From Nitrosopumilus sp. (GTDB taxonomy: Archaea; Thermoproteota; Nitrososphaeria; Nitrososphaerales; Nitrosopumilaceae), in assembly GCA_965218785.1 (NCBI GenBank), contig OZ244650.1, forward strand, positions 1,120,001-1,184,000: DNA of 64,000 bases, in the 5' to 3' direction. The position numbers and the translations under genes are program-made. Under the pieces are notes generated by a model. That model was not told the DNA's origin and did not search any database. It saw only the letters and a program-made list of their open reading frames with translations. Shown here one piece after another: positions 1 through 64,000 of this stretch (its first letter is position 1; every line of letters begins with the position of its first letter).

Positions 1-277
1 CTGGCATCCTGCCGATAATATCATAAAACCCGCCGTATTTTTCAGGTCCGTCTGTAGATACTGTGACGTATGCTATTTTGTTCTTTTGTCCCGTGACGCC
101 CTTTTTTGAAAAGAGGAACTGGCCGGCATCAAGTGATTCACGGTCCTTCACCGCCCTTTCAAATTCCAGCTCGTTTCTAAAGCCCAGCGCCCGGGCCTTG
201 TAAAATCTTGGAAGCGCTATCTGGGACGTCAGTACGCTGTGCAGGTCAGTTATCAGCCGTGTTGCATCCAATAACAT
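1..277 (-). CDS. Partial CDS running off the left edge; hypothetical, possibly an R-M component downstream of vsr
   Basis: Open frame read manually from ATG at 277: MLLDATRLITDLHSVLTSQIALPRFYKARALGFRNELEFERAVKDRESLDAGQFLFSKK..., with no stop before the edge. Same strand as vsr. Confidence 0.6.
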   Translation of the reverse strand, partial: MLLDATRLITDLHSVLTSQIALPRFYKARALGFRNELEFERAVKDRESLDAGQFLFSKKGVTGQKNKIAYVTVSTDGPEKYGGFYDIIGRMP

Positions 278-351
278 ACGTGATTGAATCCAACTTAATC
301 ATCATGTGTGAGAAAAAACTAACTGTTTTGTCGACATGCGTGCCGCACCGC

Positions 352-747
352 CTACCGCATGAAACGGATTATTCTTGCAAGGCACACATCCGGCCTCTTT
401 TCAATGTCATGCTCCCACAGACGTATGACGGAGTATCCCTCACGTCTGAGCCGTCTTGATACGCCCCGGTCACGCCTGATGTTTCCCTCTATCTTGTCCC
501 TCCAGAACCTCTTTGCCGGCTTTTTTTTCTTGTCATAGTTGTACCCGTGCCAAAAGTCCCCGTCGCAGAAGACGAGTGTTTCCGCACCCACCAGAAAGTC
601 CGGATGTCCGTAGATGTCCGGATGCTGCCGGAACGGTATCCCGTTTGCCCTCAGCATCCCCCGCATTCTTTTCTCGATGCCCGTGTTTTTTCCGCGTATT
701 CTTGACATCACCCAGCTTCTTTTTTCAGGGGTAAATACGTCGGTCAT
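352..747 (-). CDS. vsr: Very-short-patch repair (G:T mismatch) endonuclease Vsr
   Basis: Canonical Vsr motifs: MTDVFTPEKRSWVMSRIRGKNTGIE, GHPDF, VFCDGDFWHG, FWRDKIEGNIRRD, VIRLWEHD. Confidence 0.95.
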   Translation of the reverse strand: MTDVFTPEKRSWVMSRIRGKNTGIEKRMRGMLRANGIPFRQHPDIYGHPDFLVGAETLVFCDGDFWHGYNYDKKKKPAKRFWRDKIEGNIRRDRGVSRRLRREGYSVIRLWEHDIEKRPDVCLARIIRFMR

Positions 748-845
748 ATTCGTGTTCTTTGAGTTTTGATTTCCAGATATTTAGATTTTCCGACCAGGTT
801 CACTGGAATTTCATATTTAAAAAAAAATCCATCTGGTACGGGTTT

Positions 846-1295
846 TCAGAATGTCTTCATCAGAAACCGCGATGTCTTTTCATACATTTCGGATACTCTA
901 TCAATTGCATCAAAGACTGTCTGCTGGTTGATGTTTTCTTTGTCATCTAGTACAACATAGACACCCACTTTCTGCTTTCCGTCTTCCGTGATGATCTTGC
1001 TTATTGCCTGAATTGAGATACAGTATTCCTTTACTTTACTCTCAAAGCTTTTCTTTTCATCATCGTTGAATCCAAGATACCTTGCAATCTGGTTGTTTTT
1101 CATAATCGCCTTGGCACCCAGCACCAGGATTCCAGGCTGTGCCTTTGGCTCGAATATCTCCACTGGAATTCCGTACTGGCCCGCATGTCTTACCAGAATT
1201 TGAAAGGAGTTTTCCGGATTTTTCACGTCTTCAAATGACAGACCCTCGTGAGTCATCCACCGTTCGACGTTGTCTCGCATTCCTGATGTACCCAT
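846..1295 (-). CDS. Conserved archaeal hypothetical protein (DUF2299-like)
   Basis: 149 aa; RDNVERWMTHEGLSFE...IPVEIFEPK resembles thaumarchaeal DUF2299 proteins (recall, not searched). Confidence 0.6.
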   Translation of the reverse strand: MGTSGMRDNVERWMTHEGLSFEDVKNPENSFQILVRHAGQYGIPVEIFEPKAQPGILVLGAKAIMKNNQIARYLGFNDDEKKSFESKVKEYCISIQAISKIITEDGKQKVGVYVVLDDKENINQQTVFDAIDRVSEMYEKTSRFLMKTF

Positions 1296-1506
1296 GTAAT
1301 ACTTTGCAAAATGGCTCTATATGATTCTAAATTAAACCTCGGTATGAAGAATTGAATTTATCAGATTATCTAACATAACTTGTTAATAATCATGAAGAAT
1401 TTCATCATTTATTGTAGGAATTTAATATTGTGTAAACAGTGAACCATGGTTCGGATGAGGTATGCCATATGAGATTTGAAATGAGGATCGTGTTCCGCCT
1501 TTCGTC

Positions 1507-1716
1507 CTAGACTGTCTTGTTTTGGACTGGAGTGTTGTCTGATTTGTGATTTAACGTCTTTTTCTGTCTAGGGGGGATCGAGTTCTGTGATGGAGGGCTG
1601 TGTGCGTTCTCATAGTATTTCATACGAATTTGTATCTCCTTGTTTACAAGTTGTAATTCTGTGATTGTGAGTTTTTGTTCCTCAATTATTTGCAGTAAAT
1701 CTTTTTGTATGGACAC
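1507..1716 (-). pseudogene. IS66-family transposase N-terminal remnant
   Basis: Coiled coil followed by YYENAHSPPSQNSIP, the NSxxPPS motif of IS66 TnpC N-termini; truncated. Confidence 0.7.
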
Positions 1717-2003
1717 TTTTCTTGTTCTCCGCGATTAGTTGGGCAATCTCGTCTCGTAAAATATTGATTTCTGGGTGTGGTAATGGTCAGAATTCGTGCT
1801 CGATTATATTTAGATCAGTTCGATCTAAAATATTTGATGTTATGACTAGAGGTAACCCCTTATGAACCACCAATCGGATAGCTTATATAGGATATGTAGG
1901 ATATCTAGTTCAATAAAGTCCAAATCGGTAAAATCATATCATCGGTATAATCGTCACGTCGATAAAGAATTACACCCTAGGAATATCGTATAGATTCACT
2001 TAT

Positions 2004-2549
2004 ATGGTGTTAATGTGTAAATCTGGCATGGTGTTAATGTGTAAATCGGGCATGCCCCCCAACAAACAAGCAATTGATTTTGAGACGAAATCGGTAGCAG
2101 CCACAACAAACCCTATGCACATACTGGCTGCAGATGCTGACAACCACAGGGTACAGGTATTTGGTACCGATGGCAATTATGCCATCCAGTCGGGTAGTTT
2201 AGGTACTGGCAACGGTCAGTTTCAGGCTCCCAATGAAATCACAAGCGATAACACGGTACAATTGTTTGAGAATGATGATCATAATTTAGACACCATGATC
2301 TTCATCAACAAATCAATCATGAAAACATATAAAAAAATTAAGGAGGTAGATAAATTTGACGAGAACAAAAATAAAAGATACAATCGAACGATACTTACTA
2401 ACGACAATGACTATAATTATCGAAATAGTATTGAATTTAAGTTAGTATTGTTAGAAGACAAAGTGGCAGAGGCAAAAATTGCGGAGGAGACATGGAATCT
2501 CCATATGCAGCCCCTCTTTAATAAGAGGGGCACGTCTCTTCACCAATAA
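2004..2549 (+). pseudogene. Chimeric or degraded ORF containing one NHL-repeat fragment
   Basis: ILAADADNHRVQVFGTDGNY...GSLGTGNGQFQAPNEI is an NHL repeat. The ORF starts with a 24-bp tandem duplication (2004-2051), and the C-terminal half is unrelated. Confidence 0.55.
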
Positions 2550-2669
2550 TAATTAACCATAATTCCCGAGTGTAGCCATCCATGTAAATCTCTGGCGGCA
2601 TTAGACACATCCTGATCCTTTCAGCCTTACATTCTATCAGATTCCTATCTTCTTAAGCTTTTGTACGTA

Positions 2670-3438
2670 TCCAGAAGTTCCGATTGTGTGCCTATTCTGA
2701 ATAAAATTATACCATAAATTCGAGTTTTCCCAACATTATGATCTAAAAGCAAGGAGTGTCTCAACCATATCTATGAATCATCAAAAACACAACGTAGTAT
2801 TCCCTTGAATACTACAGCGCTGCAGGATTTAATTCATTAGACTCTTGCGTAATTGTAAATAATATCTCGTCTTTTTGTATATTTGATTTTTGATTTTATG
2901 GAATTACAACAACCTCTTGCTTCCATCGCATATTGAGATTTACAATTCCACATACAATGTCACAGATTACATCTTGTCAATTACAACGGTTGAATTTTTT
3001 GAAATCATGCCATTGTGCCTTGCTTCATGGACAGTGCCACGGATCATAGTGCTGACCGAGTATTACATCATATTCCACTCTATTAATCTTTGATAAGAAC
3101 CAGTCCACACCGGATTCATTTACACCGTCGCTGCACCTGTTGATACTGCCTGTTCTGCACAAATGCTGTTTTTACACATGTACAAGAAAAATGTGGTTAC
3201 ATCTTTTGCACCATACATGGCATTATGAGGGTCTGAGAACTTTATTGGCATCTTGGAAATCCACCCATACAATAAATTAAATCCTACTGCTCCATAGTCT
3301 TCACGGATTGCTCCGTTGTTTCTTTGATATTGCATGGATATGACTGGACCGCTCCTTGTTTTTAGATCAGTGTTGGGGAAACTCGAATTTATGGCATAGT
3401 TTTATTCAGAATAGGAAAACACAATCGGAATTTCTGGA
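2670..3438 (-). mobile_element. Internally deleted IS (IS4/ISH3-like) with ~87-bp terminal inverted repeats
   Basis: 2670-2756 (tccagaagttccgattgtgtgcctattctgaataaaat...gatctaaaagcaaggag) is the near reverse complement of 3352-3438. Broken transposase-like frames lie inside (3120-3335 and HNGMISKNSTVVIDK). The family assignment is tentative. Confidence 0.75.
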
Positions 3439-3439
3439 C

Positions 3440-3476
3440 AGGTTATCTTTTCAGGTCTCAACAAATTTACAGAACC
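3440..3476. repeat. IS6-like terminal sequence, copy 1
   Basis: aggttatcttttcaggtctcaacaaatttacagaacc. Its reverse complement begins GGTTCTGT, like IS6-family IRs. Near-identical copy at 4868-4904. Confidence 0.6.
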
Positions 3477-3595
3477 TTTCTAACAATGTTTTTTCGAGTC
3501 ATGTTGGCATGTGCGCTGGCCAAACCATGCAGGGATGATTTTTGATCTTGGGTAATAGGGATTGTGATTGTCTAGTCTGACAAGATAAGAATCTT

Positions 3596-4159
3596 TTATT
3601 CTTGTATATCCTCAGACCCTACTATTTCCAGGTTTTCAGGGGCAATCGCTGAGAGCATTTTAATGTCATAGTCGTTTGTTATAAGGACTGTCTTTCCTTT
3701 CTTTGCAGTTGCAACGGCTTCACCATAAATTGTTCTGTCATCTTCAGCGGCATCATAGAGCCACTCTAGGGCTTCCTTATACTTGTCATCCGGCAGTTCT
3801 TCGGTGTTTTTTATGCCTTTATCTTCCAATGCCTTGTTTTTTACATGAATCCATTCTGCTGCGGCTTTACCTGTCGGGTTATCCCTTATTGAAGCATGGT
3901 ACCGTTCTGCTTCCATGACAGCTTTTCGATTTGCAATGACTTCAATCATGGCGCTTTGATATTTGTCTAGTCTGTCCTTGTATTTTTTCTCGCTACTTGA
4001 ACTCAGTATCTTTTTAATTTCGTTTTGCACTGCGTCTGTTATGATAAGATGATCAATTCTCCTGTCTATGATCTCTTTTAGATGTGATATATTTTCCCTG
4101 TTGTATCCCACCAATACCAACAATGCACTGCTGTCCATTAGTATGGCTTTGCCAGTCAA
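3596..4159 (-). CDS. PIN-domain protein (VapC-like ribonuclease)
   Basis: Acidic PIN tetrad: ILMDSSAL, ITDAVQNEI, DDRTI, LITNDYD. Confidence 0.75.
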   Translation of the reverse strand: MTGKAILMDSSALLVLVGYNRENISHLKEIIDRRIDHLIITDAVQNEIKKILSSSSEKKYKDRLDKYQSAMIEVIANRKAVMEAERYHASIRDNPTGKAAAEWIHVKNKALEDKGIKNTEELPDDKYKEALEWLYDAAEDDRTIYGEAVATAKKGKTVLITNDYDIKMLSAIAPENLEIVGSEDIQE

Positions 4160-4268
4160 GTCACAAACCGGTTCGCTTGAATCTTCTGGAATTTTAGGTC
4201 ACCATGGCTTTACGGTGTTTTTGTTGGATTTTAAACCTTGTTTTTTTGTCCTCCATCCCACACGTCTA

Positions 4269-4339
4269 GTGTGTGGATCCATCTAGAATTATAACTCCTA
4301 GATATTACATTTTTTGAGCAAGTTGGGGGATAAAACACC
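4269..4339 (+). mobile_element. Degenerate solo left end of the IS3-family element
   Basis: gtggatccatctagaat...tttttgagcaagttgggggataaaacacc matches the ends at 51843 and 52365. Confidence 0.65.
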
Positions 4340-4433
4340 CTGTCTGTTCCACTTGAAATTACAGATGATGTTCGGAGCAGATCATGAAGTATCTCGGATG
4401 TTTTTCAATTATTTGTCAAATAGGCGATTGGAT

Positions 4434-4649
4434 TCACCGGTCAAGATGATCTTTGATTCTTGCTTCTACAAAACTCCAAAAGGAATCATTTTCTGCATCC
4501 CATGACGTACTGTCAACATTTTGCATTATCTCCATGACATCCTTCTTGGATAGTGCGTTATCCGTATCCATCGCCTTGATGTCCTCCCAGGACAACCTCA
4601 CAAGTGATACTGGTTCTGGCATATCCTGCCAATCTGGTATTTCAGTCAT
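4434..4649 (-). CDS. Small acidic hypothetical protein
   Basis: 71-aa ORF preceded by gaggaggaaaaata (strong SD-like motif). Confidence 0.6.
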   Translation of the reverse strand: MTEIPDWQDMPEPVSLVRLSWEDIKAMDTDNALSKKDVMEIMQNVDSTSWDAENDSFWSFVEARIKDHLDR

Positions 4650-4867
4650 TATTTTTCCTCCTCAAAGATTTCACCGGTTATTTGCATGGTATGATCTTTT
4701 CCTGCCCATAAATAAATTTTATTTTTAATTGGAAGTTGTTTGCCTAATTAAATTTAGTTAAATTAAATTATGAAAACACGTTTGAAGACTTTAAAAAATA
4801 TTTCCAATTTCTCCAGTTCCAGTAAGATCAGTTTCAGAAGAGGAGTTCAATAACGTCTATTGTAACT

Positions 4868-4904
4868 AGGTTATCTTTTCAGGCCTCGACAAATTTACAG
4901 AACC
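4868..4904. repeat. IS6-like terminal sequence, copy 2
   Basis: aggttatcttttcaggcctcgacaaatttacagaacc, a direct repeat of 3440-3476. Confidence 0.6.
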
Positions 4905-5091
4905 GAGTTTATGCACATTTAATCCAACTTCGAAGAAATTAACATCCAAATATGTTGAAATTTGTCATAGTAAATTTGTCAATATTTGATCATAAGAACA
5001 CTTTAGTTTAACCAATCAATAGTTGTTTAATAAAAATTTGTTAAGATTGAGATGTATTTTTAGTAATCTCGTCCATATCTTGTCATTAAAA

Positions 5092-6645
5092 TTACAAATT
5101 TCTACACTTTATACACCAAGATGAATTCCTAATAATTTCATCGATGTTTTGAAGACCAAATAATTCCTTTATTTTCATCTCAGATATTGCGATTTCTCCA
5201 CAATGTGAGCATTTAGTTGCCGATTCTAATCGATTCTTAATTTCGGCAAATATTTCATCAAAAATAGAATCCCCAGCACCTGTATTTTCCATCATTGTAC
5301 GAGGATTCAATGGATATAATGCAAGTTTAAGATTATTGTGGTATTTTGTTGAATCTGTACTAGATCTAGGAAAAACATATTCGGCTTTATAGTTATTGGA
5401 CCAAATAATACCTCCAAACCCCGTACTCAAATTTGTCATATATGCCAAAATTTTATTTTTTGGAGATTCCTTATTTTCAGCATTTTTGTAATTTTTTGCA
5501 TCTAAAACCCCCAATATCTTCTGATTAGATAAGATAGTAAAATCAGGTGTGTGTGAATGAGCCCATGCAAATTCAGTTTTTTCTGAAAAGGGTTTTTCAT
5601 AAAATAATTCTACTTTTTGATAATTTAGAGTAAATTGGATAGATTGACATTCTGAATCGAGTGCAAGTGTTACATCCACATATTTTTGAAAACAATGCAA
5701 AAGCTCAAAAAATATCCATATTTCATACATTTCATCTATATTCTTGACTGCGTCTAGTAAAAATTTTATAGTTCTATCTTTCTTTTTAATATTTGTAAAA
5801 TTAAATGTCTTCATTTTGCTAAACCAGATTAATAATTTTCCATATGCTGTATTTTCAATGAATCCTTCTTTTAATCTCCTTGTAACTTCTAACTCTAAAA
5901 TTTGAATTTTTTTGTTCCGAACATTCATGTCAAAATCATATCTAACAACTTCAACCACGTTATAAAATGGAAAGTGTTTGAGAATAGATTTACAACGAGT
6001 GGAAATACGTTTTAGGGTTTTGAGTTCTGAAATATCTAATGGATACTCAAAAGTGTTTGCCAATAGACGCTGAATTTGGTGGGACAGCCACATGGTAATC
6101 CAAATTAAAAGAATATTTTCGGGCACAGTGAATCTTTTTTCCCATTTATCTACCTCAAATGATAATGGGAAATCAGTAATTGATTTTGTTAAAGTAGCAT
6201 TCCAATTTATTTTCCCTTCAATTCGAACCGTGGACAAAACATTAGTTTGTTCAAAATTAATGCGAGTCAAAATTTTTTTATAAATCTCAAAATATTCATT
6301 ACTAAATTTAAAAAGTTGTTCCAATTCTGAAGATCTATCAGGCAATTCAGAAATACCTTTTTGGAATTTTGCTTTAAAATATTCATCAGTATTATGTCTA
6401 TAGCGTCTTAACAAGTAATTAATTCTACGAAACATATATTCCATTTCTTCAAAATTTATACAAAATCTGACAAACTGATGCCATTGTTCGCCCTTAATAT
6501 TATTTTCAGCAACTTTCCATTCCTTAAAAAATTTTTTTTTTGATTTAGCACGTTTATTAATTAATTCATATTGGATTTGGGAAATTTCTTTTTTCTCATT
6601 TTTTATTAGAGCGTGTATTTCTCGAATTAATTCTAAACGATTCAT
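5092..6645 (-). CDS. mcrC: McrC-like PD-(D/E)xK nuclease with a C-terminal Zn ribbon
   Basis: 4-nt overlap with McrB; IEGKINW, PENILL, MYEIW, TPDF...VLDAKNY; C-terminus CSHCG...FG...SWCIKCR. Confidence 0.8.
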   Translation of the reverse strand: MNRLELIREIHALIKNEKKEISQIQYELINKRAKSKKKFFKEWKVAENNIKGEQWHQFVRFCINFEEMEYMFRRINYLLRRYRHNTDEYFKAKFQKGISELPDRSSELEQLFKFSNEYFEIYKKILTRINFEQTNVLSTVRIEGKINWNATLTKSITDFPLSFEVDKWEKRFTVPENILLIWITMWLSHQIQRLLANTFEYPLDISELKTLKRISTRCKSILKHFPFYNVVEVVRYDFDMNVRNKKIQILELEVTRRLKEGFIENTAYGKLLIWFSKMKTFNFTNIKKKDRTIKFLLDAVKNIDEMYEIWIFFELLHCFQKYVDVTLALDSECQSIQFTLNYQKVELFYEKPFSEKTEFAWAHSHTPDFTILSNQKILGVLDAKNYKNAENKESPKNKILAYMTNLSTGFGGIIWSNNYKAEYVFPRSSTDSTKYHNNLKLALYPLNPRTMMENTGAGDSIFDEIFAEIKNRLESATKCSHCGEIAISEMKIKELFGLQNIDEIIRNSSWCIKCRNL

Positions 6646-8420
6646 AAGAATTCAAAAGTTTTTTTGAGATCGTCTAAAGCAATTTGAAATAAAGGTAATT
6701 TTCTATTGATGTTATTCTTAGGTTTTTGTATATCCCATGATTTGGAAATTAATGTCCAATCCTCATCAGCAATATTCTTTCTTTGATATTTATCTTGCAA
6801 TTTTTCTACATTTGGAATTTTAATAAATTTTAAAAAATATCCAAAATCATTACTGTATTCTTGTCTAATTTCATCTTCGTTTTTATCATACATACTACGA
6901 AAAAATTTAAGTAAATCATCAAAACAATAATTTTTTAAAACTTCAAGATTTGTCACTGTAACTTTTTCTAATTGAGGAATGATATTGCCAGTTAATGCCA
7001 TATCTAAAACAGAATCCGAATAACCCTTAATCTGAGTTCCTATTAACATTGTTTGATAAATGGATTTGAGAATGGCAGTTCCCAGGTCTTTTGTCATTCT
7101 TACAAATGAAAGAATTTCATATGCACTTCTAACAGCTGAAATTAATTCTAAATTAGATTGGTTTTCAGCCAGTTTTTTTGCATTATTGTCTAATTGAATT
7201 AATGAAGATACGGTAAAAGGTAATTCTTTTATTGCATTTAATAATGCATAATAAATTTCTTGTTCAGCATATTCTCTAGAAGGGGATTTTAACTCAACAT
7301 ATGTAAATCGTCTTTTCAAGGCATCAGATAATTTGAATAAGTAATGTTTGTCGGACGTATTTAAAGTTCCAATAATTCTATAATCTTTGGGGATTTCTTG
7401 TTTTTTCAATTTTGCCTCTTTTTCATCTGGAATTAAAAGTGTTTTTGGTTCTTTTGATTCTAAAGATGTGAATAACGGACCAAATGCTTTGTCTATTTCT
7501 GCACGATTGAACTCATCAATTACCAACCATGTTCCAGAATATTTTGTGTCATCATTATTGCTATTAGTTTTATCATCCCAACTTTTTAGTACAGTTTCTG
7601 TAACACAACCATACTGTATTTCATATGATGGGCGATTATCCTTCATCCTAGGCACTATGCCTCCTATGACATCATGAACATTCCATTCAGACGTTGCAGT
7701 ATAAGTTTTTGTATCATATCCCTTTGTTTTTCGAGTCCAAAATGATTTGGGGATTAGTTCTGCAAGATGTGTTTTTCCAGTCCCAACTGGACCCGCAAGT
7801 AAAATATTACGACCACTTGTAAGATGAATCACGATTTCTTCGATAATTTCTTCGTCTAGCAGTAGATGATCTCGAATTTTACGAATGCCCTGTTCCAATT
7901 GTTCTTTGGTAGGAATTTCTAATGGTAAATCTTCAACGATTGTGGGATCAGGTGGCTCTGGCTTATCTCCAGTAGTGGATGTTTTATCAGATGTAGGAAA
8001 GATTAGTTGTCCTGAATCAAGAGCAGATTTTAGCATATCAAGATAATCATTCTCAGAAATAGGTCTAATTTTTTTACCTAGTGACCAGTCACTTCCACCA
8101 AATCGTTTAGGTAACCATTTAGCTTTAATTTTACCATCTATAACGGGATTAATTGGATTAAAATCACTTGTTTGTACATAAGGTGTCTTTTTGTTTTTAT
8201 TCTTTCCAAACGTAACATCTGCATCACCCCAAATAGAAACAAAATTTTGTTTAATATCAAACAAGATTGCTCTATGAATTTGATTTTCACAACTTTTCCA
8301 CTTTCGTTGTTGTCTAGAGAATAATAATAAAGAGTGATTTTCAAATTTGTTTAATTGAATTTCATCATTAGGACTCACATTAATTTTTATAAGAAAATAT
8401 CGTTCAGCCATAATTTTCAT
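6642..8420 (-). CDS. mcrB: McrB-like AAA+ GTPase of a type IV restriction system
   Basis: Walker A GPVGTGKT, Walker B LVIDEFNRA, McrB signature IIGTLNTSD, ALKRRF; distinct N-terminal reader domain. Confidence 0.9.
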   Translation of the reverse strand: MKIMAERYFLIKINVSPNDEIQLNKFENHSLLLFSRQQRKWKSCENQIHRAILFDIKQNFVSIWGDADVTFGKNKNKKTPYVQTSDFNPINPVIDGKIKAKWLPKRFGGSDWSLGKKIRPISENDYLDMLKSALDSGQLIFPTSDKTSTTGDKPEPPDPTIVEDLPLEIPTKEQLEQGIRKIRDHLLLDEEIIEEIVIHLTSGRNILLAGPVGTGKTHLAELIPKSFWTRKTKGYDTKTYTATSEWNVHDVIGGIVPRMKDNRPSYEIQYGCVTETVLKSWDDKTNSNNDDTKYSGTWLVIDEFNRAEIDKAFGPLFTSLESKEPKTLLIPDEKEAKLKKQEIPKDYRIIGTLNTSDKHYLFKLSDALKRRFTYVELKSPSREYAEQEIYYALLNAIKELPFTVSSLIQLDNNAKKLAENQSNLELISAVRSAYEILSFVRMTKDLGTAILKSIYQTMLIGTQIKGYSDSVLDMALTGNIIPQLEKVTVTNLEVLKNYCFDDLLKFFRSMYDKNEDEIRQEYSNDFGYFLKFIKIPNVEKLQDKYQRKNIADEDWTLISKSWDIQKPKNNINRKLPLFQIALDDLKKTFEFL

Positions 8421-8514
8421 AATATTTTACAACGTATAAGGATTTACATGAATTATTTGATACAATCTTTTATCAGGACATATGTAGTTTTTATATCATG
8501 TATTTTTTCTCTAG

Positions 8515-9390
8515 ATGTTGTCAAAAAAAAAGTTGGTGCTGATCGGCATCATAATAATTATTTTCATACTGGGTCTTGACGCGTTTGTAATAGAGCCCAA
8601 CATTATCGAGACAAGCAGACTACAGATTCCAGATACGGGTACCGAGATGAGAATCGGCCTTGTCGCCGATTTTCAAAGACAGAATGCCGATCCCGCCTTT
8701 GTATCGCGCGTGGTAGACATGCTAAATAACGAGAAACTAGACACCGTCCTGATTGCAGGTGATTTCATACATCATGACACCGCCGAACTACCATCACTTG
8801 AACCGCTAAAGAAACTGCAGACCACTCACGGGGTCTTCGGAGTCCTGGGAAACCACGATTACAGCGTGTATTCGTTTGACCGCCACGGTGCAAACACACA
8901 GCGTGCAGAAAAGGTAATAGAGTATATTACCAGTGAGGACACCATCAGGATACTCCAAAACGAGAATTTGTCAGTCAACGGCGTCTCAATTATAGGTCTT
9001 GATGAATACTGGGCAGGACAGAGAAACCAGACAAAGGCGTTTGCAGGTGTTGCCGACGGGTTTAAAATCCTACTCTCACATAACCAGGATGGCCTGTTAA
9101 TTGACAAGGATACTGCAGACCTGTATCTGTTTGGGCATACGCACTGCGGACAGGTCAGACTGCCGGTACTGGGTTCGATCCCAAAGATGCTGGGATTCCA
9201 GGGCGAGTATGACTACAAACATTACACCGTTAATGATGCCGAGGTCTACACCACATGCGGTCTGACCCCGGGACCCAGGTTTTTTAATCCGACTGAGGTT
9301 GTCGTGATTGAACTGACACCGATAGGACTAGTTTTATCTGTTACATGTTATAATAATAATCAAAGGTTACATGATGAGATATCACATTAA
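8515..9390 (+). CDS. Membrane-anchored metallophosphoesterase (YkuE/YaeI-like)
   Basis: N-terminal TM; ADFQ, AGDF, LGNHD, LSHN, GHTHCGQ motifs. Confidence 0.9.
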   Translation: MLSKKKLVLIGIIIIIFILGLDAFVIEPNIIETSRLQIPDTGTEMRIGLVADFQRQNADPAFVSRVVDMLNNEKLDTVLIAGDFIHHDTAELPSLEPLKKLQTTHGVFGVLGNHDYSVYSFDRHGANTQRAEKVIEYITSEDTIRILQNENLSVNGVSIIGLDEYWAGQRNQTKAFAGVADGFKILLSHNQDGLLIDKDTADLYLFGHTHCGQVRLPVLGSIPKMLGFQGEYDYKHYTVNDAEVYTTCGLTPGPRFFNPTEVVVIELTPIGLVLSVTCYNNNQRLHDEISH

Positions 9391-9428
9391 TTTCAGAATA
9401 TTAAAGACGCATACGCATAACCAAAAAT

Positions 9429-10082
9429 TCAGTTCAAAACAGATATTAATTCCTTTTTCCTGAAACATCCGACCACGTGATCATCTACCATTCCAACTGT
9501 CTGCATGAACGCATAGATCACAACAGGTCCAACAAAGGTAAATCCGCGTTTTTTCATATCGGCACTCATCAGTTCGGATTCTGGAGATGTTGCAGGAATG
9601 TCATCCCACGTTTTGAACCTGCCATGAATCGTGTCATAATTTACAAACGACCACACATACCTGTCAAATGTTCCAAACTCTTTTTTGATCTCCAGAAACC
9701 TTTTTGCATTGTTTATTGCAGAGTCTATCTTTCTCCTGTTTCGAATTATTCCAGTATCTGCAAGCAGCCGCACCACGTCTGATTTTGAATACCCTGCAAT
9801 TTTTTTGGCATCAAAGTTATCAAATGCCTTTCTAAATGACGCCCTTTTACCAAGTATGATCCTCCAGGAAAGTCCTGACTGCATCGCATCAAGTATGAGA
9901 AATTCAAAGAGTTTTCGGTCAGTATGTAACGGCGTACCCCACTCGGTATCATGGTATTTCGTGTGCGTACTACCAGAAACCCAGTCGCATCTTTTCACAT
10001 AGGATGTTTTAATACATCTTAATTCAGTTTTTCGATGGAATACTGCATCCATCAATGAAAAGACCGGAATAAAAGAATCCAA
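9429..10082 (-). CDS. tag: DNA-3-methyladenine glycosylase I (true start probably near 10000)
   Basis: RCDWV...YHDTEWG, LFEFLILDAMQSGLSW, IIRNRRKI, FVGPVVIYAFMQTVGMVDDH. Confidence 0.95.
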   Translation of the reverse strand: MDSFIPVFSLMDAVFHRKTELRCIKTSYVKRCDWVSGSTHTKYHDTEWGTPLHTDRKLFEFLILDAMQSGLSWRIILGKRASFRKAFDNFDAKKIAGYSKSDVVRLLADTGIIRNRRKIDSAINNAKRFLEIKKEFGTFDRYVWSFVNYDTIHGRFKTWDDIPATSPESELMSADMKKRGFTFVGPVVIYAFMQTVGMVDDHVVGCFRKKELISVLN

Positions 10083-10207
10083 GGCCAGAACAGTATTAAA
10101 ACCAGCCAGAAAATACCAATATAACTAATTTCAGATCCCCAATTACGATTAAGATACCTCAGCAAAACAACCATCAAGTTTTTCTAATAGTATATCCCAG
10201 ATACATC

Positions 10208-10384
10208 ATGAAGGTAAGCTGGGATGAGAATACCTGTATTCATTCAGGAAAATGCGTAAAAAATCTTCCATCAGTGTTTTCAGTGCAAAATGGAAAATTC
10301 GTCATAGTCGAGGATGGCGCCCCTGAAGAGCAGGTTAGAAGGGTGGTGGGCGAATGTCCGTCAAAGGCATTAAAGATAGAGTGA
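10208..10384 (+). CDS. Small divergent 4Fe-4S ferredoxin (YjdI/Fer4_19-like), 58 aa, not in the ORF track
   Basis: Manual translation MKVSWDENTCIHSGKCVKNLPSVF...VVGECPSKALKIE*; CxHxxxC...CPSxAL motif. Confidence 0.85.
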   Translation: MKVSWDENTCIHSGKCVKNLPSVFSVQNGKFVIVEDGAPEEQVRRVVGECPSKALKIE

Positions 10385-10553
10385 TATCAGATATAACACA
10401 TCAAGATACCATTCATAAATGCGAATTAAACAATCTGACAGATTCCAATTACTACATACCAAAGATGCAGAATATAACAAATCATAGAATATAATTCAGA
10501 CATCAGAATTTTTGTTTGTATCAGTATAAAAAAAGGGGGGGTGGAGGATATAA

Positions 10554-11255
10554 TCAGATATCCGGATTATCAATCGAGACTAATCTCATATAGTGTTCCC
10601 GCATCTGCTGTTTTATCTGATCCACTTTCTGAGAATCACCGTCATCATGCGCAGCCTTTAGCTGTTTCATCAGACCAATAAATTCCGCCTGCAAGGCGTC
10701 ATGTTCTGCATTTCCGGTTGGCCGGAGATCGTCTTCGTTGAATTCCTCAAAGAATTTCATCTCCATGTCGTATGACACATCTGGCATGTTCATCAGGTTC
10801 CACTCTTTGGTTGTCAGCGCAAAGTTTGTCACGTCTCCTGCATCCACTACAAAGATGTCAGGTGAATGACCCACAGTCTCTGATCTTGCAGAATCATACC
10901 CGTGTATCGTCCATACAAGATAGGTATCACCCTGATCATTTCTGATGACCTCAATCTGGGCACCAGTTGCGTGAGTCAGACCGTTCTCCTCTGCAACTGC
11001 CGCAGCATCTGCCAGAGTGACGTTGATCTTCTCCTCGATCATCTGATCTGTACCGGAGTCGAACTGGATCTGTACGGCTCCCTCAAATCCGCTTACCAGC
11101 TGCATATACTGGAGTGGATCATCCAAAGGATGCTCAGAACCGGTACCCGAGGTACTTGCAAACTGTGCCTGCTCTGCCATTGCCGGCACGATGAATGCCA
11201 TGATGGCTATCACTCCTGCAATTGCAGGAATGGCGTATTTTGTTCGCGTGTTCAT
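10554..11255 (-). CDS. Secreted protein with a PepSY-like domain
   Basis: Signal peptide; VTLADAAAVAEE...YLVWTI...FVVDAGD resembles PepSY. Confidence 0.55.
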   Translation of the reverse strand: MNTRTKYAIPAIAGVIAIMAFIVPAMAEQAQFASTSGTGSEHPLDDPLQYMQLVSGFEGAVQIQFDSGTDQMIEEKINVTLADAAAVAEENGLTHATGAQIEVIRNDQGDTYLVWTIHGYDSARSETVGHSPDIFVVDAGDVTNFALTTKEWNLMNMPDVSYDMEMKFFEEFNEDDLRPTGNAEHDALQAEFIGLMKQLKAAHDDGDSQKVDQIKQQMREHYMRLVSIDNPDI

Positions 11256-11517
11256 GATGTTGATTGGTGGTTTGAATAAAAGGGGTTGTTAACAAGAGAT
11301 ACGTAACAATGGTACCTCACCTTTATGACCAAGTTATGGCATTATGCGGTGTGGTCTTAGAATTCATGGGTCCGTGCGTCTCTGAGGAATCGCACGGGCA
11401 CCTAATTGAACCGGTTTATCACGCGGATTACATGACTGATTTCAAATCAAAACACCAAAAAGAGGCACAAAACACACTGGAATGATGTTATATGAATCGG
11501 TTTTATGGTAATATGCA

Positions 11518-11811
11518 ATGGGGCGTGAATACCGTGATAGAATATACATTAGGAAGGACGTGCTGTTGAACTTGTTCGAGTACGGCGAGATGAACCAGAG
11601 CAGGCTTATGAGCATCTGCGGCATGAACAACGTAAAACACAAGGAGATTCTAGACGAGATGGTCAAAAAGGGGATCATAGAGAAATCAGTAGAGTCACGG
11701 GGCAGTAAAAACATCATAAAATACAAGATATCACAGAAAGGACTGGAGGTATTACGTGCGGTTTTAGAGCCGTATGAGGCGATGTTTCCAAGGAGGATCA
11801 AAGATGAGTAG
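11518..11811 (+). CDS. Archaeal winged-helix transcriptional regulator
   Basis: YRDRIYIRKDVL...NQSRLMSICGMN...YKISQKGLEVL, typical of thaumarchaeal wHTH regulators; divergent from the secreted protein. Confidence 0.8.
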   Translation: MGREYRDRIYIRKDVLLNLFEYGEMNQSRLMSICGMNNVKHKEILDEMVKKGIIEKSVESRGSKNIIKYKISQKGLEVLRAVLEPYEAMFPRRIKDE

Positions 11812-12256
11812 TTCCGGTGAGGGTGACAGACACGGGAATTTCTTTGAGATGGTAGACCAGATGATGTCCGAGATGGGCAGGACAAAAAAGATGTTCATGC
11901 TGATGATTATAACCATGCTGTTGTTTCCATCTGGAACGTTGCTAGTTGCGGCAATCGCGGTTTTCCCGGTGTTTGATGATAACGTGGATGCAAAGTTGCT
12001 GGCCGCATTGGTAAACGGGGATATGACGCAAGAAGAGTATGATGCAGCTAAAAAAGTATTGTCAGGTAACGGGGGGTCCACAGACGAGTTGGTGCTGGGA
12101 ATAAACAGGATTGTGCTTTTGGTATCAGTTGTATGGCTGGTAATCGGAATAAGGCAGTGGGTCATACTTTCACGATGGGGCAAGAGATACAAGGTGTTCA
12201 AAAAGAGCCGGGATGAGGCAGATAAAAAACTGCAAGGTGAGGATGATGAACAGTGA
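11804..12256 (+). CDS. Two-TM membrane protein
   Basis: ATG at 11804 follows aggagga and overlaps the wHTH stop; two hydrophobic segments; WLVIGIRQWVILSRW. Confidence 0.7.
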   Translation: MSSSGEGDRHGNFFEMVDQMMSEMGRTKKMFMLMIITMLLFPSGTLLVAAIAVFPVFDDNVDAKLLAALVNGDMTQEEYDAAKKVLSGNGGSTDELVLGINRIVLLVSVVWLVIGIRQWVILSRWGKRYKVFKKSRDEADKKLQGEDDEQ

Positions 12257-12277
12257 TTCTCATGATGGTTTAGTACG

Positions 12278-13321
12278 CTAGGATAACCTTGTGTTTCGTA
12301 CTATCTTTTTTGGGAAATTTCTCAGTACGGGATAGCCGTGTGTGCGGGCGTTTTTATAATGCCAGTTTATGTCACGATCATCATAGTTTAGCGCATCAAG
12401 TGATTTTTCTATAATCTTGTTTAGCTTGTGACTCTTGTTCTTCTTGTATGTGTCGTTGCGGCTTAACAGTTTTTCTATGTAGTGTTGTGGCGGAAGATTG
12501 CCCAGTTTCTCACAGTTGCATACTTGACATGATAAAACCAGGTTCCATATCTCGGTATTGCCGATATAGTCAAATGGTATAACGTGGTCTACGTGCGTGT
12601 ATCGGTCATAGTTTAGCCTACTATTACAGTAAAAGCAGTTGTCTGTAAACAGCCTTAATTTATTCATGAATTTTCGCTGATCACGTGCGTCAGGTGTAAC
12701 ACCCTCGATTTTTTGTACCATTCTTGGTGTGCCAAAGTTTCGTATCTCAAGAAATCGGATCCACTCCAGAATTACGGATTTGTACAAGGGTACAAAGTTT
12801 TCCCTGAAGAAACGCATCGCTTTGGGATTGAGCAGTATGCCTCCCTTCGGATCCGTTCTTTTGTTGCCAGATGAATCCTTGTAGTCTATTGCAAAATAGT
12901 CGTAGAATATCTTTTTCTCGATTCTGCCAATTGACTGAAACCTGTGTATGACGTCCTTGCTGCATATACGTGTAATCTCTTTAACACAGTTTGCCACTTT
13001 ATCAGGCTCTTCCTCTTGAATCTTCTCAAATGATTGTGGATATGTATCCTGGTCAAATTCCTTGCGTATTTCAGTTATGACGCTGGGAGTCTGGTTTTTT
13101 GGCCCATGCCGGAGCTTGGACTTGCATTCCTGCAGCCAGTAATATTTGAAAAAGTATTTTGCAATCTCGGAATATTTGACCATCTGCTTGTCACATCTGT
13201 GGCTGTGCTCCAAAAGAAACCTTGCAAGTGCAAATTTGTATGTGTTGTTCTTTGGCCCCTTGGATAGAATTCCTATGAAGGTATTGCGGAATTCTTCATC
13301 AGATGTATTCTTAAACTTCAT
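12278..13321 (-). CDS. HNH endonuclease with an N-terminal extension (putative modification-dependent nuclease)
   Basis: CFYC...HVDHVIP...WNLVLSCQVCNCEK; N-terminal NTYKFALARFLL helix. Confidence 0.85.
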   Translation of the reverse strand: MKFKNTSDEEFRNTFIGILSKGPKNNTYKFALARFLLEHSHRCDKQMVKYSEIAKYFFKYYWLQECKSKLRHGPKNQTPSVITEIRKEFDQDTYPQSFEKIQEEEPDKVANCVKEITRICSKDVIHRFQSIGRIEKKIFYDYFAIDYKDSSGNKRTDPKGGILLNPKAMRFFRENFVPLYKSVILEWIRFLEIRNFGTPRMVQKIEGVTPDARDQRKFMNKLRLFTDNCFYCNSRLNYDRYTHVDHVIPFDYIGNTEIWNLVLSCQVCNCEKLGNLPPQHYIEKLLSRNDTYKKNKSHKLNKIIEKSLDALNYDDRDINWHYKNARTHGYPVLRNFPKKIVRNTRLS

Positions 13322-13394
13322 GTGATATGTTATTCGTAGGAATTGATTGTTGATAAATTTTATCCTTTTAGATCAAAAAAAGTATTTATGGTTA

Positions 13395-13589
13395 CATGAG
13401 TTTGCAAGTTATCAGGAGACAGAGGCAGTCATTGCAGATGCACACAGGGATTACAATCATTCTAGGATACTCTGACTGAAATATGTGACTCCTGAAGAAT
13501 TTTTATCAGAATGTGAGATCAGAAATAAATGATGGTAACTATATGTAAAAACATGCAAAAAACGGTCTCATTTATAGGGGTCCACTCCA
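13395..13589 (+). mobile_element. IS3-family right-end remnant (orfB 3' end + IRR)
   Basis: Encodes HEFASYQETEAVIADAHRDYNHSRI (integrase C-terminus) and ends cggtctcatttataggggtccactcCA. Confidence 0.75.
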
Positions 13590-13688
13590 TTTTTTGCTCA
13601 GATGCCTTTTTGATCTTTAAGATTTTTGGCAGATTTTGGTTGAATTTACGGACAGCACATAAGAGGTCTATTGAAAATTATTTTTAGA

Positions 13689-14804
13689 CTACAAGTGTGA
13701 TATCAAGTATAGTATAAAGATTGTTATCAATCCACCAATGACTGATATTATTCCCGATCGGATTATTGATAAATATGGTTTCAGTATTTTTTGCCATGTC
13801 CATGTATCAACTACTATTGTTTTGTCTAGTGTCTCTTTCCAAGTGTTCATGAGTGCTAACTGATCATCGTCATTTAGTATATCTACAAATTGTGAAGCAT
13901 TATTATTACATTTTTGTGAATCCCAAGTTAGAATTTCAGATATTACAATGTCCATATTTTTGATGTGTAATTTCAATGTTTTACGAAGAAATTGATCATA
14001 AAGTCGCATTCCCAATATGCAATTTCTTTTTTTGTCCAAAGGTTTTAACTCTTTCGAATTTCGAATTAGATCAAATATCGCTTTGGCGATTTCTAATTTT
14101 CCAACCCCTCCAGCAAATCTTGAATATAATATAGAAAACACCGATGTGATTAGAAAAATGATTGTAGTAGAAATGGAAATACAAAGAACAGGTTTTAATA
14201 TATCACATAACTCTGGATCTGTTAATATTGATTTTGCTATTTCCTTATTGATCAATTTTTTAATTTCATCTTGTTCTAAATAAGATATTTCAGCAATTAC
14301 ACTGTTATAATTTTGTAGTTTTAACTCATATAGTGAAATTAATCCGGATGTACGATTGAAATTAAAATTTTCATAATTTTCTTTTAGATTAGGATGTATT
14401 TTTGATGAATTCATCTTATTGATTTCGATTTTTTGTTCTTCATAGGAACTAAATATTTTCAGAATATTATTTTGATCATATATAATTAGACCAGCTATTA
14501 TTATAACCATTACCGTAGTAATAACGAAAGAAATAATAAATGTTTTAGAAAGCCATTTTGTAGCATCAATTAACCATAATTGTTTTAGAACATCTTCTGG
14601 ATAATTTTTTGATTTTTTTGTTTTATCTGATTTAAAATATCTGTGATAAGTTATCCCTTGTATAATTGCATAACTTATCACTATTATAATAAATATATGT
14701 AGAGGTAATTCTTCGAATATTAACAACATTGCAATTAAGAATATGGTTAAAATTGGAATTACTAAAACAATCATGGTTGCTAATGCTTTTTTTAGTTTTG
14801 TCAA
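13689..14804 (-). CDS. Multi-pass membrane hypothetical protein
   Basis: 371 aa with about 5 hydrophobic helices; lies between two IS3 ends. Confidence 0.65.
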   Translation of the reverse strand: MTKLKKALATMIVLVIPILTIFLIAMLLIFEELPLHIFIIIVISYAIIQGITYHRYFKSDKTKKSKNYPEDVLKQLWLIDATKWLSKTFIISFVITTVMVIIIAGLIIYDQNNILKIFSSYEEQKIEINKMNSSKIHPNLKENYENFNFNRTSGLISLYELKLQNYNSVIAEISYLEQDEIKKLINKEIAKSILTDPELCDILKPVLCISISTTIIFLITSVFSILYSRFAGGVGKLEIAKAIFDLIRNSKELKPLDKKRNCILGMRLYDQFLRKTLKLHIKNMDIVISEILTWDSQKCNNNASQFVDILNDDDQLALMNTWKETLDKTIVVDTWTWQKILKPYLSIIRSGIISVIGGLITIFILYLISHL

Positions 14805-14849
14805 TCAGAACAGCATAATATCTTTTGAACACTTAAACCTTTAGCAATA

Positions 14850-15301
14850 TGGAGTGGATCCCTCTAAAATGAGACCGCTTTTTGCATGTTTCTACATACA
14901 GATACGCTTATCTTTTGCATAATTATGCTTGCTACAGTCATCTTATCCTTCCCTCCAACGTTTTTTTAAAAGCGTCTATGACTATGGTCTGCTCACCTAT
15001 GATTCTCTTGAGGGTTTCATTCTCCTTTTGTAGCACGCGTTCGGGGCTCTGTTTGCTGGTTCCGATTACGAACATCTTGCCACCGTTGATGAATTTCTCC
15101 CTCCACTGATAGAATGTCGGGGGATGTATGTTGTACTTGCGGCACAGTTCTGCTGTGCTGATCCTGGTGTTTATGGATTCCAGGATGATTCTTGCCTTTT
15201 CCTGTGGGGTGAATTTGCTCTTTACCATGGTGTTTTACCTCCTAACTTGCTCAAAAAGTGTATGTATGCAAGCGGTCTCATTCTAGAGGGGGTCCTCACC
15301 A
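14850..15301 (-). mobile_element. Internally deleted IS3-family element: IRL + orfA + IRR, orfB missing
   Basis: TGgagtggatccctctaaaatgagaccgc ... gcggtctcattctagagggggtcctcacCA; contains an intact orfA. Confidence 0.85.
14938..15228 (-). CDS. IS3-family transposase OrfA (HTH + leucine zipper)
   Basis: KFTPQEKARIILE...AELCRKYNIHPPTFYQWREKF...LQKENETLKRIIGE; RBS ggaggtaaaacaccATG. Confidence 0.9.
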   Translation of the reverse strand: MVKSKFTPQEKARIILESINTRISTAELCRKYNIHPPTFYQWREKFINGGKMFVIGTSKQSPERVLQKENETLKRIIGEQTIVIDAFKKTLEGRIR

Positions 15302-15607
15302 AATCTCGTCAGTTTGATGCCGAATGCTGAATACCAAATGCAATTATTGCACCTTTCCTCAATATTACAGGTAAAGTTGAATACACAGCAATTTCCAACA
15401 TTCGATCTGATTTTATCTGTCAAGAATTGTAATCCCACGTCTCCGAATTTACAGAATTTTGAGAAAAAATGGATTGCATCTAAAAATTTAGAGTATAACA
15501 CCACAGCATCCAAATTTAATAAAAATTTGAAACAGATGAAAGCACTCCAAGATTAAACAGTATAAATTTTAGTAAACAATATCAATCAGATAATAAGATA
15601 GTTTGAG

Positions 15608-17827
15608 ATGGATGAAAAAATGATCTTAGAATCTGATTGGGATTATCAGCCTAAAATTGGAAAGGATTCTGGTCACCATATAACTAGAGAATCAGAACAT
15701 CGTATTTTGCTTGATTTTATTTCTAGAAGAAATGAGGGATCTATGTTAGTATGTGGACAAAGAGGGGCAGGTAAAACCAGCGCTGTTTTCAAAGCAACCA
15801 ATGAAACCATCATAAAAAATGAAAAAATCAAACCTATTTTGATAAAAGCGACGTCTATTCATTTAAAATCAAAGGAAGATTCAAAAAGTGAGGGAGATTC
15901 AAAAGATGATATCCTTAGAGGGATTATTCGTTCATTGTACAATCAAATTCAAGAGGATTCAGATATTGTTGGAAAATTAAAAATACAAACTTCCAAATTG
16001 TATAATAAAGCAATTGCATCAGAAGTCAAACAGGTAAATCAAATCCGCAGTAAATCAATTCATGAAAAAACATCTCGTATTCGTATTAATTTAATATGTG
16101 CATTATCGCTCGTTGCTGTTGGAATTCTTTCTTTATCAGATATTATTTTAGAATATAATTGGATTTTGTTCATCATAATAATTACAAATGGATTATATTG
16201 GACATGGAATTATTCCATAATAATAAAAAAATCATCCATTAACACAGCATCAAATTATTATCGTTATGATTATGATTTTTCCATTATGCAATCAGAATTT
16301 GAATTGCTCCTAGAAGAATTTGTGAAGGAGAAATTTAAAATATTGTTTATTATGGATGAGTTAGACAAAGTAGAGGAAGAATCACTATCCATAATTTTAA
16401 ATTTAAAAATGCTGATCAATCAAGGTAATGCGTTATTCATATTCATAGCTTCACCAAAAATATTATCGAATATTGAGGACAAAGCAAACCCAAATAGTAC
16501 TTTATTTTCACAGACATTATATCTAAAACGTCCATTATTTGATGAAATGCGTTATTTTATTACAGAGATTATCCTAAATGGTAGCGAACTAACTCAAAAT
16601 ACAGATTACAAAAACTTTCAGAATTTTTTATGCTATCAATCCAAAACTAGTTTTTTTGCTTTGTATAATGTAATCAGAGACACCATGATTAAAATTCTTC
16701 CAGAAGGACCCGTATTGAATTCCAATTTAAATACAGAACAGATCACCAAAGCCAATCTACAAAAATCAATAGAGTGGGTCTACGAGAGGGAAAAATATGA
16801 TACACCTTCGCTATGGGCAGAAAATGATGACATACTAGAAACCCTGTATAATGTTTGTAATAATCTTGAAAACACGCCCAAACTCAAAGACATTGTGTTT
16901 GATGAACAAGGTTTAAAATTCTCAGAAAACAACAGCACCACACTCACAAAACCTAAATCACGCTCTGCAGTAATTGGCTTGTTCACATTTTTAGTGTCTC
17001 AAGGCTATTTACAAAAAACACAAGAAAACACCTATCGTATCATAGGACACTTGGATACAATCATCGAAGAAAAAGGAGGAGTTTTTGCAGTAGACGAACA
17101 ACGATTCAAAGAAGAGTATGAGAACATGTTGGAATTGGCCATCAACATGGCCAACATCCATAACAAACACATAGAAGATTTGGGCGAGATTTTTTCATCA
17201 GATACGATAAATTCAAAATGGTCTACATTTTCCACATGCCTCAATAATTATTTTAACATTACAGCATTCGAAGAACATCATGAAATTTATATAGATTTGC
17301 TAGGAATTGATTCAGCTGTTTACCCATCAGAAAAATTACAGCCGATGACATCTGAATTACAAAATGCTCATGTTGAGATCAAACATAAATTTGTAGATCT
17401 TCTTGCGGCAGTATTCGTTAAAAAAATTCAGGGTTTAGAAATTCACCAAGCAGCAAAGGATATTAACCAAAGTGTTTTATCCAGTTACAGAGTTCCAAAT
17501 ACTCCTTTTGTCTATAATGAATTGATTTTTGATAAGTATTCTAAAAGTCATAAATTACAATATGTGGTAATCACGGAAAATATTCCCATAGATCATCTTA
17601 AAGAATTATTAGATGAAAATGATCGAAATGTCTTGATTATATCTTTGGGAGATTCTGAAGATAATTTAAAATATCAGGACATATCATCGGCACTCTCAAT
17701 AAGAACACTTCAACAGTGTCTTGATGAATTGTACACGTTAAATAATGATACTAAAAAATATCTATTTATGACAATCACGATCCCATTAAAATCCGATGAC
17801 CTGAAGCAAATATTGAATGTGTTATAA
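15608..17827 (+). CDS. KAP-like P-loop NTPase with two TM helices inserted in the NTPase domain
   Basis: Walker A GQRGAGKTS, two TM segments, Walker B ILFIMDELDK. Confidence 0.7.
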   Translation: MDEKMILESDWDYQPKIGKDSGHHITRESEHRILLDFISRRNEGSMLVCGQRGAGKTSAVFKATNETIIKNEKIKPILIKATSIHLKSKEDSKSEGDSKDDILRGIIRSLYNQIQEDSDIVGKLKIQTSKLYNKAIASEVKQVNQIRSKSIHEKTSRIRINLICALSLVAVGILSLSDIILEYNWILFIIIITNGLYWTWNYSIIIKKSSINTASNYYRYDYDFSIMQSEFELLLEEFVKEKFKILFIMDELDKVEEESLSIILNLKMLINQGNALFIFIASPKILSNIEDKANPNSTLFSQTLYLKRPLFDEMRYFITEIILNGSELTQNTDYKNFQNFLCYQSKTSFFALYNVIRDTMIKILPEGPVLNSNLNTEQITKANLQKSIEWVYEREKYDTPSLWAENDDILETLYNVCNNLENTPKLKDIVFDEQGLKFSENNSTTLTKPKSRSAVIGLFTFLVSQGYLQKTQENTYRIIGHLDTIIEEKGGVFAVDEQRFKEEYENMLELAINMANIHNKHIEDLGEIFSSDTINSKWSTFSTCLNNYFNITAFEEHHEIYIDLLGIDSAVYPSEKLQPMTSELQNAHVEIKHKFVDLLAAVFVKKIQGLEIHQAAKDINQSVLSSYRVPNTPFVYNELIFDKYSKSHKLQYVVITENIPIDHLKELLDENDRNVLIISLGDSEDNLKYQDISSALSIRTLQQCLDELYTLNNDTKKYLFMTITIPLKSDDLKQILNVL

Positions 17828-18268
17828 AAAAAGAAATTGTTGTCTAATTAGTCTTGGCTATTACATTCATCTTTTTTAACTAGAACTATTTTGATCACAA
17901 ACGTCCTGTCTTCTCAATAGTCACCAAGAGAAAGGACGGATCCTAAAAATAACATCATCTGGCACACACAAGAAAGGGTTCCTGATTAACAATATAGTTT
18001 TTTTTGACAAAAGAAATCCACTCATTGTAAAAAACACAGCAGATATTAAGAACATTCGCACGGATCTCAAGATGCATTACATCCAATAATCGATAGGTTC
18101 AAACGTATAGTTAAAAGACAAAGTTTGTAAACTAAAAATCATTCAAAAACAAAAGATGGGATGATTTTACTAAGATAAATACAAATAACTAAACATGGAT
18201 ATCTTAAAAATAACTCATAAACTTGTGATTGTCACTATACTTATTTATTAAAATATTATTTTTGTATT

Positions 18269-20437
18269 ATGGCATTTCAAGAACCAATAGATCCCTTCGT
18301 TGAGAAATTACAAGTGCTAATTGATGATTTAAAACAAGATATCAATTATAGGGGATTTGAAGAGATTTTAACAAAAATCGATGAAGAATTTCCATTTGTA
18401 GATTTATCCGAATTTTTAGAAATGTACGTTGATGGTGAATACTCCAAAGTACTAATAGAAAAATTTCATCTTTGCGGATTTATTGATTATTACAAACTTT
18501 TGCAAATTTTAAAATTAAATAAAAAACGAAGATCAGTTAGAAAAGATTCAACATCAAGAAAAACAAATTTTACAGATAGTAAATTGGCAAGACGATATGA
18601 AATATTAAATAACATATTGACAAGATTTCAAAAGTCAATTAAAAATAAAATAAATTATAATGTGTTAAGAGCAGTTATAATTTTACAATTGTATTTAAAC
18701 GAACAAAATTTTACAGATAGTAAAAAAATTCTTGAATCTGTACAAAAAACAATAAAAGATTTTGAACATTTAATTTTAGCCCCACATACACCGCTCTCAA
18801 CAATAAAAGATGATGAAATTAAAAAAATGTTAGATATGATATTACTAGAATTAAAAAATAACTCATTCATAGAAATAGATAATTCAAATAACTTTAGACT
18901 GGAAGTACATCAATTGCTTATTTGTAAATATATTTTTAACAACATACAAAATAGAAAAGATGGGATTACATATCAAGAATTAGTTATTTCTATTAAACAC
19001 AAACTACCAATATTATTACAAATTCCTCCTGCATTAATTATAATCACATTACAGGATTTCATAAATCAAAATATGGTAATTAGAAAGGAAGGGTATTGGA
19101 AATTCAAACCATTTTTTGATCAATATTTTACATTTGAAAACTATGAAAAAATGAATTTTGAAAATACAGATTCATTTAGAAAAAATAGAGAGTTTTTTGG
19201 GAGAAAAATTACTCCTAAAGAATTCATTCAAGAATTATTTGAACTTCAAAGGGGGAATTTTGAGGACCAAGATGATCAAGTAACACGAATTGCAGGCATG
19301 GTTTTGACAAACTCAAACATGATGAGTCATCCTCCAAATGATCTTAAAGAATTTGATTTTGTAGTAGATTTGTCAAGGTATGAATTTACAAAAAAACAGC
19401 AACAGATTATCAGCAATCTCAACCTAGAAATAAAATCCAATATCATTTATGTAAAAGTTATGATAAATGATGAAATTAAAGTTGATGAAATTTCCGATTT
19501 AATTCTCAAATTAAAAAAAAGAGAGCGAAACGAACAAGGCTTCATCATTTCATTTACACGTCCAGAAAAAATAATTTTACAGATATTAGAGAAAAACAAA
19601 ACAATTCAAATAATTTCAGAAAATGAATTAAGAGAGTGGTGTAAAATCACGCCAATCATTCCATCAAGAAGAGGAGCAGTTGCCATAATACGCCAAGGAG
19701 ATAATCGTGAAAGTATTGTGAAAATAAAGTCAGTCAATTATGAATCTGGAAGAGCAGACGTCATATTATTACCAAAAATGAATGAAAGCACTCAATACAT
19801 CGGATCTCTTGAGGAACTTACCATACCTATAAATATAAAAAAATTTATTGATTATTCCAATATTTATTTCCAATTTCTTTCAAAATTACGTCAAATTTCA
19901 AAAACAGATATCTTTAAAAAAATAATTTCAGAAAGCATATCAAAAACATCTACATTTAACAAAATAGTTGAAAAAAGAATTATTTTTGAGAAAGAAATAG
20001 AATATAGATTCGTTGGAAATTCAAAATGTAGGATTGATTTTATAAAATATCTTGACAAGGATTCATTGAAATATAGAACCGATGATTTATTTTCATGTAC
20101 TTGTTTTCAGTGGGATCAGAAAAGTAAAACAAATGGATTATGTGAACATTTAATTTTTATTTTAAATGAGTCAATTAAAGAAATATTTTCATTAGAGAAT
20201 AAAGTATCAGAGAGAGAAATTGCACATTATTTACTATTAATAGAACAAAGGATGGATTTGTTTCTAAAAAGATTACGATTTTCAAATAATGACGGATCTA
20301 TGATTGCAGAATGTCCAAATTGTGGGCAGATTGAACATAATCTTAAAGGAGTAGAAGAAAGATTTGGATATCGCCAAATGAATAAAGATAATAAATTTTC
20401 GCTTAGACGACAATCGAGATGTAAAGAGTGCAGATAA
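18269..20437 (+). CDS. Multidomain protein: REase-like fold + SWIM Zn finger + C-terminal Zn ribbon
   Basis: FEDQ..EFDFVV..IYVKV..GFIISF..IQIISENELREW (Mrr-like fold, possibly inactive); CTC-x11-CEH SWIM; CPNCG...FGYR...QSRCKECR. Confidence 0.6.
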   Translation: MAFQEPIDPFVEKLQVLIDDLKQDINYRGFEEILTKIDEEFPFVDLSEFLEMYVDGEYSKVLIEKFHLCGFIDYYKLLQILKLNKKRRSVRKDSTSRKTNFTDSKLARRYEILNNILTRFQKSIKNKINYNVLRAVIILQLYLNEQNFTDSKKILESVQKTIKDFEHLILAPHTPLSTIKDDEIKKMLDMILLELKNNSFIEIDNSNNFRLEVHQLLICKYIFNNIQNRKDGITYQELVISIKHKLPILLQIPPALIIITLQDFINQNMVIRKEGYWKFKPFFDQYFTFENYEKMNFENTDSFRKNREFFGRKITPKEFIQELFELQRGNFEDQDDQVTRIAGMVLTNSNMMSHPPNDLKEFDFVVDLSRYEFTKKQQQIISNLNLEIKSNIIYVKVMINDEIKVDEISDLILKLKKRERNEQGFIISFTRPEKIILQILEKNKTIQIISENELREWCKITPIIPSRRGAVAIIRQGDNRESIVKIKSVNYESGRADVILLPKMNESTQYIGSLEELTIPINIKKFIDYSNIYFQFLSKLRQISKTDIFKKIISESISKTSTFNKIVEKRIIFEKEIEYRFVGNSKCRIDFIKYLDKDSLKYRTDDLFSCTCFQWDQKSKTNGLCEHLIFILNESIKEIFSLENKVSEREIAHYLLLIEQRMDLFLKRLRFSNNDGSMIAECPNCGQIEHNLKGVEERFGYRQMNKDNKFSLRRQSRCKECR

Positions 20438-20470
20438 ATAATTGACAATAAATGGGATCAAAAATGTTTT

Positions 20471-21673
20471 ATGCCTATAATAATGTGTAAATATATGAGT
20501 AATGAATATTCAGAAGATGCTCGAAAAATTAATGAATATATAGAAAATAATCCTTCTTGTAAGATTCCAAAAACAATTTCCATAATATTACAGGGTAAGA
20601 AAACAGATTTGCAAACATTTCGCCTTCCATTAGATTTGACATATTATAATATCAAAAATGGAAGATTTGCAGCAGAGTATATTGATCTTATAAAAAAGGA
20701 AGGTCATGTGTTAAATCCAAAAAATCCAGATGATTCAAAAAAAATTCAAACGTTATTGTTTGAGCTAGATCTTAAACAAAGTGTGATTTTAGAAAAAGAT
20801 CTACAACAACATGGACAAAAAGATCCAGGAATTATGACTCATGATGGATTTGTAATCAATGGAAACAGAAGACGTTCTGTACTTGAAGAATTAGGATCAC
20901 AAGGACATTCTAAATTCAAATTTATCGAAGTTGCCAGATTGCCACCAAATGTTTCATCACAAGATCTATGGAAATTAGAAGCAGGGATACAATTATCACG
21001 TTATGTTCAATTAGATTATGGTCCCATCAATGAATTATTAAAATTCAAGGAGGGAATAGACTCAGGATTAATGCCTAAAGAAATAGCAAATGCACTCTAC
21101 GGGGGATTTAAAGAAAAGGATATTTTAGAAAAATTAGAACAACTACAATTAATCATGGAATATCTAAATTTTATTGGAGAACCAGGTGTCTTTAATAAAG
21201 TAAAGAGGGTTCATGAGCATTTTATTGATTTACAAAATATTCTAAAAGGATTGAAAAAATATGATGCAGGACTAGATGAAATTATAAGTGTAAAAAGAAT
21301 AGGATTTCAATTAATCCATGATGGCGTTCCTCAGAGAGAAATTAGAAAAATTAAAGAAATTCTTTCAAATGAAAAATCAAAGAAGGAATTTTTGAGAGCA
21401 CGGGAATATAGTAGACCAGAAAAACAAAATAAGAAAAGAGAAAAAAGAATATTAGCAGAATCAAAAGATGAATTTACAGAAACACGAGTTATTTTTAACA
21501 ACTGTTTGGATTCAACAAAAGCATTATCAGAATCCCAACAACCAGAAAAATTACTCAGACGAGCATTGACGAATTTAGAAAGTGTAGATTTTGATTCTAA
21601 TCTATTACAAAAACCAGTGATCATATCATTAATTTCAGATATCGAATCAATAATCAAAAAAATAAAAAAATAA
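20471..21673 (+). CDS. ParB/Srx-like N-terminal domain protein (paralog A)
   Basis: YYNIKNGRF, GQKDPGIMTHDGFVINGNRR, DLWKLEAGIQL, YGPINELLK. Start may be the later MSNEY. Confidence 0.75.
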   Translation: MPIIMCKYMSNEYSEDARKINEYIENNPSCKIPKTISIILQGKKTDLQTFRLPLDLTYYNIKNGRFAAEYIDLIKKEGHVLNPKNPDDSKKIQTLLFELDLKQSVILEKDLQQHGQKDPGIMTHDGFVINGNRRRSVLEELGSQGHSKFKFIEVARLPPNVSSQDLWKLEAGIQLSRYVQLDYGPINELLKFKEGIDSGLMPKEIANALYGGFKEKDILEKLEQLQLIMEYLNFIGEPGVFNKVKRVHEHFIDLQNILKGLKKYDAGLDEIISVKRIGFQLIHDGVPQREIRKIKEILSNEKSKKEFLRAREYSRPEKQNKKREKRILAESKDEFTETRVIFNNCLDSTKALSESQQPEKLLRRALTNLESVDFDSNLLQKPVIISLISDIESIIKKIKK

Positions 21674-21727
21674 TCTAATTTGCATGAAATATTAACTATT
21701 TAAATACAGTAAAATTAATTCTTGGGA

Positions 21728-22660
21728 TTAACTTGAGGTTAAAGAAAATTTCAAGCCAGTTTTAAATTTTTGTGTTTTCTTCATTTCTTTTTTGAACGCA
21801 CTAATTCGTTTGTTAGCATATGCTTGATACATAGGATTTTTTTCCATTCCAATGTATTTTCGATTTAATTTTATCGTCGCGATGGCAGTAGTGCCACTTC
21901 CCATAAACGGATCTAAAACAACATCTTCATCTTTGGTAAACAATTTGATAAACCATTCAGGCAAGGCTATTGGAAAAGCAGCACTGTGATTGACATTTTG
22001 ACATTGAGTGGCCATGTGAAGTACATTTGTAGGATAAACCACATCCTTACCCTTCCAATTAGAGACATTTTTACTAAGTCCACTCATCACTTTTGATTCA
22101 CATCTATATTTGTCAGTATCAGACAGATTTTTGAGCCTAGAGTCAGCCCATTTACCCATTGGGATCATTACAGATTTTTGATACATTTTGAATTTTTTCT
22201 GTCTAGTAAAATGAAGACATCTTTCCCATGAATCTCTAAATCGATTTGGCCATTTTCCAGGAAATGAGTTTTTTTTATGCCAGATATATTCTTCAGTCCA
22301 TAACCAACCCTGTTTTTTCATCTCTAATATTAATTCGATTACATAAGTTTCACGTTCACAATTTATAGATCTTTCTTTAATGTTCAAGATAAAAGAACCA
22401 CGAGGCTTTAAAACACGTTTTAGTTGTTTTGAAATTGGTAAAAACCATTCAATATAATTTTTTGCTGAAATACTTTCGTATGAATTTCTTCGCTTACCGG
22501 CATAAGGTGGGGAAGTAATAATAAGATCAACTGAACTAGAATCTAATTTAAATAATTTGGTTAAACAATCACAACGATAGATTACATTATGACGTTGTCT
22601 TGACTCTGGCAATGTACTCATTTTTTTCCAAGATCGTCTCTTATAGGTTTTTTCAATCAA
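21728..22660 (-). CDS. Beta-class DNA methyltransferase (N4C/N6A; SPPY suggests m4C)
   Basis: DLIITSPPY (motif IV) precedes HSAAFP and VLDPFMGSGTT (motif I). Confidence 0.92.
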   Translation of the reverse strand: MIEKTYKRRSWKKMSTLPESRQRHNVIYRCDCLTKLFKLDSSSVDLIITSPPYAGKRRNSYESISAKNYIEWFLPISKQLKRVLKPRGSFILNIKERSINCERETYVIELILEMKKQGWLWTEEYIWHKKNSFPGKWPNRFRDSWERCLHFTRQKKFKMYQKSVMIPMGKWADSRLKNLSDTDKYRCESKVMSGLSKNVSNWKGKDVVYPTNVLHMATQCQNVNHSAAFPIALPEWFIKLFTKDEDVVLDPFMGSGTTAIATIKLNRKYIGMEKNPMYQAYANKRISAFKKEMKKTQKFKTGLKFSLTSS

Positions 22661-23646
22661 ACATCACCGAGTTTTTGGACATGATAATTTTCAGCAGTAA
22701 CAGAAAATAATTTTTTTATAAAAATTTTTCTAAAAGGATTTTGAATTTTCTGAATTTCCAAATTATTGTTTTTTGTTTCAATATCAACGTTAGGTACAAA
22801 ATAAATCCAATATTTATCTTTTAATTCCGAAGCAATTTTTTTTTCATTTTCAGACCAATGAAAATCTAAATCTTTACCAGAGGAACCTTTTACTTCAATG
22901 AATCTATCATAATCCCTATTGGCAGATTCACGATCAAATGATATAATATCAAACCCAGCATTGGCATGTTGTATACTAATGCGCTGAACTTTCTTGGATT
23001 CAAAAAAACATTCAAGATTTTTGAGTCTATTTTTCTCATATTTTATAACAATATCTTCTGCGATATCACCAATTTTTTTCATCAGTCTTAATTGTTCATC
23101 AATTTGTTTTTGACTAATTCGTACTTTCAAAGTAATTTTTTTAGATGAGATTTTATCGTTATATTGTGGATTAAGAATTACTTTATCACCAAATAATAGA
23201 AGTAATTCACATTCATACAAAAGAGGCAATAATTCTTTTTTATGAAATAAATCATAAACCTGATCAGAAGGAGCCCATACTTTATCTGGAGTTGTTGCAA
23301 ATCTAGACAAACTATCATTGATGGATTGGGATAAAGAACCATGAAGAAAACATTGTTCTCGAAAAAGTTTTTTTAATTCATAGTTTAAACCAAAACTTTT
23401 TTCATATTCATCGAAAATATGATTACCCAATATGGTGATTTCAATTACATTATTTTCTAATTTTAGTATATTGACATCTTCACAGAATTTTCTAAGTTCA
23501 TCAAAATCAGGATACAGTGCCTGCTCAACAGGAGAATTGTTGAATGTTTTGGCAACATATGCGGTTACGGCTTTACTATTCTTATCATTTTCAAATTTTT
23601 TTATAATTCCTAAAAGTTTTGGAATTTGTTTTAATTTGATTGTCAT
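22657..23646 (-). CDS. DUF3883 (NOV C-terminal) PD-(D/E)xK nuclease
   Basis: IGDIAEDIVIKYEK...AGFDIISF...RFIEVKGS...FHWSENE...YWIYFV. Confidence 0.85.
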   Translation of the reverse strand: MTIKLKQIPKLLGIIKKFENDKNSKAVTAYVAKTFNNSPVEQALYPDFDELRKFCEDVNILKLENNVIEITILGNHIFDEYEKSFGLNYELKKLFREQCFLHGSLSQSINDSLSRFATTPDKVWAPSDQVYDLFHKKELLPLLYECELLLLFGDKVILNPQYNDKISSKKITLKVRISQKQIDEQLRLMKKIGDIAEDIVIKYEKNRLKNLECFFESKKVQRISIQHANAGFDIISFDRESANRDYDRFIEVKGSSGKDLDFHWSENEKKIASELKDKYWIYFVPNVDIETKNNNLEIQKIQNPFRKIFIKKLFSVTAENYHVQKLGDV

Positions 23647-23647
23647 A

Positions 23648-25627
23648 TTACAGTCTTTTTAAATCACGCAAATGTTTAACTAATGAATCATAATCTCGGT
23701 TAAATTCATCTTTGGTTTCATTAATTACATCAAAATTAACATTTTGAAGAAATGGATCATCAAGAGCAGTAGTCATGTCTTCCCATTTCTCCCAAAGTCT
23801 TTGATGAATTTGCTCATCAATCGTATCCCTGCCAATTACAAGATGATAATTAACAGTGACATCTTGAGGCATCCCTACCCTATGAATTCTATCAACTGAT
23901 TGCATAAACTGAGCACCGTTAAAATTTCGGTCCAAGTATATTGCATTTCTACAAACAGATTCTTCTTTTGCATTTTTGTGCAATGAAACAGACTCACCAA
24001 GAGATGCTGGTGTGGCAATTAGTACTTTGTAATCAGGATTATTTTTAAATTTGTATACCAAATCATCTCTATTTGGTTGATCATCAGGATCTCTGGATAC
24101 GTCACCATAAATCAAAATAGGATCAAATTCTTTTAAAACATCTTCAGCGTATATGTGCATATTAAGTAAAAAGGAACTCCAGATGAGTACTTTTTCTCCT
24201 TTGTTGACAAGATCACTGGTTAGTGATGCAACCTTTCGTATTTTGCTAGGAATTTCAAGATCAGAGTATTTTGTAATCTTTTCTGAAATTGATAGATTTT
24301 TCAAATCATTATTATCAATAGAATCAACGTCAAACCCAAGCTGGGCACTTACCATTTCTCTTGAAGAATTAAATAATGGGCTGTTAACATTGAATTCGTG
24401 TGACATTTCAAACAACAGAGAAGGATTGGAAGCAGATTGAAGTAATCGAATCATTTTTGCAATTCTGAATCTTTGTAATTTTGCTTGTTCTTCCAAAGAA
24501 TCAATTTCTTCAAGAGTTTTGCTAGCAATTACATCATAGATTTGTCTTTGATGATCTCCAAGATCCACCGTGATTGGAATAAATTTTGGTTCTGGAAGAT
24601 GAAGATCATCTTTCATAACTCGTGTAAATAAAGAACGTAAACGTTCGCGATGAGTATTACTTAATCCACGTTTTTTTACATAATCATTATATTTACTTTG
24701 ATTTCCCAAAGGAAGATCATGCGGCCACAGATAAGTTATCTGATTCCACAAATCCTGAGAATTGTTAGGCATTGGAGTTCCTGAAAGAATGATTCTACGA
24801 GTTGCAAATTGTGCAAGAAATAAAGCAGCGTTTGCCCATGCACCTAGATGAGGATTTTTAATTCTGTGAGATTCATCAACGATGAGAACGGTTTTATATT
24901 TTTTAAGAAAATTCATCAATTCCATTCGTTTTGAATTAGATGTTTGATAATGGAGTAAAAATAAATCATAATTATCACCAATATCTTCTAAAATTTCTGC
25001 AATATCTCCTTTAATTCTTAATGTCCTGGCAGATTTCTCAAAACACCCAACATATTCGTCCTCCCAAGGAACAAATGATGCAATAGGACCAATAACCATA
25101 ATTTTTTCAATAATCCCGTCTTCCAACCATTTTGAGATAGCAGCATAAGTCATAGTTGTTTTACCGCTGCCAGGTACAGAAAAATTTGCACCGTTGTTTA
25201 CTGCCAACAAATGTTCGACAGATTGTTTTTGAAAATCCAATAACTCTCTTTTAAAAGTTGCACCCAAAATTGGATTGTGCTTACCTTTATCTTTGACTGC
25301 AGATCCTTGATCTAAGGCTTTTTGATATAATTTATTTTCTAGTTGTTGTTCTGAAAGATTTTTTTTAATATCATCACTAATTGTAAGGGACCCTAGTTTA
25401 GGGTTATCATTAAAAAAATCTTTCATGTATTGTGCAGTTTTAAAAAATTTTACGGTGTTATTTGTTTTAGGATAAACAAAGGTAATTCTATTTTCATCTT
25501 GTTGAATTTGTTGAAAATCACCACTGATCGCAGTATCCATTAAATCATAATCGGTTTCATAGTCACCTGTATTGTCATACTCTAGAACAAGATTTCCAGT
25601 ATTATGATCAATAGTAAGAGATGTCAT
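23648..25627 (-). CDS. SNF2-family helicase/translocase
   Basis: LLDFQ, NFSVPGSGKT, IVDESHRIKN, LSGTPMPN, KVLIWSSF, QSVDRIHRVG. Confidence 0.9.
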   Translation of the reverse strand: MTSLTIDHNTGNLVLEYDNTGDYETDYDLMDTAISGDFQQIQQDENRITFVYPKTNNTVKFFKTAQYMKDFFNDNPKLGSLTISDDIKKNLSEQQLENKLYQKALDQGSAVKDKGKHNPILGATFKRELLDFQKQSVEHLLAVNNGANFSVPGSGKTTMTYAAISKWLEDGIIEKIMVIGPIASFVPWEDEYVGCFEKSARTLRIKGDIAEILEDIGDNYDLFLLHYQTSNSKRMELMNFLKKYKTVLIVDESHRIKNPHLGAWANAALFLAQFATRRIILSGTPMPNNSQDLWNQITYLWPHDLPLGNQSKYNDYVKKRGLSNTHRERLRSLFTRVMKDDLHLPEPKFIPITVDLGDHQRQIYDVIASKTLEEIDSLEEQAKLQRFRIAKMIRLLQSASNPSLLFEMSHEFNVNSPLFNSSREMVSAQLGFDVDSIDNNDLKNLSISEKITKYSDLEIPSKIRKVASLTSDLVNKGEKVLIWSSFLLNMHIYAEDVLKEFDPILIYGDVSRDPDDQPNRDDLVYKFKNNPDYKVLIATPASLGESVSLHKNAKEESVCRNAIYLDRNFNGAQFMQSVDRIHRVGMPQDVTVNYHLVIGRDTIDEQIHQRLWEKWEDMTTALDDPFLQNVNFDVINETKDEFNRDYDSLVKHLRDLKRL

Positions 25628-26895
25628 TATGAATCCAATTTTATTTTGAGTTTTTCAAAATGACGAAGAATTTGCCGGATTATCCCAGTACATTGTTTAC
25701 CGGTCAGTTGGTCACTATCATAATCAATTCCGTCTAGATATTCCAAGGCATTGCCCAATAATCTTGGAAGATCATGTTCATTTTTCTTGACATTTAATGC
25801 TTCAACCGCATTAGTCCACATAGTATTAATCTCACTAGTTTTTGATTCATCCTCATCTTTGTCAGGATTAGGATCTTTAAATTCATTATCTATCATATCA
25901 GACACATCATCGCCAAGAGATTTTTTGGGTTTAGGAACTACAAGATCTGGAGATATCGGTTTTGATTTTTCTGCAATTTGTTCAATCCATTCTAATGCCT
26001 TATCAGATTCAAATTTCACCATTTCTCTAATTTTTCGTATTTCTAAATGAGAACGACCATCACGAATAAGTGCCCAAATAGCACGTTTGAGAGATTTCCT
26101 ACGAACCGGATCATCTACTCTATCATAGTAAAAATCAAGAATATTTTGTGCGTTAATAAAATGTTCAACTTTGCCTTTAGCTTCACTGTATTTTTGAGGC
26201 ATTCCATTAAATTTCAGATATTCTTCAATGAGGTCCAATCTTTTGAGTTTTTTTGAAATTTCACTATCATCGCGAAAACCGTATAAAGTTGTAGCAATTT
26301 CGTTTGGAGTTAACCCAGATTCAATTCCTTCCTTTAATTTTAATAATTCGTTGATAGGTCCATACCTTACAATTTCATCTTTTCCTAATTGGATACCAGC
26401 CTCCAATTTCCAAAGATCATTTTTGTCTATAGATGAAGGCAGTCTAGCTACCTTCATTACATTAAATTTAGAATTTTCCTTGGATAAATTTTGTAAAAGT
26501 GATAATCGTCTATTCCCATCAATGACAAATCCATCATGAGTCATAATTCCCGGATTCCACTGACCACGTTGTTTAATGTCAATAGAGGTTCGATCTGTTT
26601 CAATAGGGTCTAAATTAAGAAGAAGATTTTGAATTTTTCTAGAATCATCTTTGTTTGTGGGATCAAATGATCGTCCACCATTCTTTCGAACTAATTCCAA
26701 ATATTCTGCTTTGAATCTACCATTTTTGATATTAAAGTAAAGATAGCCCAAAGGGATATTGTAGACATACAAAAGTTCTTTTGTTCCTTTTAGTAAAACC
26801 GGAACCCGTTCATCAGTCAAACATTCGTCTTTATTTTTATCAATATACTCTTGTAATGCAAGTTTATTCTCAGGATTATCCAACATCATATTCAA
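25627..26895 (-). CDS. ParB/Srx-like N-terminal domain protein (paralog B)
   Basis: YFNIKNGRF, GQWNPGIMTHDGFVIDGNRR, DLWKLEAGIQL, YGPINELLK; its stop overlaps the SNF2 ATG (TAATG). Confidence 0.78.
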   Translation of the reverse strand: MNMMLDNPENKLALQEYIDKNKDECLTDERVPVLLKGTKELLYVYNIPLGYLYFNIKNGRFKAEYLELVRKNGGRSFDPTNKDDSRKIQNLLLNLDPIETDRTSIDIKQRGQWNPGIMTHDGFVIDGNRRLSLLQNLSKENSKFNVMKVARLPSSIDKNDLWKLEAGIQLGKDEIVRYGPINELLKLKEGIESGLTPNEIATTLYGFRDDSEISKKLKRLDLIEEYLKFNGMPQKYSEAKGKVEHFINAQNILDFYYDRVDDPVRRKSLKRAIWALIRDGRSHLEIRKIREMVKFESDKALEWIEQIAEKSKPISPDLVVPKPKKSLGDDVSDMIDNEFKDPNPDKDEDESKTSEINTMWTNAVEALNVKKNEHDLPRLLGNALEYLDGIDYDSDQLTGKQCTGIIRQILRHFEKLKIKLDS

Positions 26896-27557
26896 GAATT
26901 AATGATAATTAAAGATATCATGAATTTCGAGCAAAGAGTTTAGAACTTGATCGAATCAAGTAACTATCGAAATCACCACCAATCATGGAAGATTTTCTAA
27001 AGGGATGGATCTGGAAGTTCAAAGAAATATCAGATTAGAGTAAATATGATAAAATTGATAGAAAACTGAGACTGCAAATGAGGTGGAATTTAAGAAGTAT
27101 TGGATTTTACAAAGAAATGGAAAAAGAGAAAATCATCTACGGCTTATTTCAAATAAAACCAAGATGTACTATGGAGATAAAGGATTTTATGTAAATAATA
27201 CTAATTTGTTTATCACAATATTAGATAAAAAATTAATAGTAATTCTTAATTCAGAATTATAATGTATTTGATAGAATATTTGTATATTAGAATTAAAGAG
27301 GAAAACAAATATGGGAAAATTTTAAAAAATTCCCAATTTTTATTCATAAATCACCATTAATTGAAAAAGATGTTGACAAATATTATTTTTAAATAAAAAA
27401 TTAAAAAATAAAAATTCAAACAAAATAAAAACTAATGATGAGACCATCAATTACAAAAAAATAATGATTAAATTCATAAATTTTATGATCTGATATATGA
27501 AAAAATCAAAATCACTGAATCAACTGTAAGAATATCATGATTGTGTAATTTTATCAT

Positions 27558-29309
27558 TCAATGAGGAATTCCCGTCCAATCTTCATAACCTTCCCATCCT
27601 TTTTCTCGATAAACATAACTTGGATTATGTGGGATGTTTTTTGGTTTGGCAGAATCATTCCATTCCCCATATTCTTTATAATTTTTGAAATTTAGATTTC
27701 TAACATATGCTTTTGCTTCGTCAAAAGGCAAGTATTCTCGCTCATTAATTCCATACCAATCATAAATATCAAAAAAGAATCTACCAGCAGTTGGAAAATA
27801 TTTGAATGGTTTTGCAGGAATGTTTTTTGGTTTTTTACCAGATTTAGCATATTTAGTCCAATCAGATGAAGATTCAAAATTTAAAGTTGATACGAATTTT
27901 TTTTGATCTTCATAAGAAAGATACTCACGATCAAATGCGCCAAACCAGTTATCCCAATCTATCCATTGTTTTTTATAAATCAGATTAGGTTTTGCAGGAA
28001 TATTTTTTGGTTTTTTACCAGATTTACAGTATTCTTTCCATTCTGATTGATAATCAAAAATCAAAATAGAGACAAATTTTTTGGCATCTGTAAATGACAG
28101 ATATGCTCTATGCTGAACACCTAGCCAGTCATCATAATCTTTCCAATCACCGGTGTACACATTTTTTGGATTAGATGGTACGTTTATGGGTAATTTACCA
28201 GATTTACAAAATAATTTCCATTCTTTTTCACTATCTAAGGCCAGATTTAAGACAAATTTTTTGGCATCTGTAAATGACAGGTATTTTCGTTTAGTGATAC
28301 CTAACCAATCATTCCAACCTTTCCATTCAAAGGAATAATCTTTTTTTGGATTTAGTGGAATATTTTCAGGCTTTTTGCCTGAAATACAAAATTTTTTCCA
28401 ATCTTTTTCATTTATCAAATTTAAATTCTGAACAAACATCCTAGATTCTTCAAAAGACAAATATCGAGAAGGTTCAGTAGAAGTATTTTTGAAGGTTTGA
28501 TAAATTTTTTCCAATTCATCAACATCAAATTGTAAAGTTAATTTTTTACTTTCATTAGAAACTAACCTTGTAAAATCATCATTTAGATTAGAATTAGATT
28601 TTTTTGCAACAACGTTTCCAATGATTTCTTTTTCATCATTAGTTAATGGACGTTTTAAAGAAGATGTAAGGGCCATTTCAACAAATAATTGATGAACCTC
28701 AGAAAATTCAATTTTTCCTATGTATAGACCCTCTTTTCCTCTAGATTTGGTTAATTTTTTTATTAGTTTAATTGCCAAATCTAATCTATCAATTTTCATA
28801 TATGCAAAAATTTTAACATGACTAGCATAGATCCCAGTTTGTTTTTCAAGTAAAGGAATCACGTCTGCATACTGTCCCAACATACACATTGCTTTTGCTT
28901 TTTCCAAAGAAAAGAGAGAATCATCCATTCCATCATCTAATTTTTTTTGGTTTATTCTGTCACATAATGAAATAACTTTTTGATAATTACCAGTCTGGAA
29001 ATATGTAATCATTCTATTCAAACAGGTTGTACCATGTAACAACAATTTGTCAGAAATATCATCTGTAGATTCTTCTGATCTAAATTTATTTTCTATATTT
29101 TTTTTAAAAAAAGTATCTGGATAATCAGACATGGAAAATGAGGAATATACGGAGTCTGGCACATCATAATACCAAAATAATTTTCCGTTATCAAATCCAA
29201 TTTCTACAACATTTTGTTTCCAACTATATCTATAACAACGAATTAATCCTGAATTTTTTCTATAGTGATACCCAACAAATCCAGATTCAATTTTATCTTT
29301 AGAAATCAT
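27558..29309 (-). CDS. KTSC domain + TPR-like region + five ~60-aa phage-integrase-type repeats
   Basis: KTSC-like VEIGFDNGKLFWYYDVPDSVY..F..NI; repeats YLSFxxAK.FV..L.....W...KSGKKP.NIP..P...Y...W..W.DW.G, with 180-bp DNA periodicity (28071 vs 28251). Confidence 0.7.
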   Translation of the reverse strand: MISKDKIESGFVGYHYRKNSGLIRCYRYSWKQNVVEIGFDNGKLFWYYDVPDSVYSSFSMSDYPDTFFKKNIENKFRSEESTDDISDKLLLHGTTCLNRMITYFQTGNYQKVISLCDRINQKKLDDGMDDSLFSLEKAKAMCMLGQYADVIPLLEKQTGIYASHVKIFAYMKIDRLDLAIKLIKKLTKSRGKEGLYIGKIEFSEVHQLFVEMALTSSLKRPLTNDEKEIIGNVVAKKSNSNLNDDFTRLVSNESKKLTLQFDVDELEKIYQTFKNTSTEPSRYLSFEESRMFVQNLNLINEKDWKKFCISGKKPENIPLNPKKDYSFEWKGWNDWLGITKRKYLSFTDAKKFVLNLALDSEKEWKLFCKSGKLPINVPSNPKNVYTGDWKDYDDWLGVQHRAYLSFTDAKKFVSILIFDYQSEWKEYCKSGKKPKNIPAKPNLIYKKQWIDWDNWFGAFDREYLSYEDQKKFVSTLNFESSSDWTKYAKSGKKPKNIPAKPFKYFPTAGRFFFDIYDWYGINEREYLPFDEAKAYVRNLNFKNYKEYGEWNDSAKPKNIPHNPSYVYREKGWEGYEDWTGIPH

Positions 29310-29326
29310 AATTATACATCATAAAT

Positions 29327-29470
29327 TGGAGTGGACCCTCTAAATTAGAACGCTTTTTGCATGTTTTTACATACAGTTACCATTATTTATTTCTCATCCC
29401 CCCATTCAGATAAGAATTCCTCAGGAGTCACATACCCCAGTCTAAGTGGAGCCTAGAGAGGTCCACACCA
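29327..29470. mobile_element. IS3-derived MITE (~144 bp)
   Basis: TGgagtggaccctcta ... tagagaggtccacacCA; the interior is the IS3 right-end sequence also seen at 13470-13589. Confidence 0.8.
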
Positions 29471-29600
29471 ACAAAGTGTTACTGGTAATCATGACAAGGT
29501 AGGTAAATTGCAGAGACAGGCAGGTATAATCACAATACACTGTAAATCAGAACAATCAAAAATCATACAACAGGAGTTTTCATATCCAAGTGTGACCTGA

Positions 29601-30779
29601 TTACTTTACATCGTTAGAATCATCGAGTGAATTACCCATCACCTTTAACACACCCTTTATTCCCGCCTGTATCTCCTCTGCAGAATCCCTGATGTTCTTG
29701 GATGCTTTATCTATATTGGTACACTGGGTCTTTACACCCCGCAGTTTACTTGCCAGAGTATCAACATCATGCATTGCATCAGTTATACCAACAATGTCAA
29801 TACCTGCATTGACTGCAGATGCAGCATTTCGAAGTTTCTCTCGGGCAACCTTGTATGCAAAGTGGAGTAACTCACCTTCTGCCAGTATCTCATTTGATGT
29901 ACCAACAGCACATAACAGATACTTGTCATATGCCCGGAACCATCTCACATTGGGTGGCATTGATTCAACGTTCTTCATGACAAATATCCCATAATCTGCA
30001 TTACGGTTCTTTATTGATTTTTCAAGTATGTCCTCGATCATTTTTTGGGACATACCGCCACGATCCTTTACCTCAAAGACTATACGTTTTTTCAGATCGC
30101 CTAACACAATTACAAAGTCCCCGGTCTTGCTTTTTGATATGCTGCCAGGGACGCGGCTGGTATCCTCAAGATCATCTGAGTGTATGTTTGAGATCCATGC
30201 AAGTTTTTCTTCACACCAACCTTCAAAATCATATCCCTTTGCAGGACCCTTTTGATGTTCTGCAGTTATGGTCTCTGTCTGTATTTTTTCGATTAGAACA
30301 GATTTTCCGAGATCTCCGATATGTCGTATGATCTCTTGCTGTACGATGTTTAGTGGACTGCCCTCCTTGTGAGGATCAAAGAGATCCTTAATCATAGTGC
30401 CATCCTCGCCAAAGTGTTGTTTTATTGTGTTTGAGAATTTTCCGTTCTCATCAAATGCAGAATCAAGATCCTGGTTAATTGTAGATTGAAAGTTTTCCAG
30501 TGATTTTTTAAATACGGTATCCAGAGATTCAAACGCCTTGTGGACATAATCCACATCGTTCTTGTTTTTTATGGTTCCAGCAGTCATTATCCCGAGTTGG
30601 AGTATGTTCTCGAGGACCTCCTCGAGTTTGGAGGGTTGTGTAATCTGGGCAAAGTACGATACGATATCAGGGTGCATCGTCTTGAAATTGTTGATGGTCA
30701 GTGAATCAGGAGTTGCAGTTACTGTCGGAGATGGTTCTGTCTGAAGGGTCAATGATGATAATTCAGGGAAATTTTTCAT
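29601..30779 (-). CDS. Coiled-coil + PD-(D/E)xK domain protein (DUF2130/RmuC-like)
   Basis: KGYDFE...TGDFVI...IVFEVKD flanked by coiled coils. Confidence 0.6.
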   Translation of the reverse strand: MKNFPELSSLTLQTEPSPTVTATPDSLTINNFKTMHPDIVSYFAQITQPSKLEEVLENILQLGIMTAGTIKNKNDVDYVHKAFESLDTVFKKSLENFQSTINQDLDSAFDENGKFSNTIKQHFGEDGTMIKDLFDPHKEGSPLNIVQQEIIRHIGDLGKSVLIEKIQTETITAEHQKGPAKGYDFEGWCEEKLAWISNIHSDDLEDTSRVPGSISKSKTGDFVIVLGDLKKRIVFEVKDRGGMSQKMIEDILEKSIKNRNADYGIFVMKNVESMPPNVRWFRAYDKYLLCAVGTSNEILAEGELLHFAYKVAREKLRNAASAVNAGIDIVGITDAMHDVDTLASKLRGVKTQCTNIDKASKNIRDSAEEIQAGIKGVLKVMGNSLDDSNDVK

Positions 30780-31023
30780 AAATACGTGTTGTGGTTACTA
30801 GTTCAAAAGTGGGAGATCTTACGTTTTACATAATCTATTTTAGGTACATTTTGAGCAGCGCAAATAATGAGGAAAAAACTCTAAACATGAAGGGATTGGT
30901 ACAATGTTACATCCAAGAATGGCTATATTCTCACACATGCCCCAGGCAAAATCATGCAAAAGAGGCATAGAATACGTCTGACCACATGCCACACTCTTGA
31001 GAGCATTTACAGATGGGGCTTGC

Positions 31024-32271
31024 CTAATTTAGATAATATTCTGAAATACTATCTTCGTTGATTATCCATTTTATTTTACCTAGTTCCACCAATCTTCCCA
31101 TTATTGCAAGTCTTTTTTGTTTAATATTATTTTTGATTTTTGGATTATCTACTTTTAGTTTAGAAATGTTGAATTTTGCACATTCATCGGGATTATTATT
31201 GATATATTTTTTAATCTCAGAATGAATAATCGTCTCTATTTCTTTTAAATTCTTCTTTGATTCAGTTAAGGATAATTTTGGACCTTGTTTTTTTACAATG
31301 GATAAAATCTTTTTCATAATCTGATTTTCAAGATTTCTATTGGGAATAATTTCCTTTAGTATGAATTCTGATTCTTGTTCTGAGAGTGCACCTTTTGAAA
31401 AGTCATTTTTAGGAAATATGGGATTTTCTATTAAAACAAACTTTTTTCCCAATTCTGAAAGAGAGATAAACACTTTATCATCTTCTTCAAATGCATATAT
31501 CAGTCCTAATGCTGATAATGCACCATCTAAATGATTTCCTCCCAATCTTCTACTGATTCTTGTTTTACCCATTTGAATATCTTTTATTCTTATTTTCATT
31601 TCTATATCTTTGTCTTTATCATCTGAGTTTGTTTTCTTTGGTAATCCGGTAGATAACTTGTGTTGTCTTTTAACATCACCTGCTTTTTCATATTTTCTAA
31701 TCATTTCACCATACTCTTGAAGTAAATCATATGCATTAACCCTGAGAACTTTGAGTTCAATTTTTGAATTATTTTTACTCTCAAGTAAATGTGCGAGCAT
31801 CAACATAGACAATTTTATTGGTAAAAATCTATTATAATTATTGGAGAGCATGGGATATCCATCATATGGAATGATTTTTTCTGGTTTTGATATTTTTAAT
31901 GATTTGATGTATTTCATTATATTTGGATAATTTCCTTGTACTTTCATGTGATCATAATCTGTATGTCCTAGAGCTCTTTGTTCTGTTTCTTCATCTTTCT
32001 CGGATTCGATATCCAATGTTCCAAAATGTTTTTTTATTTCTTCATCTTTCATTGATTGGGATATTTGAGATTCTTGTTCGGGCGTCAAAGGTCTAAGCGA
32101 GTTAATTATTTGCAAACAATCTTCTGGATGTTTACTTTCCCATGCGATTAAAATTTCAATTGCCGATCTTAAAAAATCCGATGTGCTTGAAAATTTTTTT
32201 GACGATTCAACTACTTCACTAATCTGTCTTTTTTGCATTGGAAGAATGGCAAATTTGTCAATCTCATTCAT
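31024..32271 (-). CDS. Hypothetical protein with a ribbon-helix-helix-like N-terminus
   Basis: QISEVVESSKKFSSTSDFLRSAIEILI resembles CopG/RHH; 415 aa; divergent from the helicase operon. Confidence 0.55.
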   Translation of the reverse strand: MNEIDKFAILPMQKRQISEVVESSKKFSSTSDFLRSAIEILIAWESKHPEDCLQIINSLRPLTPEQESQISQSMKDEEIKKHFGTLDIESEKDEETEQRALGHTDYDHMKVQGNYPNIMKYIKSLKISKPEKIIPYDGYPMLSNNYNRFLPIKLSMLMLAHLLESKNNSKIELKVLRVNAYDLLQEYGEMIRKYEKAGDVKRQHKLSTGLPKKTNSDDKDKDIEMKIRIKDIQMGKTRISRRLGGNHLDGALSALGLIYAFEEDDKVFISLSELGKKFVLIENPIFPKNDFSKGALSEQESEFILKEIIPNRNLENQIMKKILSIVKKQGPKLSLTESKKNLKEIETIIHSEIKKYINNNPDECAKFNISKLKVDNPKIKNNIKQKRLAIMGRLVELGKIKWIINEDSISEYYLN

Positions 32272-32476
32272 GAAAACTATTTTACATTTACGGGTTAAAA
32301 ATGTTCTAAAAAAAGGTCTATTTTTTAAATTAAGGCATTAAATGTAAGATTGACATTCTGATCGCACTTTTGACCATTAAATCACTCTAATTAATCACTT
32401 TATATTTAAAAAAAGACTTTTTCTAGAAATAAACAATACTTTTAATAACAAATTATGCGTAGGGTATATATGCAAG

Positions 32477-32932
32477 TTGAAAAAACTGATCGCCCAGACT
32501 GGAGATTTTCATAAAATGTCTAGTCAGTCTTTTAGAAAAAAAACCAGAGTTGTTCTTACAAATATGGATCTAAAACTTTTTCAATATTATAATAATACAC
32601 ACGGACATAATTCTAATAAGTATCTCAATTCTTCAGATTGTTGCATAGTGTGTGGTGGTGGATGTTCTTTTGATATTCAAGAAAAAATGATTGAACCTCT
32701 TGTTGGCCACCATGTAAAATATTTTCCACCTATAATTGCTTTTGTTCATTATTCTTGTCATAAAAAAATTCACGATATGGATAATCCCATGAGTGTATTT
32801 ATTCAATATGAAAAAGGTGATTCTAAAAAATATTATGATTCAATGAAAAAGAACATAGAGTCCAATAAATCTAAATTAAAAAATTTGGAAGAAATATCTG
32901 GAAAAAATATCATCAGGAGATTATATAACTAA
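32477..32932 (+). CDS. Small HNH-like Zn-binding protein
   Basis: CIVCG...GHHVKY...VHYSCHKKIH. Confidence 0.55.
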   Translation: MKKLIAQTGDFHKMSSQSFRKKTRVVLTNMDLKLFQYYNNTHGHNSNKYLNSSDCCIVCGGGCSFDIQEKMIEPLVGHHVKYFPPIIAFVHYSCHKKIHDMDNPMSVFIQYEKGDSKKYYDSMKKNIESNKSKLKNLEEISGKNIIRRLYN

Positions 32933-33147
32933 TGATACGTTATAATCAGGGATTTGATATGAATTGGGTTCCCTTCAAATCAAAATGGCCAGGAAAATGC
33001 GAAGCCTGTGAATGCTCTATTTTCGAAGGGGATGATATTTTTTGGAACAAAATTTCAAAAAAGATCAGACATGAAAAATGCCTTGATGTTGAATTTTACC
33101 AAACAATGAATCAAACACAGTATTGGAAAGGAGGCAGACATAGATGA
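32932..33147 (+). CDS. Small Zn-finger protein
   Basis: SKWPGKCEACECSIFEGD...RHEKC; overlaps both neighbours. Confidence 0.55.
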   Translation: MIRYNQGFDMNWVPFKSKWPGKCEACECSIFEGDDIFWNKISKKIRHEKCLDVEFYQTMNQTQYWKGGRHR

Positions 33148-35606
33148 CTGCTTTCGTTTTAGAATCTTGTCCAAAATGTAAGAATGCATTATATGAACAA
33201 TATATCAATGGTAATGAGATTCTTATTTGTACGAAATGTAAATTCGAAAAGATATGTAACACCGAACCTCAGATAAAAGAAGTGGTTGCACCAAATAATT
33301 ATAGGAAATTAAAAATTAAAACAAATATAGATAAAACATTACTAAAACCTGTTTCCGAATTTGAAGATATTGATTTCTCAGAATATGTCAAGCAGGAAAA
33401 AAACTGCAAATTAATTCATGAGATGATCTTACCCAAATCTGAGCCCAAATACTCTCAAAAATCCCTAGACAAATTAATCACCAGTACAAAAATTAGGAAT
33501 TTTCTAAAGAAAGATATTCCAAATTTATATTCTTATCAGGCCAAAGTAATTACAAAAATTACTGAAGATAAAAATGTCATAATCACTGCACCTACCGCTT
33601 CAGGAAAAACAAAAGCATTCTTGATTCCAATTTTAGATAAAATCATTCAAAATCCAAATGAAAACAAGGTTTCTGCACTTTTTGTTTATCCAACTAAAGC
33701 ATTAACTGCGGATCAAGTTGAAAACATGTATGATCTTATTGCGGAATCAGGCATTACAATCAAACAGTTAGACGGAAGTAAAAAAGAGCAGGAATATAGG
33801 CGTCAGATAATCTCCAATCCCCCGGATATTCTTGCAACTAATTTTGATTTTATTTCTTACCACTTGGCTCATTCCAGCAGCACTCCTTTTTCACATGCAT
33901 TTAGGGAAATGATTAGTAATCTAAAATTCATCGTAGTGGATGAAACTCATCAATGCAAAGGATTCTTTGGAACTAATATCAAATGGATTTTAAAAAGACT
34001 GCAAAGATTAAATCCAGATTTACAATTTATTGCCGCATCGGCAACTTTAAACGATGCAGTTAATTTTTGCAACAAGTTATTCCCTGTTAAAATGACTCAG
34101 ATAGAAGGATCTGGTAAAAGAGGAAGTCTGACGGTACAATTTGTTCAAACCAGCACAGAACGCTCTTTGTTAATCACATTGACCCGGTTGTTTGCAAAGT
34201 ACGGGAGACAGGTTTTGACTTTTGCAAAATCAAGAAAAGATGCCGAACTTGTTGCAATTGACGGTTCTGACAAATCCTGTGAAATATTTGTTCATCGTTC
34301 CGGAATCTCTGATCAGAAAAGAGCAATCGTGGAATCTGCATTAAGAAAAAATGAAATTAAAGCGGTTTCCTGTACGCCCACCCTGGAGTTAGGCATAAAC
34401 ATTGGCAATCTTGATGCGGTAGTTTCTTCTTTTACCCCTTATTCTAGATTGACTCAAAGAATTGGAAGATCTGGCAGACATGGTCAGGACTCTAATGCAA
34501 TAATGGTTTTAGACGAATCAAACCCAATTGCCAACTATTACATCAAAAATATTCAAAAATATTTTGATGATGATAAATTACATACGATTAACTTTGAAAA
34601 TCCCACAGTAGTAGAAAACCAAATCCTCTTAATGGCAAAAGAAAACCCTCTTTCAGAATATGAAACCACTGAATTTTCTAAAACAGTTCAAATTCTATGT
34701 GGTGACGGACGATTAATTTTCAATAATGGGAAATACCATTGTTCTGATTCTGGCTGGAAATCTCTTGCCGAATATAATATCAGAGACATGGGTTCCTCTG
34801 TTAAATTATTTAAAAAGTTGTACTATTCAGAAAAGCAGTATCATATTGGCGAAATTGAAGCTCCAATTGCCTATGATTGGCTATATCCAGGGGCATTGTA
34901 CTTTCATGATAAGATAGCTTATCGTTGCCAGTCTTTTGAGAAACGAGCAAAATATTCTAAAGCATACTTGATTCCTGAAACCACTGCCAACATGACACTT
35001 CCAATAAAATTTAAAGATGCAGACATCAAAGAAATTTATGAATCTGCAGAGGGTTCAAACTTTACAATGGCATATGGTTTAGTCCACGTTCACCAACAAA
35101 TTTCAAAATATTATGAAAAAAATAGATCTGCATCTTTAGATAATGCGGAGATTCATGATGTAGATAAGCCACTTCATTTTGATTTTGACACATTAGGTGT
35201 TGCATTTAGATTAAATTCTCAAAATATCCCTTCAAAATTACACCTATCTGATTCACTTACTAGTGCGGATGGTGCATTGCATGCCGTCAAACATCTCTTA
35301 ATTCATGCTGCAAAGATGATTGTTGGTGCTGAAAGTAGTGAAATTGATGGAATGGTTGATCCTACTAAAAACATCATTTTGCTATTTGATAATTCTATGA
35401 ATGGTGGAAATGGGGTTTGCAAAGCAATATTTGAAAAACAAGATTTAGTTATTGAGCGAGCCTTGGAATTAATTTCAACTTGTGATTGTAATGAAGCGGC
35501 TGGCTGTCCAAAATGTACCCATTGGGATGGCTGTTCTCACTTTAATGAGAATTTAGAAAAAGAAGATGCAAGAAAAATTCTAGAATCTATGAGCTCTTTA
35601 CAATAG
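33144..35606 (+). CDS. DEAD/DEAH helicase with a C-terminal DUF1998 Zn domain (MrfA/Hrq1-like)
   Basis: LYSYQ, TAPTASGKT, VVDETH, SAT, TLELGINIG, QRIGRSGR, LHAVKHLL, CDC..GCPKC; N-terminal CPKC..CTKC ribbon. Confidence 0.92.
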   Translation: MTAFVLESCPKCKNALYEQYINGNEILICTKCKFEKICNTEPQIKEVVAPNNYRKLKIKTNIDKTLLKPVSEFEDIDFSEYVKQEKNCKLIHEMILPKSEPKYSQKSLDKLITSTKIRNFLKKDIPNLYSYQAKVITKITEDKNVIITAPTASGKTKAFLIPILDKIIQNPNENKVSALFVYPTKALTADQVENMYDLIAESGITIKQLDGSKKEQEYRRQIISNPPDILATNFDFISYHLAHSSSTPFSHAFREMISNLKFIVVDETHQCKGFFGTNIKWILKRLQRLNPDLQFIAASATLNDAVNFCNKLFPVKMTQIEGSGKRGSLTVQFVQTSTERSLLITLTRLFAKYGRQVLTFAKSRKDAELVAIDGSDKSCEIFVHRSGISDQKRAIVESALRKNEIKAVSCTPTLELGINIGNLDAVVSSFTPYSRLTQRIGRSGRHGQDSNAIMVLDESNPIANYYIKNIQKYFDDDKLHTINFENPTVVENQILLMAKENPLSEYETTEFSKTVQILCGDGRLIFNNGKYHCSDSGWKSLAEYNIRDMGSSVKLFKKLYYSEKQYHIGEIEAPIAYDWLYPGALYFHDKIAYRCQSFEKRAKYSKAYLIPETTANMTLPIKFKDADIKEIYESAEGSNFTMAYGLVHVHQQISKYYEKNRSASLDNAEIHDVDKPLHFDFDTLGVAFRLNSQNIPSKLHLSDSLTSADGALHAVKHLLIHAAKMIVGAESSEIDGMVDPTKNIILLFDNSMNGGNGVCKAIFEKQDLVIERALELISTCDCNEAAGCPKCTHWDGCSHFNENLEKEDARKILESMSSLQ

Positions 35607-36192
35607 ATATGCGTATTTAACTCAATTCCGGAGAACTAACACCGGGGCAAGTTTTTCAGAACATACTGATCTAAAAGCAAGGTTAGCATCATAAAAAAAT
35701 TGACAAGGATTAGATCATATGTAAACTCAATTCCACCATATCAAACAAAATTCTACTATAAACGAGCTGAACAATGAAAACATCATCTTCGAGAGATGCA
35801 TACACAGTAGAGTAAATTGGAAATCAAAGGAAAGTCATGACAAAAAGAGTTCTGATGCAGCACACACGCACACAATAAAGGCACTAGACAGCATGGTGGT
35901 GATGAACAAAAATTCATGAGACCAATATGGGAATCTATTCAGATATTGACCTTATGAACTTTTGATCGTCACTACGAACACTTGATTCACCAGATATCAT
36001 TGTGACAAAAATTGACATACTCAATAAAAGATACATGGAAGCCGTTGCAACACACATCAAAAAATTCAAGGTAATAAAATCCCAGATAATGAAAAGAGCA
36101 AAACAAGTAATCTGTGTCAGATTGGAAAAAATTAATGAGAACAATCTGAATCATGTAATGAAAATTTTTTCCGATTAGAATCCAGTATTACG

Positions 36193-36402
36193 CTAGGCGT
36201 ATTGATAGTAGCCAAATCTTTCCAATTGTCGTCTAATTGATTCTGCAAGACGAGCAAATCCGTTACGTATTGCATGATATAGCGCAGCTAGTAAAGAGAC
36301 AATCTCATCCCATACACTACGGTTTTCTTGTTGTTGTGCCAATAACATAACTATTTCATTCAAGTATAAAAATAATTTTAAAATTTTAGTCCAATTTGAC
36401 AT
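36193..36402 (-). CDS. Small hypothetical amphipathic protein
   Basis: 69-aa ORF overlapping the upstream membrane gene; start uncertain. Confidence 0.4.
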   Translation of the reverse strand: MSNWTKILKLFLYLNEIVMLLAQQQENRSVWDEIVSLLAALYHAIRNGFARLAESIRRQLERFGYYQYA

Positions 36403-37141
36403 CTTTTTGTACGATGTTTTTCTCTTTTAGGAATAAAACAAATTTTTCCACTAGAGAATTTTCTGTTCTAATTTTGTACAAAAAAGTCATGATATAAAAT
36501 GGAGCAGGAAGATAGATTATGCTTACAATCAATTCACTTGTATCAAGTCCACGTAACAGGGTTTGTAATACATTCATTGTAACAAAGCCTCCAATGATAT
36601 ATCTGAATGGGGTTGTGGGAGAAATAATTTTCTTTTTAATTTTTAAAAACAATCTCAGATTAGATGATTCAATGATACTAATTGGAACAACAATAAGTGA
36701 AACAATTGGCGTCATTATCCATGCAAGAATTAACACATCAAAATTACTTGATATTTTTATCTCATCTGAAGGCAATGATATACCTAGTGTAAACACCATA
36801 TTGTAAGCAATGAATACAACAAATGCCCAGCTGCCTATCCACAACAAAAACAATGAACTAGTAGAACTTTTTGGAGTTGATGCAAGAAAAAAATTTTTCT
36901 CATCTAATAATTCTGGTTTGATAAGAAAGTGAAACCAGGAAAATCTCTGCAAATAAAAGAATCCTTGTGCTATCCTTTCAGATACTATTTTTGTTACTAT
37001 CCAGGCAGTTACACCAAGCAGTACACTAATGATGAGGATGATCAATACATCTAAGTTTTGAGAATCTGTTATTCCATAAACTCCAGATCCCAAAGTAAGC
37101 CCGATTAACAGACTATGTATCCATCCTTCTTTTTTATTCAA
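36386..37141 (-). CDS. Multi-pass membrane protein
   Basis: About 6 hydrophobic helices in 251 aa. Confidence 0.7.
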   Translation of the reverse strand: MNKKEGWIHSLLIGLTLGSGVYGITDSQNLDVLIILIISVLLGVTAWIVTKIVSERIAQGFFYLQRFSWFHFLIKPELLDEKNFFLASTPKSSTSSLFLLWIGSWAFVVFIAYNMVFTLGISLPSDEIKISSNFDVLILAWIMTPIVSLIVVPISIIESSNLRLFLKIKKKIISPTTPFRYIIGGFVTMNVLQTLLRGLDTSELIVSIIYLPAPFYIMTFLYKIRTENSLVEKFVLFLKEKNIVQKDVKLD

Positions 37142-37198
37142 TTCTAACTTACTACCTACATTACATGCTACTAAATTTTTGAATCAATGTTAAAGAAA

Positions 37199-37504
37199 TT
37201 ACACATCACAGGTTCTTATGTGAAGGTGAGCACCGTTTCGTCTTGCCCAAGTTCTTAGAACACGATGTTGTTCACGATCTTTATCACGGGATTCCGGAGT
37301 TTCCCATTCAATAATTTGTATATCTTTCCCTTTTTTTGCAATGATGTCGGGTCTCTTTGTAACACCGTCCACTGTCAAGTTTTTCGGGGTGGAATAACCT
37401 GAAATGTCTGCCCGAACTTTGTAACCGTTTGAGACATACCGTGCAGCATCTCTAGAAATTGCAGCATCATGACATGTTTGTTTGTATCCTGATCTTTTGA
37501 CCAT
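37199..37504 (-). CDS. Small PD-(D/E)xK-like protein
   Basis: RPDIIAKKGKDIQIIEWET, a restriction-endonuclease-like core; 101 aa. Confidence 0.55.
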   Translation of the reverse strand: MVKRSGYKQTCHDAAISRDAARYVSNGYKVRADISGYSTPKNLTVDGVTKRPDIIAKKGKDIQIIEWETPESRDKDREQHRVLRTWARRNGAHLHIRTCDV

Positions 37505-37544
37505 ACAATCTGATCGCGTACTTTGTAATAAACTGTTACTCCAC

Positions 37545-37685
37545 TGGTGTGGACCCCGCTAGAATGAGAACACTTTTTGCACGTTTTTACATACAGTTAT
37601 CATTATTTATTTCTCATCCCTCATTTTGATAAAAATTCTTGAGTCAATACCCCATGCAAAGTAGATCATAGAGTGGTTCTCACCA
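37545..37685. mobile_element. IS3-derived MITE (~141 bp)
   Basis: TGgtgtggaccccgctagaatgag ... tagagtggttctcacCA; homologous to 29327-29470. Confidence 0.8.
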
Positions 37686-37778
37686 GTATCTGAAGAATTC
37701 CGATTGACCTCATGAAAATTTGATTGTTACCACATGTATGAATTCCGGCTAGTGTAATTATGAGATTAAAAAGGAATT

Positions 37779-39209
37779 CTAAGATGATTTTGCAGAAATC
37801 TTGCCAATAATATCTGTTAATTCCAATTCAAATTCTCGTGATATATCCCCTGCCCCACTTAATGCATGACCTGTTTCATGAAGTAGTGTTCCTGCATACG
37901 ACACAATATCCTTTAACTGGTCTCGTTTGATGATGATTCTTTCTTTGTATGTTTCCCAAAGACCTACTGCCTCCATACCTGATTCTTCATTACGCATGGT
38001 CTCAGATATTAAAATCTCATTGATCATATCAGGTCTGCCTCCAATCAAATTGAAAATATCGGGGGTCTTGTTCCAAATCTTACGCTCCCTTGGATTCAAT
38101 TCATCTGGTTTGATAAATTTGAATTTAAAACTCTCATTCCATTCACGATTATACTGTCCCAGATCTCTCATGGCGTTTCCCAAAACATCTGTCCCACCCT
38201 GAATCTTTTGACTGGTTGTCTCAGGGACAACCATGATTGATAATCCGTCACTTCGGGCGTTATCTACTGCCACTGGAGATGATTGTAATTGCTCGGGTGT
38301 AACAAAAACCACGGTTGATTCAGTATTTAGAATTTTACATGCATGCTCTGAGATATTGGAATATTTCAGTTCATCATGCTGTGTGCCTCTTTGAAATCCA
38401 TCTAAATCATCCATTAAAAGCTTGGCAACTCTTTGATCTTTACTTGATAACAAAATCGTTTTTACTCTTTCTGCATATGCCGTTCTTCCTATGTTTGTTC
38501 TTTCACGATTAAGTGCTTTTCTCATTGTGCTTGTCAATGAAGTTATGTTGTATGAGAAAAGAAAATTATCTTCTTCTGCTACTTTGACTCCGTTAATGTA
38601 GATTTTAGAAATACACTCATTGTCTGCTCGCCAAAGCGGGTTATGGGAAATTGGATCTTTTGTTAGAATCTCCCCATACTGTGTTTTTTCTAATATTTCT
38701 TCACCAGAAAATTTCAAAAACAAATTCTTTGCTTTTTCCATGTCTTCGTCTGTACAACCATCTATGATGACCTTAGTTCCAACAATACCTTCATCTGTTG
38801 GTGATAAAATCACGGCATGGAGTGTGACTATGTCCTCGAATCCATGTTTAATTGATTTGTCAATTGTGATATCCCCATATTTTGATTTTATTGTTATGTT
38901 AATCTTGTGTCTATCAAATGTGGCCAAGGCATCTTTTAATCCAACTCCAAATTTACCAATAACTAATTCGGGATGAGAAATTTTCTCCTCATTTTCATTC
39001 TGGGTTAAATGTTCGTATTTTATACCGCGTCCATAATCTCGGATTACAAAACAGTTATCCTCTTTTTTAATTTCAATGTCTTTTGTATCTGTAAGTAGTT
39101 GCTCATCTATGGCATTTGCAATAATTTCTCGTATTGCATGATGTACTTCCCAATCCTCTAAAACTTCCTCGATGTTTAGATCAAATTTTCTCATGATTGA
39201 AACTAGCAT
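37779..39209 (-). CDS. GHKL (MORC/HSP90-like) ATPase with a C-terminal HExxH motif
   Basis: AIREIIANAID, IRDYGRGI, IGKFGVGLK, GTKV; C-terminal TLLHETGH...FE. Confidence 0.8.
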   Translation of the reverse strand: MLVSIMRKFDLNIEEVLEDWEVHHAIREIIANAIDEQLLTDTKDIEIKKEDNCFVIRDYGRGIKYEHLTQNENEEKISHPELVIGKFGVGLKDALATFDRHKINITIKSKYGDITIDKSIKHGFEDIVTLHAVILSPTDEGIVGTKVIIDGCTDEDMEKAKNLFLKFSGEEILEKTQYGEILTKDPISHNPLWRADNECISKIYINGVKVAEEDNFLFSYNITSLTSTMRKALNRERTNIGRTAYAERVKTILLSSKDQRVAKLLMDDLDGFQRGTQHDELKYSNISEHACKILNTESTVVFVTPEQLQSSPVAVDNARSDGLSIMVVPETTSQKIQGGTDVLGNAMRDLGQYNREWNESFKFKFIKPDELNPRERKIWNKTPDIFNLIGGRPDMINEILISETMRNEESGMEAVGLWETYKERIIIKRDQLKDIVSYAGTLLHETGHALSGAGDISREFELELTDIIGKISAKSS

Positions 39210-39227
39210 CTAAAGTTCTCATGTATC

Positions 39228-41662
39228 TTAAAAATTTTGCGTAGTTCCAACAGATGTCATTCCCTCGATTTCAATTTTCACGGTATTCTCAGAATTATCT
39301 TTGATTGTTAGTACATATGGCAATACCTCTTTCACATCTTCCACATGAGTAATTATTATAATCTGTTTGAATTGATTTGAAAGTTTTGATAGTGCCTCTA
39401 GAATGCTGTGTTTCCTTCCTTCATCTTGGCTGCCAAATATCTCGTCTAGTACGATAAAATTAACCTGCATTCCCCCTACCCGTTCTGCCAATTCCTGTGA
39501 AATTGCAATCCGTAAACAAAGATTTGCTAGATCGGCCTCTCCTCCTGAGAATCTTTTTGTTGTAAATTGATTTCCTTCATCTTCAATCTGTATGTTGTAA
39601 TCCTCATCAAGATCCATTGAAGAATATCTTCCTTTTGTGATTTTTCTAAATAATTCAGATGATCTTTGTGAAAGTATTGGTCTTATTCTGGAAATAAGAT
39701 CTAATTTAAATTCATTCATTATTCCTTCTAATTTACTTCTTGAACCAATCTCTTTGTTTATTTTATCAATTGTAATTTGTTTTTCTTTTTCTTCCTCAAT
39801 ATTGTCTACAATTTGTTTTATTTGCAATATCAAATGTTCAAGTTTACCCTTTAATTTAATCCGATGCACTCTAGTTTCACTATATTTTTCTTTTGTTTGT
39901 TCCAAATTTTTTTCAGACTGTTCATATTCTATTTCATTATATCCAATAGAATCCAATTTCTTTGTTTCAGATATTTCTTTTTTCTCAAATATTGAAATAT
40001 CAATCAAAGATTGTTTTTGTCTATCAGATAAAACAAGTATTCTTTTTACATCAGCAGATAATTTCATAGATTCATCTTTGATTTTAGAAAGTTCATCAAG
40101 ATGTTTATTTATTTTTAAATGGTGATCACGATTATATTTCAAATCAGAAAACTTCTTCAATTTTCTTACTAAACTTGTTTTATCCTGATTTAGCGTAACA
40201 ATTGTTTTCTTACATTCTTTTAATCGGATTTGCAGTGATGTTCTATCAATTTTCTTCTTGTTAAGTTCCACAATATCTTCTTCAAATTCTTCAATCTTCT
40301 TTTTAATGGATTTGAGTTCTGAATCCTGTTTTTTCTTTTTTTCAGAGTCGTTACTAATTTTATCAGATAGTTTGGACATTTCTTGATCAAAATGCTTTGA
40401 AACGTGAGGAAAATGTTCTTTTAGAGGCCGTTTACAGGTAGGGCATTCGCCATCTTTTCCGAGTTTCATTATCTTGGAAAATTCTTCTTCTAGTTCTGAT
40501 CTTCGTATATTATCGTCCTTTATCTTGGTAGAAATTACATTTATCAATTTGGTGATGTTTTCTTTCATTGTTTCGTATTTTTCTAACTCTTTATCTTGTT
40601 TTTTGAATTCTTGATCAAGCCCATTTAATTTAACAAGTCTTTTTCCAATTTTTCTATTATCGTCTTCTTGTTTTTTAATCTTAAGAGAAATTGCGGTATG
40701 TTGATCTTCCAGTCCTTCCTTCTCGGTAAATTTTCCATATAATGAATCAAGTTCATTCTTTTCTTTTTTCATTGTTTCATATTTCTTTATTTTTGGAGCA
40801 ATCTGATTCATTCTTTTTTTAGAAAGATATGCATGCTCTAGATCGGATTCTATTATTTTTTTCTCATCCATCTTGGATTTTTTTTGTGTCATAATTTTTT
40901 CATATTCTTTGCTTACTTTGTTATAGTTTAGATATTTTTTTTATGTACTGTAAATTCAGTTCGTTTTTTACTCACTTCTAACATCAATAATTTAATTTGA
41001 TGGTCATGTTCTTTGACCTGTTTTGATACATCTTTTTTATCATCAGATATTTTATCTGATTCTTTTTCAAGAGAATCTATATCTTTTAAGCTATTTTCTA
41101 AAAATAAAATTTTATTTTTATTTTCTTTTATATCACTTCGTATTATGCTTATTGCATCATCTATTTTGTTAATTCGTAGTAATCTCATTATAGTTTTTTT
41201 TCTTTCACCAGGTTGTAAATTGGATAGAGAATTAAGTTCTTTTTGTTTTGCAAAAATAGAAGCGAAAAATGTAACATGATCCATGCCGGTTCTTTTTGCT
41301 ATGAATTCAGAAACCTCTGTCATTCCTTGAACTTCGGCGATATTGCTTCCATTGATAAAGACACTGGCATGTCCAGAAGCATTTCTTCCTCTTAATTCCC
41401 GAATAATTTTGACGGTGTCAGAACCAAACATCATCTCAAGTGTGACACTACAATCTTCAGTATCTGAAATTCCAGTTGTTTTTATTTGATCTTTTTTTGT
41501 TCGAGATGCATCATTTCCATATAAGCACCATCCCACGGCCTCTATCAAAGAGGATTTTCCCGAACCATTTCTTCCCACAATTCCTACTAGTCCAGATGGA
41601 AATTCAATGTCTTCATCTTGATATCGCCTATAATTTTTCAGATGAACTCGTTTCAAGAACAT
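39228..41662 (-). CDS. sbcC: SbcC/Rad50 SMC-like ATPase split by a 1-nt frameshift (ORFs 40928-41662 and 39228-40892)
   Basis: Walker A GRNGSGKSS, Zn hook CPTC, signature FSGGE, Walker B VLDEIFGSQD, H-loop ITH. Adding one A to the A8 run at 40935-40942 joins the two frames. Confidence 0.88.
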
Positions 41663-42780
41663 TATGCTTCTTCCTCTATCACCATGCTGAGGTATTTGTT
41701 TCCTAGTGTTTTGATTTCTTTTAATTCTTTGGGTTCTAGTTTAAGTTTCTGCAAGTAGTTTTCAAATTCTTCATTGATTGAACCAATTTGAGAAGACGAT
41801 ACATTGTTGCCTTCATCAAATTTCCAATTATACACAGGTTCATAATGCAATGTATCTGACATGATTTGTCGAATTTTTTGCAAATCTAAGGAAGCATGGA
41901 CATGACGTGGTATATTGTCAAATGTTACTTTGATAATTTTATCATCTATTTTTCCAGAAACCATTTCTTCTAGTTTATCCATAACCTCTGATGCGCTAAG
42001 TTTTTCACAATCAATTGGATCAAAGACTAGCATGTCACGCGCATTTGTTGGAATGTGTTTTATTGAAAAGTCATTAAGAGTAACTTCTACAAAACCTTTC
42101 TTGTCTTTGACTTCACTGAAGCTAAGCCTTTCAGGAGAACTACAATAGTAAGCATTTTCCTTGATTTTCAAAAATTTGTGATAGTGTCCTAATGCGATAT
42201 AATCAAAATCACTTTTGAGAGCAGATTTAGGAATTGTCTGTTCTTTGAATTCTCCCCAAGATGCTTCAGCAACATCACGTATGGCTGTGTGTGCAACCAT
42301 TACGTTATATTTGAAAGATTTGTCTACTTTTAGTTTTTTTATATTCTCTTGCAAGTCCTCATCAGAATACGAATGAGGAATTGCATGTATTGCACATTCT
42401 CCAATTTTTAGTTTTTCATATTTACCGCCAAAAACAGGATAAATGTCTTGAAAGTATTGTAATATGTTAAATATTGTATCTGTAGATTTTTGTCTTGGTG
42501 TGGAATGATTTCCTGCTATTATGACAGTGGGAATATGTTCCTGGGATAACCGAGATATTTGTTTTAGTGCCACAGAAATCGCTCGATTTGATGGACGTAT
42601 GCTGTCAAACAAATCTCCTGCATGAATTACAAGATCCGGTTCTGTTGTGATGATGTGGTCTACTATCTCTTTGAAGACATTATAGATGTCGTTTTCTCGT
42701 TTGTTGATTCCAGATTCAGAGTCAAATCTGCCATAGTCGGAATATCCTAGATGTGTGTCTGAAAAATGTACTATCTTCAT
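41662..42780 (-). CDS. sbcD: SbcD/Mre11 nuclease
   Basis: HFSDTHLG, HAGDLFD, AGNHS, YIALGHYH, SSPERLSFSE; coupled to sbcC. Confidence 0.92.
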   Translation of the reverse strand: MKIVHFSDTHLGYSDYGRFDSESGINKRENDIYNVFKEIVDHIITTEPDLVIHAGDLFDSIRPSNRAISVALKQISRLSQEHIPTVIIAGNHSTPRQKSTDTIFNILQYFQDIYPVFGGKYEKLKIGECAIHAIPHSYSDEDLQENIKKLKVDKSFKYNVMVAHTAIRDVAEASWGEFKEQTIPKSALKSDFDYIALGHYHKFLKIKENAYYCSSPERLSFSEVKDKKGFVEVTLNDFSIKHIPTNARDMLVFDPIDCEKLSASEVMDKLEEMVSGKIDDKIIKVTFDNIPRHVHASLDLQKIRQIMSDTLHYEPVYNWKFDEGNNVSSSQIGSINEEFENYLQKLKLEPKELKEIKTLGNKYLSMVIEEEA

Positions 42781-42990
42781 ACTCTATCTAGTTGGGATTA
42801 GTAGATAAGTGATGAGTTTAAACTTGAAGGAATTTCTTGACAGGTTGATTCCCACATAGGTCATAGATTTTATCTTTTTTTCCCTAATGACTTTGTTTGT
42901 TTTTTCTTGGAATCAATCTCTTTACCAGATATTACATTTTCAGTACCACCAGAATTTCGTTTTTTATTCACATATTGATGGTCACATTAT

Positions 42991-43650
42991 TTATGCCAAT
43001 AAACCTGTGTAGGGTTTTACAAGATTCCAAAATTCAAAAGGTCTTATCAAGGTTAATCCAGTAAAATTTTTAATTTGAATTTTATTCTTCAAAAGTTTTT
43101 CATCCATAGTCATAAAATAATTACATTGAAGTCTTATTGCATCACATATCAATTCTTTATCACATTTACTTAGAAATCCAATTTTTGGGAAGAATTTTTC
43201 TAATATCTGTTGGTTCTGATCATGAAAGACTGGAATATCACCATCATGTTCATTTATTACATCACAGTAATCCTTCAAATCAAAAATATATTGTGCATAA
43301 TGCATATTTCCTTTTCGGATGATCTCACTGATTACGTTTGGAGAGATGACCAATCGAAAATTACTTCTAGAAAATCCAAATAAATTCCTTAATGATTCAA
43401 TGTTTCTTGTCCCATTTTTATTCTTAGATAATGTATCATTAATCAGAACATCTTGATTATCAAATATTTCTTCATCATATTTTATCAAACAATGAACTGT
43501 ATTTGTATCTAAGAAAATTCTCGAAAATATTCGCTCAAAGTCTTGTAATGATGAATTTGGCAATGTTATTCTTTCAAACAATAATATAAAAATCTTAAGC
43601 ATGATGATTCTGTGTAATCTTCGGGTGGTTTTTCCCATAATAAAATACAA
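42991..43650 (-). CDS. PIN-domain protein (start probably downstream of 43650)
   Basis: IFLDTNTV, ISPNVISEI, DKELICDAI, FMTMDEKL. Confidence 0.75.
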   Translation of the reverse strand: MYFIMGKTTRRLHRIIMLKIFILLFERITLPNSSLQDFERIFSRIFLDTNTVHCLIKYDEEIFDNQDVLINDTLSKNKNGTRNIESLRNLFGFSRSNFRLVISPNVISEIIRKGNMHYAQYIFDLKDYCDVINEHDGDIPVFHDQNQQILEKFFPKIGFLSKCDKELICDAIRLQCNYFMTMDEKLLKNKIQIKNFTGLTLIRPFEFWNLVKPYTGLLA

Positions 43651-43830
43651 ATGAGAATGATGAAATGGCGGTTAATAGATGTGGCATATTGAGGATCGTG
43701 GAGGATGTTAGAAATGACATTAATCCTGGATGAGATAAATGACGGATTATGGATAACCCGTATGTTTAGTTTGTTAAGTTAATTTCAGGTCTCAGAACAG
43801 AAAATACAGGCAGATAAATGATACAAAAAA

Positions 43831-44739
43831 CTACCAACAGGACTTTTCATCAACCACCTCTTTTTCAAAACTGCTCGGATGATACAGGTATCCAGGTCCC
43901 AGACTCTGTTCAAAGTCTTGAACAATCACCAGTTCATTTGAATCAAATGTAATTCCAATGGAAACAGATTCATGATCAGGATTAATGATGTTGTCCCGAT
44001 GACCCCAGTTGGCATGAGCGTCATCGAACATCATGTCATAGTTTGCATCCAATATCGCCTGTTCCATATTCCAGATACTCCCATAACCTCCAGCAAGATT
44101 TTCAGAAACCAAATACATTTTATCATTATTGTTTTTGTATCTAAGCATTGGACCATCACCCGAATTTGAAACATGATGAATGCATCTTTCTTGTGCCAAT
44201 TGCTCAGCATAAACCTGTGGAGCCTTGGCATTACCCAGAGTGATTAGACCTACTTTGTTGTTTTTTCTATACTTGTTGATATCATCCAATGTGATCTGTC
44301 GAAGTTCATGTAACGAGGGCGGTTCAGGAGGTTCAAATGAAGGTATTTCAATTTCAGGTATCTGTATTTCAGGTATTTTGATATATGAAATCGGTAGAAA
44401 TGTCGGATTATCACGGATGATGTTCTCAACTGCCAGTCGTGCTTTGACTAAAGAATCCACAGAGTATTCAATGAATTCAGAAATAATCGGAGGCAAGTTT
44501 ATTTCATCAGAGATTTTTTTTAAATCATCTATCTCAAATATCCCCAATACAAAAAGAAACACAAGACCCACAATTATAACTCCAATCCATATGCCCACAT
44601 TTTTTAATCGTTTTTTATTTTGATTGTTTTTGTAGGAACCCTGAATTATATTTCCATCATATCTATTGTCATATTTTCCGTCTTTCCAACCTCTCCAATC
44701 ATCAGGGGTATTTTCTGCCGTATCATCCCATCTTCCCAT
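43831..44739 (-). CDS. Membrane-anchored CAP/SCP-domain protein
   Basis: TM helix, then DINKYRK, IHH, SENLA, WGHRDNIINP, SIGI, VQDF. Confidence 0.8.
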   Translation of the reverse strand: MGRWDDTAENTPDDWRGWKDGKYDNRYDGNIIQGSYKNNQNKKRLKNVGIWIGVIIVGLVFLFVLGIFEIDDLKKISDEINLPPIISEFIEYSVDSLVKARLAVENIIRDNPTFLPISYIKIPEIQIPEIEIPSFEPPEPPSLHELRQITLDDINKYRKNNKVGLITLGNAKAPQVYAEQLAQERCIHHVSNSGDGPMLRYKNNNDKMYLVSENLAGGYGSIWNMEQAILDANYDMMFDDAHANWGHRDNIINPDHESVSIGITFDSNELVIVQDFEQSLGPGYLYHPSSFEKEVVDEKSCW

Positions 44740-44964
44740 ATCTGATCATTTTTTGTGTAGATTTTATATTAATATCTGTTAAAAATTCCGTATAAACTTT
44801 CTGCAATGATTTTAAAATTAATCATGTCTATCATGGACGAAAACGATCCTCATCAAGGATCCTACCAAGATAATTGAGCGGAGTTACAGGGGATCTGCCA
44901 GTAAAGTTTTTGACGTATTAAATAAAACAGCTCGAAAAGAACAGATAGTGATATGGGATAAATC

Positions 44965-45056
44965 AGAGTGGTTGTAATCCCAGTATGATGTTTTACCTCC
45001 CAACTTGCTCAAAAAGTGTATGTATGCAAGCGGTCTCATTTTAGCGGGGTCCACCA
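44965..45056 (-). mobile_element. IS3 left end joined to a short orfB fragment
   Basis: tgttttacctcccaacttgctcaaaaagtgtatgtatgcaagcggtctcattttagcggggtccacCA, preceded by agagtggttgtaatccc (reverse complement of orfB-end sequence). Confidence 0.8.
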
Positions 45057-45530
45057 GTTTCTCTCAATTTGATTTTAAATCCTTAAATTAATGCAAGTGA
45101 CAAATCAATCTATGATGAAGAAAACATATGATCACATAACGGACAATAGGATTTTCTGGCTTGTGCATTATAAAGAACTTGATATTTATCAACCAGTTTA
45201 CGAATATGCAAATCGAAAGTATATTCAATAGTGTGTTTTTTGATGCACTTGTAAATTCGGGCGGTAGGCACAAGACAGCGATCTGACAAACCCACAATTT
45301 ATTCCAAAAATCAAGTCCAAATGAACAATAATTTTGAGTTTATCAACCAATTCAGCATCTAAAAAACAGATGGTTCATGACAGACTGGATTTCAAATCCA
45401 CTCTGTATTGACATTTTGAATTGATGACAGTTTGGAACATGACTTGAATTCAGGATTGATTACAATCCATTTCTTGAAAACATATTACTGGAATTGTTTT
45501 TATCAAAGCTTGATTCCATTGCTCACAGAG

Positions 45531-46118
45531 TCATTTTACTTTTATTTTACCGATGAAATTTTTATCGTGATTAAACATTCCATGAATTTCATATATCCCA
45601 TTAATTTTACTTCCACCAGAATACTTAATCTTCCATCCAAAATATATTATCCGATCATCCGGCACACTAAACTGTTCGGCAGTAAAATCAATATTCAAAT
45701 TTATACTCTCATTTGGACCCATGTCAAACACATCATCTAATTTATTAAATTGATATTCAGATTTTTTTTCTGATGATATATAATGGCTTGAAATGATATT
45801 TTGGGCAGGCATTGAACCATGATTATAAATTTGCATGTTAATTGAATTGTTATTTAATTCAAGAGGTTTCCCCCCTTCCCTTCCAATCCAGGGTCTTAAT
45901 CTGTTTTTTATCTCCTTTCTATATGTAAATATTTGAAATATCGTTGTAAAACCAAGTATGCCATTTACCATAATAGAGGACGCTGTGATCAATCCAATAT
46001 TATCCAATTCGGCTGATTTTTCAAAGTCATGCATCAGTCCAAAGCTGTCCTCCACAAAATATGTTATAATCCCAATTGACACCATGCATATAATTATTAA
46101 TTTTAGCTTAATTGACAA
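45531..46118 (-). CDS. Membrane-anchored hypothetical protein
   Basis: Two N-terminal TMs, then RPWIG...IYNHGSMPAQNI; overlaps the upstream methyltransferase gene. Confidence 0.6.
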   Translation of the reverse strand: MSIKLKLIIICMVSIGIITYFVEDSFGLMHDFEKSAELDNIGLITASSIMVNGILGFTTIFQIFTYRKEIKNRLRPWIGREGGKPLELNNNSINMQIYNHGSMPAQNIISSHYISSEKKSEYQFNKLDDVFDMGPNESINLNIDFTAEQFSVPDDRIIYFGWKIKYSGGSKINGIYEIHGMFNHDKNFIGKIKVK

Positions 46119-47331
46119 TGCTTTTCCCAGATTGTGAAGTTTCAGTATTTTTGTTATTGGGCGAAGAGCCAGGTCGCTTTAATTCAAGCAGGAAGTAGAC
46201 GGTATTTGAATTGGTTTTGGTGTATTGCTTGATTATAGAAAATCCACGATCAACAAGCATATCCGAAAATGATGACGCGTTAAATCTCGTGGAATAACCT
46301 AGAACAAATGCCGGCTTTTCTTTTGGAGTATAAACAATTGCAACAGTCTTTGATTTGGGATCAGGACTGATACGAATCTTCTTTTGTGAATCTGAGGAAA
46401 GTTTGTATTTTTTTATAAAATTATCCATGTTACCGACAGAAATTATTTCTGCGTTAATTTTATTAGAATCAAAATCCAACCCCTCAAAATCTTTGCAATT
46501 TCCTATGCGTCTGCCATTTTTATAGATCGGTCTATTATCTTTTGATAATTTATTCAAAAGTTCTATCGGACTAAAGCAAAATTTCTTTACAAATTCATCA
46601 TTATATGATTCACAGAGTTCATCATCGGTTCTGCCTCCAATCATTTCAACATCCATCAATAACAATGATCTTTCAGTCATAATATCCTTAAAAGAATCAA
46701 AAATATTGGGAATTGATGCGTTATACACTATTCCCAATGCAGTTATCAATACACATTCTGAATCTCCAAAGTCTTCTGATGTTGTCTTTGTAAAATCAGT
46801 CAGACATGGTTTTATAATCAGGGTTTTGCTAAATATTTCTTGTTCATAAAGTTTGTAGGTCTCCCTCATTCCGCGCATTAAAAGTGGGTAAGATAAATCC
46901 ACAGGAATAAATGTTAGAAGGTTATTGTCATATGTGTATTCATCTAAAAATACAGATAAAAGCTCTATTTCTTTTTCTGCACCACCAAAACCTAATGATA
47001 TGATATCCATTTTGGGGGGTTTGTTTTTTGAGCCACCCCCCCCCCCCCCCCCCGATTGAAACTTATCTAATGTGATTTCCAATATGTCACTGACATATGT
47101 TTTAATAAGATTTTTGCTTTCCTTAAATGTCTTGTATTTATCTCCTGATGAATTTAATCTTACATAAGAGTCCGCACCTGCTTCATTAAAATACCAATAT
47201 TTTTCTTCTATCACTCTTGAGGTCATGGCATCTATTACAAGATCTTCTGGAACCGGCACAGGTGTGTTATCCAAAGTCTTGGGTATACTATCCAGATCAA
47301 TATATGTCTCAATGAATGTTTTCCGTTCCAA
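46108..47331 (-). CDS. EgtD-like (Methyltransf_33) SAM-dependent methyltransferase with an in-frame poly-G tract
   Basis: EKYWYFNEAGA, IISLGFGGAEKE, IPVDLSYPLL, LGIVYN, ESYND, STRF; G18 encodes a poly-Gly stretch. Confidence 0.65.
   Translation of the reverse strand: MERKTFIETYIDLDSIPKTLDNTPVPVPEDLVIDAMTSRVIEEKYWYFNEAGADSYVRLNSSGDKYKTFKESKNLIKTYVSDILEITLDKFQSGGGGGGGSKNKPPKMDIISLGFGGAEKEIELLSVFLDEYTYDNNLLTFIPVDLSYPLLMRGMRETYKLYEQEIFSKTLIIKPCLTDFTKTTSEDFGDSECVLITALGIVYNASIPNIFDSFKDIMTERSLLLMDVEMIGGRTDDELCESYNDEFVKKFCFSPIELLNKLSKDNRPIYKNGRRIGNCKDFEGLDFDSNKINAEIISVGNMDNFIKKYKLSSDSQKKIRISPDPKSKTVAIVYTPKEKPAFVLGYSTRFNASSFSDMLVDRGFSIIKQYTKTNSNTVYFLLELKRPGSSPNNKNTETSQSGKSIVN
47036..47053 (-). repeat. 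Homopolymer G18 (C18 on +)
   Basis: Counted directly in a very AT-rich context. Confidence 0.9.
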
Positions 47332-47537
47332 TATTTTTCAATATTTGGCAAGTTATTATAAAATGTTATGTAATGGCTACACGTAAAGGGTCAAGTCGAC
47401 CCTAGTATCTCAAGCAGTTTTTCTGTCGTATTTAACCCTCTTCTGCACCATGTTAGAATACACGTCATTAGTATCCCAAACATCTTCATTCCACCCACCA
47501 TTATCTTTAATTTAAGATGAGGAAATTTTATTTTAAA

Positions 47538-48500
47538 CTATCCATCTTTTTTTATTAAAAATCGTAATATCGACATAAATTTTTGTTCAAAGTCATATTT
47601 AGATAGTCGGCTATTCTTCCGAAATAATGTAATCTCTATTAACTTACCTACATCTTTTTTACTGTCATCGTGTATTGGATATGATTTAGATTCCAAAGTT
47701 CCATTCTTCTGTGGTTCTTGATCTTTATTTAGCACTTTTATAACAACAAATCTGTCTGATAGTTTTTTATCATCTGGTACAAATCCATCTGTGGATATTA
47801 GAATGTCTGTTTTAGGATTAAAACTTAAATCATCATTCAATTTAAAATATGCATTTTTTTCCACCACACATGTATATTTTTTATCCTCTAATGTAAAACA
47901 AAATCCATTTTCTAGTGCTTTTGTTGATATGTTATAGAATTCAACAGTTTGCTTGAAATATTGAAGTATTTGATCTCTAGAATTTATTTTATCTTTATCA
48001 ATATATGATACATTCACAGATTCATTAAGAAATTCTATAATTCTATCAATATGTAAGAGAAATGCAGAAACGGTTCTTGTACATGTAATTTCTAAACCAG
48101 TTACATATACTTCATTGTCATTTTTACCTCGTATTCCTCTATGATCAACACAGGAAATAGAAGAGCCGGATCCAGGCATATCGGTGTCGGTTATTCTTAT
48201 TAGAACATATTTTTCCATAGGATCATTGTTACTTGCTAAAAACGTATCTTGGCATATCAAAATATCTGTTCTTGGATCAAATGTGATTTCAGGCGATATT
48301 AATTTAACCGTAGATTTTATTTCTTTATTAAAACATCTATATTTTTTGTTTTGGAGTATGAAATAAAATCCATCATCATCACTACCGCATTTTATATGAT
48401 AATTTTGGGTGTGAAAATATGGTTCAGATTGATTCGGGTCTTCAATATGCTTTTGAAAAACTGCAACAAGATCCTTTATTGTGATATCTCTTTTAGACAT
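47538..48500 (-). CDS. Hypothetical protein with an internally duplicated ~150-aa domain
   Basis: GFYFILQNKKYRC..FDPRTDILI..KYVLIRI vs GFCFTLEDKKYTC..FNPKTDILI..RFVVIKV. Confidence 0.65.
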   Translation of the reverse strand: MSKRDITIKDLVAVFQKHIEDPNQSEPYFHTQNYHIKCGSDDDGFYFILQNKKYRCFNKEIKSTVKLISPEITFDPRTDILICQDTFLASNNDPMEKYVLIRITDTDMPGSGSSISCVDHRGIRGKNDNEVYVTGLEITCTRTVSAFLLHIDRIIEFLNESVNVSYIDKDKINSRDQILQYFKQTVEFYNISTKALENGFCFTLEDKKYTCVVEKNAYFKLNDDLSFNPKTDILISTDGFVPDDKKLSDRFVVIKVLNKDQEPQKNGTLESKSYPIHDDSKKDVGKLIEITLFRKNSRLSKYDFEQKFMSILRFLIKKDG

Positions 48501-48542
48501 AAAATGATATCGGACTAGTATAATTTATGCGTGATTAATCCA

Positions 48543-48570
48543 GGTTCTGTAGGGTTATAGAGACCTGAAA
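48543..48570. repeat. IS6-like terminal sequence, inverted degenerate copy
   Basis: ggttctgtagggttatagagacctgaaa approximates the reverse complement of 3449-3476. Confidence 0.45.
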
Positions 48571-48624
48571 TATGGATCTTCTCTGGGATTGAAAATTATG
48601 ATTGATTATTTTTTAGCTTTTTGA

Positions 48625-51600
48625 TCAAAAAAGTCCTTGCTGTGAAATAACTTTTTCTTTATCTCCCCCATTGAATGATGGTTCATTGGATAATCGGGTA
48701 CGTATGTCATCAATTGAATGATCTATTTTAAGAATTTTAAGAATTCCATCATCTATTTTCTTCCTTGTTTCATCCTCACAAATTTTCTTCATTTCTAATA
48801 ATGGGCATTCTTTGTATTCGTCAAATATTTTGTTAAATTCATTTATCTGTTGTTTAGTTAATTTGGAAAAATCCAAAACCGCCATTTTTTTCATAGATGT
48901 TGTAGATGACAGTCCACGTCCAAAAATCTGCTTGCCACTATTGAGCCAAAAACACAGAATCCCCAAAGTAGAATTTCCCCATACAGCAAATGCCTTTGCA
49001 TATTCATCTTCAATATTGTAACTCGGAACTGACGCTCCAACTCCGAGAGTTTTTTCATTTGTATACATTACAATTAATTTTTGACTGGTATATCTTGCCA
49101 AAATATTCAGATGTATTTTAGTTGCCGTTTTTGCAATGTTTTGAGTTTTTTCATTATCAACAACGCTTTTGGGAATCGCAGCTTTATCTGGTCGGATAAC
49201 AAGACATATTTGATTTTTTGCATCATTATTATGAAGCCCGTAATATAATGTGGTGCTATCGATGGGGGAGAGTGTGAATGGGGCCCTCTTATCATTTGGT
49301 TTATTGTCTGCGATATCTCTTGATATGGGACCGAATTTATCACCCAAAACAGTCATGGGAACATCATATGATTTCCCCACCCCCCCCCCCCCCCCCGAAT
49401 ATTTTTAATTTACCATTCATTAAATTCCTCCCAAATTGTAAAATATAACCATCTAGAACTCCAACAAACCACCAATCGAATCTTAATGGGCAATCCATCA
49501 TACTGCCTACTTTTCTTTCTCCAACAATAATCGGAGTTGCCCCATTTTGTTCATCTTCAAGTTTATGGATGTTATTATTTTTCGTAATCTTTTCAACAGT
49601 TTCTAACGCACTTAGAATTGATTTTGGTCTGTGTGTGAGAACTATGAATTTTCCACGTTTGATTTTATATTCAGATAGTTGTTCTTCCAATCGCATTATT
49701 TTTTGATTGAGTTCTTTGTTTTTATTAATCAGATTATCTTTGTTGATTGATTTTTTCTTGTTTTTATGATTCAGCAACCCATTATTTTTTTTAATTGTTT
49801 TTTTCAAAGATGTGACGTTTTTTTGAAGGGAATCAATTTCTTCTATTCTTTCGGTGGATTCTTTTTTTGCTATTATGAGCATTTCATTTAGATTCGTATC
49901 AAATGAGAATGAACCATCATTATCAGAACCAAAATTCTTTATGTGTTCTGATTCTTTTGAACTTCCAGCTATGCTCACAATATTAACATCAATATATTTT
50001 AATTTGAACAATTCTCTACACTTTGACCATGAGGAACCATCTGATAACGTAGAAGGTAGTACCATCCCCATAGTACCTCCAGGTACTAATTTTTTATCCG
50101 CCAATGCAATGAAATGTGTGGCATAACCTGCATTACCATCAGCACATGTATCTGCAAATATTTTTTTTTCAAGTTTAGCCATTTTCCTCTGATCATCTGG
50201 CTTAATATCGAATGATGTAAACATGGCAAGCCCTTCCTTCCCACCTTCTCGGGTATTACTGGTAAATGGAGGATTCATTATGATATAATCTATTGAAGTA
50301 TCCGCAATCTCATGAGACATGTATTTTTTTTCTTTGTTTTTCCCAATATACGTCCCTTGTTCATCAAGTGTAGTATATGGCAAAATATGATCCAATGAGC
50401 CAAGATTATATGTTCCATTATTTTTACCCAATCCAATAGTGCTAATTTTTGTATCGTCTATGGTTATTTTTGGAAATATCCCTGCCAGAGAGGATACTGT
50501 CAAATGTACAGCACTTGGTAATACATCAAATCCAATTATACAATTTTCTATTACTTTACTATGAATTTCTCTCATATTACCACCATTAATTTCATAATTC
50601 ATTATCAACTGTTGGTATGCAGTAGTCAACAATGTTCCAGTTCCACAAGCAAAATCTGCAATTTTGATTTTCGTTATACTATCTTCATTTTCGTATATCA
50701 TATGTTTTGAATTTGGAATGACCAATCCTGCAAGTAATGTTGCAGAAGTGGGTAATGTATAAAATGAAGCAAGTGTTTTTCTATCCGAGATCGTTTTTTG
50801 AATTAAAGAACCATACATATCAGTTGAACGACTCAATTTAGATACGGATACTCGATTAGAAATACGTTGAAGATTCTCAAGAATATTCTGTGCAGTGTCA
50901 TTATTGATGTAATTTAAAATCTTTTTTGCTACATCAAATATTGCAAAATAATTTATCTCCAAAATTTTATCCCAGGTATCATTTAATTCATTCAAATTAA
51001 CGATTCCCAGATATGTGATATCCCTTATTGTTTTTATTTGATGCTCACCTGCAATATTGCTATGAAAAATAAATGCATTTGATAAAATCAATCCAGCCAT
51101 TTTCCATGTTTGTTCATTTGGTTTTTGAAAAAGTAATTTGGAAATTCTTTCTTTTGTAAATTCACCTGAACCTTGTATTAATTCTGAAATTGAATCAATA
51201 ACATCATTCAAGAAATCAACATCCTTAACTATCTCCTTTGAAGATAGAAATGCTATTTGAGATACTTTTGCAATGTTGTGAAGCGTTCCAGTTAACCAGC
51301 CATTTGTTGGAAATCGATCTGGGCTATAAACTGCATAATTAAGTTTTTTTGTTTTTTTTAATTCTTCTGAAATGTCCAAATCAATATTTCTAAAATTTTC
51401 TGGGATTTGAACTGCAATCACAATTTCAACTTTCTTACCATTTTTAAACTCTTGATCGAGTTTGTCTTTTGCATCTTTTTCTGGATTATTTGGGTGGATT
51501 TCATTTTCTATGATCACGTTCACTAACCCATCTTCCTTAATTAAAATATCTGGTCGCTTGTGCTTATTTTTAAACACATGCAATGGTTGACTGCTAACTG

Positions 51601-51670
51601 TCCAATTATACCTCATGTCATTTAGAATTTTGGCCATTTCATAACTTATGTTATCTTCGAAATTTTTCAT
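48625..51670 (-). CDS. Type IIG restriction-modification fusion (REase + gamma-class m6A MTase + TRD), frameshifted at a poly-G tract
   Basis: RPDILI..IIENE; FYT; IADFACGTGTLL; IIMNPPF. G17 at 49380-49396 separates the 768-aa and 251-aa ORFs; G16 would give one ~1014-aa frame. Confidence 0.85.
49380..49396 (-). repeat. Homopolymer G17 (C17 on +)
   Basis: Counted directly; sits exactly at the junction of the two R-M ORFs. Confidence 0.9.
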
Positions 51671-51842
51671 CTTTACACCTTTTTCTTTATAATTGCTAAT
51701 AGTTTTAACTATTCCTTGAAAACTTCTTTTTATATGTCAGAAATAACTATATCCTTAACTAATTCTGAGATTGTTTTCTTATTGAATAATTGATTCATTC
51801 ATCATCATTGTTTATCCCACTCTAGCTTGTTGATGTGAATTC

Positions 51843-51912
51843 TGGTGGGGACCCCGCTAGAATGAGACCGCTTGCATACGTACACTTTTTGAGCAAGTTG
51901 GGGGATAAAACA
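51843..51912 (+). mobile_element. Solo 70-bp IS3 left end
   Basis: TGgtggggaccccgctagaatgagaccgcttgcatacgtacactttttgagcaagttgggggataaaaca. Confidence 0.85.
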
Positions 51913-51955
51913 TGGATCTTTAAGGGATTTTTTGAGTTTAATTATTTTTTCAAAT

Positions 51956-52267
51956 TCACTGGGCTGAAATATTATGGTATTGAGTTTGCATTTGATGAAA
52001 CAACCCCATAATTATTAGTAAAATTCCATATTTAAAAAGTCTCGGGTGCTCAATGTTTGCATCGGGTTTTTGAATAAATCCTAAGAGATAAGATTTGTAT
52101 AAACTAAACAGCATAAAAATGAATCCTAATAATTGATATCCACTAGCAAAAAAATATTGAAGATTATTTTTATCATATTCAAAAATACCAGTAGAAACAA
52201 TTGATATTAATAGTGGAAATAGTAATCCAACTACAATTATTAATTGTGCTTGTCCAAAATCCATCAA
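51956..52267 (-). CDS. Small membrane protein
   Basis: Three hydrophobic helices; bracketed by two direct IS3 left ends. Confidence 0.55.
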   Translation of the reverse strand: MMDFGQAQLIIVVGLLFPLLISIVSTGIFEYDKNNLQYFFASGYQLLGFIFMLFSLYKSYLLGFIQKPDANIEHPRLFKYGILLIIMGLFHQMQTQYHNISAQ

Positions 52268-52364
52268 TTATTAAATAATTATAACAAGATATATTTCTTA
52301 TAATTGATATTATTTCCCGAAGTCTGGAATAATTCTTTGAATGCATTAGTATTGGTAGAAACCT

Positions 52365-52434
52365 TAGTGGAGATTCCGCTAGAATGAGACCGCTTGCATA
52401 CATACACTTTTTGAGCAAGTTGGGGGATAAAACA
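52365..52434 (+). mobile_element. Solo 70-bp IS3 left end
   Basis: Near-identical direct copy of 51843-51912. Confidence 0.85.
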
Positions 52435-52609
52435 TCATCCAAGTAGAATCATCTACCGCAAAGTTACTATAACATACGGCAAGATTGATCATCTAGAGGT
52501 TCTATTTTATCTGAAATCTCTGCCAATTCTTTCTTTAACTTTTCTTTATTGGGACTAGTTTTAGAATTATTTAATTTTCTTACCACTTTCCTAAGATCAT
52601 TGATGATAT

Positions 52610-53074
52610 CTAATTGTTTGTTAGCATTTCATTTAGGATGATAATTCGTTTAATCTCTTTATCATAATTCGTTCGTTTCATTTTCATGCGTTGTTCATAA
52701 TATGGTATTTTATGTTTATCTAATCCTATTCTACTTTGCATTTTGTATATAAAATCAATCCAATCCTTACAAGGTGGACATAACCGATCTTTCTTTGTCA
52801 ATTCCGCAGGAATTACGATATCCGGAGAGAATTTCATTTTGTATAGAATGTCCGGCTGGATAAAAAAGAAATCATCATCTCTACAGTAACCATCATACCC
52901 ATGCCGAATAGAACCCTTTGAACGATCTCTGAGCCCACAAATACCACAAGTATATTCTGGTATTGACTCTTCTTCTTCATATTCTGGTATTTCATGGATT
53001 TTCACGGATTGGTATAGGTCTGCAAGAAATACATCTTCAGTTTCAGGATATTGCTCATCATCCCAATATCTCAT
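52610..53074 (-). CDS. Hypothetical protein with CxxC pairs
   Basis: YTCGICG...LCPPCKDW; acidic N-terminus. Confidence 0.5.
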   Translation of the reverse strand: MRYWDDEQYPETEDVFLADLYQSVKIHEIPEYEEEESIPEYTCGICGLRDRSKGSIRHGYDGYCRDDDFFFIQPDILYKMKFSPDIVIPAELTKKDRLCPPCKDWIDFIYKMQSRIGLDKHKIPYYEQRMKMKRTNYDKEIKRIIILNEMLTNN

Positions 53075-53212
53075 AATTTTCAGAGATTTACAAAGATGAA
53101 AAACATTCCGTCAATATGATCTGCTCAATGATGAATAATTTGTACGGGGACAGGAAAAATTAAGATGACTGAAATTTTTTAATTCCAAGATTTGTAACAA
53201 TTCATTTTAAAC

Positions 53213-54052
53213 TTAGATGTGAACGACAGATTTCTCCTGTTTTGCTTTAATTTTTTTACTGCAAAATTTTGCAAATTCCTTTTCATTGTAATTCACCTCG
53301 TTTAGTACATCATTCTCAACTGATCCAATCTGCGGGTATTCATCATATGTTTTCCCATTCAAGACACGCCCACCAGATTTTGGTCTGAATCCGCCCCACT
53401 GCTTGAAGAAGACAGCAACCTTTTGCCTTTTGCACTGTTTGATGATATCCACCACCCATTCTTTCTTGACTGGTCTGAATTTTGCACCGCTTTCACCGCC
53501 TATTATCACCCAGTCAATTCCAGATAAATCCAGCCTTCCCATGGAATCCAAAAGTGGTTCGATGCTTAGGAACCTGGTATGACACTTTACGTTCCTTAAT
53601 GCATCAATTCTCCATCTAAAATCCTCATTCTCAACACTGGTGCCCATCCAAATGTGGTGAGGTATAACATCTGCAAAATAGTTTTTAAAAAATATGGAAA
53701 AATCAGACATGATATCCGGACGTTTGGTTAGAACCTGGTAAACATGATGATTACCTTTCAACATTGTGTAAAAACAACTTCCAATAAACTCCATCCTGGA
53801 TTGTTCATGAAAAAGATCCGACATGCTATTAACAAAAATTTTTTTTGGTTTTTTCCAAGTTAACGGAAGCTCCAAATCTTGGGGTTGCTCTGTGAATTCA
53901 AAGACATTCTTGTATTTTTTAACACCCATTGCGTTTAATCGCTTTGAGAGTTTTTCAGCATAACAGTTCTTACATCCGGGGGAGATTTTAGTGCATCCCG
54001 TGGTTGGGTTCCATGTAGCCTCGGTCCATTCAATGGATGAATTGGTTGCCAT
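53213..54052 (-). CDS. DUF5131 (phage Gp37/Gp68) family protein
   Basis: SSIEWTEATWNPTTGCTKISPGCKNCYA, FVNSMSDLFH, LTKRP, DWVIIGGESG, FFKQWGG. Confidence 0.92.
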   Translation of the reverse strand: MATNSSIEWTEATWNPTTGCTKISPGCKNCYAEKLSKRLNAMGVKKYKNVFEFTEQPQDLELPLTWKKPKKIFVNSMSDLFHEQSRMEFIGSCFYTMLKGNHHVYQVLTKRPDIMSDFSIFFKNYFADVIPHHIWMGTSVENEDFRWRIDALRNVKCHTRFLSIEPLLDSMGRLDLSGIDWVIIGGESGAKFRPVKKEWVVDIIKQCKRQKVAVFFKQWGGFRPKSGGRVLNGKTYDEYPQIGSVENDVLNEVNYNEKEFAKFCSKKIKAKQEKSVVHI

Positions 54053-54217
54053 GAATTGTCTTTACCTGATATGATACGCTATAAACTGCTATCGGTTTAG
54101 CAGCACTCAAGAGATGTGGGATGCAGTGTCTCATTTAGATAGGGTCCACCACATCTGATCTGATGTTTATCCATATGAACAGGATGATTTATCTATTCAA
54201 ATTGCTAGTGACCAAGT

Positions 54218-54700
54218 ATGCAGTCTGAAATTTCACCATCAAAACTGGTCACACTTTTCAAAGGCATTGAAAAGCCGATTTCAATAAATGGATTCTGTGA
54301 CAAATTGAAAATCCAAAAAATCGCTTATCTGGCACATACATATGGTGTTGATTTGGATTATCCTTTTGAATGGTACATCCGCGGCCCTTATTGCAGGCAG
54401 GTTTCTGAACACGTCCATGAAATTATCAATGCCAAAACAGGGCATACAGACTTTGCCGGATTAGACGAGTCTAAAATAACCAAGTTTGGAGAGTTATTAA
54501 GACCATACATCAATGATACGGACTGGCTGGAAATTGCAGGATCCTTGGTGTATTTGCGCAATGAAAATTATGCAGAAAGACCATTAGAAGACATTATCGG
54601 GTATCTAATTGAAGATTTGATCTGGGGTTACAAAAATTTTGATGAAAGTTTGGTTCGTTCTGTAATTACTGAAATGTCCCGCATGGAATTAATCAAATAA
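54218..54700 (+). CDS. YwgA/DUF4065 (Panacea-like) antitoxin-type protein
   Basis: LKIQKIAYLA...YPFEWYIRGPYC...WLEIAGSLVYL. Confidence 0.65.
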   Translation: MQSEISPSKLVTLFKGIEKPISINGFCDKLKIQKIAYLAHTYGVDLDYPFEWYIRGPYCRQVSEHVHEIINAKTGHTDFAGLDESKITKFGELLRPYINDTDWLEIAGSLVYLRNENYAERPLEDIIGYLIEDLIWGYKNFDESLVRSVITEMSRMELIK

Positions 54701-54741
54701 TAACACCATTGTAGGGTTTTTCTTGCAGTTATCTAGGATGG

Positions 54742-54965
54742 TGGTCTTGCCGCCGTTGATTAATTTCTCCCTCTATTGATAGAATGTCGGAGGATGTATG
54801 TTATGTTTGCGGCAGTTCTGCCATGCTGATCCGGGTGTTTATGGGTTCTAGGGTGATTCTTGCCTTTTCCTGTGGCGTGAATTTGCTCTTTACCAGTGTG
54901 TTTTACCGCCTAACTTGTTCAAAAAGTGTGTATACACGGGTCTCATTCTAGTGAGGTCTCCACCA
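54742..54965 (-). pseudogene. Degraded IS3 orfA plus left end
   Basis: Diverged copy of 15075-15301 with stops and indels, ending gtgaggtctccacCA. Confidence 0.8.
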
Positions 54966-55049
54966 TTACGATCCAAGCTTTACATGGAGAGTGTCATGGA
55001 TAACATGCTGGACAAATACAGGAATGTGTAAGACGAGCACATCGTAAAG

Positions 55050-55262
55050 TTGGTAAAAAGACTCGACAGGGTTATACTCAACATGTTTGTGTTTTTGCAG
55101 TATCCTGTGGATCCAACAAACAATGCAGCAGAGCGTGCACTGCGTTATGCTGTTGTATTCAGGAAGATAAGCGGACAGATTCGGGGGGATCAGTCAATGA
55201 GGAGGATGTCCAACATCATGACGTGTGTCCTGACATGGAGGACACATGAAAAAACATCGTAG
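55050..55262 (+). pseudogene. IS66-family transposase C-terminal remnant
   Basis: VDPTNNAAERALRYAVVFRKISG motif. Confidence 0.8.
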
Positions 55263-55350
55263 AGGAGGTCATGACTAGGATTTAGGGCAGGTGGCCTCAT
55301 ACACTAAATTATCAGAATTATATATATAATATTAAAACTATCAATCAATA

Positions 55351-55766
55351 TTGGAGCTTGATATCCTTGGTATATCTGGTATAATTGCAATTTTCCTGAC
55401 AGTTTTTGTTTTAACACGGACATATCGTAAACAATCAAGGGTTGATTCAGCTAATTTTGGTTTGAACTTGGCCAACGCTCTAACGAAAACTTATAATGAA
55501 AGACCAGAAAAAAGTGATAATACAAAAAAATATAATCATGACTTGAGAATATGGAAAGATAGATTATTTTATGAGATGGAAACAGCATCCATGTTGACTA
55601 AAAAAAAATCATAGAAGAGGACTTCGCATTTCAGTTTTTTGGACATATTTTAAAAGCAATTAATAAAAATGAAGAGTATAAAAATGAGATTACAAAAAAA
55701 AATAGGCATGATCCAGCAGTGTATGATAATTTCGTTTGGTTATTAAATAAATTAAATCCAAATTAA
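55351..55766 (+). CDS. Membrane-anchored DUF4760-like protein, frameshifted in an A9 run
   Basis: N-terminal TM; one extra A at 55600-55608 extends the frame through IIEEDFAFQFFG...VYDNFVWL to TAA at 55766. Confidence 0.5.
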
Positions 55767-56010
55767 AAGAAAAATAGATTCATGCAACTCAAGGATACCA
55801 AATTAGATCCCTAATCATTTACCAATCATTATCAGAAATTCCGATTGTGCCTTGACTCGACCCTCATCTCACGAGGGATCCGGCAGCCTGCGGTAAAACA
55901 CGTCACTACTACATATAGTGACACACAAATGTTTTTGAGATCAATTTTATCAAACCAAAAACTACAAGGATCATGGTTGCAGGGTTTAGAAGAGATACAA
56001 TACCACCCTA

Positions 56011-57683
56011 CTGTTATTTCACTCTGGAACACTGCTAGTTGCGGCAATCGTGGTTTTCCCGGTATTTGAGGATAACGTGGATGCAAAGTTGCTGGCCGCA
56101 TTGGTAAGCGGGGAGATGACGTAAGAAGAGTATGATACGGCTAAAAAATATTGTCAAGTAACGGGGGGTCCACAGACAAGTTGGTGCTGGGAATAAACAG
56201 GATCGTGCTTTTGGTATCAGTTGTATGGCTGATAGTCGGAATAAGACAGTGGGTTATACTTTCACGATGGGGCAAGAGATACAAGGTATTCAAAAAGGGC
56301 AGGGATGAGGCAGATAAAAAACTGCAAGAGGAGGAGGATGATAAACAGTGATTCTAGATGATGGTTTAGTACGCTAGGATAACCGTGTGTGCGATAGTTT
56401 CTTTTTTGGGAAATTCCTCAGTACGGGATAGCCGTGTGTGCGGGCGTTTTTGTAATGTCAGTTAATATCATGATCATCATAGTTTAGTGCATCAAGTGAT
56501 TTTTCTATCATCTTGTTTAGCTTGTGACTCTTGTTCTTCTTGTATGTGTCGTTACGATCTATAGTAGTTTTCCCATGTAGTTATGTGGCGGAAGATTCCA
56601 CAGTTTCTCACAGTTGCATACTTGGCATAATAAAACCAGGTTCCATATCTCGGTGTTGCAGATATGGTCAAATGGTATAACGTGGTCTACGTGCGTGTAT
56701 CGGTCATAGTTTAGCCTGCTGTCACAGTAAAAGCAGTTATCCGTAAACAGTTTTAATTTATTCATGAATTTTCGCTGATCACGTGCGTCAGGTGTCATGC
56801 CCTCGATTTTTTGTATCATTCTCGGTGTGCCAAAGTTTCGCATCTCAAGAAATCGGATCCATTCAAGAATTACAGATTTGTGCAAAGGCATAAAATTTTC
56901 TTTGAAAAAACGTATCGCGTCTGGATTGAGCAGTATGCCTCCTTTCGGATCCGTCCTTTTGTTGCCAAATGAATCCTTGTAATCTATTGCAAAATAATCG
57001 TAGAATATCTTTCTCCCGATTCTGCCAATTGACTGAAATCTGTGTATGACATCCTTGCTGCATATGCGTATAATCTCTTTAACACAGTTTGCCACTTTGT
57101 CAGGCTCTTCGTCTTGAATCTTTTCAAATGATTGTGGATATGTGTTAATCAAATTCCTTGTGTATTTCAGTTATGACGCTGAGAATCTGGTTTTTTGGTC
57201 CATGTCGGAGCTTGGATTTGCATTCCTGCAGCCAGCAATATTTAAAAAAGTATTTTGCAATCTCTGAATATTTGACCCTCTGCTTGTCACATCTATGACT
57301 GTGCTCCAAAAGAAACCTTGCAAGTACAAATTTGTACGTGTTGTTTTTTGATCTCTTGGATAAAATTCCTATGAAGGTGTAGCGGAACTCCTCATCGTCG
57401 ATATTCTTAAACTTCATACAATGCGTTGTCTATAGAATTCTGTTGTTGATAAATTTTATCCTTTTAGATCAAAGAAGGATTTGTAGTCGCACGAATTTGT
57501 AAGATATCAGGAAGTAGAGGCAGTCATTGCAGAAGATTAAAGAGATTACAACCACTCCAGAATTCACGCGATGTTAGGATATGTGACGGCTGGGGAATTC
57601 TTATCACGATGGGAGATGAGAAATAAGTGAAGGCGACTGTAAAAATATGAAAAAAGAAGTCTCATTTAAAGGGGTTCACTCCA
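56011..57683. pseudogene. Degraded duplicate of 11918-13589 (membrane protein 3' part, HNH nuclease, IS3 right end)
   Basis: Colinear similarity throughout. Stops in the membrane gene; HNH split into 57145-57417 and 56559-57152 and truncated; ends ggttcactcCA. Confidence 0.9.
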
Positions 57684-57850
57684 AAGACAAGAAAGAAAGA
57701 GAGGCTATACATGATCGGAGGGTGAATTATTTTTCGGATTCACCACCAAAATCAATCAGAAAAAGAGACATCATACCAATAAAATCTGCCATATTACTCA
57801 GATTACAACGTTAAGTTTATTCATTCCTAAAATATCAAACATGTATTCAA

Positions 57851-59008
57851 ATGTCAGAGGAAATAATAGTGGGGGAATCAGTAGATTTAAAACATATCTT
57901 AGAAAAAGAACCCACGATAGAAGATCGTATTGCAGAAATGAGACCAGATGCTAAAGATGGTAAAGTAGTTGCATTTATCGGAGATTCAGGATGTGGAAAA
58001 ACAGTTGTTTCAGCATTATTAAAACATGCATTATCTAAACATTTTATTCCAAATAGTAAAGGAGAGTGGGAAGCAGTACCAAGTAGTGGTTATGAATTTA
58101 TCAATTCAGTAATTTCTGAAATGAAAAAAGGGAAGTTCCCAGATCAAACATTAGAGGAAGATTATCCAAAATTGATCATAGATGTGTATCATACAAAAGG
58201 AAATACTACAAAAATTAAACTAGTATTGCGAGACATGTCCGGTGAAAATTATACTAAATTATTAAGTACAGAAAATCCTAATTTTGAAGAACAAATGAAT
58301 GCACTACTAGATGATCCAGAAAAAAATGTATATATAATATTTGCAAAAATATATGTGATATTAATTGATTGTTCGCAAAAAGATAATTGGGATGCAGACC
58401 CATCATACATTACATCAACAATAAGTAAACTAAAAGAATTCAAAGAAAAAATACACTGTTATGAAGAAGATAAAAAAATCAATAATCCAATTGCAATAAT
58501 TTTTACTAAAGCAGATAGATTGAAAGAAGCAGATCAAATAAAAACCGCTAAAGAATTAATGAAAGAATATCCAGGTTTAGAATCAAGTCTAAATATCAAT
58601 CAAGATGGCTCTAGAGGTTTCTTCAAAGTTAGTGTAGATTCCAAATTAGAAACATCTCATGAAGCAGAAAAAAGAATTAGAGACATAAAAGAACGATTAG
58701 AAAAGAAATTTTTGTTGAAAAAAAATGCACTTAAAACTACGATGAACATCGCAATAGACAAAGCAATTATAGATGTAGAAAGAAATTCTCTGGAGGAGGA
58801 TCAAACTGAAGAGATGATAAACGTAGCCAAAGAAAAAGCAAAGAATGCAGTTCTTGAAAAATACAAAAAAGAATTATCAGAAGAGATGCCCAAATTAAAA
58901 AATAAAGAAAGGCATTTGATACAAAAATGGAATGTTAAAACCCCCTTAAATTATTCAGAAACAGAATACAATAGATTCATTTCATGGATTTTTGAAAATT
59001 TGTCGTAA
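57851..59008 (+). CDS. TRAFAC GTPase (double-GTPase 2-like) with a coiled-coil insert
   Basis: G1 FIGDSGCGKT, G3 LRDMSGE, G4 IFTKAD, G5-like FKVS. Confidence 0.75.
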   Translation: MSEEIIVGESVDLKHILEKEPTIEDRIAEMRPDAKDGKVVAFIGDSGCGKTVVSALLKHALSKHFIPNSKGEWEAVPSSGYEFINSVISEMKKGKFPDQTLEEDYPKLIIDVYHTKGNTTKIKLVLRDMSGENYTKLLSTENPNFEEQMNALLDDPEKNVYIIFAKIYVILIDCSQKDNWDADPSYITSTISKLKEFKEKIHCYEEDKKINNPIAIIFTKADRLKEADQIKTAKELMKEYPGLESSLNINQDGSRGFFKVSVDSKLETSHEAEKRIRDIKERLEKKFLLKKNALKTTMNIAIDKAIIDVERNSLEEDQTEEMINVAKEKAKNAVLEKYKKELSEEMPKLKNKERHLIQKWNVKTPLNYSETEYNRFISWIFENLS

Positions 59009-59014
59009 TAAATT

Positions 59015-60733
59015 ATGTTAATCATAGAACAATTCATCTATACTAGTGCCAATATAGGAGGAAAAAAAGGTTATCAAATTGTTGCAAAAAGTGATGAAGT
59101 ATCAGATAAAATAATTTCTGAAATAAATCCATATTTGTATCCATTAGGTGTAACTTCCAGTAAATTCATTGAATCCTGTTCTTTGCTTCTACTTGGAAAT
59201 AAAATAACATATTCAAAAATAAAAAATATCGGGATAGGTCATGATGGAAGAAATAATACAATTTACAATCACACATTAATAATGAATGTTGAAGATTTTA
59301 AAAAAATCTTAAACGATACTAGAATTTTAGACCAATATTATATAGAAGACTCTACACTTGAAGGGGAATTACCACAATTAAAAATTGAGGAAGGATCTAG
59401 AGTTAAAGACATCATCGTACCAAATGAAATTAATGAACATATACGTGAAATAATGCATGCACTTTTTAATCAAAAATCAATAGCATTTTGTTCATTAGAT
59501 AATATAGAATTAATTCAAAAAATTCTTAGTCTATTACCGCCATCAATGAGATTAATTTCATTTTCAACATTAGTTGTTCAACCATCTCAACAACCAAAAT
59601 ATCGGTTGATTGGGATTGAAAAATCTTCAAAAATAATATTAAATAACAAATTCACTAGAATAGATTTAGAACAAAACAACACCAAAAATAAACGAATATT
59701 AGATGATTCAATAGATTATTTTGTAGATTTATTAAATTCTCATGATATAAAAAAAATTGAAAAGTTTAACAAACAATTTGAGATGTTATCTGGAAATGAT
59801 TTCAAAACCAAACTAACTGTATTGTTCAATATTAAAGAATTTGAGAAATGTCTCGAAAGACCAAACAGGCAAAATAAATCTAACAAAATAATGGATTTGT
59901 TAATTAATTTTGAACCGGCATCAGCTTCTTCAATATATGATAAAATTAGAAATGATTTATCTTCAAACACAATTCAAAAATACATTGTAGAATTTGAGAT
60001 TCCACAAATTTTAAAGGATTTTAAAATGATTCCAATCAAAAAAAACAATATTGAAAATATGTTCAACAGATTAAGTGATGGAGTCTTAGAATCTAGACTA
60101 AAACTACTATCAAAATTAATGGATAAACGCAAAGAAGATTTTTTGGAATACGGCGCATCTTTAATTATAGATACAAGAAATGCATATTACAATATTATAA
60201 TATACAGAGCATTTGTTGAAAAGGATTATTTACATAAATGTATTTTTGAATCGCTGAATGAAAAAAATCATATTCAAGATTATGTGAGAAGAGGAATTTT
60301 TGAAAAAATGTTTATGCTTTCAGTTAAACACAATCCTAAATTGACATTATCGATTTTAGATCATGATAATTTCATACTAGATGATATGCATGATTCGTTA
60401 TTTTTTAAAAAATTAGTAAAAAATTCATTAAATTTTACTATTGTTAAAATCATCAAAGCAGATATGCTTTTGAGCATATCAAGAAGAATATTTCAAAAAA
60501 TACTCAAACCCACTCAAATAACTAAATCTTCAGGAACTATGGAATTGCAAAATTCGGTTTTAGAGTCCCTTTTAGAAATTGCAGAATTCCTTATAGAAAT
60601 ATTAGAATTGACTTTACAAAATCCAGAAACAAACAACAGTATGCATAATGACATACTTCTGCTAAATGACGAAATCCAACAATTCATTAAAAAAAGAAAG
60701 ATTAATCAACCATTCAGATACTCTTGGTTTTAG
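59015..60733 (+). CDS. GAP1-N2-like (GTPase-associated protein 1) domain protein
   Basis: EQFIYTSA..GKKGYQIVAKS...GHDGRNNTIYNHTLI; LLPPSMRLISFST; 6 bp downstream of the GTPase. Confidence 0.65.
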   Translation: MLIIEQFIYTSANIGGKKGYQIVAKSDEVSDKIISEINPYLYPLGVTSSKFIESCSLLLLGNKITYSKIKNIGIGHDGRNNTIYNHTLIMNVEDFKKILNDTRILDQYYIEDSTLEGELPQLKIEEGSRVKDIIVPNEINEHIREIMHALFNQKSIAFCSLDNIELIQKILSLLPPSMRLISFSTLVVQPSQQPKYRLIGIEKSSKIILNNKFTRIDLEQNNTKNKRILDDSIDYFVDLLNSHDIKKIEKFNKQFEMLSGNDFKTKLTVLFNIKEFEKCLERPNRQNKSNKIMDLLINFEPASASSIYDKIRNDLSSNTIQKYIVEFEIPQILKDFKMIPIKKNNIENMFNRLSDGVLESRLKLLSKLMDKRKEDFLEYGASLIIDTRNAYYNIIIYRAFVEKDYLHKCIFESLNEKNHIQDYVRRGIFEKMFMLSVKHNPKLTLSILDHDNFILDDMHDSLFFKKLVKNSLNFTIVKIIKADMLLSISRRIFQKILKPTQITKSSGTMELQNSVLESLLEIAEFLIEILELTLQNPETNNSMHNDILLLNDEIQQFIKKRKINQPFRYSWF

Positions 60734-61620
60734 AAAGAAATATGGCCAGTACTCTTGCTAGAGTTTTAGAACAAAAAGGTAGTGATTTATTGTTAGATAA
60801 TCAAAGATTGTGCAAACATCAAAAAACACTACAAAAAACATTGATCATAACTATCGCTTTGATAATAACAGCAGTATTTTATCCATTAATGAAACTTGAA
60901 TTAATTGAATTTCTAAATGAAATTATTCATCATTGGATAATTGTGTTTGCAATAATTTTTTTGGTAAGTAGTGTAATTATATGGATTAAAACTAAACATA
61001 TTAAGAATAAAGTTTCATCCGTAGATTTAGCTTTTTTATTTTCATATAAAGCATATATGGCATTAGAAGCATATTCAGATCGTTCACAATTTAAATCAAG
61101 ATTAAAAAATTTAGAATATGCAATAGAAAATATCAACAGACTAAGTTACAAAATATCTCTCGGATGGAAAACATTTATCAAATATAATGATATTTTACCT
61201 AATTTTGATAAAAACATGAATACTTTTGTAAATAGTTTAACTGGATTAAAAATAGCATTAAAAAAAGAAACACATAAACCAATTAAAATCCAAGTAGCAT
61301 TAATAGAAGTAATGGAATTTTTAAATAATAATAAAAATAATTTTAAAAAAATTAACAAAGAACTGGAAGAATATAATTTTTTAAATCAAACAACAAGCAT
61401 TAAACAAAAAATTAAAGAATCTATGATGAACGGAAAAAATCTAAAACATACAGTTAGGATATCATTTCTTTTATTAATAAGTATATTTCCAACAATTATA
61501 ATAATATTAATAGATCCAAGTTTCATAGCTAATGCCATAACTATTGGTGGAATTTTTACAGTGATATTATTGGGATCATACGTTGCACCACTATTAAAAA
61601 AACTAGCAATGAGCGAATAA
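60724..61620 (+). CDS. Four-TM membrane protein
   Basis: Two TM hairpins flanking a helical domain; immediately downstream of or overlapping the GAP1-like gene. Confidence 0.65.
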   Translation: MVLERNMASTLARVLEQKGSDLLLDNQRLCKHQKTLQKTLIITIALIITAVFYPLMKLELIEFLNEIIHHWIIVFAIIFLVSSVIIWIKTKHIKNKVSSVDLAFLFSYKAYMALEAYSDRSQFKSRLKNLEYAIENINRLSYKISLGWKTFIKYNDILPNFDKNMNTFVNSLTGLKIALKKETHKPIKIQVALIEVMEFLNNNKNNFKKINKELEEYNFLNQTTSIKQKIKESMMNGKNLKHTVRISFLLLISIFPTIIIILIDPSFIANAITIGGIFTVILLGSYVAPLLKKLAMSE

Positions 61621-62309
61621 TTAAAAAATATCTAATTAATCTAATCTCAAAGAGGGTTTTTGTTTTCAAAATCTTCAATTTTTTGTTTTAATTCACTAGC
61701 AGAAAATTTGTGAATGTAATCAACAGTTTCAAATAGATAATGCTTAGGGAATTTTTCTAAAAGGAATAGATGTTACTCTTTTGTTTTTGTACTCTCAAGA
61801 TAATTTTCAAAGATCAGAATGGAACTAGATTTTATATTTCTCCATACTTAATAATTAAAATGATGGTTTTGTAAACGTGGACATGTGATTATATTTTTCC
61901 ATTCGTTAAAAAATGGAATATTGAAAAAATTCTAATTTCCGGTGCTAATACTAGGGCATGCTCAATCATCATTCATACACAACTAATATTTTTTACACTG
62001 TTAAATCTACAAGGTTTTTCAACTGTAGGCTACATTAAATTCTTAGAGACATTTCATATTCTCTCAAAATTCTGCAAATTTAGAGACATTGGATTACAGG
62101 TCTCGACAAGCATAAATTAGATCGAGTGTTAAAAATTATCGTGTAATCCCCTTTGCCTGCAATATTGTGAAAAACAATGACGACTGTATTTGGCATCAGG
62201 TATCAAACAGACATGATTTCATCATAAATTAAGAAAACAGACCCTGATGATAATTAGGCAACAACGCGATCAAGATCATAAATAAATATAATAAAAAACC
62301 ACGGATGAC

Positions 62310-62588
62310 ATGACAAATAAATGGTATCATGTAAGTTATGATTTAACAGAATCGGATAATGAGGATTATAATAATTTAATAGAAAAAATTAAAAAATTTC
62401 CAGGATATACACATATACTAAAATCAAGTTGGATTATTAATTCAAATAAGACATCACTTGAAATAAGAGAATCATTGGTGAATGCTATGAGGAAAAACAT
62501 TAAAATTTTTATCTCTGAAATAGACAAAAACTACGCATATCAGCTAAATAAATCAGATGTTGATTTTCTTCGTGATCAATTGTCTTGA
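62310..62588 (+). CDS. Small Cas2/VapD-like ferredoxin-fold protein (SinR-annotated family)
   Basis: YHVSYDL...YNNLIEKIKKF...HILKSSWII...IFISEI. Confidence 0.6.
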   Translation: MTNKWYHVSYDLTESDNEDYNNLIEKIKKFPGYTHILKSSWIINSNKTSLEIRESLVNAMRKNIKIFISEIDKNYAYQLNKSDVDFLRDQLS

Positions 62589-62764
62589 CATAATTATATG
62601 AGACTAACACAATTAATTCAGATTTTTAATCAATTTCTCAAATTATTCTAATAAAAAAAGCTAAGGATTTTTGAATGTAGTTACGGTCAGAAAGAATTGT
62701 GGAGGATATACTAATACGATTACTCATACGATTCTTTAGACCTGTTATCTTGGTTACATTGTAC

Positions 62765-62890
62765 TGATCAAGACATGAGATAAAATCTGAGATGTTTTAA
62801 TCGGAGCAGACGGTCGGCACGCATAATTTCAGACACTAAATAATTAATATTTCTAAACTCAAATTTAGAAATGTTTTATATTTACTGCCT
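62765..62890 (+). repeat. ~120-bp direct repeat, copy 1, with an 11-6-11 palindrome at 62847-62874
   Basis: ctgatcaagacatgagataaaatc...atatttctaaa-ctcaaa-tttagaaatgt-tttatatttactgcct. Confidence 0.85.
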
Positions 62891-62924
62891 ACAATCAGTC
62901 TTGCAGATAAACCACAGTAAATTC

Positions 62925-63236
62925 ATGGATTTTCAAGAATTTTGGAAAATCCTATCAATCGAGCTAAAACATACTAAAAGATTTAAGACTCTGAGACAAA
63001 ATAAGTCACTTGAGACCAGTTGTAGAGATGCCAGTTCCATAGAGGTCACACCTGATTCAACCAGAGAATCAAGGAGAATCCAAATCGAACAATTTCAAGG
63101 AATGTGGTACATTATGAAAAATGAGCCCAGAAGCAAAAGATACGTCAATACCAACCAAAGATACTATTCGTTTTGGAATTCTTCATATATCCGTGCATTG
63201 ATTGATCATATCGTAGCTGATCAAGGCATGAAGTAA
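62925..63236 (+). CDS. Hypothetical protein (~103 aa)
   Basis: Probable start MDFQEFWK downstream of a TTTATA box in repeat 1; its 3' end forms the start of repeat 2. Confidence 0.65.
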   Translation: MDFQEFWKILSIELKHTKRFKTLRQNKSLETSCRDASSIEVTPDSTRESRRIQIEQFQGMWYIMKNEPRSKRYVNTNQRYYSFWNSSYIRALIDHIVADQGMK

Positions 63237-63339
63237 AATCAGAGATGTGTTAATCGGAGCAGACATCACGCATAACGACACGTACTAAACAACCAATATT
63301 TCCAAATTCGAGTTTAGAAACATTATATATTTACTGCCT
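63217..63339 (+). repeat. ~120-bp direct repeat, copy 2 (palindrome at 63296-63323)
   Basis: ctgatcaaggcatgaagtaaaatc...atatttccaaa-ttcgag-tttagaaacat-tatatatttactgcct. Confidence 0.85.
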
Positions 63340-63810
63340 TTAATCATCACATATTCTAAGTTTGAATCGGATTACTTTTCTACCTTCTCCGTTTGAATTT
63401 CTTTCCATATCCGAATAATGTGATTCGTAACACACACGGAATTGATACTCCAAATGATTTTGTTGACGTTTTATAAAATAAAGCATCATCCGACCAACAT
63501 TATGTGATTCCAATATTGCATTATTACGATTCGTTATTTTTTGGTCGCCTAGTCCAGACCCCGTATATGTCAGATATTCGTGATTCTCATCCACCGTATC
63601 GGAATACTGCTCTAGTGTAGGGATTTTAGGAATGGTGGTGATCAAAACAATACATTCGTTGGGAGTTGACGGACGTATCCCCCCAGTATTTTGCACGTCA
63701 AATTTTTCACGTAGATCGTCTTCAGTAAAAACATCGCCACGTTTTGGGATTAGATTTTTCTGTTCTTCACTCAAGTACGTTGACAAACATGGATTTTTTT
63801 TATCTGTCAA
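63340..63810 (-). CDS. Stand-alone SRA/YDG-like modified-base-binding domain
   Basis: GGIRPST..IVLI..YSD..LTYTGSG.GDQ..NNAIL..RKVIRFKL, as in SRA-HNH type IV enzymes but without HNH. Confidence 0.7.
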   Translation of the reverse strand: MTDKKNPCLSTYLSEEQKNLIPKRGDVFTEDDLREKFDVQNTGGIRPSTPNECIVLITTIPKIPTLEQYSDTVDENHEYLTYTGSGLGDQKITNRNNAILESHNVGRMMLYFIKRQQNHLEYQFRVCYESHYSDMERNSNGEGRKVIRFKLRICDD

Positions 63811-63880
63811 CTCAATATCGTCTCCCCCCCCTATTGTATATAATTAAATCGCTCTACGTCCGAGATTGATTGTATTGTAG

Positions 63881-64000
63881 ATGAACAAGTCATGAGATAA
63901 AATCGGAGACATATTAATCCCAGAGTAGAAAATTAACACACATAATCACAGGTACTAAATAACCAATATTTCTAAATTCGAGTTTAGAAACATAATATAT
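63881..64000 (+). repeat. ~120-bp direct repeat, copy 3 (palindrome at 63966-63993), cut by the window edge
   Basis: atgaacaagtcatgagataaaatc...atatttctaaa-ttcgag-tttagaaacat. Confidence 0.8.

Follow-up and report, generated by a model that had tools for sequence, protein, structure and literature searches.

An AbiR-like cassette of ParB-like, SNF2 and DUF3883 genes with a second ParB paralogue in a Nitrosopumilus chromosome

The stretch of Nitrosopumilus sp. DNA analysed here (64,000 nucleotides, called the window) contains six intact ORFs at positions 18269–26895, as found by ORF calling, and the question raised by this locus is whether they work together in defence and, if so, whether the system is a new one. 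Two of the genes lie on the plus strand, encoding a 722-aa protein named here protein A (18269–20437) and the 400-aa ParB-A (20471–21673). The other four are on the minus strand and encode ParB-B (25627–26895, 422 aa), an SNF2-family ATPase/translocase (23648–25627, 659 aa), a DUF3883/NOV_C nuclease (22657–23646, 329 aa) and a DNA methyltransferase (21728–22660, 310 aa). The ORFs and their junctions were as given in an earlier note on this DNA; the SNF2 gene overlaps the stop codon of ParB-B (TAATG, 25627), a 1-nt gap at 23647 precedes the nuclease gene, and the nuclease and methylase genes overlap by 4 nt (22657–22660). Upstream of the minus-strand operon is an AT-rich non-coding stretch of 662 bp (26896–27557), in which no ORF reaches 80 aa and the repeats found are all short and imperfect. 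The window copy is chromosomal, its nearest homologues point to a host among the Nitrososphaerota, and its neighbours within the window are defence-type genes. Genes of the repair type, namely a methyladenine glycosylase and Mre11/Rad50-like genes, are also present in the window. The six-gene arrangement is far beyond chance because it is recurrent in other genomes. With a probability of roughly two in three, the six genes constitute one AbiR-type defence cassette in a defence-island-like stretch of the chromosome, acting by methylation-gated and motor-driven restriction, with a ParB-type NTP switch that gives the SNF2–nuclease pair its licence to act.

The ParB-like nature of two of the proteins was examined at the level of fold. 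Neither ParB-A nor ParB-B had a match in Pfam, NCBIfam or PADLOC, and no match of the ParB-B family to solved ParB proteins was found at the sequence level, the relation being visible by fold alone. The AlphaFold2 model of ParB-B (pLDDT 92.3) gave Spo0J, Noc, ParB and KorB as the best Foldseek matches (E about 5e-4, prob 1.0). On VIA-align, the same model matched KorB (8qa9_B) with Z 10.6 over 200 residues and an rmsd of 4.0, and both Noc (7nfu_B) and pNOB8 ParB-N (5k5d_B) with Z 10.2. The ParB assignment in the earlier note was therefore correct, as the model, Foldseek and VIA-align all point to this fold. In ParB-B, a ParB/Srx N-domain bearing the motifs NxxNGR and DGNRR is followed by an HTH domain and by a further helical domain at the C-terminus. 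It resembles the CTP-dependent clamps ParB, Noc and KorB in having the N-domain followed by the HTH (Z 10.2–10.6 over about 200 residues) and a GxRR-type motif at the strand–helix junction (DGNRR, residues 126–130), but differs from them in the C-terminal helical domain, in lacking a ParA and in having an SNF2 ATPase and a nuclease as constant partners. Residues R60, Q112, G122, N128, R130 and E165 are invariant across the ParB-like family. The two window proteins are paralogues with 40% identity over 412 columns (E 3e-84) and carry the shared blocks that had been quoted for them. The difference between DGNRR in one and NGNRR in the other, which had been singled out as a distinguishing feature, is real but is ordinary family variation (D in 26, N in 37 and S in 2 of 65 members).

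The remaining minus-strand genes encode a motor, a nuclease and a methylase. The SNF2 protein matched SNF2-rel_dom (Pfam, 1.6e-18) and also ResIII, and its Walker A motif GSGKT, its DESH motif and its motif VI show no variation in any of the 20 relatives compared. Its N-terminal region (about residues 1–125) is lineage-specific, and no PLD or other nuclease domain was matched in the protein by Pfam or PADLOC. The nuclease gene product matched NOV_C/DUF3883 (Pfam, 3.9e-17); its N-terminal half is variable, and D233 and E251-x-K253, which form the D...ExK site, are invariant in all 19 relatives compared. This PD-(D/E)xK protein is presumed to be the DNA-cutting effector. The methylase (PF01555; Pfam N6_N4_Mtase 1.7e-44, PADLOC MTase_II 2.1e-50) belongs to the beta class, with motif IV TSPPY placed before motif I FMGSGTT, and is presumably the self-protection gene. 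The label "m4C-type" given to it earlier is a putative one, drawn from the TSPPY form of motif IV.

Conservation of this gene set was monitored in 21 loci from named genomes and 34 from a viral collection. The SNF2 gene was found directly downstream of the ParB-like gene in all 21 genome loci, which represent archaea as well as eight or more phyla of bacteria, and NOV_C came next in 19 of them, the remaining two ending inside SNF2. In the viral collection, SNF2 followed the ParB-like gene in 28/34 loci; of the other six, four are truncated where the contig stops and two, L055 and L057, have no SNF2. NOV_C was present in 21/34. A HEPN-ParB fusion was seen in L055, which is a distant relative. 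Methylases were found at 15 of the 21 genome loci, comprising five PF01555 orthologues, nine D12 Dam-like enzymes and one 716-aa Zn-ribbon methylase. The PF01555 orthologues are placed 3′ of NOV_C in L001, L006, L007 and L008, and upstream in L002. The viral-collection loci have a C5 methylase cluster in 21 cases and type III Mod plus Res in six. No methylase was recognised in the examined DNA of L003, L004, L005 and L009; two of these four are twin-ParB loci from single-cell genomes. The linkage of ParB-like, SNF2, DUF3883 and methylase genes, which the earlier note had proposed to look for, is thus recurrent, with methylases of at least four families adjoining the core. The conservation shows one unit made up of the ParB-fold protein, the SNF2 ATPase and the DUF3883 nuclease, the motifs of the motor and the D...ExK site of the nuclease being intact. 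This unit is predicted to be co-transcribed with a methyltransferase attached and is defence-like as well as methylase-linked.

The spread of the family bears on two further explanations. The ParB-like family was found in 3/61 related genomes, the window's own included, and in the same genus it was seen in 1/36 as a marginal fragment only. It also occurs on prophage-like contigs between integrase and repressor, on Streptococcus phage Javan191 and on conjugative plasmids. A housekeeping module for DNA repair or chromatin remodelling in the archaeon would be compatible with the action of SNF2 proteins and nucleases in repair too and with the repair-type genes of the window, but its presence in just three of the 61 genomes, and its having crossed among archaea, many bacterial phyla, plasmids and phages, make this explanation scarcely credible. 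A maintenance or addiction module of a mobile element, in which the ParB-like protein would serve partition or gene silencing and the methylase–nuclease pair would be a post-segregational killer, is also very improbable. Its relatives do sit on conjugative plasmids and prophages, and KorB, one of the top structural matches, is a plasmid repressor. Some relatives carry the NCBI name "ParB/RepB/Spo0J family partition protein", which would fit such a role. However, no ParA-type ATPase was found among the scanned ORFs of the window or as a recurrent neighbour when the 21 and 34 loci were examined by clustering, the constant partners are a motor and a nuclease, and the chromosomal window copy has no integrase or replication gene among its six ORFs (Pfam). 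The ParB-like/SNF2 pair is a widespread mobile module, found from dairy bacteria to marine ammonia-oxidising archaea, and it swaps its DNA-reading partners as well as its methylases and nucleases. For the three ParB-family genes that were examined, PADLOC-DB 2.0.0 gave no match, which makes the call of a named system impossible, and such loci therefore go uncounted in PADLOC-based defence censuses.

The earlier note had given no named system with this combination, and a relative was found among the lactic acid bacteria. AbiR of the L. lactis plasmid pKR223 is described in the passages of a review devoted to it as consisting of AbiRa, AbiRb and AbiRc together with the LlaKR2I methylase; AbiRb is ParB-like, with a model matching PDB 5K5D, and AbiRc combines a nuclease with Snf2 (PMC13064643). 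According to the same account, AbiR has been known as a working phage resistance since 2000–2006, with its mechanism still open (PMC13064643). On hhalign, the ParB family of the window (A2) matched a family of lactic acid bacteria (A6) over its full length (100%, E 9.3e-58, 370 columns), and pairwise BLASTP gave E values of 2e-17 and 1e-20. Family A6 includes AAF75618.1, a protein of Lactococcus lactis bv. diacetylactis with the product name "unknown", to which ParB-A aligned over 373 columns with the E value of 1e-20. From its taxon, its size and the description in the review, we infer that AAF75618.1 is AbiRb. In addition, the SNF2 protein of the window is 28% identical (E 1e-48) to a PLD-SNF2 protein encoded next to an AbiRb-like gene on plasmid CP096858.1; this plasmid relative has PLDc_2 at residues 60–173. 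A Lactiplantibacillus plasmid locus contains dcm, ParB, PLD-SNF2, a MutH/Sau3AI-like REase and Vsr.

As far as the published description of AbiR goes, the two loci have in common a ParB-fold protein, an ATPase of the SNF2 family, a nuclease function and a functional link with a DNA methylase. The PDB match of the AbiRb model, 5K5D, is one of the top three matches of ParB-B. On the same description, they differ as follows. No sigma-like AbiRa was recognised in the window: no sigma-family Pfam match was obtained in the six ORFs, and protein A, which does have two winged helices, showed no similarity on BLASTP (E 0.47) to an 860-aa candidate AbiRa whose gene precedes a ParB-like gene on a plasmid of Enterococcus. 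The nuclease is N-terminal in AbiRc whereas that of the window is a separate DUF3883/NOV_C gene, and the methylase of AbiR comes from a neighbouring type II R-M system whereas that of the window is a small beta-class SPPY enzyme within the operon. Finally, the window has two ParB paralogues and a wHTH–REase-like–SWIM protein, and its host is an archaeon. The cassette is thus an unnamed cousin of AbiR and not a new kind of system. Its ParB-like > SNF2 > DUF3883/NOV_C core is conserved among its relatives, and what sets the marine lineage apart is the second ParB paralogue, paired with the 722-aa protein A.

The kinship with AbiR also raises the possibility of an abortive-infection or modification-dependent system, in which phage-modified DNA or a phage protein would trigger killing or arrest and the methylase would have some other role. 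The Mrr_N domain, known from a modification-dependent enzyme, is present on some ParB-A orthologues, and together with the HEPN-ParB fusion of L055 it would suit such a system. AbiR itself, according to the review, was at first grouped with the abortive-infection systems, as one that reduces the replication of phage DNA (PMC13064643). Against this, the core is linked to methylases of at least four unrelated families, as expected of restriction, for which any site-marking enzyme would do. Furthermore, AbiR is stated there to require its methylase and to be toxic without it (PMC13064643), which, as far as this statement goes, points to an attack on unmarked self DNA. An abortive or modification-dependent mode of action is accordingly rated as improbable.

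Two other methylation-linked systems were compared with the cassette. Hma, which is related to type-1 BREX, is described in the sections on it as having HmaA, an SNF2–DUF3883 fusion, a methylase and the DUF499 ATPase HmaC (PMC11232893, PMC12839542), and the nuclease domain of HmaA is reported there to be essential for defence against T4 (PMC11232893). On these descriptions, an SNF2 motor, a DUF3883 PD-(D/E)xK nuclease and a methylase are common to both, but motor and nuclease are fused in HmaA and occupy two ORFs with a 1-nt gap in the window, and the six ORFs lack a DUF499 ATPase and a DUF1156 methylase, a ParB-fold protein replacing the ATPase. The PADLOC matches to HmaA were partial and weak (6.2e-11 on SNF2 residues 497–638 and 3.6e-4 on NOV_C). 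Membership in Hma is ruled out by the unfused motor and nuclease and by the missing DUF499 and DUF1156 proteins. Class 1 DISARM is likewise a methylation-based locus in which an SNF2 protein (DrmD) is co-encoded with a methylase (DrmMI). The DrmD matches on the SNF2 protein were weak and partial (PADLOC 3e-9; NCBIfam 3.7e-8, where the cut-off is 950 bits), and membership is ruled out as the cassette has no DrmA, DrmB or DrmC.

Protein A and ParB-A distinguish the window from most of its relatives. Protein A has no Pfam match, and its structure model (pLDDT 86.5) shows from N to C a helical N-terminus, two winged helices (residues 121–213 and 215–292), an REase-like fold (about 318–461), a KOW-like barrel (464–519), a SWIM motif (C610, C612, C625, H627) and a Zn ribbon (C682/685/718/721). 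Structural matches were found for the winged helices (Z 8–10), for residues 329–461 with 1y88 (Z 7.8), for the Rpb5 N-domain (Z 7.0–7.1) and for KOW (Z 7.1), and FokI was a weak Foldseek match (E 0.011). Of the "REase/SWIM/Zn-ribbon" label used earlier, the SWIM part is borne out by CxC...CxH residues invariant in 32/32 sequences and the ribbon by CxxC...CxxC at 682/685/718/721, while the REase-like fold has moderate support from the 1y88 and Rpb5 matches. In this fold E322, D335, D336, Q337, R340 and D363 are invariant in all 32 and K396 in 31 of them, and position 394, the usual acidic site of (D/E)xK, is Y or H; the domain is therefore called a putative nuclease. Protein A is presumed to be a DNA reader or a second effector acting with ParB-A. 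ParB-A forms a separate clade (six rows, SH-aLRT 99), sister to that of ParB-B and limited to a marine, mostly Nitrososphaerota, clade. Most relatives have a single ParB-like gene, and so the twin ParB proteins are not a core feature, contrary to what had been supposed; ParB-A is a duplicate confined to one lineage and always accompanies the core.

This arrangement allows the pair to be read as a second system lying next to the first, with protein A and ParB-A being self-sufficient, using the nuclease of protein A and not the SNF2 motor. Both the window and L003 have the two units on opposite strands, and an REase-like domain whose acidic residues are invariant is present in protein A itself. 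The nearest relative also differs between the two units: for ParB-B, SNF2, NOV_C and the methylase it is the single-ParB locus L006 (76–82% identity), and for protein A and ParB-A it is L001 (67–73%), which suggests modular assembly. However, ParB-A was seen solely with an adjoining ParB-B, SNF2 and NOV_C set (6/6 twin loci, window included), and in L001, L002, L004 and L005 it is the first gene of the operon, directly upstream of the core and in the same orientation. Moreover, L004 lacks protein A, which is present in 4/6 twin loci including the window, and the ParB-A of L004 bears an Mrr_N domain instead. Two independent adjacent systems are thus considered unlikely. Under the single-cassette reading, protein A and ParB-A would be a lineage-specific add-on that most likely supplies the same motor with another input for reading DNA or for sensing, or else with a second nuclease. 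The add-on may fill the slot that in relatives belongs to a sigma-like AbiRa, to a DpnII/BanI-like protein or to a type III R-M pair. The twin-ParB variant represents a natural experiment in adding specificity.

The single cassette could work in four steps. The methylase would mark host DNA, and ParB-B, through its NTP-binding N-domain and HTH, would bind unmarked DNA, with nucleotide binding acting as a switch or clamp as in other ParB proteins. The middle helical domain of ParB-B would then grip the N-terminal region of the SNF2 motor, which would translocate along foreign DNA and recruit the PD-(D/E)xK nuclease for cutting. A more specific version of this scheme is put forward tentatively, in which the ParB fold is a nucleotide-gated clamp reused for immunity that would load onto foreign DNA lacking methylation, slide along it and license the SNF2 translocase–nuclease. 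In the variant of the marine archaea, a pair of diverged ParB clamps, one of them with a SWIM/REase-like reader, would feed two DNA signals into one motor. ParB proteins are CTP-driven clamps in chromosome partition and gene silencing, and the gating of a restriction motor would, if true, be a new use for them and would explain the 25-year-old puzzle of AbiR.

The contact between ParB-B and the motor was modelled, the earlier note having proposed a model of ParB-A, ParB-B and SNF2. ParB-B with SNF2 residues 1–578 scored 0.68, and the best of three controls scored 0.00. A score of 0.68 was reached by 58/80 solved complexes and by 2/110 mismatched pairs, counts that hold roughly because our own alignments were used. 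The runs showed contact agreement of at least 95% and a partner pLDDT of at least 75. The model supports a contact of ParB-B with the SNF2 N-terminus, the predicted interface being formed by SNF2 residues 23–74 and 309–315.

The six ORFs of the cassette (18269-26895) were all found to be unbroken and arranged in two convergent sets. On the plus strand, the gene for protein A, a winged-helix/REase-like/SWIM protein (18269-20437, 722 aa), is followed by that for ParB-A (20471-21673, 400 aa). The minus-strand set converging on this pair comprises ParB-B (25627-26895, 422 aa), a SNF2 ATPase (23648-25627, 659 aa; Pfam SNF2-rel_dom 1.6e-18), a DUF3883/NOV_C protein (22657-23646, 329 aa; Pfam NOV_C 3.9e-17) and a DNA methyltransferase (21728-22660, 310 aa; Pfam N6_N4_Mtase 1.7e-44). 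ORF calling in the window bore out the junctions described in an earlier note: TAATG at 25627, a gap of 1 base between SNF2 and NOV_C, and an overlap of 4 bases between NOV_C and the methylase. A repeat search in three intergenic stretches returned short imperfect repeats only and no palindromic array resembling a ParB site. The enzyme motifs are intact. The SNF2 protein contains GSGKT, DESH and motif VI, which were kept unchanged in 20 of 20 relatives, and NOV_C contains D233 and E251-V-K253, conserved in all 19 relatives, with an N-terminal half that differs between them. The methylase has motif IV (TSPPY) ahead of motif I (FMGSGTT), which is the beta-class order. The SPPY motif is usually taken to mean N4-cytosine methylation.

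ParB-A and ParB-B are paralogues and share 40% of their residues across 412 aligned columns (E 3e-84). Searches of both proteins and of protein A against Pfam, NCBIfam and PADLOC gave nothing above noise, and a PHROGs search with two queries, ParB-B and one prophage ParB-like protein, gave no match. Similarly, the sequence profiles A1 and A2 (the latter from an alignment of the ParB-like family including ParB-B) matched designed helical proteins only among PDB chains, and no ParB. The fold was recognised in an AlphaFold2 model of ParB-B (mean pLDDT 92.3, pTM 0.89), for which the 65 sequences of A2 served as input. The best Foldseek matches of this model in the PDB were Spo0J, Noc, Myxococcus ParB and KorB (E ~5e-4, probability 1.0), and VIA-align placed model residues 43-300 on KorB (8qa9_B; Z 10.6, 200 residues, rmsd 4.0), with Noc (7nfu_B) and pNOB8 ParB-N (5k5d_B) both at Z 10.2. 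Sulfiredoxins scored Z 6-7.7 by VIA-align, over the N-domain only. Because of these matches, ParB-B was assigned the ParB/Srx N-domain together with the HTH domain of true ParB, to which the model adds a helical C-terminus (~300-422), and the label “ParB-like” used in the earlier note is thus supported. The NCBI names of farther plasmid relatives are “ParB/RepB/Spo0J family partition protein” or “ParB N-terminal domain-containing protein”. A cut-off of E <=0.001 collects 1293 cluster representatives of this large family, and E <=1e-30 retains 96.

In the model, the DGNRR of ParB-B spans the junction between strand 123-126 and helix 128-138, which we take to be the spot where ParB proteins have GERR. 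R60, Q112, G122, N128, R130 and E165 are invariant in all 65 members of A2. The first position of the motif is D in 26 members, N in 37 and S in 2, and the weight formerly placed on DGNRR in one copy and NGNRR in the other is not justified, this being ordinary family variation. Modelling of ParB-B together with SNF2, two of the three proteins that the earlier note proposed to model jointly, gave for SNF2(1-578) a score of 0.68, the best of three controls reaching 0.00. Of 80 solved complexes, 58 attain this score, as do 2 of 110 mismatched pairs; these counts apply only approximately here, since our own alignments were used. The runs shared at least 95% of contacts, the partner pLDDT was at least 75, and the predicted interface joins SNF2 23-74 and 309-315 with ParB-B 225, 258-271 and 294-317. 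The complex model thus supports binding of ParB-B to SNF2 as a prediction.

The recurrence of this gene set in other genomes was monitored by scanning genome contigs. A single-protein scan found no relative, and a profile scan with alignment A1 found 21 loci in named genomes (L001-L021). The archaeal hosts are Nitrosopumilus, Cenarchaeum, Nitrosopelagicus, Nitrosarchaeum, Marine Group I, one Thermoplasmata MAG and one Methanomicrobiales MAG; the bacterial hosts belong to Chloroflexota, Verrucomicrobiota, Planctomycetota, Bacteroidota, Nitrospinota, Candidatus Electryoneota and several Pseudomonadota. The partnership is conserved: the ParB-like gene is followed by SNF2 in 21/21 loci and SNF2 by NOV_C in 19/21, the other two (L013 and L021) stopping within SNF2, and the recurrent ParB, SNF2 and DUF3883 linkage is therefore confirmed. 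The methylase, which adjoins the cassette in 15/21 loci, changes from locus to locus. It is an orthologue of the window methylase in L001, L002, L006, L007 and L008, a member of a D12 Dam-like cluster in L010-L018 (Pfam confirmation was run on two of these nine) and a 716-aa Zn-ribbon PF01555 protein in L019. L006 and L007 have an extra Eco57I/MmeI-like methylase upstream, and no methylase was recognised within the locus DNA examined for L003, L004, L005 and L009. In the Thermoplasmata and Methanomicrobiales MAGs (L020 and L021), the ParB-like, SNF2 and methylase genes are in pieces and look like decaying cassettes. In genomes related to the host, the A2 profile detected the family in 3/61, counting the window's own genome with its two copies; one genome of the same order has a divergent family copy adjoining a SNF2 gene, and the sole match in the same genus, from 1/36 genomes, is a borderline piece interrupted by stops (E 7e-4). 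This sparse distribution marks the gene set as accessory.

A scan of the viral collection returned 34 loci with a ParB-like gene, which is followed by SNF2 in 28. Four others (L031, L036, L046 and L059) are cut by the contig end, and two (L055 and L057) are without SNF2. NOV_C was detected in 20 loci by tblastn and in L058 by Pfam. The typical prophage order is serine integrase, Vsr, DpnII/BanI-like protein, ParB-like protein, SNF2, NOV_C, C5 methylase (on the other strand), cI-like repressor and ImmA/IrrE protease. The stretch between integrase and repressor is the usual site of prophage cargo. In six viral-collection loci, type III Mod and Res genes lie ahead of the ParB-like and SNF2 genes, and the same layout was found on a Lactococcus plasmid. 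In Streptococcus phage Javan191 the cassette lies at the left end, where its products are listed as hypothetical proteins, a “SNF2 family helicase” and a “DNA-cytosine methyltransferase”.

The relation of the cassette to named systems was addressed through a plasmid of Lactiplantibacillus, where dcm, ParB, PLD-SNF2, a MutH/Sau3AI-like REase and Vsr form a locus. Its ParB-like protein retrieved a 398-aa ORF of Lactococcus lactis subsp. lactis bv. diacetylactis annotated as “unknown” (AAF75618.1/Q9KJ10). AbiR, the phage-resistance system of L. lactis plasmid pKR223, consists of three genes as described in a review (PMC13064643): AbiRa is sigma70-like, AbiRb is ParB-like with a structural match to PDB 5K5D, and AbiRc has an N-terminus like an ATP-dependent restriction endonuclease together with a Snf2-type ATPase. 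The review further reports that AbiR reduces phage DNA replication, that it depends on the LlaKR2I R-M methylase and that cells lacking this enzyme are poisoned by AbiR. We infer that AAF75618.1 is AbiRb because it comes from the taxon of the AbiR host, which Yang 2006, cited in PMC13064643, names in its title. ParB-B and ParB-A matched AAF75618.1 with E values of 2e-17 and 1e-20, respectively, and the family profiles of ParB-B and AAF75618.1 aligned nearly full length (370 columns, probability 100%, E 9.3e-58). The window SNF2 is 28% identical to the plasmid PLD-SNF2 over 536 columns (E 1e-48), and the unusual Walker A context NFSVPGSGKT is common to both. The ParB profile match and the SNF2 similarity therefore make the cassette an AbiR relative of different build. 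AbiR has the sigma-like AbiRa, whereas none of the six window ORFs gave a sigma-family Pfam match, and the nuclease-like part of AbiRc is the N-terminus of the SNF2 protein, whereas the window nuclease is encoded by a separate DUF3883 gene. DUF3883 is likewise the nuclease in Hma, where two reports describe a SNF2-DUF3883 fusion, HmaA (PMC11232893; PMC12839542).

PADLOC gave no AbiR-named match for the ParB-like proteins tried, lactic-acid-bacterial ones included, PADLOC-DB 2.0.0 contained no match for the three ParB-family genes, and a viral-contig scan with A6, the lactic-acid-bacterial family containing AAF75618.1, added nothing beyond the distant relatives already found. A literature search on ParB-like/SNF2/DUF3883/methyltransferase combinations found no description of the cassette; a HEPN survey and papers on Asgard MGEs, BREX-related systems and the Dnd reappraisal were set aside, the cassette not being described in the portions available. 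The cassette is an unnamed variant of the AbiR type, and the claim that it represents a new kind of defence system does not hold.

The cassette stands apart from known AbiR by its twin ParB and its SWIM protein. Among the loci examined, two ParB-like genes were found only in L001-L005 and the window, so the twin arrangement pointed out earlier is real and yet restricted; the hosts are Nitrososphaerota, bar one Gammaproteobacteria MAG. In a quick maximum-likelihood tree with SH-aLRT, built from members of 350-600 aa and thereby leaving out the 998-aa Mrr_N/AAA_5 protein of L008, ParB-A formed a clade of 6 rows (SH-aLRT 99) sister to a ParB-B clade of 9 rows (SH-aLRT 98) that includes the single ParB genes of L006-L008. 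Having its own clade next to that of ParB-B, ParB-A was considered a lineage-specific duplicate, and it never occurs without the ParB-B/SNF2/NOV_C core in the loci examined. Protein A is present in 4/6 twin loci (window, L001, L002 and L005) and in none of the single-ParB loci among the 21. L003 is cut on that side, and in L004 protein A is absent and an Mrr_N domain is fused to ParB-A, a fusion that occurs also among metagenome homologues. Of the longest-contig sizes listed for ParB-A homologues, 28 recur among those for protein A homologues, which indirectly supports their presence on common contigs. Identity to the single-ParB locus L006 is 70-82% for the window ParB-B, SNF2, NOV_C and methylase, and identity to L001 is 67-73% for protein A and ParB-A; the window cassette looks assembled from two sources.

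The model of protein A (pLDDT 86.5) contains two winged helices (121-213 and 215-292; Z 8-10), a region at ~318-461 matching AF1548 (1y88; Z 7.8, 107 residues) and the Rpb5 N-domain (Z 7.0-7.1), both presumably restriction-endonuclease-like folds, and a KOW-like barrel (464-519; Z 7.1, rmsd 1.3). FokI and Nt.BspD6I were weak whole-chain Foldseek matches (E 0.011 and above). E322, D335, D336, Q337, R340, D363, Q423 and Q447 are invariant in 32/32 sequences and K396 is kept in 31/32; position 394, where an acidic residue is usual in (D/E)xK, has Y or H, and position 401 is acidic in 25/32. Given this context of K396 and the invariant acidic residues, protein A may possibly be an active nuclease. 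The SWIM pattern C610-x-C612...C625-x-H627 is invariant among relatives, and the C-terminal CxxC...CxxC is absent from roughly half of those aligned, as estimated from gaps in flanking columns (15/32 for the first, 11-13 rows for the second) with the cysteine columns themselves uncounted. In the description of protein A as REase/SWIM/Zn-ribbon, the SWIM part stands, the REase-like fold is moderately supported by the model and the Zn ribbon would be shared by part of the family.

It is reasonable to read the cassette as a defence system tied to methylation, in which ParB would gate a SNF2-nuclease, as the earlier note had proposed. The methylase would mark self DNA, and the ParB-fold protein would read or clamp unmarked DNA under nucleotide control and license the SNF2 motor, which would bring in the PD-(D/E)xK nuclease for cutting. 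Protein A and ParB-A could provide a second reading or cutting input, in a slot that would be taken in relatives by AbiRa, a DpnII/BanI-like protein or type III R-M genes. The toxicity of AbiR without its methylase fits an attack on unmarked DNA. The interest of the cassette lies in its mechanism and the reach of the family into archaea.

Two further arrangements were noticed among mobile elements. In L055 of the viral collection (9428-14079), a distant relative has a Swt1-type HEPN domain fused to the ParB-like protein (579 aa); SNF2 is absent, and the next protein (970 aa) combines an RNA polymerase alpha-CTD with sigma70 region 4, perhaps as an AbiRa-like partner in a different build. On the Enterococcus lactis plasmid NZ_CP082964.1 (L061, 5363-11024), an 860-aa unknown protein dissimilar to protein A, a 403-aa ParB-like protein and a SNF2-type helicase of 620 aa come after a type I R-M; relatives of this ParB-like protein with 60-80% identity are found on 44 plasmid records, and 52/66 matching records are from Enterococcus.

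The window around the cassette is rich in defence-type genes. A 592-aa AAA_5 (McrB-like) ATPase (4.5e-13) overlapping a 517-aa partner without a Pfam match (5092-8420, minus strand) looks like a McrBC-type pair, for neither member of which PADLOC returned a match. An HNH endonuclease of 347 aa with weak PtuB/Cas9 HNH matches (12278-13321, minus strand) and a 768-aa Eco57I/MmeI-like methylase (49364-51670, minus strand) add to the defence-island character. Immediately upstream of protein A lies a 739-aa protein (15608-17827, plus strand) with weak P-loop matches only (AAA_22, AAA_16) and no PADLOC match, which is not kept beside the cassette in other loci. On the other side, the cassette adjoins a 583-aa KTSC and integrase-repeat (INT_rpt) protein (27558-29309, minus strand), a 60%-identical copy of which occurs close to the cassette in a Nitrosarchaeum MAG (L006, 5259-7013); the protein could be a neighbour common to both or an additional cassette part. 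An 820-aa DEAD helicase with a C-terminal MrfA Zn-binding (MZB/DUF1998) domain (33144-35606, plus strand) matched SngC (5.5e-45), BrxHI (2.5e-43) and DruE in PADLOC and is of YprA type, with no partner genes recognised. At 37779-42780 (minus strand), a GHKL ATPase (476 aa) adjoins a SMC/Rad50-like ATPase, which reads as two ORFs of 244 aa (AAA_23) and 554 aa (SbcC Walker B), and a Mre11/SbcD-like phosphoesterase (372 aa); these genes may serve either defence or repair. Finally, a double-GTPase (DO-GTPase1/2) gene followed by a GAP1-N2 protein was found at 57851-60733 (plus strand) in DNA of very low G+C (0.25-0.27), a pair known from NTP-dependent conflict systems.
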